Shown: positions 1-32,804, numbered from the stretch's first letter. The stretch: 32,804 nt of DNA from Candidatus Aenigmarchaeota archaeon CG_4_9_14_3_um_filter_37_18 (GCA_002789635.1 PFTQ01000061.1:1-32804), one strand, 5' to 3'. A program made the numbers and translations. Notes: generated from the sequence alone by a model not told the origin.

Positions 1-269
1 CAAAAACATTTTTGGGAAACGACGATGGAGGAGTTTCATATTTTCGAGAATTGTTTCTTTGACTTGTTTTTCCATTGAATAGAAGACAAATTTTCCATTG
101 TCAGAATACGCACCACCGACGTTTATTGCTTTCTTTGAGCCATTTTTGTAGACGATAGGTGTTTCTCCAATGAATGACCAGCATCGTCGTGCATCCGCAT
201 CGATATTGAAATGAGCTTGGTCGTAGGTGACGGTGCTTATGTCAGAATCCAAAAGTGAACGTTTTTTTT
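1..269 (-). CDS. IS630 transposase OrfB (DDE domain, partial), reached by -1 frameshift
   Basis: Hand translation of -1 frame is open to base 1: KRSLLDSDISTVTYDQAHFNIDADARRCWSFIGETPIV...INVGGAYSDNGKF... Confidence 0.8.
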
Positions 270-749
270 AAACTCATTCTTGAATTCGTCAACGGCTGCT
301 TGGTTTCTACTCTTGTTGCGTGGACGAGGTACTTGCATAGAGCAGCCAATCTTTTTGAGCAATCCACGGCAATGTCGTGGGGTGTATTCTTGCTTGAATT
401 CTTGTTGAATGAATCCTCTGACATCTTTCGTGATGAATCCTCGACGATAACCATCATCGAGCAGTACGCCATCGTTGAGTGCTGATCCTAGCATGCTGAA
501 TTGTTCTTCTGTGAGTCCTGCCTTCCTTCCACGGCCTTCTTTATCTTGCAACCCAATAAATCCTTCTTGTTCAAAGCGTTTTTTCCAAAACGCTACAATG
601 CCGTTGCTGATGCTCAACATCTTAGCAACTTCTCGCTGCGTATATCTTTGGCGAAGATGCCAGAGAATCTGCAATCGCTCACGAACTTTCACATTCCTCT
701 CTGCTTTGAATTTCTTCTCAAAAACACTTGTCTTGACATCAAGAATCAT
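237..749 (-). CDS. IS630 transposase OrfA (HTH / winged-helix)
   Basis: ATG at 749 after GAGGTG SD; RERLQIL..REVAKML..WKKRF..EG..GL....GRK and LLKKIG...PRPR patterns; ends FKKN over an A8 tract. Confidence 0.85.
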   Translation of the reverse strand: MILDVKTSVFEKKFKAERNVKVRERLQILWHLRQRYTQREVAKMLSISNGIVAFWKKRFEQEGFIGLQDKEGRGRKAGLTEEQFSMLGSALNDGVLLDDGYRRGFITKDVRGFIQQEFKQEYTPRHCRGLLKKIGCSMQVPRPRNKSRNQAAVDEFKNEFKKNVHFWILT

Positions 750-974
750 TATTTGACACCTCACACACAGCAATAGAACTTCCACTATATAAACTTTGCT
801 CAATTATTTAATTCCTACACTATAAAAGCCGAAAAACTAGAATTGAAGACCAGAAAAAAACCAAGCCCCCCCAACCTATTAGTCTATTGCCAATCCGCCG
901 GTAATTTTGTTAATTATAAAAGCCGCAAAACCAACTATAATTGTGAAAGAATTCAAAACCAAAAGCGGAGAAAA

Positions 975-2048
975 ATGAAAACAGGCGAACAAATAAAAAA
1001 ACTGAAGCCAATGCCAGAATCAAAACCGTGCCCATGCTGCCAATCAGATTTGACAATAAAGCACGGAAAAAGAAAAATCAAGCGCACTATTGTGCAGGTA
1101 TACAAGTGCATGTCATGCGGCAAGTTCTTTTCTGACAGGAAACTGAAGCACAAAAGCTACGACGCAAAAACAATCCTTCGCGCTATCACCCAATACAATA
1201 AAGGGTTCACTCTTGAGCAGGCGTCAAAGGAAATGTCAAAGCGCTTCCATCAACAAATCCCATTGTCCACGCTCCGCTCCTGGATAAAAGAATATTCAAG
1301 CATATGCACCTTCAGAAAATTAAGGGATAAGGCAATCAAGCTCTATCCAGACAGGGATATGATATTCTCCCACAGCCTTCAGCACAATCAGGTATATGAA
1401 TTCCAGCTGCATAAAGCCAAGCTTGAGCTGCAGGCAAAAGAGCTGCCGGAGCAGAAGTTCTCTTTATTGAAAAAATATTTGGAAGAGGTCTCCACTCAGT
1501 CATTTCCCCATCATATATTCCAGCCCAAGCAGGATGCGGAAGAGCTGTCAAGATCATCGCAGATGAAATTTCATACGCTCGATTTTGTCAAGTCAGAAAA
1601 ACAGAGCCTAGCAAGTGAATTAGCATCTTTGGGGCTGCATCTGGCAGGGACAAACAAAGAAAGGCATGAAGCCGTCCAAAACTTTATGATAGCCAATGAC
1701 AGCGCGACAGTATCATGCGAAGTCCCTGTATACCTGACAAATGATGACATCAGTTATTTCAAAGGCAAAGGCTTTCTAGTCGATTTCGAAAACTGCAAAA
1801 CACCTATAACCGGGCATATAGATATACTTCAGATTCGCAATGGCTCTATTCATATCTTAGACTACAAGCCAGGCGCAAGAAAAGTGAATGCTGCAAGCCA
1901 GCTGACAATGTATGCCTTGGCTCTGGCAAGCAGAACAAAACTAGCAGTCAAGGACTTCAGGTGCGCATGGTTCGATGACAGGAATTACTACGAATTCTTT
2001 CCTTTGCATGCCGTCTACAAGCTGAGAAAAGCAGAAAAACTTCCGTAA
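975..2048 (+). CDS. Zn-ribbon + HTH + C-terminal PD-(D/E)XK nuclease protein
   Basis: ATG 975 after GGAG; CPCC..KHG..YKCMSCGK Zn ribbon, STLRSWI HTH, EVPV..GHIDIL..ILDYK..QLTMY RecB-like nuclease motifs. Confidence 0.75.
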   Translation: MKTGEQIKKLKPMPESKPCPCCQSDLTIKHGKRKIKRTIVQVYKCMSCGKFFSDRKLKHKSYDAKTILRAITQYNKGFTLEQASKEMSKRFHQQIPLSTLRSWIKEYSSICTFRKLRDKAIKLYPDRDMIFSHSLQHNQVYEFQLHKAKLELQAKELPEQKFSLLKKYLEEVSTQSFPHHIFQPKQDAEELSRSSQMKFHTLDFVKSEKQSLASELASLGLHLAGTNKERHEAVQNFMIANDSATVSCEVPVYLTNDDISYFKGKGFLVDFENCKTPITGHIDILQIRNGSIHILDYKPGARKVNAASQLTMYALALASRTKLAVKDFRCAWFDDRNYYEFFPLHAVYKLRKAEKLP

Positions 2049-2131
2049 CATATACGGCTCCCGAAATTTCAGAAGAGATTGATTTCGGGTTAAAATATAC
2101 CATGAAAAAAATACCGGCATTTATTTCCAAG

Positions 2132-2314
2132 TTATCCATAAACCTTAACAATCTTAGCCTTAACAATACTCATCCCACCGGTAGTCTCAGACAGAATATT
2201 GCCGCAAACTAAGCATGCTACAGGCCTTGACGCTTTGTTGAAGATGGTCTGCTCATTCTTGCACTTGGGGCAAACTACTTCCAAAAACTTGCTGGTCGGT
2301 TGTTTTGTTATCAT
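2132..2314 (-). CDS. rps27e: 30S ribosomal protein S27e
   Basis: PTSKFLEVVCPKCKNEQTIF..CLVCG..L..TTGG; follows rpl44e as in the conserved archaeal cluster. Confidence 0.96.
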   Translation of the reverse strand: MITKQPTSKFLEVVCPKCKNEQTIFNKASRPVACLVCGNILSETTGGMSIVKAKIVKVYG

Positions 2315-2322
2315 AAATACAC

Positions 2323-2604
2323 CTACTTTTTGACAAGCTTAAACTTCTTGTTTCTGAAGCCCTGACCCTTAGTATGCTTTTTACCGCATTCTGAGCATTT
2401 ATACCTCAAATCAGTCTTCTTCACGGTTTTTTCGTGGTCGGGCTTGGGTCTCGGGAAGCTTGTGTACCCCTTCAATTTCCTCAAGTATCTCCTCTGGCCC
2501 TGAGCCATTTTCCTTCTTTGCTTTTTCTTGGCTGCGTCTATAGTATGCTCAGTGTGCTTCCTGCAAATAGGGCAGAACCCTCTTTGATTTTTTGGAAAAT
2601 CCAT
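2323..2604 (-). CDS. rpl44e: 50S ribosomal protein L44e
   Basis: CPICRKHTEH, GQRRY.RK.KGY, KKTDLRYKCSECGK. Confidence 0.96.
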   Translation of the reverse strand: MDFPKNQRGFCPICRKHTEHTIDAAKKKQRRKMAQGQRRYLRKLKGYTSFPRPKPDHEKTVKKTDLRYKCSECGKKHTKGQGFRNKKFKLVKK

Positions 2605-2605
2605 T

Positions 2606-3148
2606 TTATTCCACCTTTTTTGCGTTCTCTGACTTGATCATTAATTCAGCATTCTCCACCGGGATTTCTCCCTCTCCCTCTGCTTTGAATGGGCCGTATT
2701 TTTTAAGGTCCGAGCCGATAAACTCAGGTATATCTTGTGTGAATTTAAGCTTTTCTAATTTTGCTTCTTCTTTAGTTTTTTTAGTAAATATATTTAAAGT
2801 CTTTTCCCTTTGGAACTTTAGCAGTTCCACAAGCTGCCTGAAGAACTTTTCCTCGACTTTTGTCAGGTTCTGGATAGGGATGCCTGTTCTAGAGGCGAAG
2901 ACGGCCTGCTGCAATATCTTGGTCTCCCTCCTGTTGTAAATGTCCTCGAGGAGCTTTTGCAAATTCTCTGCTTCTATTTCACTGGACCTGTCTTTCTTCT
3001 TCCCAAGCCTCATTTTTTGTTCCAGATACTTTTCGGCTTTGTCATAAAAATCATCTGTGATTTTTGTCAGCCTGACTTCAGCCAACTCTTCCCTTTGGAC
3101 TTTCCGGATGTACTCGTAGGTTATAGCTTCTTTCTGTTCTTCGGGCAT
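2606..3148 (-). CDS. GINS complex subunit (Gins51-type, A-B domain order)
   Basis: R.E......L.KI..DFY, RRETKI, C-terminal IPEFIGSDLKKYGPF..IPVENAELM; lies between primase and rpl44e. Confidence 0.85.
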   Translation of the reverse strand: MPEEQKEAITYEYIRKVQREELAEVRLTKITDDFYDKAEKYLEQKMRLGKKKDRSSEIEAENLQKLLEDIYNRRETKILQQAVFASRTGIPIQNLTKVEEKFFRQLVELLKFQREKTLNIFTKKTKEEAKLEKLKFTQDIPEFIGSDLKKYGPFKAEGEGEIPVENAELMIKSENAKKVE

Positions 3149-3228
3149 ATATTAGAAATGGGAATGAAAGTTGAAATAAGTGATTAATTTTATTAGAAGG
3201 AATATTCAAATAATCTTCAGTGAAAAAA

Positions 3229-3300
3229 ATGGATATAGCTACCATTATTATAATTTTGGTCATAATCCTTCTGGCTTTGGTAATTGTTTCCAGCAAGTGA
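3229..3300 (+). CDS. 23-aa single-TM peptide MDIATIIIILVIILLALVIVSSK
   Basis: Hand-translated; one hydrophobic helix; stop 5 nt before next ATG. Confidence 0.5.
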   Translation: MDIATIIIILVIILLALVIVSSK

Positions 3301-3305
3301 GATAA

Positions 3306-3533
3306 ATGAGAAATGGATTTTCAAGATTATTCGAATTTAAAATTCTACTGCTAATTCTGGATATAATAGGATCTGGTTTTCTATTTTTGACGATATTCCT
3401 TGGGTTTAGTATAGAAGATAATTTAACAGACTTTCAGAGGGGCTTAATTACAGGTGCAATCTCCCTCTATACATTTTTTGTAACTCTAAATTTGTTGAAT
3501 AAAAAAATGAATCGAAGAAGAGGTGAAATTTGA
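3306..3533 (+). CDS. 75-aa two-TM membrane protein
   Basis: Two hydrophobic segments and a basic C-terminal tail. Confidence 0.6.
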   Translation: MRNGFSRLFEFKILLLILDIIGSGFLFLTIFLGFSIEDNLTDFQRGLITGAISLYTFFVTLNLLNKKMNRRRGEI

Positions 3534-3613
3534 TGAATCAAAGGGCAATATTAGAAATAATATCAGTAATAATTGGAATTCTTGTTATCCTGAAATTAAT
3601 AGGGGTTTTTTAG
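3533..3613 (+). CDS. 26-aa single-TM peptide MNQRAILEIISVIIGILVILKLIGVF
   Basis: GAGGTGA SD and TGATG stop-start overlap with the upstream ORF. Confidence 0.55.
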   Translation: MNQRAILEIISVIIGILVILKLIGVF

Positions 3614-3704
3614 TTGTTAATTTTTATGGAATTATGAATGGCTATCAATGTTTTTGGCCGTTTCGAACAGATAACAATATAAGAAATCTTAATAAAATCT
3701 ATTC

Positions 3705-3791
3705 ATGGAGCTGAATCTTTTAACTACAATAATAATAGCAGTTTTACTCATCATACTGATGGCAATTCTAATTATGCCAAAAAGACGATGA
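3705..3791 (+). CDS. 28-aa single-TM peptide MELNLLTTIIIAVLLIILMAILIMPKRR
   Basis: Hand-translated; hydrophobic helix plus basic tail; stop 4 nt before next ATG. Confidence 0.5.
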   Translation: MELNLLTTIIIAVLLIILMAILIMPKRR

Positions 3792-3795
3792 TTTA

Positions 3796-4041
3796 ATGAA
3801 AAGAGATCCAATAATTTGGGTTACAAGTCTAATTCTTACTGCAATATTGGGTTGGATAATAAAATGGTTGTTGGATAGTTTGTTAAAGACATGCGAACCA
3901 AATATGGGATGCGCATATGGATCGGTCTTGCTTGGACTCGCTATAGGTGTGTGTATGACAATTATATTGATAAATCCTCTTGTCTATAATAGATATAAAA
4001 GGAGCCGTGAGGAAGTATGGCAGACCCAATTGTGGTTATAA
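3796..4041 (+). CDS. 81-aa two-TM membrane protein
   Basis: Two TM segments joined by a C-x5-C loop; basic tail. Confidence 0.6.
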   Translation: MKRDPIIWVTSLILTAILGWIIKWLLDSLLKTCEPNMGCAYGSVLLGLAIGVCMTIILINPLVYNRYKRSREEVWQTQLWL

Positions 4042-4094
4042 TCTTGCTGATAATAGCAATTATACTTGCACTTATTCTGAGGTCAAGAATTTAA
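4017..4094 (+). CDS. 25-aa single-TM peptide MADPIVVIILLIIAIILALILRSRI
   Basis: GTGAGG SD before ATG; hydrophobic helix plus basic tail. Confidence 0.5.
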   Translation: MADPIVVIILLIIAIILALILRSRI

Positions 4095-4104
4095 AAGGAG
4101 TCGA

Positions 4105-5376
4105 TCATTTCTTCTTCATCTTTCTGAACACATAATTAACAGGGTTCTTTAAGCCTTCACACCGATCATCTTTAGTCTCGCCTAGTACGCTTTTGTAGTA
4201 ATTGTCATTGTCGCAGTTTGGCGGAAGCAGATTTCTAGGCTGCCTCTTATGCCATCTTAATTGAGTCGTGATATAGTTCTTTGGCAGAGGCCTGGGATTT
4301 CTCTGGTTCCATTCTTCCATTTCCTTTTCGATCTTTTCCCATGGCCACCCCATGTTTTGGAGGAATGTTGCCAGCACAAACACAGACCTTTTTCTTCCGT
4401 CTGGAATGCCTTGAAGGATTTTGAGAATGCACGGGGGGAAGTATTTTTCAGGCACTTCTTTCAGTTGCCTCCTCGGGCCTTTGTACTCTTCCTTTTCTTC
4501 TTGCCTGCCATACTTTTTACTCCAATCCAATGCCTCAACCAACAGCCCGCCAGCTTCTGCCAGCTTTATCTCACCTGATAGAAATTTTTTTTCTACTTTT
4601 ATTTTCCAAGAGCTTGCGTCTTCTTTCTGGAACTTATCTAACTGGGATAATAGAATAGGCAAACTGACAAGCAGGGATTTTTCATGCAGGCTATAAGGAA
4701 GGCGGAACATATGCCTAGAAGAGGCAACCATGCTGTCGATCTCAACCAACTTTAATGGGTTAATACCTTCCTCATCTATGCAATCATCTATATTCTTTCC
4801 AACCCTTTCTGCAAGCTTAAGCGGGTTATCCAATTCAAGAAATCTTTCTCTAAGCGTGTCTTTAACATAATCCTTCAGGTATTCAATCACAGCTTTTGGA
4901 GCTTCAGGGTACATCTTCTCTATTTTTTTATCGTCTATCCTCTTTGGGAAAAATTCGAATGGTATTCCTATGTGAAAGCCTTTGCCGCCAGTGCTTTTAA
5001 TAGAATAATTTTTTATTCCATGGTCTTCAAGAGCTTCGCAGAGTGTTTTAACAGTTATTTTTGAAAGCTGAAAATCCGGGCAGTCTGGATCTATTATTAG
5101 GTCCCAACCCACTCTTAGGCTGTCGAGCTGCTGAGGAGCCATCCCAGTTTCCAAAGACATAGGATTAGACCATCTCTCGACTGAGCCATGAAAACTGACC
5201 ACTCCTTTCTTGACCATCTCTACGATATCATCTGGGTAGGCAAGGATGTTAGGCCTTTTGTCAAAGCTGCCATTTTCGTAGACTCCTACTACTTCCCGTT
5301 TTTTTGATTCTTCTAGCAATGCATCCTGCACATCTTTTTTTGAGTAGTACCTCAACACTTTCGAGAAGTTGTTCAT
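4105..5376 (-). CDS. DNA primase, fused PriS catalytic domain and PriL C-terminal domain (DPANN-type)
   Basis: GWDLIIDPD (DxD), STGGKGFH and RHMFRLPYSLH AEP motifs; C-terminal FPPCI..DGRKR..PPNC..KNPVNY. Confidence 0.88.
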   Translation of the reverse strand: MNNFSKVLRYYSKKDVQDALLEESKKREVVGVYENGSFDKRPNILAYPDDIVEMVKKGVVSFHGSVERWSNPMSLETGMAPQQLDSLRVGWDLIIDPDCPDFQLSKITVKTLCEALEDHGIKNYSIKSTGGKGFHIGIPFEFFPKRIDDKKIEKMYPEAPKAVIEYLKDYVKDTLRERFLELDNPLKLAERVGKNIDDCIDEEGINPLKLVEIDSMVASSRHMFRLPYSLHEKSLLVSLPILLSQLDKFQKEDASSWKIKVEKKFLSGEIKLAEAGGLLVEALDWSKKYGRQEEKEEYKGPRRQLKEVPEKYFPPCILKILQGIPDGRKRSVFVLATFLQNMGWPWEKIEKEMEEWNQRNPRPLPKNYITTQLRWHKRQPRNLLPPNCDNDNYYKSVLGETKDDRCEGLKNPVNYVFRKMKKK

Positions 5377-5464
5377 GAATTAATATTGGGAATGAAGGAA
5401 TAAATTGGTTAGATGCTCAAATAGAATCCTTTTATATATCATTACTAAATAGAATTATATCTAG

Positions 5465-5767
5465 GTGTTGAAGTTGACAAAAAAGGGCAATATTGATAGA
5501 TTGACAAAAAAAATAATTCCAATACTTAGGCAGCACGGTGTAGTCAAAGCTGGGGTTTTTGGCTCAATTGTCAGGGGCGAAGCTACAAAAAAAAGTGATA
5601 TAGACATTTTGATTCAATTTAAAGGAAGAAAGAGCCTATTGGACCTTATAGGCTTGGAATTAGAGCTAGAAAAATCATTAAGAAGGGACGTAGATCTTTT
5701 GACTTATAATTCTATTCATCCGTTATTGAGGGACAGGATCTTGAACGAAGAGGTAAGGATCATATGA
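5465..5767 (+). CDS. Minimal nucleotidyltransferase (MNT) antitoxin
   Basis: FGSIVRGE....SDIDIL (GSx10DxD); overlaps the HEPN gene. Confidence 0.92.
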   Translation: MLKLTKKGNIDRLTKKIIPILRQHGVVKAGVFGSIVRGEATKKSDIDILIQFKGRKSLLDLIGLELELEKSLRRDVDLLTYNSIHPLLRDRILNEEVRII

Positions 5768-6120
5768 AGAAAGATTCTGAAATTTTTATTAGGCATATTC
5801 TTGAGAATATAGAGAAAATAGAAAAACATACAAAAGAAGTCGAGAAAAAGAAATTTTTCGAAAAAGAAGAAATTCAAGATCTGGTGATAAGAAAATTAGA
5901 GATTATTGGCGAGGCAAGCAAAAACCTGCCAAAAGAATTTAGAAATCACCACAAAGAAGTCGAATGGAATAAAATAGGGGGGTTAAGAGACAAATTAATT
6001 CATCACTATTTTGGCGTTGATCTGGATCTAATATTTGATATTGTGAAAAAAGATTTGCCAGAGCTTAAAAAGAAAGTTAAAGATATCTTAAAAGAAATAG
6101 AAGAGAGTAAAAAAACCTGA
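5764..6120 (+). CDS. HEPN (DUF86/HepT-like) RNase toxin
   Basis: LEIIGEA and RDKLIHHY (Rx4HxY). Confidence 0.92.
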   Translation: MKKDSEIFIRHILENIEKIEKHTKEVEKKKFFEKEEIQDLVIRKLEIIGEASKNLPKEFRNHHKEVEWNKIGGLRDKLIHHYFGVDLDLIFDIVKKDLPELKKKVKDILKEIEESKKT

Positions 6121-6279
6121 ATTTTTTCCCATGGGCTTGATTAGACATTTTCTTGCTTTAAAAAAAACTTTGGAATATTAAAGCCAAAAACTCTTGCCTA
6201 ATGGAGATCAAATCCGTAATTCAGGAAACCTTTAAATTCTTAAACTACAAACCCTAATAAATCATAATCAGGTGAATTA

Positions 6280-6537
6280 ATGGGAAATGTAAGGACAACT
6301 CATATCAAGCAGCTTTCAGAAAAGCTCATAGAAGCTTATCCTGATAAATTCTCAATTGAATTTGGCAAGAACAAACAATCGCTTGACGGATTAATGTGCT
6401 TTGACTCTAAGATAACGAGAAACAAGGTTGCTGGATACATTTCACATAATTTGGGAAAAATACAAAAATTAAAAACCTTAAAGATATCATACCAAAACCC
6501 TAATCTAGATAAAAGAAAAAAAAGAAGAAGGTATTAG
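6280..6537 (+). CDS. rps17e: 30S ribosomal protein S17e
   Basis: MGNVRTTHIK..LIE.Y..F...F..NK..SK..RNKVAGYI; AGGTGA SD. Confidence 0.95.
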   Translation: MGNVRTTHIKQLSEKLIEAYPDKFSIEFGKNKQSLDGLMCFDSKITRNKVAGYISHNLGKIQKLKTLKISYQNPNLDKRKKRRRY

Positions 6538-6661
6538 CCAAACTCATAAGTCACGCTTACTTGAATCATTCCTAGGCTGATTTCTGTTGTTGATTCAATT
6601 GATCCACCGGACGACATTAAGTCATAATTCCTGTAGACAGGCTGATAGTAGCGTTCTATTT

Positions 6662-6742
6662 CTAGTAATCGTCTCCTTCATTGTCCATATCTGGGTCTTC
6701 ATCGTTTGTTTCTTCTTCATCATCTTCCCAACTTTTTGGCAT
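6662..6742 (-). CDS. 26-aa highly acidic peptide MPKSWEDDEEETNDEDPDMDNEGDDY
   Basis: GGGGGGTG SD 6 nt upstream and TTTATAT TATA-like box near 6786-6792. Confidence 0.5.
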   Translation of the reverse strand: MPKSWEDDEEETNDEDPDMDNEGDDY

Positions 6743-6954
6743 TTTTAACACCCCCCAACTAAACTGATTGAAAGTTTCGCTGGGATATAAACTTGATTCA
6801 ATGAGAATATGATTTCGTTCTTCTTCCATATTGACCTTCTCAATTTCTGAATTTGAATGAATGAGTATTTATTCTTTCATGAGGCCTTGAATAAAGATTG
6901 TGAATTAAATCAATTTTCAAATCAACTTATAAACTTTCTTTTCCTAATAACTTT

Positions 6955-7024
6955 GGGCCACGATGAAGAGACCATCCCAGAATGACCGAAAGGTATGAAT
7001 GTCGAGGTAGCTCATGAGCGGCCC
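6955..7024 (+). ncRNA. Candidate box C/D 2'-O-methylation guide sRNA
   Basis: GC-rich island with terminal stem GGGCC/GGCCC; C box ATGAAGA (6963), 12-nt guide, D' ATGA, CCGAAAGG hairpin, C'-like ATGAATG, 12-nt guide, D ATGA; TTATAAA ~25 nt upstream. Confidence 0.65.
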
Positions 7025-7033
7025 GATTAATGA

Positions 7034-7516
7034 TTAAAAAAATTTCTTAGGAAACCACCTAGGAACACGTTTCATATATTCAATATAATCTTTTCCAAAT
7101 CTTCTCTTAAGTAAAGGCTCCTCTCGGCAAACAACATAAAAATGAATTAATGAAATAGATAATATAAAATATACAAGCAAAAGAAATTGGCCGAAAATAA
7201 AAAACTCCCCGAAGAAGATAGACATATAACCCAGATATATTGGATTTCTAGTAAATTTGTATAAGCCTTTGATAACTAATTTTTTAGGCGGCTCGATAGG
7301 AGCTGGCGTGCCTTTTCCGATCTTAATAAATAAACCGGAACAATAAAGGAAGACAGCTGTTCCAATAAAAATCAGAAACAAACCAACTATCGTAAAAAAC
7401 AAGTTGCTGAAAACTGGCAGATTTATCCTGGCATTAAGATAAATGAGTAAGAAAGGTATTATTAACATAAAAAAAGAGCCAACTAATATTGCAAGCAGAA
7501 TAGAATTAATTTTCAT
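7034..7516 (-). CDS. Isoprenylcysteine carboxyl methyltransferase / PEMT family membrane protein
   Basis: GTPAP..PPKKLV..GLY...RNPIYLG, EEPLL.RRFG..Y.EY...VPRW. Confidence 0.9.
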   Translation of the reverse strand: MKINSILLAILVGSFFMLIIPFLLIYLNARINLPVFSNLFFTIVGLFLIFIGTAVFLYCSGLFIKIGKGTPAPIEPPKKLVIKGLYKFTRNPIYLGYMSIFFGEFFIFGQFLLLVYFILSISLIHFYVVCREEPLLKRRFGKDYIEYMKRVPRWFPKKFF

Positions 7517-7519
7517 GTC

Positions 7520-7550
7520 AATCAACAATATACTTAACCTTCCCGCTTTC
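7520..7550. repeat. 31-bp direct repeat copy 1 (orphan copy of porA 3' end)
   Basis: aatcaacaatatacttaaccttcccgctttc, 30/31 identical to 8118-8148. Confidence 0.9.
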
Positions 7551-7562
7551 TCTGATGATCAT

Positions 7563-7748
7563 TTAAATCATGATAATATTTTTCATTTCTTTTTTTGGGA
7601 CAAGAAGTATTTTACCATCTTTTCTTTTAATTAATTCACTTTCTTTTGATAATCTATGTAATTTTCTAGGGTTTCTTTCTAACTCTAAAAGAACATATCT
7701 TATATCTTCTAAACCATCAATAACATCGCTTTTTTTTAAGGTTTCCAT
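7563..7748 (-). CDS. Small hypothetical protein, putative antitoxin partner
   Basis: 61 aa, overlaps the upstream gene by 13 nt. Confidence 0.5.
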   Translation of the reverse strand: METLKKSDVIDGLEDIRYVLLELERNPRKLHRLSKESELIKRKDGKILLVPKKEMKNIIMI

Positions 7749-8116
7749 TTTTTATCACTTTTAAATTTCTCAATATATATTTCCCAGTTAGATTTTATAT
7801 CCTTAATGCCATAGTCAATAGCATGCTTCAAATCCTTAAAAAAACCCAAATTTTCTTTAATTTTATCCCCTTTTAAATTGTAAATATCCCTATGAGAGAT
7901 CTCGTGCGAGTAATTATAGCGGATAACTGGTTTCCATTCTTTTTTCAATAGTCTCTTTGTTTTAACTTCAAGTTGTATCACATAATTTATTGGCTGGCCT
8001 TTTTCAGTATAAATTTCTGTTCTGAATCTAGAAATAGGGTCTCCATTTTCATCTGTTTCCAGAACCCTAATAATCCTCTTTCCATGTTCACTTTTGGTTT
8101 TCATAATAAACCACAT
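7736..8116 (-). CDS. DUF7718-like putative toxin
   Basis: YVIQLE....W.PVIRYN.SH..SHRDIY resembles the RYDxxH..H motif of this family. Confidence 0.55.
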   Translation of the reverse strand: MWFIMKTKSEHGKRIIRVLETDENGDPISRFRTEIYTEKGQPINYVIQLEVKTKRLLKKEWKPVIRYNYSHEISHRDIYNLKGDKIKENLGFFKDLKHAIDYGIKDIKSNWEIYIEKFKSDKKWKP

Positions 8117-9267
8117 TAATCAACAATATACTTAACCTTTCCGCTTTCACCTTTGCCAGTGCATTCAAGAAGATCCTCGATTATTTCAACATACTTTTCC
8201 TTCGGGGCTTGCTGCCCCCCGAGGCCAAGAATATAGTCGTTTATAACCCGCTTATAGCCGTACATCAGCGATCGAATATCATGATAAAGAATGCCGCCAT
8301 AACCCGGAGCAAGATTCTGGTCGCACACACCTATTCCCACAACATCATTCAACGCATCTTCCAGCTCCTTGAATGGAAATGGCCTATAGACAATTATCTT
8401 AACTAATCCAGCCTTTATCCCTTTCTTCCTCGCTTCAACTACAGCTGCTTTTGCAGTAGATGTCATCGCTCCAACCGAGACTAAGGCAATAACAGCGTCA
8501 TCCATCATAAACCTTTCAATAACATCATACTTCCTTCCGAATTTCTTTTCCCATTCTTTGAATGTTTTTTTGATGACTTCTCTTGCATTCTCCATTGCTG
8601 CCTGCTGCTGCAGGCGGAATTCCATATAGCCTTCCATCACTGGCACCCCCAGATTCATTGGCTTCTTTGGGTCGAGATATGTCAGCGGCTTATATTTTGG
8701 CAGAAATTTATCGACTTGTTTTTGATTAGGGGCTTCGACTGGCTCTTTTGTATAGCTTAGAATAAACCCATCCAGATTAACAATGCATGGAAGCAGTACC
8801 TTATGGTTCTCTGAAATCTTGAAAGCTTGCAGTGTTAAGTCAATAACTTCTTGATTGTTCTCTGTAAAGAATATCATCCATCCCGAATCCCGCTGATCTA
8901 AAATATCATTGTGGTCAGACCAGAGTGTGATTGGGGCAGACAATCCGCGGGAAACATTTATCATAACAACAGGCAGCCTCATTCCAGATGCTATATACAG
9001 GATTTCATGCATGAGCAACAATCCTTGAGATGATGTTGCGGTGAATGTTCTGACGCCAGTCGCCTCGGAAGCTACAGCAGCAGACATAACCGAGTGTTCA
9101 GACTCAACATCGAGAAAATCCCCTTTAAACAAGCCATCAGCTTTCCATTGGGCTAATGTTTCGATTAGTTCTGTCTGCGGGGTGACTGGGAAATTAGGAA
9201 AAACTTTCACATCTGCCAACCGAGCTGCCCATGCGCCTGCTTCATTCCCATCCATTAATTTTTTCAT
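8116..9267 (-). CDS. porA: Pyruvate/2-oxoacid:ferredoxin oxidoreductase alpha subunit
   Basis: GNEA, FPVTPQT, VESEHS, TATSSQGL, YRPFP, LGLGG; start reassigned to ATG 9267 after AAGGTGA SD. Confidence 0.93.
   Translation of the reverse strand: MKKLMDGNEAGAWAARLADVKVFPNFPVTPQTELIETLAQWKADGLFKGDFLDVESEHSVMSAAVASEATGVRTFTATSSQGLLLMHEILYIASGMRLPVVMINVSRGLSAPITLWSDHNDILDQRDSGWMIFFTENNQEVIDLTLQAFKISENHKVLLPCIVNLDGFILSYTKEPVEAPNQKQVDKFLPKYKPLTYLDPKKPMNLGVPVMEGYMEFRLQQQAAMENAREVIKKTFKEWEKKFGRKYDVIERFMMDDAVIALVSVGAMTSTAKAAVVEARKKGIKAGLVKIIVYRPFPFKELEDALNDVVGIGVCDQNLAPGYGGILYHDIRSLMYGYKRVINDYILGLGGQQAPKEKYVEIIEDLLECTGKGESGKVKYIVD
8118..8148. repeat. 31-bp direct repeat copy 2 (actual porA 3' end)
   Basis: Encodes ESGKVKYIVD; matches 7520-7550. 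Confidence 0.9.
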
Positions 9268-9578
9268 TTCTTCACCTTCTTGTAAACCCAAAATATTAAA
9301 CATGAAATTAAATACCAGAATAAGATGTCAATAATTAAAAATTCATATCTTAAATTAACAAATCCCCTACCAGAAAAACCCCCACTTCCCTCTGCATAAA
9401 ATCCCATTGGTAAACCTATTAAAATTTCCGTACAAAAAGCGTCTGGATACATTGGACACATATCTTTAGTAATTGGATGAAAGACTGGTAAAGAGCTCAT
9501 GATAGTAAATATTACAAGTAGTATTATTTTTCCTAAAGTCGGTTTTAAAAATTTCTTTAAATCAAATTTCTTCTTCAT
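9264..9578 (-). CDS. Two-TM hypothetical membrane protein
   Basis: Two hydrophobic segments with a Cys-pair loop; ATGA overlap with porA. Confidence 0.7.
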   Translation of the reverse strand: MKKKFDLKKFLKPTLGKIILLVIFTIMSSLPVFHPITKDMCPMYPDAFCTEILIGLPMGFYAEGSGGFSGRGFVNLRYEFLIIDILFWYLISCLIFWVYKKVKK

Positions 9579-9579
9579 C

Positions 9580-10101
9580 CTATTCCAACCCCGCGCATTC
9601 TTCGCTCATATGCTCTTGCAATGAACACCAATCCCCAGAGCATTCCTGCACAACTTCATAATGCGTGCAGAATATCTTCCCTATGAATTCAAGAAATTTA
9701 GCTTTGATCTTAACGCCAATCAAGCTTTTCTTCGGTATATCCTTGATAATGACATTAGGCTGATACAAGCCGGCTATCGAATCCTTCTCCTCTTTTGAAA
9801 GGTCATAAGCCCCTTCCTTCTCCATATCATCCAACACTTTCCTGAATTCAGCCTTATCCAAACATTCAGTTCCAACCTGGTTGCAGGTTATGATTAACCC
9901 GTTTTCATTTATCCCGACAGTGTAATCGTCGTATTTCTTCTCCAGTTCTTTGCTGCTCAGTTTCACAAAATTCCCGCTGATCTTCAATGGATCCAAATCA
10001 ATCGGATAATGCAGCTGAACAGTATCTGGCAATACCCTCGCATCAGCAATGCCAAAAGACAGCAAAACCAATCCAATTATCATCCACTTAATCATGTACA
10101 T
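9580..10101 (-). CDS. Hypothetical secreted protein
   Basis: Signal peptide ending ADA; six Cys; overlaps porD end. Confidence 0.7.
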   Translation of the reverse strand: MYMIKWMIIGLVLLSFGIADARVLPDTVQLHYPIDLDPLKISGNFVKLSSKELEKKYDDYTVGINENGLIITCNQVGTECLDKAEFRKVLDDMEKEGAYDLSKEEKDSIAGLYQPNVIIKDIPKKSLIGVKIKAKFLEFIGKIFCTHYEVVQECSGDWCSLQEHMSEECAGLE

Positions 10102-10396
10102 CCCTCACTTTTTTTATGCATTTGACCGGGCAAACATTTGCGCAGACCAAACAACCCTTGCATATAGTATAATCAACATGCGGATAATCATTCTTGTCAA
10201 GGTTTATTGCGGCTTCCGGGCATGATATCCAACATTGCCTGCATTTAATGCATTTGTTCCTGTTGATAATAGGCTTGAAGACTCTCCAGTTGCCTACATT
10301 CCTCTTTACACTATTGCCTTTTGCTTCTATGTACGGAATACCTTTCTTCCCTAGATATTCTATCTTCTCTATACCCACGGGTTTCTTCTTGATCAT
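10088..10396 (-). CDS. porD: 2-oxoacid:ferredoxin oxidoreductase delta subunit, 2x[4Fe-4S]
   Basis: GNWR..KP, CIKCRQCWISCP, CKGCLVCANVCP. Confidence 0.93.
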   Translation of the reverse strand: MIKKKPVGIEKIEYLGKKGIPYIEAKGNSVKRNVGNWRVFKPIINRNKCIKCRQCWISCPEAAINLDKNDYPHVDYTICKGCLVCANVCPVKCIKKVRDVHD

Positions 10397-10935
10397 ATGA
10401 ACCTACCATATCCTATTTTTGCGGCCTGTTTGTTTGCCTGTATGACTTTTTCAGGGTATTTTTCAAGCTTTTCTTCTATGGCTTTCTCGAGGTTCTCGAG
10501 TGTTATTTTGTCTTTCAGCCTCTTCACTAACAAGCCAAGCATGACTGTATTTGGAATCGGTTTTCCTATGGTTTCCAGGGCTATTGAGGTTGCGTCAACG
10601 CAGATGAAATTCTTACTGTTCTTTAGCTTTAATTTATCTCGACGAGACGTGTTAATCAATACTAGAGTATGTTCTGTCGAGCCATTGAGCATGTGCTTAA
10701 AGTCAAGCGAGTCATCCAATACTATAATAATGTCTGGCCTGGTTACATAGCCTCTTTCGAGAATGGGTTCCTTGTCTATCCTGACGAAACTGACTAATGG
10801 CGCCCCTCTTCTTTCAGCCCCATACAAGCTAAAGTCCTGAGTTTTAAATCCCGAGAGAAATGCTGCTTTTCCAAATATCTCCGCGCAAGATTTTACCCCT
10901 GCTCCACCCCTGCCATGCACCCTGATTTCAAGCAT
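10393..10935 (-). CDS. porC: 2-oxoacid:ferredoxin oxidoreductase gamma subunit
   Basis: EIRVHGRGG.G, YGAERRGAP, PNTVMLG. Confidence 0.93.
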   Translation of the reverse strand: MLEIRVHGRGGAGVKSCAEIFGKAAFLSGFKTQDFSLYGAERRGAPLVSFVRIDKEPILERGYVTRPDIIIVLDDSLDFKHMLNGSTEHTLVLINTSRRDKLKLKNSKNFICVDATSIALETIGKPIPNTVMLGLLVKRLKDKITLENLEKAIEEKLEKYPEKVIQANKQAAKIGYGRFI

Positions 10936-11130
10936 CTACTCACTGTTATTATTTGGATTGAATTAATATTAAGTTTATCCAAGGCACAACTCGGCATAAT
11001 TTCTATCAGCCCGAATTTATTTAACATAAATAAGATATTCCGATAATACATATATTATTCGATAGATAAAATTTTAAATATACTGTAACAATATATTAAC
11101 TATAAGTAACATTTTGTAATGGGTGTAAAA

Positions 11131-11280
11131 ATGGGTGTAGTAAGAATAGATGATAAATTAATAAAAGATGTCCAAGAATGGCTGAATGAGAATGGCAATA
11201 AATATAAGCACCCAACCCTCTCATCATTTGTTAATAATGCAGTTTATGAAAAATTAAAAGAGGCTAAATCAAAAAAATAG
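11131..11280 (+). CDS. 49-aa ribbon-helix-helix-like regulator
   Basis: Hand translation MGVVRIDDKLIKDVQEWL...YKHPTLSSFVNNAVYEKLK; GGGTG SD; 8 nt upstream of the MTase. Confidence 0.65.
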   Translation: MGVVRIDDKLIKDVQEWLNENGNKYKHPTLSSFVNNAVYEKLKEAKSKK

Positions 11281-11288
11281 GTGTTAAA

Positions 11289-12305
11289 ATGAAAAAGAAA
11301 TTTAAAATAATGTCTTTATTCGCAGGCTACGGGGGGATGGATTTAGGCTTTATTATGGCTGAACATCCGGAATCAGCATACGAGATAGTATGGGCTAATG
11401 ATTTTGATAAAACTGCCTGCGAAACGTATCGGAAAAATTTTAAGCATGATATAGTCTGCGGGGATATCTGGGATATTGATTTAGATAAAACCCCAAACTG
11501 CGATGTAATAGTCGGCGGTTTTCCATGCCAGGATTTCTCAATTTTAAGAGGCGACAATCGAGATGGTTTTAAGTCAAAAAGAGGGCTTTTATATACTCGA
11601 TTTGTTGAAGCAGTTTCAAAAAAATCGCCTTTATTTTTTGTGGCTGAAAATGTCAAGGGGCTTTTAACAACTCATAATGGCTGGGCGATAAAGAAAATAA
11701 AAGAAGATTTTGAGAAAGTTGATCATGCCAGCTATGATGTAAAATATAAATTAATTAACTTTGCCGACTATGGAGTTCCGCAGAATAGGGAAAGAGTTAT
11801 TATTGTTGGAGTGAGAAGAGACTTGAAATTAAACTTTGTATTTCCAGAACCGACTCACAAAAATAAGCCTGTTCCAGCAAAAGTTGCATTGGCAGGTGTT
11901 GAAAATGCAAAATTCAACAATGAAAAGATACATATTCAGCCGTCAACAAAGAAAAAACTTGAATTTATTCCTGCAGGCGGCAATTATAAAAATTTGCCTG
12001 GTTATGAAAATAAAAATTGGATGAGTTTAATTTACAAGAGGCTCCATCCAAACCTGCCTTCTCCAACTATTGTCGCCAATGGCGGCGGAGGAACATGGGG
12101 CTATCATTTTTCAGAACCAAGACCTTTAACCAATAGGGAAAGAGCAAGAATACAGACCTTTCCAGATAATTTTGAGTTTGTCGGCAATATCCCCGAAGTT
12201 AGAAAACAATTAGGCAATGCTGTTCCGCCTTTAGGTATAAAACCAATCGCAGAGCAAATTTTAAAGATGGCAAATAAAGAGATAGGGTTAAACAAGTTTT
12301 TTTAA
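11289..12305 (+). CDS. DNA (cytosine-5)-methyltransferase
   Basis: FAGYGG, GGFPCQ, ENV, PQNRER, GNAV; GGGGTWGYH..EPR.LTNRERAR recalls the M.CglI/M.NgoFVII group (from memory, unverified). Confidence 0.95.
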   Translation: MKKKFKIMSLFAGYGGMDLGFIMAEHPESAYEIVWANDFDKTACETYRKNFKHDIVCGDIWDIDLDKTPNCDVIVGGFPCQDFSILRGDNRDGFKSKRGLLYTRFVEAVSKKSPLFFVAENVKGLLTTHNGWAIKKIKEDFEKVDHASYDVKYKLINFADYGVPQNRERVIIVGVRRDLKLNFVFPEPTHKNKPVPAKVALAGVENAKFNNEKIHIQPSTKKKLEFIPAGGNYKNLPGYENKNWMSLIYKRLHPNLPSPTIVANGGGGTWGYHFSEPRPLTNRERARIQTFPDNFEFVGNIPEVRKQLGNAVPPLGIKPIAEQILKMANKEIGLNKFF

Positions 12306-12735
12306 AAATTCTTTCCAAGTTTCATCTCTATTTGGAATACTTCTTAGTGGATAGCCTCTATTTGCTATTCTCAGCGGAGATAAATTTTTGTCAATAATCA
12401 AAAAGATTTTTCCTTTGTTCAGCTTATACTTTCCCAACATTTTATGAGAAATGGATAAATCTGATATTGCTTTGATATATTTTGTTTCCGTACCTCTTGA
12501 TGATGTCTTGATATAAAATTCATACTTCCCCATTATTTTGAATGGCTGCAGAACTTTTTTCAATGTAAATTCATTATTTTTTAGCTGTGAGGCTTCGGGA
12601 TTTCCTATTATTCTCAGTTTTTCCTCAAAGATTTCAGTCTCAAAAATGCTGTCTCCTGCATTGAATTTTACTGTATTGCTCTCGAATTCATCTCTCCAGA
12701 CTATGCCTTTTATTTCTGCGTCTATCGTAAATAAT
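12288..12735 (-). pseudogene. 3' remnant of an unidentified gene lacking its start
   Basis: Frame open from ~12735 (LFTIDAEIKGIVWRDEFES...) to 12288, extending ~57 codons 5' of the TTG used in the ORF track. Confidence 0.55.
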
Positions 12736-12823
12736 TATGAATATTCTTTTCTTGATTAGTCCATTTGCTTCTAATGCTGGACATTGTTTTGCTCCGCTGT
12801 TCTTTCGTTAAATTGTCAGCCAT
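12722..12823 (-). pseudogene. vsr: 5' fragment of very-short-patch repair endonuclease
   Basis: Hand translation MADNLTKEQRSKTMSSIRSKWTNQEKNIHNYLR* matches the Vsr N-terminus pattern D.....RS..M..IRS..T..E; stops after 33 aa. Confidence 0.85.
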
Positions 12824-12988
12824 AATACAAAGATATTCACAGCAATATATTAATTTAATCTATCCCGCCTATAAAAGATGATTTTTGATTAGGCAGGCAT
12901 GATCTGGATCTTGATAGATTTAATGAAGACAGCCTGCTTATTGAAATGCTGGGTTGTGAATTTGAAGAAATTGATATGAAAGGCTAAT

Positions 12989-13459
12989 CTAAGTAATTTT
13001 ATCGAGTATTATATGGCTTAGATAACCCCATAGGATGATGAGGTAGTATAAGCAGAATTCAAATCCCGGAAATCTAAAAATCAGCCAAAAAACAAAAGTT
13101 AAGGCAAAAGAAAAAATAAAAGAAAACCAGAGTGTGTGCGTGGCTCCTCTATGCTCTGTCGGGAAGAATCTTATCGCCAAGTAGATTAGTGCGAAGCCAA
13201 TGACTCCAGAAATAACAGAATCAACTGAAAAATTAACAGCTAAAAAACCAGTTACGGCTGATGCTAGGATCAATGAAACATATGCACGTATCCTGCTCTT
13301 GGGTGTGTCAATGTCTGGGAAAAGGGCTGCTGTCAGGTTCAATAAAACTAGAAAAAATATTGTTATTAAATTATTGATTAAGCCCAAGCTAAAAATAAGG
13401 CCTAGAAAAACGGCCACGAAGATCAGGTCGAATATCAAATGAATTTTCCATGAAGGCAT
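12989..13459 (-). CDS. Membrane-bound metal-dependent hydrolase (YdjM/DUF457-like)
   Basis: N-terminal H, FPDID, HRGATH, GYLSHIILD; multiple TMs. Confidence 0.85.
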   Translation of the reverse strand: MPSWKIHLIFDLIFVAVFLGLIFSLGLINNLITIFFLVLLNLTAALFPDIDTPKSRIRAYVSLILASAVTGFLAVNFSVDSVISGVIGFALIYLAIRFFPTEHRGATHTLWFSFIFSFALTFVFWLIFRFPGFEFCLYYLIILWGYLSHIILDKIT

Positions 13460-13472
13460 CGCAAAAACCTTA

Positions 13473-13670
13473 CTATATCAATCCCCTTGCTCTCAGGTAT
13501 TTCCTGGCATCAGCCTTAAAATTTTTGCCAGAAAACATATTGGAGAACAGAGATGAACTCCCTTTCAGTTGGGATTCAATCAATTTTTTCTGCTGCTTAA
13601 ACAAACTGTTATCGCTCTTGAGCTTTTCAGCGTACAATTCGATGTAGTCCATATCTGTTTTTGGTTTCAT
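13473..13670 (-). CDS. Small hypothetical protein coupled to the nucleotidyltransferase
   Basis: 65 aa, starts 1 nt after the upstream stop. Confidence 0.65.
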   Translation of the reverse strand: MKPKTDMDYIELYAEKLKSDNSLFKQQKKLIESQLKGSSSLFSNMFSGKNFKADARKYLRARGLI

Positions 13671-13671
13671 T

Positions 13672-14280
13672 TCAGTTCCCCCGTATTATTTTTTCATACT
13701 TATCAAATTTATCCTTGCTCAAAATGTTAGAAAAGAATATCCTTAAGTGTTTGGCATCTTCTTTATCCTTTTTGCTGCCCAAGATTTTCTCCTTATATAG
13801 AATCTCAAATTCGAGAGGGGGGATTTTGAATTCAAAGTCTTTGACCCTTACTTTCTGAGGGTGAGTAAATTCAAAGAACTGGATTTTCTTTTTTTCATTT
13901 ATCGGCACGAATTCCACGTTCGGGAAAATCTCATTCTTTCTTGCGAATCTTATGTTTTGCATATCTTTGATATACTGATAAACTTCTCTTGGATCATCAC
14001 TCTGGTAACACCAAAAATTATTTTTCTGCAGATCATTAAACAGCTCTTCAAAATCATGCTCCTCCATTTTTGGAACAAGAATATCTACATCTTCTGTCCC
14101 CCTCGCCCTCCCGGTAGAAATGCTGACAAAACCGCTTACGATCAAATAATCCGAATATCTTTTAAGAATATTTAGGAAGTCCTTGACAAACAGGTCTAAT
14201 TCCGTCAAATCCCTATCTATCACTATAATATCTTCCTGTAAACAATAGCCTTTAGCCATATATCTGACCTTTTCAATCAA
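13672..14280 (-). CDS. Pol-beta-superfamily nucleotidyltransferase (AbiEii/DUF6036-like)
   Basis: YLIVSGF...GRARGTEDVDIL and C-terminal K....S.KD..D. Confidence 0.65.
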   Translation of the reverse strand: MIEKVRYMAKGYCLQEDIIVIDRDLTELDLFVKDFLNILKRYSDYLIVSGFVSISTGRARGTEDVDILVPKMEEHDFEELFNDLQKNNFWCYQSDDPREVYQYIKDMQNIRFARKNEIFPNVEFVPINEKKKIQFFEFTHPQKVRVKDFEFKIPPLEFEILYKEKILGSKKDKEDAKHLRIFFSNILSKDKFDKYEKIIRGN

Positions 14281-14965
14281 TTATTATCCTTGCATCAACA
14301 GCAACTGCTCCTTCAGTCAAAGCAAACACAGGATTAATATCCAGCTCGACAATATCATCATTCTCCTCAAGCATGCGGGAAGTCCTAATAAGAATGTCCA
14401 CTAAAGCCTTAAAGTCAACTGGCTTTTGCCCCCTCGCTCCCCGAAGAACTTTCACTCCTTTAATCTCGCTGATCATATTCACAGCATCTTTCTCGTTAAT
14501 AGGAACCACACGAAAGCTGACATCATTAAACACCTCGACAAACACTCCGCCTAAACCGAACAGCAAAACCTGACCGAATGTTGGGTCTTTTTTCCCGCCG
14601 ACAATAACCTCAGCAGCTTTCGGCAGCATCTTTTGAACAAATATTCCGTCTATCCTAGCTTCAGGCTTATTCTTTTTAATATTTTTTATCAATTCTATCA
14701 ACCCATCCCTCAATTCCTTTTCATTCTTTACCCCGGTTATTACCCCGCCGGCATCTGTCTTGTGAATTATGTCTTTGCTGACTACTTTTAGAACAAGCGG
14801 ATATCCACGCTTGTCTGCGAAAGCTAAAGCGTCTTCTATTTGCTGGACAACTAAACCGTCAACAACAGGTATCCGATAATGCTTAAGGATTTCTCTGGAT
14901 TCCAATTCTGTCAGGTTTTTTCTGTTTTCTTTTCTGGCTTGGTCAAAGATAGGCTCGGGCTTCAT
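14273..14965 (-). CDS. acdB: Acetate--CoA ligase (ADP-forming) beta subunit, ATP-grasp
   Basis: GYPLVLKVVS..IIHKTDAGGV, DPTFG..LFGLGGVFVE, ELDINP, VDAR. Confidence 0.92.
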   Translation of the reverse strand: MKPEPIFDQARKENRKNLTELESREILKHYRIPVVDGLVVQQIEDALAFADKRGYPLVLKVVSKDIIHKTDAGGVITGVKNEKELRDGLIELIKNIKKNKPEARIDGIFVQKMLPKAAEVIVGGKKDPTFGQVLLFGLGGVFVEVFNDVSFRVVPINEKDAVNMISEIKGVKVLRGARGQKPVDFKALVDILIRTSRMLEENDDIVELDINPVFALTEGAVAVDARIIID

Positions 14966-15026
14966 GATATATATTATGTTTTTGTTAATTAAAAATTAGG
15001 GGGTTTTTTCGCAACTGATTTTAAAT

Positions 15027-15133
15027 GGAGGAACTAGGCAAGAAGCTTTAAAGAATATAATGGATGCCTACAAGGTTATCTGATCAGCCTTAGAAAACAC
15101 AATGAGCCTATTCCGCTTCCTATTCGCGGGTGA
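15027..15133 (+). pseudogene. HicB-family antitoxin remnant
   Basis: GTRQEALKNIMDA, a 1-nt frameshift, then QGYLISLRKHNEPIPLPI; matches HicB G.T.EEAL.N..EAI..YL....GEPIP; 5' end missing. Confidence 0.7.
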
Positions 15134-15271
15134 ACACTCTGCCTTTCATTAATTAAACTAATCTATTTGATAAAATCTGTATTTTTTGGCAATAGATATA
15201 ATTTGATGGCAATTTTACTCGACAATCTTAAAGGTTTTTATTGATAAACACAGAAGATATTAAGGATTATA

Positions 15272-15904
15272 ATGAATCTAATTGAATTTTTTATCGGCTT
15301 TATTTTTCATCTGGATAAAAACCTCAGCCTGATTATTCAGGCATTCGGCCATTGGTCTTATCTTATCCTATTCCTCATCATATTCTGTGAGACAGGGCTA
15401 GTAATAACGCCTTTTCTCCCAGGGGATTCATTGATATTTCTCTGCGGGGCATTTGCCAGCAGTGGGGCATTCAGCCTCTGGATATTATTTTTTGTTCTTT
15501 CTTTGGCCACAATAATCGGGGACACCGTGAATTATTGGGCTGGGCATTTTTTTGGCCCTAGAATATTCCGCAAAGATACGCGCATCCTTAAGAAAGAATA
15601 CTTGGACGAAACATACAAATTCTATGAAAAACACGGGGGAAAAACAATAATATTGGCAAGGTTTATTCCGATTATCCGCACTTTCGCTCCATTTGTCGCT
15701 GGTATTGGGAAGATGTCTTACTCGAGATTTATCATTTATAATATAATAGGCGGAATTTCTTGGATATCGCTTTTTCTTTTTGGCGGGTATTATTTAGGCA
15801 ACATTCCTATAGTAAAAGAGAACTTATCTTTGGTTATTTTATTGATTATATTTGTTTCTTTGCTGCCGTCTGCAGTTAAATTCTTCTTCAGGAAAAAGAA
15901 GTAA
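15272..15904 (+). CDS. dedA: DedA family membrane protein
   Basis: IIFCETGL...PFLPGDSL, GDTVNY, HGGKTIILARFIPIIRTFAPFVAG. Confidence 0.95.
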   Translation: MNLIEFFIGFIFHLDKNLSLIIQAFGHWSYLILFLIIFCETGLVITPFLPGDSLIFLCGAFASSGAFSLWILFFVLSLATIIGDTVNYWAGHFFGPRIFRKDTRILKKEYLDETYKFYEKHGGKTIILARFIPIIRTFAPFVAGIGKMSYSRFIIYNIIGGISWISLFLFGGYYLGNIPIVKENLSLVILLIIFVSLLPSAVKFFFRKKK

Positions 15905-16082
15905 GTTCTCCATGGAATATCGATTGCTTTGATTATATCTTTGCCCTTCCAGCCTTCAAGAAGTTTTACTCTAATAAAAACGATTTTGTTGCTCCTATCC
16001 ACCTTATCACCCTTTATTTATTGTGTGAGTGCAATTAATTGGGATAGTACATACTTTCTCATCAGCTTTCTAAAAACAAACT

Positions 16083-16340
16083 TTATTTTTTTCTAAGTTT
16101 TTTGTAAATCTTATCCCGATGGTTAAAATCTAAAAGATAAATTTTATTGTTTTTATAAGAATAGAGCAATCTAAAAGGTTTAATATATATTTTTCTCATT
16201 CCCTTTTCGTAACTAAGGAATTTGCCTCTTTCTGGATCTTTAATTATTTTCTTTATTTGTTTCAACATCTTTTCTTTAGTTTTTTTATCCTTGATTTTCT
16301 TTATTTGTTCAATAAATTCTTTCGATCGAATGATCTCCAT
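16083..16340 (-). CDS. RelE/ParE-family toxin
   Basis: 85 aa basic; P..GK.L, R......FRLLY, HRDKIY. Confidence 0.85.
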   Translation of the reverse strand: MEIIRSKEFIEQIKKIKDKKTKEKMLKQIKKIIKDPERGKFLSYEKGMRKIYIKPFRLLYSYKNNKIYLLDFNHRDKIYKKLRKK

Positions 16341-16352
16341 CAGAAAGCCCCT

Positions 16353-16646
16353 TTATTCTTTAACCCATTCTTCCATTTCTTTTAGAAATTCTTCTTTTGT
16401 TTGTATAACACATTTTCCCCTTTCAATTTCCTTTAGTCTGTCTTCAGCTATTTTTATATCTATTAAATCTTCTTTAAGTTGCTCTAAAGTCTCGGATTTC
16501 AGTTTTTTCATTTGTTGAAAAATAAGTTTATTATCAATTTTGACAACTAGAAATTTCTCTCCCTTCCTAATATTCATTTCTTCTCTGAACTCTTGTGGTA
16601 TTACGATTTGACCCCTTTCTCCAACTTTAGATATTTCTATATCCAT
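16353..16646 (-). CDS. AbrB/MazE-domain antitoxin
   Basis: SKVGERGQIVIPQEFRE.MNI.KGE; acidic C-terminus; ATG 16646 after GGTG. Confidence 0.88.
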   Translation of the reverse strand: MDIEISKVGERGQIVIPQEFREEMNIRKGEKFLVVKIDNKLIFQQMKKLKSETLEQLKEDLIDIKIAEDRLKEIERGKCVIQTKEEFLKEMEEWVKE

Positions 16647-17147
16647 TTTTAACACCAGTATGAATAATATGATTAATCATATTTAAATGTTTCATTTCTA
16701 TTAAAAAATGAGGATTTGCTCTAGCATTTAAAAAAATTTGCTTTTAAAGTTTAAAAAAGGCAATTTAACTTCAACAGAACGTTCAATATTCAATCATTAG
16801 AGAGGAAAAGATAGTTGACCATAACTTTGACTTATTACTGAAAGACGTGGAATTACTGAAGGGGTATATCTCTTAAAGTATCTAAAGCTTCTGGAGTTAG
16901 TTCATTTCCTGAAAAGAGACAGCCATGGCAAAAACCATTTCTAGTTAAATATTCAGCAATTGTATTTTCGGTTCCATCAGGTCTGGCTTCAATGAATATC
17001 TCTAAAGCAGCTCCATGAATAAGACGACCAAAATATAAATTTTCCCTTAAATTTGAATATTGTGCTAAAGAACCTAAACCACATCTGACTCTATGCAAAT
17101 CATCATTAGCATCCCTGATGGTATCTTGTTGACCATATATATTTGAG

Positions 17148-17255
17148 TAGTCCCGGCAGGATTCGAACCTGCGTCTAGAGGTTACTCCCAATTCACGTCC
17201 AGAGCCTCGTATTCAAGGGTTTAAATACCTTGCTTGACCGCTACACCACGGGACT
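17148..17255 (-). tRNA. tRNA-Gln(CTG) with two introns (24/25: 17212-17230; 37/38: 17183-17198)
   Basis: Acceptor AGTCCCG/CGGGACT (A1-U72), T arm GCAGG-TTCGAAT-CCTGC; removing the 19- and 16-nt inserts gives a 73-nt cloverleaf; both junctions fold as bulge-helix-bulge. Confidence 0.92.
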
Positions 17256-17310
17256 ATAAGAAATAATTGGAATATTAACATTAATTAACTTTTTTTCCTA
17301 TATCAATGAA

Positions 17311-18498
17311 ATGAATGGCATGGAATTTTTGCTCAATGAGGTTAAAAAGGAGAAAGAATTAGTCAAGGACAGCTTAATTATTTTTATAGCAAACGGGGGT
17401 CCGGCAATAATAAACTTTGCTGTCAACCTCATGCTGGCGAAAATATTTATTCCTGAATCTTTCGGGATTTTTAAAAATATAACATATCTGCTTACATTCT
17501 TTTCTTCCCTCATGGATTTTGGGTCCGGAGTCACACTGACAAAGTATATTGCCCAATTCAGGGTCAAAGGAAAAGAAAAAATAGGCTATATGAGCAGATG
17601 GTTTTTAAAATTAAGGCTTATTGTCTATTCTGTTTTGTTCATTGGCTTGTTCATTTTTATTAAGCCGATTGCTGTTTATTTCTTGCATGATGCGTCTCTA
17701 AGCTATCTGGTAATTTTTGGGCTTTCAATAGTTTTTGCAAATATCTTTTCAATTTTACCTTCAATGGTCATCGGCTATGAAAATTTCAAGCTCTTTTTGG
17801 TTTCAAGAATGACAGCAAGCTTTGGCTCCCTGATTTTTGGAGTGGGGCTAGGATACTTCTTTGGATTGCCTTATGCTATTATTGGTTTTGGCTTTTCTAA
17901 TCTTTTAGCCAACATAATCTGCCTCAAATTCCTGTCTGAGAAGAAAAGCTTCAGCAAAGATGGGGGGAGTTTCAACCTTAAGAAAATATTTTTAAAATTT
18001 TCCCTTCCTATGTATATTTTCAGCCTCCCGAGCTCTTTCGGAAGTGCGATTGTCCCGTTATTGAGCCTGTTCTTTTCAATGGACCTGATAGGACAATATT
18101 CATTCTCTTTCCTGTTTTATGCTGCGGGCTTAGTCATACCTGGAGCTTTAGCAACAATTCTGCTTCCGAAGTTTTCCAGGTTAAATGCCTTAAAAAATGA
18201 TAAAAAAATCAGGGGAATTTTAATGAAGGTTTTTTTTGTTTATACTGTTATTGTTATTGGAGGCATAGCCGGGACTTTATTGTTTGGCGAAGCTATTATA
18301 TCAATAATCGCCCCGCAATACTTGCCTGGAATTTTGTTTTTTAAAGCCTTAATTTCGCTTGGGTTGGTTTCAGGTTACCTTTCAATATTCGAGTCCTACC
18401 TGACATCAAAGGAAATGATAAAAGAAGTTGCATTGGTTGTGTTGGCCCAGAATATTTTGCTGTTTTTAGTAAGTTACATTCTATTGAAAAACTTTTAG
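17311..18498 (+). CDS. Oligosaccharide flippase (Wzx/MOP family)
   Basis: Polytopic membrane protein; LAK....E.FG, DFG.....TKYIA, FSLP, G.YS, LLPKFS. Confidence 0.85.
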   Translation: MNGMEFLLNEVKKEKELVKDSLIIFIANGGPAIINFAVNLMLAKIFIPESFGIFKNITYLLTFFSSLMDFGSGVTLTKYIAQFRVKGKEKIGYMSRWFLKLRLIVYSVLFIGLFIFIKPIAVYFLHDASLSYLVIFGLSIVFANIFSILPSMVIGYENFKLFLVSRMTASFGSLIFGVGLGYFFGLPYAIIGFGFSNLLANIICLKFLSEKKSFSKDGGSFNLKKIFLKFSLPMYIFSLPSSFGSAIVPLLSLFFSMDLIGQYSFSFLFYAAGLVIPGALATILLPKFSRLNALKNDKKIRGILMKVFFVYTVIVIGGIAGTLLFGEAIISIIAPQYLPGILFFKALISLGLVSGYLSIFESYLTSKEMIKEVALVVLAQNILLFLVSYILLKNF

Positions 18499-19226
18499 GC
18501 TTTTGGCATATATCCCTGCTGCCTTTCATATCTAATGAGCTTCATTCTTTTTACCCATTCAAAATAGATATTTGCAGTTTCAAGGTCATCTGCCTCTTTC
18601 CAGGTCTGCATTATATGAACTATCGACTTCAGCAGAAAATCCTCTTTTTTATCATCCCAGAAGCCAATCATCTTCAGCCTTTTCAAATTATTTTCCAGTG
18701 AGAATAATTCCTTTATGATTTCTTTTTTGTCTGAGAGGATTGACAGCAGGCTTAGGCTCTGGTAGAACTTATCGTTGACTTGAACCATGACTGTTAATTG
18801 GGTGAATGAATTTTCAATTGATTTTTTAATATCTTCGATTCTTGCCTCAGCTTCAGAATTTTTGGAAGAATTATCTGGCTGAAAATCAATGTTTTTCTTA
18901 TTGTTCTCCAGAAGATTTTTAACTCCTTTTAACTCAAGGTTGAATTTGTCTAGTCTGCTTAGGATTTCTTCTTTGTTACCCGACTCTGCGAGATCAGGTT
19001 TTTGATTTATTTCAGCATGTGCATTAGCTGGAATAATATTTGGCGGTTTTTCTCTGTTCATGGATTGAATTTCATCATCGATATTTTCTATTCTTTTTCT
19101 GTTGCTTTTTATTATTTCTTCATACTCCTCTTTGCTGATGAACCCATTTTCATACCCTTTCTGTATCTGAGAGAGAGTATTCATAATATCTCTTTTCTTT
19201 TCTTCCATTTTTTTTATTTCATTCAT
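18495..19226 (-). CDS. Cytoplasmic coiled-coil protein with N-terminal helical-hairpin motif
   Basis: 243 aa, no TM; KGYENGFISKEEYEEI motif. Confidence 0.8.
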   Translation of the reverse strand: MNEIKKMEEKKRDIMNTLSQIQKGYENGFISKEEYEEIIKSNRKRIENIDDEIQSMNREKPPNIIPANAHAEINQKPDLAESGNKEEILSRLDKFNLELKGVKNLLENNKKNIDFQPDNSSKNSEAEARIEDIKKSIENSFTQLTVMVQVNDKFYQSLSLLSILSDKKEIIKELFSLENNLKRLKMIGFWDDKKEDFLLKSIVHIMQTWKEADDLETANIYFEWVKRMKLIRYERQQGYMPKA

Positions 19227-19244
19227 GCAATCTACAAATATAAT

Positions 19245-22200
19245 TTATATTAACCTTTTAATTAACTTTTCCATTAATTCCTTGTTTATAAGCCCGTTTT
19301 CATATTGCTTGTTTATAGCTGACATAAGCTGGTTCTTTTCATTGCCTAGGCTTGGCTCTATTGCGGCTTTTCCAATGCTTAAGTCATTGATTTTTTCTTC
19401 TATAATCTTCAATAATCCTTGATTTTTTTCCTTCAATTCATCATAGGTTTTTTTAGTTATTATTTTTTCTTTGTGCTGCTCATCAAGGGCTCCAATTATA
19501 TCTTTTATGTTTGACCTTTCTTTTTCAAGCTGCTCCAACATCTCCTGTGTTTTTTCAGCTTCTGCTTCATCTTTTTTTGATTCTTCCTTTTCAATGGAGA
19601 TATTCCTTAATTCTTCAACTGAATTTCTAAGATCGTCAACCAAAAACTTTATAGAATCGATTTCAACTCCGGCTTGATTTTGTATGTACGGCTTTTGTTT
19701 TTGAATAGGCAATTTTTGCATTGCAGGATATATATTTTCTACTCTTTTTTTCTCTTCCTTTTGTTTAAACAAGAAGAAACCAACAATAAAAACAGACACT
19801 ATTAGTGTCATTCCAAAGAATGTTATCAGGATCTGTTTTGTGCTGAAGTCAAGGAAAACTCTTCCAGCTCTTGTCAGTATTGACAATTCATAAATTGCTT
19901 TATTTAATGTGTTCCTTCCGAGATTTATTTGCTCGCTTGATTTCATATAATCTTCAAGCGTGTAATAATTTTCTGCTTCTGTGATTTGTTTATTGACTTC
20001 CTCTAAAAGGCTGATTACGCTGTCTACATTCTGGCCTTTCAATTTCAGCTCCATTGTCTGCAGCTGCATTTTCAAAAGGTCGCTCTTAAGCTGTTCAATT
20101 TGCGGGAGTATAAGCTCTTTCTTTGATTGGTATACCCTTAGGGTTATTGGCTGGGAGTCAGTTGCTCCTTCTTTGGATGACATTTTTATGGAAAGCTGGT
20201 AATCTTTTGATTCTGATGATGGGGGAACTGTTATTTTTTTGATTATGCTTGAGCTTTCTCCTGGTTTAAGGGTAGGGATTTTTTGAATGGTTTGCACCCA
20301 AGTTGAATCTATTCCTTCTATAATCCCATCAATATCATTAAGGTCATTGCCTCCATCATTTTCCACAAATATTATAAGATATTCTGCTGCCCCCCTTTCC
20401 ATTTGGATTAATGAGGGGTATATTTTTGATATTTTCAAAGAGGTTTTGGCTGATGGCTTTATACCTACTCCTGATACTCCTCCAGATGGGGCCCCAGCTG
20501 CTGCTGGTCCAGTTGGTGCCGCAGGCGCTGAAACTTCTGCCAGGAAAGTGTCCTGCGAGAAAACATCTCCCATAGATCCATTTACAACATGCAGCTGACA
20601 ATAAAGACTGTAAGCGCCTTCAGACAGGCTGGACGGCAATAGGATGGTTTTCTGTTCATAGTACTCTTCACCGGAAGATATCAATTTGCTCCAGCTTATC
20701 TGTGAATGATTAGTTATCCCATCATCTATCCAGCAGGTGAATTGGGATTCTGCAGGCCCGTCTCCTTCGTTTGTTGCGTTGACTGTGAAAGCCATTGACT
20801 CTCCAATATATCCGGTAGTTGGTGCGTCTATCTCAAACCTGAAAGGGCCTCCCTGCAATATTCTGAAAGTAGTTATATCTTGTGCATAGCTTCCGTTGAC
20901 AGATGCATTCACCTTTATCATATACTGGCCGTTTATCGGGCTTGATGGGATTGTCCAGCTTGCATAATATATTCCAGTTGAGAATTGGTTGATTGTAAAA
21001 GTGACTGACAATGGGTTAAGGTCAGGGTCATATACGGTAAGATTGACTGATTCTGCATCGACTAGCTTGTTGTTATCATCATAAACTGTTACAAAGAATT
21101 TTGCTGCGTTTGTTGCATACCATAAAGGAACGGTATCAACTTCTACCCTGACTTTGCTTTTTGTGACTGAGAAGACCGATGTTGCAGTTGCAGATGATTG
21201 TGATTTTGTTGCATTTAGCACAACCAGATAGACCCCTTCCTGAGTGCTTGATGAAATATTATAAGAGTAGTAATATAAGCCAGTTGCGTTTGAAAGTTTT
21301 ATCATCTGTGATATGTTGGCAGAATGCTCAACTCCTTTGGATGGATTGTATATTGTCAGGTTCAATGAGTCAGGATCGAGCGGCTGTTTGTTGTTGTCAC
21401 GAATAGTTATCAGGAAATCTAATGTAGAGTTTGGATAAGCAGATGAATCAGAATAAATGGCTGCTTCTATTGGCGTGAGAACAGTGAAGTTGTAGATGTT
21501 TGTCCTGTTTAAGGTTATGTTTGTTGTGCTGTCAAAGTATGTTGAGTTGGAATACAGCTTATATGTCCCCTCAAGGTCGTCGCATGTTATTGTAAATGTT
21601 GGGAACGGCTCTATTGTCCCGTTCGAGTTTGTTGTTGATGTTTGGTTTTGGTTGTTCCATATTAATCTTTCACTCGGGTCTTTCAACTCGAAAGTCACAT
21701 TTGTGTTTTGCAGGGAAATATTTTCCAGGTCTTTGATGAAATAGTATATCCTCCCGCTTCCGCATTTATAATATTGTGTGGATAAAGCGGACATGTTGAT
21801 TACAAGGTTCTTGTATATTGTGAAGTTGCTTGTGTCTAGATTAGAAGCGCTCAGCACATCTATAGATTTTACTGTGAAATTATAAAAGCCTGTTTTTAAT
21901 GTAGATCCCCATGTTGACGGATAATAAGCAGAATAGTAGCTTGTCCAGCTGTCATTCCTTAGGAATTGCATTGATGTAGTATTTACATTCCCATCAGGGT
22001 CTGTCACATTTATTGTCACAGATGAAAGACCGGACTGCGTCCTATCTGTGATGGTTGCATTTATTAGGATGCTGCTGCCTTGCTCTGCTCTTTCTGGTGA
22101 GACTGAAGTTATTGCCACTAATGGACCATATGTCACTGTTATTGCCGTTCGAATAGTCTGAGTTCCGTTGTCTGATGATATCGTATAGTTCCTGTAGAAT

Positions 22201-24938
22201 ATTCCTTGGGTATCATTTGTCTCATAAAGAATAGAAAAGTTGTGCTGGGATGTCTTGCTGAGGGTAAAGTTCAGTTCATTCAAGCTTGTAAAATTTTCCC
22301 ATCCTGATGGAGTTAATGTAAAGTTGAGGATTTGGTTGCCTGTGTTTGCGACTAGTATATCGCACAGAGTGCCGGCTGCATTTTTCATAATCACTTCCTG
22401 GCATAAAGTCTGATTGGTTGACCATGTCTGAGCGACTGGCACTGTTATTGTTATGTTTATTGATGTGTTTTCCACGTTTGTATTGTTTACATTGAAGAAC
22501 CCTGTATAAGTCCCGTTAGTATAGCCCTCTGGAATTGAAAAATTAGCAGATATATTCTGCCATGATCCTGATGACAGGGATGTTATGTTTGATGGAAAGG
22601 CTACATTCCATTCGCTTGGAAACCCATAGGATGAGATGTTTAAATCGTGAATGATGTCGTTGCCTGTTGCGTTTATTAGAAAGTAAACTGACTTGTCAGT
22701 GCCTTCATTTATTGTATCAGTAATATTGCCGGGGGTTATTGCTAAAATAGGGTTGGAGCTTATATTCACATAGCTTGTGTTGGTGGAGTTTGAAGTGGAA
22801 TAGTCTAGGTTGTTCCAGTAAACTGTCGCGTTTATTGTATAGTTGGATGGGTTAGCGCCGGCTGATGTGTTTATTATCACATAGCTTATGAATTCAGCAT
22901 TCGGCAGCATGTCTTCGCATGAAATGGTTGTTGAGTTTGAAGTCCAGCTGCTTGGCTTGGAGATATTGATTTCCGCTGAATGCGCAACGCCCTCCCCTGG
23001 ATTTGTTACATTAACTTTGAATAGCAGCGATGGGTAATAATCTTGTGTTATATTGCTGAAGTCGAATGAGTATGGGGTGATGGTTATATTAAGGGAAGTC
23101 TTCGCAGACTCTGAATAAAAGTAATCATCCCCTGTTGCATTGTTGCCCGACTTTGTGGCGTTGCATTGCAGAATATATTTTCCTAGTTGAGTAGGGGCTG
23201 TGAAGTTTATATAGTATGTTCCGTTCCCGCTATCGGTTTTGTTTGTGACTAATGTCCCATTAAAGGAACAGTCTATTGCTGCGGATGATATATATGTATC
23301 ATTCCTGTAATTCCTGACGGTAACTTCAGCAAGCACTTGCCTGCTGGCATAGCCAAACCTGTTGGATATGGATGAGTTTACATTATAGGCATATGTGACA
23401 TTGAATGCTATTGTTGTCTGGTTGATTTCCTGGTTATATACATCATAAATCTTTGCTGTAAAGTTCCAACTGCCTGTGTTTGAGGAAGCAGGGAGCGTAT
23501 AATTGCCCCCAAAAATTTTATCCCCTGCCGAGGAATCATTGTGAAACCCGTCATCAAATAGTTGAATGGTCACATCATCTGAAGTTCCTGATGTTGCATT
23601 GTTTAATACAGCATAAACAGAGCTTGATGTGTTGAACGGATCTTGGGTTATATTAACTCTTAATACCATAGTCTCATTCCTGTTGTAGATTGCCTGGCCG
23701 GTTGTGATGTTTACTATCACATAATGGAATTCAGCAGATCCCAGATTTTTTTGGGCGGGTGAAACAGTCCTGTTTCTGAAATTTTCAAAACTAGTCAATG
23801 AATCGCTCTCGCTAAAAAATAATAAAGCAGCCTGCCTTATCCAGGATGATATAGTGGTTGATGCTGTCAGCTTGATATTCAAAGCGTCATTTATAATATC
23901 TATGCTTGACTTGAAATTGTCAGTGTTGTTCTCCATATAATTGATAATACCCAGCCCCCCATTCCCGCTCAAAGAATAAGCAAACGCTGATGAGAATGGG
24001 TCTATACTCCAAGAAGTTGGCTGGGTATATCCGGCACCACCTGATAATATTCTACCTGAATCTAAAGTCAACGGATAAGGATAATCAGAGCTCCTGCTGA
24101 TGCTTGAGCCGCTCGTGTTTGTCAGGTTTTGGTCTATCTTCACCCAGGAATTATTCTCATAAAAAACATAGTTTTTCCTGATCTGTGATTGGTATGTCTG
24201 CTCATTTGACCCGAAGACAGTTTCATTTCCAACCTGCTGAAAAGTAAGCCTGACAGGGCCCCTATAGACTAGAGTCATATTACCATATAAGTTAAAGCCA
24301 GTGTCTGTTCCATTATTGTAGCCTGAATACTCAGCTGTTTTAGCGCTTGACCCAGCGTTGAAAATAGTTATCCCGTTTTTGATTTTAGCATAATAAAAAC
24401 CAGAAGTCATTGAAGACCTGTTTGTGTCTATCTTCCATTCCATATTTGAGTTGTTGACTTCCAATTCCTCCTCATCCCATGAATAATTCAGGTCTGTCGG
24501 ATAGGTTGGCACTTCTTTTGTTCCATCTTCTTCCTTTGAAAAGTATATATAATAATATCTGGTTGTGCTTGCGTTGGTTGTTCCATTCATTATCCACACA
24601 ACTTCGCCTATTGCATTGTTTGATTTGTTGAAGGATGTGTACTGGTCGAATTGGCTCGGGGCTTCCCTTTTTATATAGCCTGAGGAATTATACTCAATAA
24701 CCCTGACAGAATTGTTGTCGAAATTGCCTCCATCTAAAAGCGAGGTGAAGTTTACTTCCATTTCTATTGGGAGGCTTGTTCTGTTGTAGCTTCCTGTGCT
24801 TATATTGGCAGATGCCCTATAGTTGTAGGTTGAATTCCACCATTGGAATGAACTGTCTTCCCCAAATGCAAGAACTTTAGGGCTAAATAATCCTAAAAAT
24901 AGCATTAGAGCTAAGCAAATTAACGCCCTTTTCTTCAT
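19245..24938 (-). CDS. 1897-aa membrane-anchored surface glycoprotein with cytoplasmic coiled-coil tail
   Basis: Signal peptide, WWN..Y.YR start (DUF2341-like), DDGFHNDSSAGD acidic loop (choice-of-anchor X-like), many N-x-S/T sequons in beta-rich repeats, Ala/Gly/Pro linker, one TM, charged tail. Confidence 0.88.
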   Translation of the reverse strand: MKKRALICLALMLFLGLFSPKVLAFGEDSSFQWWNSTYNYRASANISTGSYNRTSLPIEMEVNFTSLLDGGNFDNNSVRVIEYNSSGYIKREAPSQFDQYTSFNKSNNAIGEVVWIMNGTTNASTTRYYYIYFSKEEDGTKEVPTYPTDLNYSWDEEELEVNNSNMEWKIDTNRSSMTSGFYYAKIKNGITIFNAGSSAKTAEYSGYNNGTDTGFNLYGNMTLVYRGPVRLTFQQVGNETVFGSNEQTYQSQIRKNYVFYENNSWVKIDQNLTNTSGSSISRSSDYPYPLTLDSGRILSGGAGYTQPTSWSIDPFSSAFAYSLSGNGGLGIINYMENNTDNFKSSIDIINDALNIKLTASTTISSWIRQAALLFFSESDSLTSFENFRNRTVSPAQKNLGSAEFHYVIVNITTGQAIYNRNETMVLRVNITQDPFNTSSSVYAVLNNATSGTSDDVTIQLFDDGFHNDSSAGDKIFGGNYTLPASSNTGSWNFTAKIYDVYNQEINQTTIAFNVTYAYNVNSSISNRFGYASRQVLAEVTVRNYRNDTYISSAAIDCSFNGTLVTNKTDSGNGTYYINFTAPTQLGKYILQCNATKSGNNATGDDYFYSESAKTSLNITITPYSFDFSNITQDYYPSLLFKVNVTNPGEGVAHSAEINISKPSSWTSNSTTISCEDMLPNAEFISYVIINTSAGANPSNYTINATVYWNNLDYSTSNSTNTSYVNISSNPILAITPGNITDTINEGTDKSVYFLINATGNDIIHDLNISSYGFPSEWNVAFPSNITSLSSGSWQNISANFSIPEGYTNGTYTGFFNVNNTNVENTSINITITVPVAQTWSTNQTLCQEVIMKNAAGTLCDILVANTGNQILNFTLTPSGWENFTSLNELNFTLSKTSQHNFSILYETNDTQGIFYRNYTISSDNGTQTIRTAITVTYGPLVAITSVSPERAEQGSSILINATITDRTQSGLSSVTINVTDPDGNVNTTSMQFLRNDSWTSYYSAYYPSTWGSTLKTGFYNFTVKSIDVLSASNLDTSNFTIYKNLVINMSALSTQYYKCGSGRIYYFIKDLENISLQNTNVTFELKDPSERLIWNNQNQTSTTNSNGTIEPFPTFTITCDDLEGTYKLYSNSTYFDSTTNITLNRTNIYNFTVLTPIEAAIYSDSSAYPNSTLDFLITIRDNNKQPLDPDSLNLTIYNPSKGVEHSANISQMIKLSNATGLYYYSYNISSSTQEGVYLVVLNATKSQSSATATSVFSVTKSKVRVEVDTVPLWYATNAAKFFVTVYDDNNKLVDAESVNLTVYDPDLNPLSVTFTINQFSTGIYYASWTIPSSPINGQYMIKVNASVNGSYAQDITTFRILQGGPFRFEIDAPTTGYIGESMAFTVNATNEGDGPAESQFTCWIDDGITNHSQISWSKLISSGEEYYEQKTILLPSSLSEGAYSLYCQLHVVNGSMGDVFSQDTFLAEVSAPAAPTGPAAAGAPSGGVSGVGIKPSAKTSLKISKIYPSLIQMERGAAEYLIIFVENDGGNDLNDIDGIIEGIDSTWVQTIQKIPTLKPGESSSIIKKITVPPSSESKDYQLSIKMSSKEGATDSQPITLRVYQSKKELILPQIEQLKSDLLKMQLQTMELKLKGQNVDSVISLLEEVNKQITEAENYYTLEDYMKSSEQINLGRNTLNKAIYELSILTRAGRVFLDFSTKQILITFFGMTLIVSVFIVGFFLFKQKEEKKRVENIYPAMQKLPIQKQKPYIQNQAGVEIDSIKFLVDDLRNSVEELRNISIEKEESKKDEAEAEKTQEMLEQLEKERSNIKDIIGALDEQHKEKIITKKTYDELKEKNQGLLKIIEEKINDLSIGKAAIEPSLGNEKNQLMSAINKQYENGLINKELMEKLIKRLI

Positions 24939-24949
24939 TCAATCATCTA

Positions 24950-26944
24950 TCAGGTTGGTACCGGTACTTTTTCCTTTGTAATTTCTTCATCCAGATTGTT
25001 TTCTTGAGGGTTTTTCTTTAATTCAGCCGGCTTTTCTGGTTCAGGCTCTTCCTTGGCTTCAGGCTTCTCTTCTTTTTGGGCTTCAGTTTTGGGAGTTTCT
25101 TGCCCTGTTAATTCTTTTGTTTCAGTTTGTTTTGGCTCTTCTTTTGGTTTAGAATTTTCTTCAGCCGATTTCTTCTGCTCTTCTCCGTTGATTTCTGTTT
25201 TTTCTTCAACTAGTTTTTCTAGCTCAGGCTTCTCTTCTTTTGTTTCATCTTGCGTTGGCTCTTCTTTTCCTTCTATTTTTGGCAGGTTCAGATGAATAAG
25301 GCTTTCTCTTCCTTTTGAAACCTTCACTACATAACCCTCTTTTTCAAGATTTCCAATTAATCTGGAAATATAACTCAATTTATCATGATCATAATTTTCC
25401 CTGTAGATAGTTTTGGCTAAATTTTTGATGGGAATGCTGTTCTTTTCCTCGGTAGCTTCAGAGCTGTAAAGCACTGACAGCAATTGCTTCTCTCTTTTTG
25501 ATAAGTTTTCGAATTTCTTATCCTCTGATAATTTCTCCCATATTTCGATGAACTTCGAGCCTTCATGTGATTTTTCTTCTTCCGGCTCTGGAGTTTCTTG
25601 CTCTTGGCCAGCCTTCTGGACTACCCCAGGATTTTCAGGCTCTTTAACTTTCTTCTGTTCGGTTATTTTTTTTGCTTGTTCGCCGATCAGCTTATTCTCT
25701 TCGTTTGTTTTATCTTTCTTTTCTTCTTTTACTTCAGGCGGCTTATTAAAGTCCTCGAATGGGATAATTATTTCCTCTGGATTAAGTAGTGAATCGATCC
25801 TTTCAATCTCGGCAAGATTCTTTTTCCTAACATCCTTGAAAGTTTTGTCGTTTATCAAATTGGATTTGTACTGCTTCTCAATCTCATCCAAAAACCACAT
25901 AATTTTTTCTTTTTTTGCCTCAAGATCTTTCTTCTCATCTTCTTTTGAAGCAAGCTTAGAAGATAGTTTTTGGAGCTGCTCATAAGACCATTCTTTCAAT
26001 AGTTCTGCATTGTCACTGACAGGCTTCAAGGATTCATTAATCTTTCTTTTCATATCTTCCTCAATATCAGATTTAAATTCAGTGAATTTCTTGTCGAACT
26101 CCCTTTGATCCACGAAAGACTCCATCTTTATCTTTAAGAGGTCTATTTCTTTTAGTGAATCTTTGCTCATGTCTTCCAGTTTTTCCAGGGTGTTTACGTA
26201 ATCTCTGATTTCATTTACCCTCTTTTCCATCTCAAAATAAGCATTTTCAGCCTTTGAGGAGAGCACCTCAACCTTCTTTTCTCTTTCATTCATGATTGAT
26301 AGCTTGTCGTTCATCAGGTTGTGAATTTTTATTATATTTTCAAAGTTCCCTATCTTGTCAAGGAGCCTCTGGACTTTCTCAGATTTTTCCCGTATGTCAT
26401 TGATATGGGCTTCATTTTTTTCAAGCCTCCCGTCTTTTTCTAGGGAGCCCTTCTCTATTTTCTGGAGTTTCAGCGTCATTTTTTCAGGCTCTAGAACCTC
26501 CATCACAGATTTAATTTTTTCATATTCAAGGATTACATCTTTTACTTCTTTTTCCCTCTGAAGGAACATAGCCCTCAGCTCCCCTAACTCACCAGACAAT
26601 TTATCTATTCTTTCATCGGTTTTCATTTTAAGGTCTTTTATAAAGTCTATCTGCTGGTTGAATTTCTCAAACATGAACATTATTTTTTCTTTGTCGACTT
26701 CGCCAACAGAAGAGCTTATCTGAGATGTGTCCATGCTTACTTCAGCCTTTGGGGGTTCGGGTTTTTTATTTTCTGGCTGTTCTTCTTCTAATATAAAGTC
26801 AGGAGCCACCCCAGCTGACTGTATCTGGTCCAAAGTTAGAACAGAGCGCTTCTCTAGAGGTGCGCCTACAATCTTTTTTATCTTATTCCCAAATTTTGAG
26901 AATAGTCCATTCCCCTTTCCAGGATTTTCGATATCATCAGGCAT
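24950..26944 (-). CDS. 664-aa coiled-coil protein with internal winged-HTH and acidic disordered tail
   Basis: Long heptad region; LSKREKQLL..L..KNLAK..YISRLIGNLEKEGYV.K..KGR wHTH; E/K/P-rich tail. Confidence 0.8.
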   Translation of the reverse strand: MPDDIENPGKGNGLFSKFGNKIKKIVGAPLEKRSVLTLDQIQSAGVAPDFILEEEQPENKKPEPPKAEVSMDTSQISSSVGEVDKEKIMFMFEKFNQQIDFIKDLKMKTDERIDKLSGELGELRAMFLQREKEVKDVILEYEKIKSVMEVLEPEKMTLKLQKIEKGSLEKDGRLEKNEAHINDIREKSEKVQRLLDKIGNFENIIKIHNLMNDKLSIMNEREKKVEVLSSKAENAYFEMEKRVNEIRDYVNTLEKLEDMSKDSLKEIDLLKIKMESFVDQREFDKKFTEFKSDIEEDMKRKINESLKPVSDNAELLKEWSYEQLQKLSSKLASKEDEKKDLEAKKEKIMWFLDEIEKQYKSNLINDKTFKDVRKKNLAEIERIDSLLNPEEIIIPFEDFNKPPEVKEEKKDKTNEENKLIGEQAKKITEQKKVKEPENPGVVQKAGQEQETPEPEEEKSHEGSKFIEIWEKLSEDKKFENLSKREKQLLSVLYSSEATEEKNSIPIKNLAKTIYRENYDHDKLSYISRLIGNLEKEGYVVKVSKGRESLIHLNLPKIEGKEEPTQDETKEEKPELEKLVEEKTEINGEEQKKSAEENSKPKEEPKQTETKELTGQETPKTEAQKEEKPEAKEEPEPEKPAELKKNPQENNLDEEITKEKVPVPT

Positions 26945-27120
26945 ATGTAATTAATTTATTTTTAGGCGATATAAAACTTTTTTGGCCTGTTTTAACCGAC
27001 AATTAATGGCTAAAAAAGCAAATATGATAGAATAAAAAGCTAATCAATGCTTATGCATAACTTTTTCTTTTCACCCAACAAATTATAATTCATTCATTTT
27101 TATTAAATAAAGGGGTAAAA
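26945..27120. promoter_or_regulatory. Divergent promoter region
   Basis: TTTTATAT on minus strand ~25-33 nt before ATG 26944; AT-rich boxes and GGGGT SD before ATG 27121. Confidence 0.45.
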
Positions 27121-27999
27121 ATGGGAATAATAATCCAAAAAATGATGGGATGGGTTTTTATAGTAGGTCTCCTAATCTTTTTTTCCGGCTTAAGTAGCTT
27201 AAATTTAGCTGAAAAATTACTTGCTTTTTTTGTGATAATTTCAATAGGCTTATTCGCTCTTCGATTAATCACAAAGGATCTCATACCAAGGGATAAGCTG
27301 GAAATGGAAATTAAGAAAGTTGACGAGCTTAAATCAGATGCTATAAGGGATGTCTCACATGAATTCAGAAACAATATCTCTTTCATTTTCAATGCTGTCG
27401 GCTTGCTAAAAGATGAAGTTGAAAAATCCAGTCCTGACAAAAGAAGAATAAGAGAACTCTTTAACACGATATCCATGTATTCCAGAAGGTTTGAAAGCCA
27501 AATATCCTCTATCCTGCAGTTCGGGATGCTTGAAAGAATGGAAGATACAGAAAAGGAGAAAGTGGATGTCCCAGCTATTATTAATAATGTTGTGAAGGAG
27601 CACGGGGAAGTTGCCAAAGAAAAAGGATTGAAGATAATAACTAAAATCGAAAAGGTTCCTTACATGCTTGGAAATTCTGAATTAATAAGGACACTAGTCA
27701 GGAACTTGGTGAGCAATGCAGTTAAATTCACTGATAAAGGCTGTGTCAGGATCGCCTGCAAAAAACAGGATAATGATATGATGATATTGGTTGAAGATAC
27801 TGGGGTGGGAATAAAGAAAGAGAATATTGAAAAATTATTCAGGCCATACTCAAAGCTTGACCCGCTCAAGGATGGGATTGGCGTCGGCTTGGTGATATGC
27901 AAAAAGATTGTTAACCTCCATAAAGGAACGATTAAGGTTGAATCAAAACTTGGAAAGGGGACTAAGTTTACCATTCTAATACCGATTAGGGCTTGCTGA
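27121..27999 (+). CDS. Class I sensor histidine kinase (2 TM, HisKA, HATPase_c)
   Basis: H box DVSHEFRN, N box NLVSNAVKFT, G1 EDTGVGI, F box LFRPY, G2 GIGVGL. Confidence 0.95.
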   Translation: MGIIIQKMMGWVFIVGLLIFFSGLSSLNLAEKLLAFFVIISIGLFALRLITKDLIPRDKLEMEIKKVDELKSDAIRDVSHEFRNNISFIFNAVGLLKDEVEKSSPDKRRIRELFNTISMYSRRFESQISSILQFGMLERMEDTEKEKVDVPAIINNVVKEHGEVAKEKGLKIITKIEKVPYMLGNSELIRTLVRNLVSNAVKFTDKGCVRIACKKQDNDMMILVEDTGVGIKKENIEKLFRPYSKLDPLKDGIGVGLVICKKIVNLHKGTIKVESKLGKGTKFTILIPIRAC

Positions 28000-28044
28000 A
28001 TAGGATAATAGATATTTATTTTAAGAATCCCAATATTCTAAAAT

Positions 28045-28410
28045 ATGGTAAAAATACTGATGGTAGAGGACTCTGCTTTTGAGAGGGAGGGAATCAAAAA
28101 TTTCCTGAGGAAATATAATTATATAGACGTAATTGAAGCAGTTGACGGGTATGAAGGGGTCAAAAAATACAAGGAGCAAAAGCCTGATTTAGTTTTATTG
28201 GATTTGAAGCTTCCTGGAATGATGAATGGCTTTGATGTTTTCAGGGAGATCAGAAAAATAAACCCTTCTGCTAAATGCATAGTTGTGAGCATCAACAGGT
28301 CAGACGATATAATAAAGAAAGCCATGGAGATGGGGATAAATTATTACATTGACAAGCCAGTCACAGAATCGAAGCTTATACCTGTTATAAAAGAGGTGCT
28401 TGGGAAATGA
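28045..28410 (+). CDS. Single-domain CheY-like response regulator 1
   Basis: VEDS, PDLVLLD phospho-Asp, VVS, YIDKP. Confidence 0.93.
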   Translation: MVKILMVEDSAFEREGIKNFLRKYNYIDVIEAVDGYEGVKKYKEQKPDLVLLDLKLPGMMNGFDVFREIRKINPSAKCIVVSINRSDDIIKKAMEMGINYYIDKPVTESKLIPVIKEVLGK

Positions 28411-28766
28411 AAAAAATACTGATTGCCGACGACTCCTTTTTTGTAAAGAAATCCTTGACAGATATTTTAAACCATGCCGGCTATAAAAATATAATCACGG
28501 CTTCTGACGGAGCTGAGGCGATTGAAAAATACATAAAAGAAAAGCCTGACCTTATTTTTTTGGATATTATAATGGATAAAAAAAATGGGATTGAAGTCCT
28601 TGAAGAAATCAGGGAAGAAGACACTGAAACCCGTGTGGTGATGCTGACAATAATTGGGCAGAGGGAAATTTTAAGCAGGGTCTTAGCTCTTGGAGTTTCA
28701 GAATATATTGTGAAGCCTTTCAACGAGGAGAGAATCCTGTCTGTCGTAAAAAAAATTCTTGAATAA
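28407..28766 (+). CDS. Single-domain CheY-like response regulator 2
   Basis: IADDS, PDLIFLD, MLT, YIVKPF; ATGA overlap. Confidence 0.93.
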   Translation: MKKILIADDSFFVKKSLTDILNHAGYKNIITASDGAEAIEKYIKEKPDLIFLDIIMDKKNGIEVLEEIREEDTETRVVMLTIIGQREILSRVLALGVSEYIVKPFNEERILSVVKKILE

Positions 28767-29421
28767 AGTGGTATTTTTGGCTGAGATAAACAAGCAATTC
28801 CTTGAAGAAAGCAAAATGAAAGAAATCATCACCAAGAGCGCAGAAGATATGATAGAATCATTGTCAACAATCATGAACAAAAAACTGAATATAATTAGCG
28901 TGGATATTCTTGACTTGAGATTGGAAGATGTAATTCAAAAAATTGGAAAGCCTGATGATATGCATGGATGCATTCAGGTGGAAATCTTCGGAAAATCTGA
29001 GATAAAGAATTCAATGCTGGGTCATTTCCTGCTGCTTATGGATCATGAAAGCATGAAAAAATTCATATCTCTTGCCGGAAGAGAAGAATCTGATGGGTTT
29101 AAAAAACACCTAGACTTTTTCAGGGAGGTTGGGAATATAACCTCCGGATCTTTTTTGAGATTAATTTCTGAGTCGCTTAAATTCGAGTTCAGGGAGTCGC
29201 TGCCAGATTTTTGCTATGACATGCTTGGATCTTGCATGGACTCAGTCTTATGCTCGATTGCTGCTACATCAGAGAAAAGCCTGATTTTTAAAGCTGTTAT
29301 AGGAATGGATGGCTTGAAAATGAATGCAATGCTGCTGTTTTATCCGGATATTTATAATTTGATTGATTTAGTGAGGGAGTCAAGTAAACAACCCACGTTT
29401 AAAAACGGAGGCTTTCCATAG
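28759..29421 (+). CDS. cheC: CheC-family phosphatase (C-terminus altered by IS; start uncertain)
   Basis: DFFREVGNI...S.P (D-x3-E-x2-N-x22-P), DMLGS, LL.YPD; context between receivers and cheD. Confidence 0.82.
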   Translation: MNKVVFLAEINKQFLEESKMKEIITKSAEDMIESLSTIMNKKLNIISVDILDLRLEDVIQKIGKPDDMHGCIQVEIFGKSEIKNSMLGHFLLLMDHESMKKFISLAGREESDGFKKHLDFFREVGNITSGSFLRLISESLKFEFRESLPDFCYDMLGSCMDSVLCSIAATSEKSLIFKAVIGMDGLKMNAMLLFYPDIYNLIDLVRESSKQPTFKNGGFP

Positions 29422-30751
29422 GTGATTCAAAATGTTGCACAGCAATTTTAAAACCAACCGCATCTGGACGGAAGAGCAAGTTTACTTTTGCTCCAGTCTT
29501 GGAACCCTGGATAGAACTCAAGTTAGTGAGACTGTGAGTAATGTTCCGCTCCAAGACAGATTTTATAGCAATAGCCAAAGAGGCTTTTCTGTCGCTATTC
29601 ACGACCTGACCACACTTCCTGCATTTATACAAAACATAATTCACCGAACTATGCCCATTATTGATTTCACCGCATTTGTAGCACCACTTGGAAGTGTGAT
29701 AAGGATCAACCTCGTGAACAGGAACTTGAAACATTTCAGAATTAGATTTAAGGAATTCTGTGAATTTACCATAAGGAATTATGTTGATTTTTTTGTTAGC
29801 TTTTTTGTTGAATTGGCCTCTTCTGCCTTTCAAATTCTTAAGCTTTTCAACAGAAATATAGGCGTTGTAAGATTTGGCAAGATTAATAATTTCTTTTGCA
29901 ATTTGACCGCTTCTTGTTTTAACAAAATTAAATTGTTTGTGTTTAAGCCTTCTCAAACTCTTTTTGGCTCTATCAGAACCCTTATCAGCAAGGCTTTTGA
30001 GATAATCTCTCCTTTTTGTATATTTTCTTTGCCTAAAAGCAACATCACGACCAAAATAGAGCTGTTTAACTACTTTGGAGTTTTCAATGTCAAAAACAGA
30101 AACAGCAGCAAGAGTAGAAGAGCCAATATCAACACCTACAACATATTTTTGGTCGATTGTTTTTTTAGCAAATTCTTTTTCGAGAACTACAGAAATTCTA
30201 CCATCCATCAAAAGAGAAATGTTGTCAAAACTCCAGCCATCTTTAAGAAACATTTGAAATCTTTGAAATTGCTTGTCAGTCTTGACAGGAAGAACAAAAG
30301 TCTTTTTAGGGGAATAAGTAACCTTAAAGCATGGATTTCCTCTTTCAGTCTCAATAAACTTAAACCATCTTTTGTTAAGCCTGATAGAGCATTTAGTGAA
30401 TTTACAACCTTTACTAAGAATATCTTTTCTGCTTTTCCAGATATCTTTTCTAGCTTCTTGAACAATATCGCTTGGAAGGAAGGAGGTTTGTCTTATGTTT
30501 GAATATGTCAGATGGTGTAGATGCGTAGCTGAAAGTGCTAAAGGCAAATCTAAACAGTGCTGGTCAAGAACTTTCAAATATTCGGAAAAGAAACTGTTAA
30601 ATATATTAGACTTATTTCTTGTTAATTCTAAATTATTTAAAACTATGCACTTTCTCACAATCTCACTACTATTGATTAGGAGCAGGCATTCTAATAGTTT
30701 GCCGCAATTCCTCCCATGCCTAAAGAACATGGGTTTCCTTGAGGCGGTTCT
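29384..30751 (-). mobile_element. Non-autonomous IS200/IS605-family (IS1341-type) element, tnpB only
   Basis: Left-end hairpin CCCATG-N9-CATGGG after TTCAT; right end ...AAACGTGGGTTGTTTAC; no TSD; removal restores a cheC-cheD overlap. Confidence 0.85.
29399..30658 (-). CDS. tnpB: RNA-guided endonuclease TnpB
   Basis: RuvC-I VGVDIG, RuvC-II VEKL, TSKWCYKC..CRKC zinc finger, RuvC-III NSDRKAS; GTG 30658 chosen because the 30730 start lies in the left-end hairpin. Confidence 0.92.
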   Translation of the reverse strand: MRKCIVLNNLELTRNKSNIFNSFFSEYLKVLDQHCLDLPLALSATHLHHLTYSNIRQTSFLPSDIVQEARKDIWKSRKDILSKGCKFTKCSIRLNKRWFKFIETERGNPCFKVTYSPKKTFVLPVKTDKQFQRFQMFLKDGWSFDNISLLMDGRISVVLEKEFAKKTIDQKYVVGVDIGSSTLAAVSVFDIENSKVVKQLYFGRDVAFRQRKYTKRRDYLKSLADKGSDRAKKSLRRLKHKQFNFVKTRSGQIAKEIINLAKSYNAYISVEKLKNLKGRRGQFNKKANKKINIIPYGKFTEFLKSNSEMFQVPVHEVDPYHTSKWCYKCGEINNGHSSVNYVLYKCRKCGQVVNSDRKASLAIAIKSVLERNITHSLTNLSSIQGSKTGAKVNLLFRPDAVGFKIAVQHFESPMESLRF

Positions 30752-31225
30752 ATGAATAAAATAGAGTTAAAGATGGGGGAATCAGTGGTTGTGAAGGAGC
30801 CCTCGGATATTGAGTTCAAGGGGTTGGGAAATTCCATAATTGTCTGCATGTTCGAGGATTACTCGAGAATAGGGGCTATGGGCCATATAATGATTCCCAC
30901 TCAGAGTTCTGCTTATAAGGAAGCCCCTTTCAGGCATGGCAGCAAGGCTATACAATATATGGTTGATAAAATAGAAAATTTAGGCGGGATCAGGCGGAGA
31001 ATTCAAGCCAAGATAATCGGGGGCGCTGTTTTATTCAAGAGATTCCCAGAAGCCGGCAGCAATGGAGAAAAAATAATTGCATTTGTTAAAAAAAGGCTGG
31101 CGGAGAAGAAGATATCTGTGGCTGCTGCGGATGTGGGCGGGGATTGCGGCAGGTCTGTGAAATTTGACAGCGAGACCGGCAAGGTTACTGTTAAAAAGAG
31201 CAATGGCGAGGTATTAGAGATTTAG
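30752..31225 (+). CDS. cheD: CheD-family protein with catalytic Cys replaced by Ser
   Basis: V.MGE-like start, GLGNS (canonical LGSC), GHIMIP, AKIIGGA.LF, DVGG..GR.V.F...TG.V.V. Confidence 0.9.
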   Translation: MNKIELKMGESVVVKEPSDIEFKGLGNSIIVCMFEDYSRIGAMGHIMIPTQSSAYKEAPFRHGSKAIQYMVDKIENLGGIRRRIQAKIIGGAVLFKRFPEAGSNGEKIIAFVKKRLAEKKISVAAADVGGDCGRSVKFDSETGKVTVKKSNGEVLEI

Positions 31226-31319
31226 CCTATTTTTCCTATAAGCAACTGGTATAAATCAAAAACATGGCTTGACAGCTTTGTAGAAAAAGTAGATTTTTAG
31301 GGTCATTTTTTCTACAACC

Positions 31320-31336
31320 GACAGACTTTTTCTGTC
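31320..31336. promoter_or_regulatory. Inverted repeat GACAGA-N5-TCTGTC, possible operator
   Basis: Perfect 6-bp IR 4 nt upstream of TTATAT (31341-31346) preceding the RM operon. Confidence 0.35.
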
Positions 31337-31365
31337 TTGGTTATATGGCTTGTCTTGGCAATTTC

Positions 31366-31503
31366 ATGGCTGAAATAATAATCAAGAAAAAAGGCTTCAA
31401 ATGCGAAAGATGCGGGCATGAGTGGCTTCCCAGAAACGATGAAAAGCCGACAGTATGCCCTAAATGCAAAAGCCCTTATTGGAATAAACCTAAAAGTAAA
31501 TAG
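31366..31503 (+). CDS. 45-aa zinc-ribbon protein
   Basis: Hand translation MAEIIIKKKGFKCERCGHEWLPRNDEKPTVCPKCKSPYWNKPKSK; two CxxC. Confidence 0.75.
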   Translation: MAEIIIKKKGFKCERCGHEWLPRNDEKPTVCPKCKSPYWNKPKSK

Positions 31504-31537
31504 ATAAAAAACCAATTAAAATATAAGGGGATTTATC

Positions 31538-32398
31538 ATGGCTAAAAATATCTTAAGTCCAATTAATAATATTGTTTCATTTGGGTCTTTTGATCTAAAA
31601 AATTATGCATCAACATATCTAATACGAATAAATGCTGTTGGCGAGCAGCTAGAGTTTTTTGTGAAGGATGCTATTGCAGACTCGTTAAAACTACCCCAAG
31701 ATAAAAAAGAAGATGCTTATTCAAAGGCATTTTCTTATTTAGGAAATCAAAATAACCCGCCAGATATGATTATTAAAGGCAGCGATGCTTTTGAAATAAA
31801 GAAAATAGAAAATCAAAAATCTTCACTGGCATTAAATAGTTCCCCACCGAAAAATAAGCTTTTATTTAGCGATGCTAGGATAACAAATGCTTGCAGGGAT
31901 TGTGAGCCTGATAAATGGGAAGAGAAAGACTTATTTTATGTTATTGGTCATGTTGTAGGAGGGAAGATAAAACACTTGTTTTTCATGCAAGGGACATGTT
32001 ATGCAGCAGACCATAATATTTACGATAAAGTCCACAGCCCTATAAAGAAAAAAGTCGATTCCATTATAGGCTTTCTTGGCTTAGAAAAAGGAGAAACTGT
32101 TGAAATTGGAAAAGTCAAAAGAGTAGACCCTTTAGGAATTACAGAACTGAGGATAAGAGGCATGTGGCAAATACAAAACCCGCTAAAAGTATATGGAGAT
32201 CTCTGTAAGGTGGAAGATAATGATAAATTCCATTTGTTCGCATTGATGAGAAAAGAGAAATACGACTCATTTTCAAAAGAAGATAGCAACAAACTGGAAG
32301 CAAATAAAGACATCTCTATTAAAGACGTAAAAATAAAAGACCCAAACAATCCTTCAAAACTCGCCGAGGCAAAGCTAATATCATTTAAGGGGAGGTAA
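31538..32398 (+). CDS. Type II restriction endonuclease, NgoPII family
   Basis: FSYLGNQNNPPD....DAFEIKKIE....ALNSS.PK, VDPLGIT.LRIRGMW.I.NP; directly upstream of a C5 MTase. Confidence 0.85.
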   Translation: MAKNILSPINNIVSFGSFDLKNYASTYLIRINAVGEQLEFFVKDAIADSLKLPQDKKEDAYSKAFSYLGNQNNPPDMIIKGSDAFEIKKIENQKSSLALNSSPPKNKLLFSDARITNACRDCEPDKWEEKDLFYVIGHVVGGKIKHLFFMQGTCYAADHNIYDKVHSPIKKKVDSIIGFLGLEKGETVEIGKVKRVDPLGITELRIRGMWQIQNPLKVYGDLCKVEDNDKFHLFALMRKEKYDSFSKEDSNKLEANKDISIKDVKIKDPNNPSKLAEAKLISFKGR

Positions 32399-32400
32399 AT

Positions 32401-32804
32401 ATGAAAATAGCGTCATTTTTTTCTGGGGCTGGTGGGCTAGACTTAGGGTTTACTAATGCTGGCTTTGAGATAGCATACGCTAATGATAATTGGGAAAGCT
32501 GTTGGGAGACATTTGAAAAAAACCATGGGATAAAAATAGACAAAAGGTCTATTGTAGATGTTAAACCAGAAGAAATTCCAGATGCTGTAGGATTCGTGGG
32601 AGGTCCGCCATGCCAAAGCTGGAGCTTAGCTGGAGCGATGAAAGGAATCAATGACCCAAGAGGGAAGCTTTTTTGGAATTATGTTGAAATGATAGAAAAA
32701 AAACAGCCATTGTTTTTTTTAGCTGAAAATGTGCCAGGCATACTTTCCCCAAAACATAAGCCAGAATTTATGAAATTGGTAAAAAAATTCTGGAATATTG
32801 GATA
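32401..32804 (+). CDS. DNA (cytosine-5)-methyltransferase, M.HaeIII-like (3' truncated by window)
   Basis: MKIASFFSGAGGLDLGF, GGPPCQSWS, DPRGKLF, AENV; GGAGGT SD; absent from ORF track because it has no stop in the window. Confidence 0.93.
   Translation, partial: MKIASFFSGAGGLDLGFTNAGFEIAYANDNWESCWETFEKNHGIKIDKRSIVDVKPEEIPDAVGFVGGPPCQSWSLAGAMKGINDPRGKLFWNYVEMIEKKQPLFFLAENVPGILSPKHKPEFMKLVKKFWNIG

What the first reader, a model, noticed from the sequence alone, without database searches (positions are those of the whole stretch)
27121..31225. Receptor-less che-like operon: class I kinase, two CheY-like receivers, CheC and CheD
Seen: an HisKA-type kinase with two TMs joined by only a few residues heads cheY-cheY-cheC-cheD; no cheA, cheW, MCP, cheR, cheB, cheF or archaellum gene in the window. 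Known: CheC and CheD normally act in CheA/MCP pathways, where CheD deamidates receptors and activates CheC. Inference: the chemotaxis signal-termination module has been rewired onto an intramembrane-sensing kinase, giving a hybrid system I do not recognise as described.
Basis: partly seen in the sequence, partly recalled or inferred. Interest (0 to 1): 0.85.

Follow-up and report, generated by a model that had tools for sequence, protein, structure and literature searches.

The report
Kinase-driven CheY-CheC-CheD module without chemoreceptors
A tiny groundwater archaeon that has no chemotaxis machinery keeps two CheY-like switches, a CheC-type phosphatase and an altered CheD behind an ordinary membrane histidine kinase, which suggests that chemotaxis "signal-off" parts were reused in a plain two-component pathway.

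Summary
The genes are real and sit at the stated coordinates: a two-TM HisKA kinase, two CheY-like receivers, a CheC-type protein and CheD. It rewrote the last residues of CheC.

The 86%-complete assembly has no CheW, MCP, Hpt, CheR, CheB, CheF or archaellin. This is its only histidine kinase. CheW occurs in 1 of 371 genomes of the phylum.

CheC keeps one intact D-x3-E-x2-N-x22-P site. CheD has Ser and Phe at the positions aligned to the Cys and Thr that I recall as catalytic. A model places CheC's alpha2' helix in that pocket: 0.87, best control 0.00.

The only close relatives are an adjacent CheX-CheD pair in one "Aenigmarchaeota" MAG. A separate CheC-fold family sits beside a receiver, and in 12 of 15 loci a HisKA kinase, in 17 other CheW-less genomes.

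Verdict: most likely a working non-chemotaxis phosphorelay with CheC as phosphatase and CheD as a non-deamidase partner. Its output, its expression and the kinase link in the second lineage are unknown.

The parts
27121..27999 (+). Class I histidine kinase, 292 aa. It has two TM segments (about residues 8-27 and 32-51) with a loop of about 5-8 residues, the H-box SHEFRNN (His80) and a HATPase_c domain. It is the only histidine kinase in the assembly.
   Evidence: Pfam HisKA 28 bits and HATPase_c 89 bits. Hydropathy scan. The only other GHKL hit in the genome is Topo VI B. Its best homologue anywhere is only 40% identical, a PAS kinase.
28045..28410 (+). RR1, a single-domain CheY-like receiver of 121 aa. 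Read from the translation: E8/D9, D53, S82, K104.
   Evidence: Response_reg 94.6 bits. Its best solved relatives are CheY proteins: 1TMY at 77.6 bits, against 57 bits for the first natural receiver not labelled CheY. It forms a clade with RR2 and the CheY of G166, support 96/92.
28407..28766 (+). RR2, a single-domain CheY-like receiver of 119 aa. Read from the translation: D8/D9, D53, T81, K103. It overlaps RR1 by 4 nt.
   Evidence: Response_reg 96.4 bits. Best solved relatives are the archaeal CheY 6ER7 (87.3 bits) and 1TMY. NCBIfam CheY_Halo 98.8 bits, below the cut-off of 200. Tree.
28759..29421 (+). CheC-type protein, 220 aa from the TTG start. It has the full-length CheC architecture. The first site is degenerate. 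The second site is intact: D119-x3-E123-x2-N126-x22-P149. The last ~11 residues (SSKQPTFKNGGFP) are not shared with relatives and lie where the IS begins.
   Evidence: A profile of 5 relatives aligns to residues 3-187 of T. maritima CheC (1XKR) at E 3.5e-10.
29399..30730 (-). TnpB (RNA-guided nuclease of an IS200/IS605-type element), 443 aa, antisense to the operon. It overlaps the cheC ORF by 23 nt, and its start codon lies 21 nt from the cheD start codon. It is single-copy in the assembly.
   Evidence: Pfam Cas12f1-like_TNB 51.1 bits and OrfB_IS605. NCBIfam guided_TnpB 111.1 bits against cut-off 100. No second copy by blastn or tblastn. Junction sequences.
30752..31225 (+). CheD-family protein, 157 aa, full length. 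Phe22, Ser28 and His45 align to T. maritima Thr, Cys and His. A GAGG motif lies 8-11 nt before the ATG.
   Evidence: Pfam CheD 81.3 bits. Alignment to 2F9Z chain C at E 3.6e-24. Column counts in 151 CheD sequences. Sequence.
24950..26944 (-). Coiled-coil protein, 664 aa, with a weak C-terminal winged-helix signal, divergently transcribed from the kinase. Homologues lie beside kinase-receiver loci in relatives, which makes it a candidate partner or output.
   Evidence: BLASTP E 1e-25 to the neighbour of the kinase-receiver pair in congener G002. tblastn hits beside kinase and receiver genes in G015, G021 and G057. DUF7343 19.8 bits, below cut-off.
19245..24938 (-). Giant surface-type protein, 1897 aa, with MG2 and NPCBM_assoc domains. 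It is the next gene after the coiled-coil protein. Homologues flank the kinase-receiver loci of relatives.
   Evidence: Pfam. tblastn 35-39% identity to genes flanking the loci of G148, G155 and G152.

Best explanation
This is a self-contained two-component phosphorelay built from chemotaxis-derived parts. It is not a chemotaxis pathway.

Proposed mechanism:
1. The membrane kinase has no extracellular domain. It senses something in or at the membrane, or through a partner protein, and autophosphorylates on His80.
2. It passes the phosphoryl group to Asp53 of one or both CheY-like receivers. Neither receiver has an output domain, so they must act by binding another protein.
3. The CheC-type protein removes the phosphoryl group through its single intact E123/N126 site.
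4. CheD lacks the Cys and Thr I recall as catalytic and has no receptor to deamidate. It has probably been kept as a CheC-binding regulator that docks on CheC's alpha2' helix and tunes the phosphatase.
5. The likeliest output is the neighbouring coiled-coil protein and giant surface-protein machinery.

Shown: gene content, residue states, genome-wide absences, conservation of the CheC-CheD pair.
Inferred: every biochemical step and the output.
For: - All five ORFs are intact with significant domain hits.
- The acceptor and catalytic residues of the kinase, both receivers and CheC site 2 are present (read).
- The assembly has 0 hits for CheW, MCPsignal, Hpt, CheR, CheB, CheF and archaellin, each with positive controls.
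- It has only this kinase and only these two receivers above the Pfam cut-off.
- CheW is found in 1 of 371 phylum genomes and in 0 of 4 congeners.
- CheD: Ser at the aligned Cys position and Phe at the aligned Thr position. Both are shared with its 69%-identical relative. Among 151 CheD sequences, 146 have Cys, 4 Ser and 1 Gly.
- CheX and CheD of the other lineage carry consecutive accessions, MBL7170057.1 and MBL7170058.1. They are 59% and 69% identical to the window's proteins, full length, with the motif kept.
- Complex model: score 0.87 in each of 3 runs, best of 3 controls 0.00. That mark was reached by 58 of 80 solved complexes and 2 of 110 mismatched pairs. Runs agree in at least 85% of contacts and partner pLDDT is at least 88. 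The interface is CheC 147-169 against CheD 23-28, 92-98 and 132-135.
- In 17 other genomes a CheC-fold protein accompanies a receiver and usually a HisKA kinase.
- In B. subtilis, CheC-CheD binding matters more than either enzyme activity (PMC3513319, abstract and passages).
Against: - An antisense 1.33-kb TnpB element now separates cheD from the operon and changed the CheC C-terminus. CheD may therefore be poorly expressed or not expressed at all.
- CheD was not found in any of the 60 closest relatives searched, and in only 3 of 371 genomes of the phylum. The CheD-bearing version is rare.
- Only two lineages carry it, and the kinase link in the second could not be checked.
- The kinase has no close homologue (40% at best).
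- A like complex (2F9Z) is solved, so the model's pass may reflect memory of that structure rather than binding by this copy.
- Ser could still act as a nucleophile, so loss of catalysis is not proven.
- All che-type NCBIfam hits fall below the equivalog cut-offs.
- The assembly is 85.6% complete.
- There is no expression or biochemical evidence.
Confidence: 0.55

Rival explanations
1. Decaying leftover. A fragment of a horizontally acquired chemotaxis operon (cheY-cheY-cheC-cheD) landed beside an unrelated kinase. It is being lost, and the IS insertion is the first visible hit. The proteins no longer work together.
For: TnpB sits between cheC and cheD and altered the CheC end. CheD is in 0 of 60 near relatives. 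CheD has lost the aligned Cys and Thr. CheC's first site is degenerate. The locus is followed by a restriction-modification pair, which suggests a variable region.
Against: No frameshift or internal stop occurs in any of the five genes. Junctions are tight as far as cheC. The Ser and Phe changes and the CheC motif are shared with a relative only 59-69% identical, so the state is old and maintained. The same sequence, IS included, is held by 23 groundwater or aquifer runs, which may be one campaign or the source itself. GC content matches the flanks.
Confidence: 0.15
2. CheD is still an enzyme. With Ser28-His45 it deamidates, demethylates or cleaves a non-receptor substrate, for example the Glu/Gln-rich coiled-coil neighbour, the kinase, or CheC itself. 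CheC acts mainly as its inhibitor.
For: His45 and the Gly-rich pocket are kept. Ser can act as a nucleophile. CheC's alpha2' helix is modelled in the pocket, as a substrate mimic would be. A long coiled-coil protein is a conserved neighbour.
Against: Cys stands at this position in 146 of 151 sequences, which argues for thiol chemistry. The aligned Thr is a bulky Phe only in these two proteins. No substrate is identified. No MCP-signal domain exists in the genome.
Confidence: 0.15
3. The CheC-type protein is an output or adaptor rather than a phosphatase. Like FliM, it binds phosphorylated receiver and passes the signal on.
For: The fold is shared with FliM and FliY (on the related family). In the class-wide family the E/N pair is replaced in 4 of the 6 aligned sequences.
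Against: The window's protein and its four relatives keep the full D-x3-E-x2-N-x22-P site invariant. It aligns best to CheC, not FliM.
Confidence: 0.1
4. A full chemotaxis system lies in the unassembled ~14% of the genome and uses these proteins.
For: The assembly is 85.6% complete in 67 contigs. One genome of the same class (G166) does have CheA-like, CheW, CheC, CheD, CheR and CheY genes.
Against: That would need CheA, CheW, MCPs and a motility organelle to be missing together. CheW is in 0 of 4 congeners and 1 of 371 phylum genomes. No archaellin or CheF was found. The window's CheC and CheD are only 28% and 34% identical to those of G166.
Confidence: 0.03

Closest known systems
CheC-CheD-CheY module of Bacillus subtilis and Thermotoga maritima chemotaxis (structure 2F9Z)
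   Same: The same three protein families. CheC aligns over its full length to T. maritima CheC, and CheD to T. maritima CheD. The modelled interface uses CheC's alpha2' region and CheD's pocket.
   Different: There is no CheA, CheW or receptor. A HisKA kinase heads the operon. CheC has one intact site instead of two. CheD has Ser and Phe where the catalytic Cys and Thr align. An IS splits cheC from cheD.
CheX-type single-site CheY-P phosphatases (Borrelia, Vibrio; PMC12887009, abstract and passages seen)
   Same: One E-x2-N active site. Pfam scores CheX slightly better than CheC, and NCBI named the relative 'CheX'.
   Different: The protein is about 200 aa with the two-half CheC architecture, not the ~150-aa CheX. 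It is paired with CheD. CheX proteins, as I recall, do not bind CheD.
Intramembrane-sensing histidine kinases (LiaS/BceS type; definition recalled)
   Same: The input part is just two TM helices with a very short loop, followed directly by the HisKA and HATPase_c domains.
   Different: No neighbouring ABC transporter or LiaF-like partner was seen. The partners are CheY-like single-domain receivers, not DNA-binding regulators. The organism is an archaeon.
Chemosensory pathways with alternative cellular functions (Wsp, Dif, Frz; recalled)
   Same: Che-family proteins are used for something other than swimming.
   Different: Those systems keep the MCP-CheW-CheA core. Here the core is absent and a class I kinase stands in its place.
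Class-wide kinase / receiver / CheC-fold module of the same archaeal phylum (found here; alignment A4)
   Same: A CheC-fold protein sits beside a single-domain receiver and usually a HisKA kinase. A coiled-coil protein and giant surface proteins are often nearby. The genomes lack CheW.
   Different: The proteins are not orthologous. The window's receivers are 31-39% identical to that family's receiver, whereas those receivers were 56-99% identical to the G057 receiver used as query. The profile of the window's CheC type matches the class-wide family only at E 7e-5 to 8e-3. That module has no CheD, a single receiver, and an E/N pair that varies.

Membership tests
CheC/CheX/FliY phosphatase family | Sequence homology over the CheC fold | tested here: met
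   Profile of 5 relatives against PDB: 1XKR E 3.5e-10, residues 3-187. Pfam CheC 22.3 bits against cut-off 22; CheX 25.1 against 27. NCBIfam CheC_Thtogales 48.6 bits, below the equivalog cut-off of 250.
CheC/CheX/FliY phosphatase family | Active-site motif D/S-x3-E-x2-N-x22-P (recalled consensus; two copies in CheC, one in CheX) | tested here: met
   The second copy is intact and invariant in 5 sequences: D119, E123, N126, P149. In the first copy, Lys aligns to both the Glu and the Asn of T. maritima CheC. The protein therefore has one site, like CheX.
CheC/CheX/FliY phosphatase family | Hydrolysis of phospho-CheY | not testable with these tools
   Needs a biochemical assay.
CheD chemoreceptor deamidase | CheD domain | tested here: met
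   PF03975 81.3 bits against cut-off 25. 2F9Z chain C at E 3.6e-24. NCBIfam CheD equivalogs score at most 107.7 bits, below their cut-offs of 223 or more.
CheD chemoreceptor deamidase | Catalytic Cys-His-Thr triad (identity of the residues recalled from the 2F9Z paper; positions read from the alignment) | tested here: not met
   Ser28 aligns to the Cys, Phe22 to the Thr, and His45 is kept. The Cys column holds 146 Cys, 4 Ser and 1 Gly among 151 sequences. Phe at the Thr column occurs only in this protein and its 69% relative.
CheD chemoreceptor deamidase | Methyl-accepting receptor substrates in the same genome | tested here: not met
   MCPsignal had 0 hits in the assembly, with 8 of 14 control genomes positive. 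The assembly is 85.6% complete.
Chemotaxis (MCP-CheW-CheA) pathway | CheA (Hpt and CheW-like P5 domains), CheW, MCP | tested here: not met
   CheW 0, Hpt 0 and MCPsignal 0 in the assembly. The only other GHKL protein is Topo VI B. CheR, CheB, CheF and archaellin are also 0.
Class I (HisKA) two-component histidine kinase | HisKA dimerisation/His domain with the acceptor His, plus a HATPase_c domain | tested here: met
   HisKA 28 bits against 26.9; HATPase_c 89 bits against 26.4. His80 lies in SHEFRNN.
Class I (HisKA) two-component histidine kinase | Phosphotransfer to the adjacent receivers | not testable with these tools
   Inferred only from operon position and from the lack of any other kinase or full receiver in the assembly.
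Intramembrane-sensing histidine kinase | Input consists of two TM helices with a very short external loop and no other sensor domain (recalled definition) | tested here: met
   Hydropathy peaks at residues 8-27 and 32-51 with a loop of about 5-8 residues. Pfam finds no domain before HisKA. No dedicated TM predictor was available.
CheY (chemotaxis single-domain response regulator) | Single receiver domain with the acidic pocket, acceptor Asp, Thr/Ser and Lys | tested here: met
   Response_reg 94.6 and 96.4 bits. Residues were read: RR1 has E8, D9, D53, S82, K104; RR2 has D8, D9, D53, T81, K103.
CheY (chemotaxis single-domain response regulator) | Closer to CheY than to other receivers | tested here: inconclusive
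   The top solved relatives of both are CheY proteins. They form a clade with the G166 CheY at 96/92 support, but on long branches and with no outside references. NCBIfam CheY_Halo scores 66.7 and 98.8 bits, below the cut-off of 200, and is not the top hit for RR1.
IS200/IS605-type TnpB | TnpB family profile | tested here: met
   NCBIfam guided_TnpB 111.1 bits against cut-off 100. Pfam Cas12f1-like_TNB 51.1 bits against 26.3. The element's ends and guide RNA were not mapped.

The most novel reading that the evidence does not exclude
CheD has changed jobs. Instead of binding receptors, it binds and stimulates the class I kinase or the coiled-coil neighbour. Phosphorylated CheY drives CheC to sequester CheD. 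The result is an adaptation-type negative feedback loop on an ordinary two-component kinase, with no receptors and no methylation. Together with the class-wide kinase/receiver/CheC-fold module, it controls the giant surface-protein apparatus these small archaea may use to hold on to a host.
Probability: 0.12. Interest if true: 0.85.

Novelty: new variant of a known kind. Interest (0 to 1): 0.62.

Why it matters
CheC and CheD are treated as accessories of the MCP-CheA chemotaxis pathway. Here they appear with a class I kinase in an organism, and a phylum, with essentially no chemotaxis core. In this setting CheD seems to have been kept for binding rather than catalysis.

If this is confirmed, three things follow:
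- CheC-type phosphatases would be general terminators for two-component signalling.
- There would be a natural test of the idea from B. subtilis that CheC-CheD binding matters more than their enzyme activities.
- A conserved signalling module would be linked to the giant surface proteins of small-genome archaea, whose regulation is unknown.

All the proteins are small and soluble apart from the kinase's membrane anchor, so in vitro tests are feasible even though the organism is uncultured.

Tried and rejected
- **Context of the second lineage.** I looked for the contig carrying P0002 and P0168. Two scans of genome contigs found nothing. Adjacency of CheX and CheD therefore rests on consecutive accession numbers alone, and the genes upstream are unknown.
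- **Kinase homologues.** The search gave no close relative (best 40%), so it could not link a kinase to the second lineage.
- **Names for nearby CheD sequences.** The look-up gave no taxon names, so no donor could be named.
- **Expression.** No RNA holder was listed among the 24 runs returned. Read laying was not used, because the runs are kept as contigs of DNA libraries.
- **Rfam.** The whole window gave only a tRNA. No guide-RNA family was found for the TnpB.
- **PADLOC.** Only generic domain hits appeared, and none for CheC or CheD, so a defence-system reading was dropped.
- **G283.** Its CheD lies in a classical MCP-CheR-CheD-CheY/CheX-CheB cluster on a 6.4-kb contig of a genome with no CheW. 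I treated it as unrelated and possibly foreign to that bin.
- **IS boundaries and the original cheC stop.** These could not be fixed without an uninterrupted allele. All CheC variants of the population that were listed (214-220 aa) are of the long form.
- **Complex prediction.** Only the CheC-CheD pair was folded.
- **Literature.** The Muff & Ordal 2008 review on CheC-type phosphatases is not held, and I saw only its title in reference lists. It may discuss CheC proteins outside chemotaxis. Supplementary tables were not consulted, for example Table S6 of PMC9680633, which lists che components per archaeal genome.

Full report
**1. What is in the sequence**

- A 292-aa kinase: HisKA 28 bits against cut-off 26.9; HATPase_c 89 bits.
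- Two single-domain receivers of 121 and 119 aa: Response_reg 94.6 and 96.4 bits.
- A 220-aa CheC-type protein: CheC 22.3 bits against cut-off 22; CheX 25.1 against 27.
- A 157-aa CheD: 81.3 bits against 25.

The kinase has two hydrophobic stretches, about residues 8-27 and 32-51, joined by about 5-8 residues. His80 follows about 29 residues after the second stretch, and no HAMP or PAS domain is present.

The gene junctions fit one operon up to cheC: a 45-nt gap between kinase and RR1, a 4-nt overlap between RR1 and RR2, and an 8-nt overlap between RR2 and cheC.

**2.

A 443-aa TnpB gene lies on the minus strand at 29399-30730, between cheC and cheD. Pfam scores Cas12f1-like_TNB at 51.1 bits, and NCBIfam guided_TnpB scores 111.1 against a cut-off of 100. 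It overlaps the cheC ORF by 23 nt, and its start codon lies 21 nt from the cheD start codon. It is single-copy in the assembly.

Four relatives of the CheC-type protein end in ...KKEIE. The window's protein instead runs on for 11 more residues. The element therefore landed at the very end of cheC or at the cheC-cheD junction. It replaced only the last few codons.

All variants of this protein listed for the population are of the long form, 214-220 aa. All 23 groundwater or aquifer runs that hold the stretch hold all of its sampled words. The insertion thus looks fixed in the sampled population, though those runs may be one campaign or the source itself.

cheD keeps a GAGG motif 8-11 nt before its ATG. 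Whether it is still transcribed is unknown.

**3. State of the proteins**

- **Kinase:** H-box SHEFRNN with His80.
- **Receivers:** RR1 has E8, D9, D53, S82 and K104. RR2 has D8, D9, D53, T81 and K103 (read).
- **CheC-type protein:** it aligns over its whole length to T. maritima CheC (1XKR residues 3-187, E 3.5e-10). In the first of CheC's two active-site helices, Lys aligns to both the Glu and the Asn. The second site, D119-x3-E123-x2-N126-x22-P149, is intact and invariant in all five sequences. It has CheC architecture but, like CheX, a single site.
- **CheD:** it aligns to T. maritima CheD (2F9Z chain C, E 3.6e-24). Ser28 aligns to the Cys, Phe22 to the Thr, and His45 to the His. I recall these three residues as the catalytic triad from the paper on that structure; that identification comes from memory, not from a call. 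The conservation counts do not depend on my recall. In 151 CheD sequences the Cys column holds 146 Cys, 4 Ser and 1 Gly, and the His column holds 150 His. Phe at the Thr column occurs only in this protein and its one close relative.

**4. No chemotaxis core**

The assembly is 891 kb in 67 contigs, 85.6% complete with 0.3% contamination. It gave 0 hits for CheW, MCPsignal, Hpt, CheR, CheB, CheF and archaellin. Every one of these searches was positive in control genomes.

Other counts in the assembly:
- One CheD, which is this one.
- Two receivers over the Pfam cut-off, which are these two, plus a 130-aa receiver-like ORF at 27.7 bits against 30.2.
- Two GHKL proteins: this kinase and Topo VI B.
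- Two T2SSE-type ATPases.

Across the phylum, CheW is found in 1 of 371 genomes and in none of the 4 congeners. A hidden che system in the missing 14% is therefore unlikely. A published survey also states that DPANN archaea have no chemotaxis system (PMC9680633; passages seen).

**5. How rare the CheD-bearing version is**

CheD was found in 0 of 60 relatives of the same genus, family and order. It was found in 3 of 371 phylum genomes: this one, G166 and G283.
- G166 has canonical CheC and CheD (with GSC), CheR and CheY beside pilin-, FlaJ- and FlaI-like genes. It also has CheW and a CheA-like ORF, so it carries a real che system.
- G283's CheD sits in a classical MCP-CheR-CheD-CheY/CheX-CheB cluster on a short contig.

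An exhaustive HMMER scan of 1.84 billion representatives found no CheD above 40% identity apart from the query's own cluster. The word-based search added one protein at 69% identity. It is named CheD of a "Candidatus Aenigmarchaeota archaeon", accession MBL7170058.1.

The closest CheC-type protein outside the window's own population is 59% identical, 201 aa, and named CheX. It comes from the same set of contigs and has the preceding accession, MBL7170057.1. The two genes are therefore adjacent there with no IS between them. Two more relatives (57-58% identical) are known only from short contigs.

I could not obtain the DNA around any of them.

**6. A wider pattern in the phylum**

Receivers occur in 18 of 61 relatives, counting this genome. 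Weak hits of the window's CheC profile led to a second family of about 210-aa proteins, alignment A4.

Evidence that this second family has the CheC fold:
- Its AlphaFold model has pLDDT 79.9 and pTM 0.80.
- The model matches T. maritima CheC best (2F9Z_A E 7e-12; 1XKR TM 0.71), then a haloarchaeal CheC-like protein, FliY and FliM.
- Its profile also hits the three CheC paralogues of G166.

Distribution and context:
- It is present in 18 of 371 genomes at E <= 1e-5. That is 17 besides G166, and it does not include this genome.
- I examined 15 of those 17 loci; G151 and G154 were not fetched. In all 15 it lies within 5 kb of a conserved single-domain receiver that is 56-99% identical to the G057 receiver used as query.
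- It is directly next to that receiver in at least 11 of the 15.
- A HisKA kinase hit is in the fetched stretch in 12 of the 15, one of them weak.
- A coiled-coil protein and a giant surface protein with a HerA-like ATPase domain are frequent neighbours.

Against a simple phosphatase reading of this second family, the E-x2-N pair is kept only in G057 (and its near-identical G152) and in G148. It reads E..Y in G155 and G033, and Q..D in G015 and G021.

**7. How the window's cassette relates to that pattern**

The window's locus sits beside homologues of the same coiled-coil and giant proteins. In congener G002 an ordinary CBS-kinase and receiver occupy the equivalent place.

The window's proteins are not orthologues of the class-typical ones:
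- Its receivers are 31-39% identical to the class-typical receiver.
- Its kinase is 29-37% identical to the class-typical kinases.
- In a tree of 21 receivers, RR1, RR2 and the G166 CheY form a clade with support 96/92. The branches are long and there are no outside references.

My reading is that a che-derived cassette (two CheYs, CheC, CheD) behind its own class I kinase stands where relatives carry the native module. This is inference.

**8. CheC-CheD contact**

A complex model of CheC (1-209, 5-row alignment) with CheD (60-row alignment) scored 0.87 in each of three runs, and the best of three controls scored 0.00. That mark was reached by 58 of 80 solved complexes and 2 of 110 mismatched pairs. 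The runs agree in at least 85% of contacts, and partner pLDDT is at least 88.

The interface joins CheC residues 147-169 to CheD residues 23-28, 92-98 and 132-135. The CheC stretch is the invariant SLPDFCYDMLGSC..S.LCS segment after the active-site helix. The CheD stretch 23-28 is the pocket loop that includes Ser28.

A like complex (2F9Z) is solved. The pass therefore shows likeness to that complex, not that this copy binds.

**9. Mechanism and rivals**

Best reading (0.55): a working, non-chemotaxis phosphorelay. The steps are kinase His80 to receiver Asp53, output by protein binding, signal ended by CheC site 2, and CheD kept as a CheC-binding modulator. This fits B. subtilis, where CheC-CheD binding matters more than either enzyme activity (PMC3513319, abstract and passages; PMC7289035, passages).

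Rivals:
- A decaying HGT fragment (0.15).
- CheD is still an enzyme on a new substrate (0.15).
- CheC is an adaptor rather than a phosphatase (0.10).
- A che system is hidden in the unassembled part (0.03).

Nothing biochemical is shown. The output is a guess from gene neighbourhood.

**10. Novelty**

Six full-text searches found no paper describing CheC and CheD with a class I kinase in a genome without CheA. The 2008 review on CheC-type phosphatases could not be read. I rate this a new variant of known kinds, of moderate to high interest to signal-transduction specialists.

**11. Limits**

- The assembly is incomplete.
- Only two lineages carry the CheD-bearing form.
- The kinase link in the second lineage is unverified.
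- There are no expression data.
- The transmembrane call rests on hydropathy alone.
- The identity of the catalytic triad is recalled.

Noticed in passing
L027 (G057:C1:603000-617000); also L025, L026, L028, L046-L048, L050-L057: A class-wide module in CheW-less genomes of this phylum. It combines a giant surface protein with a TM segment and a HerA-like ATPase domain, a coiled-coil protein, a HisKA kinase with varied sensor domains, a highly conserved single-domain receiver, and a ~210-aa CheC-fold protein that Pfam barely detects. That protein has an invariant LSDEN motif, but its E-x2-N pair varies.
   Followed up: partly
L005 (G166:C164:1-9206), L035, L036: One genome of the same class carries canonical CheC-CheD, CheR and CheY beside KaiC-like, pilin-, FlaJ- and FlaI-like genes. 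It also has CheW and a CheA-like ORF elsewhere. This looks like a real chemotaxis system in a phylum reported to lack one.
   Followed up: partly
L004 (G283:C266:1-6378): A classical MCP-CheR-CheD-CheY/CheX fusion-CheB-CheY cluster on a 6.4-kb contig of a genome with no CheW hit. It may be foreign to that bin.
   Followed up: no
window 28759-29421, residues 152, 159 and 165; CheD residue 32: Three Cys residues are invariant in the five CheC-type relatives. They lie on the helix modelled against CheD. CheD keeps a nearby Cys32. A redox or metal role is possible.
   Followed up: no
window 31366-31503, 31538-32398 and 32401-32804: An NgoPII-type restriction enzyme and a C5 cytosine methylase follow cheD. 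They are preceded by a 45-codon ORF with two CxxC pairs (read by eye). On L006 the methylase is followed by an ORF that by eye resembles an IS200-type transposase (no family search run), near where the window's contig ends.
   Followed up: no
window 5465-6120 and 11289-12305: A nucleotidyltransferase/HepT-like pair, which is toxin-antitoxin-like, and a second C5 DNA methylase.
   Followed up: no
window 17148-17255 (-): A tRNA match spans 108 nt for a 71-position model, so the gene probably contains an intron.
   Followed up: no
L059 (G000:C65:8457-8849, minus strand): A 130-aa ORF with a sub-threshold receiver-like match (27.7 bits against 30.2). Congeners G002 and G004 also gave weak sub-threshold receiver matches over similar profile positions; whether these are the same protein was not checked.
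   Followed up: no
L023 (G013:C3:36000-46484): A receiver fused to a KaiC-like ATPase, followed by a PAS kinase and two single-domain receivers at the end of the contig. It is another multi-receiver locus in the same family.
   Followed up: no
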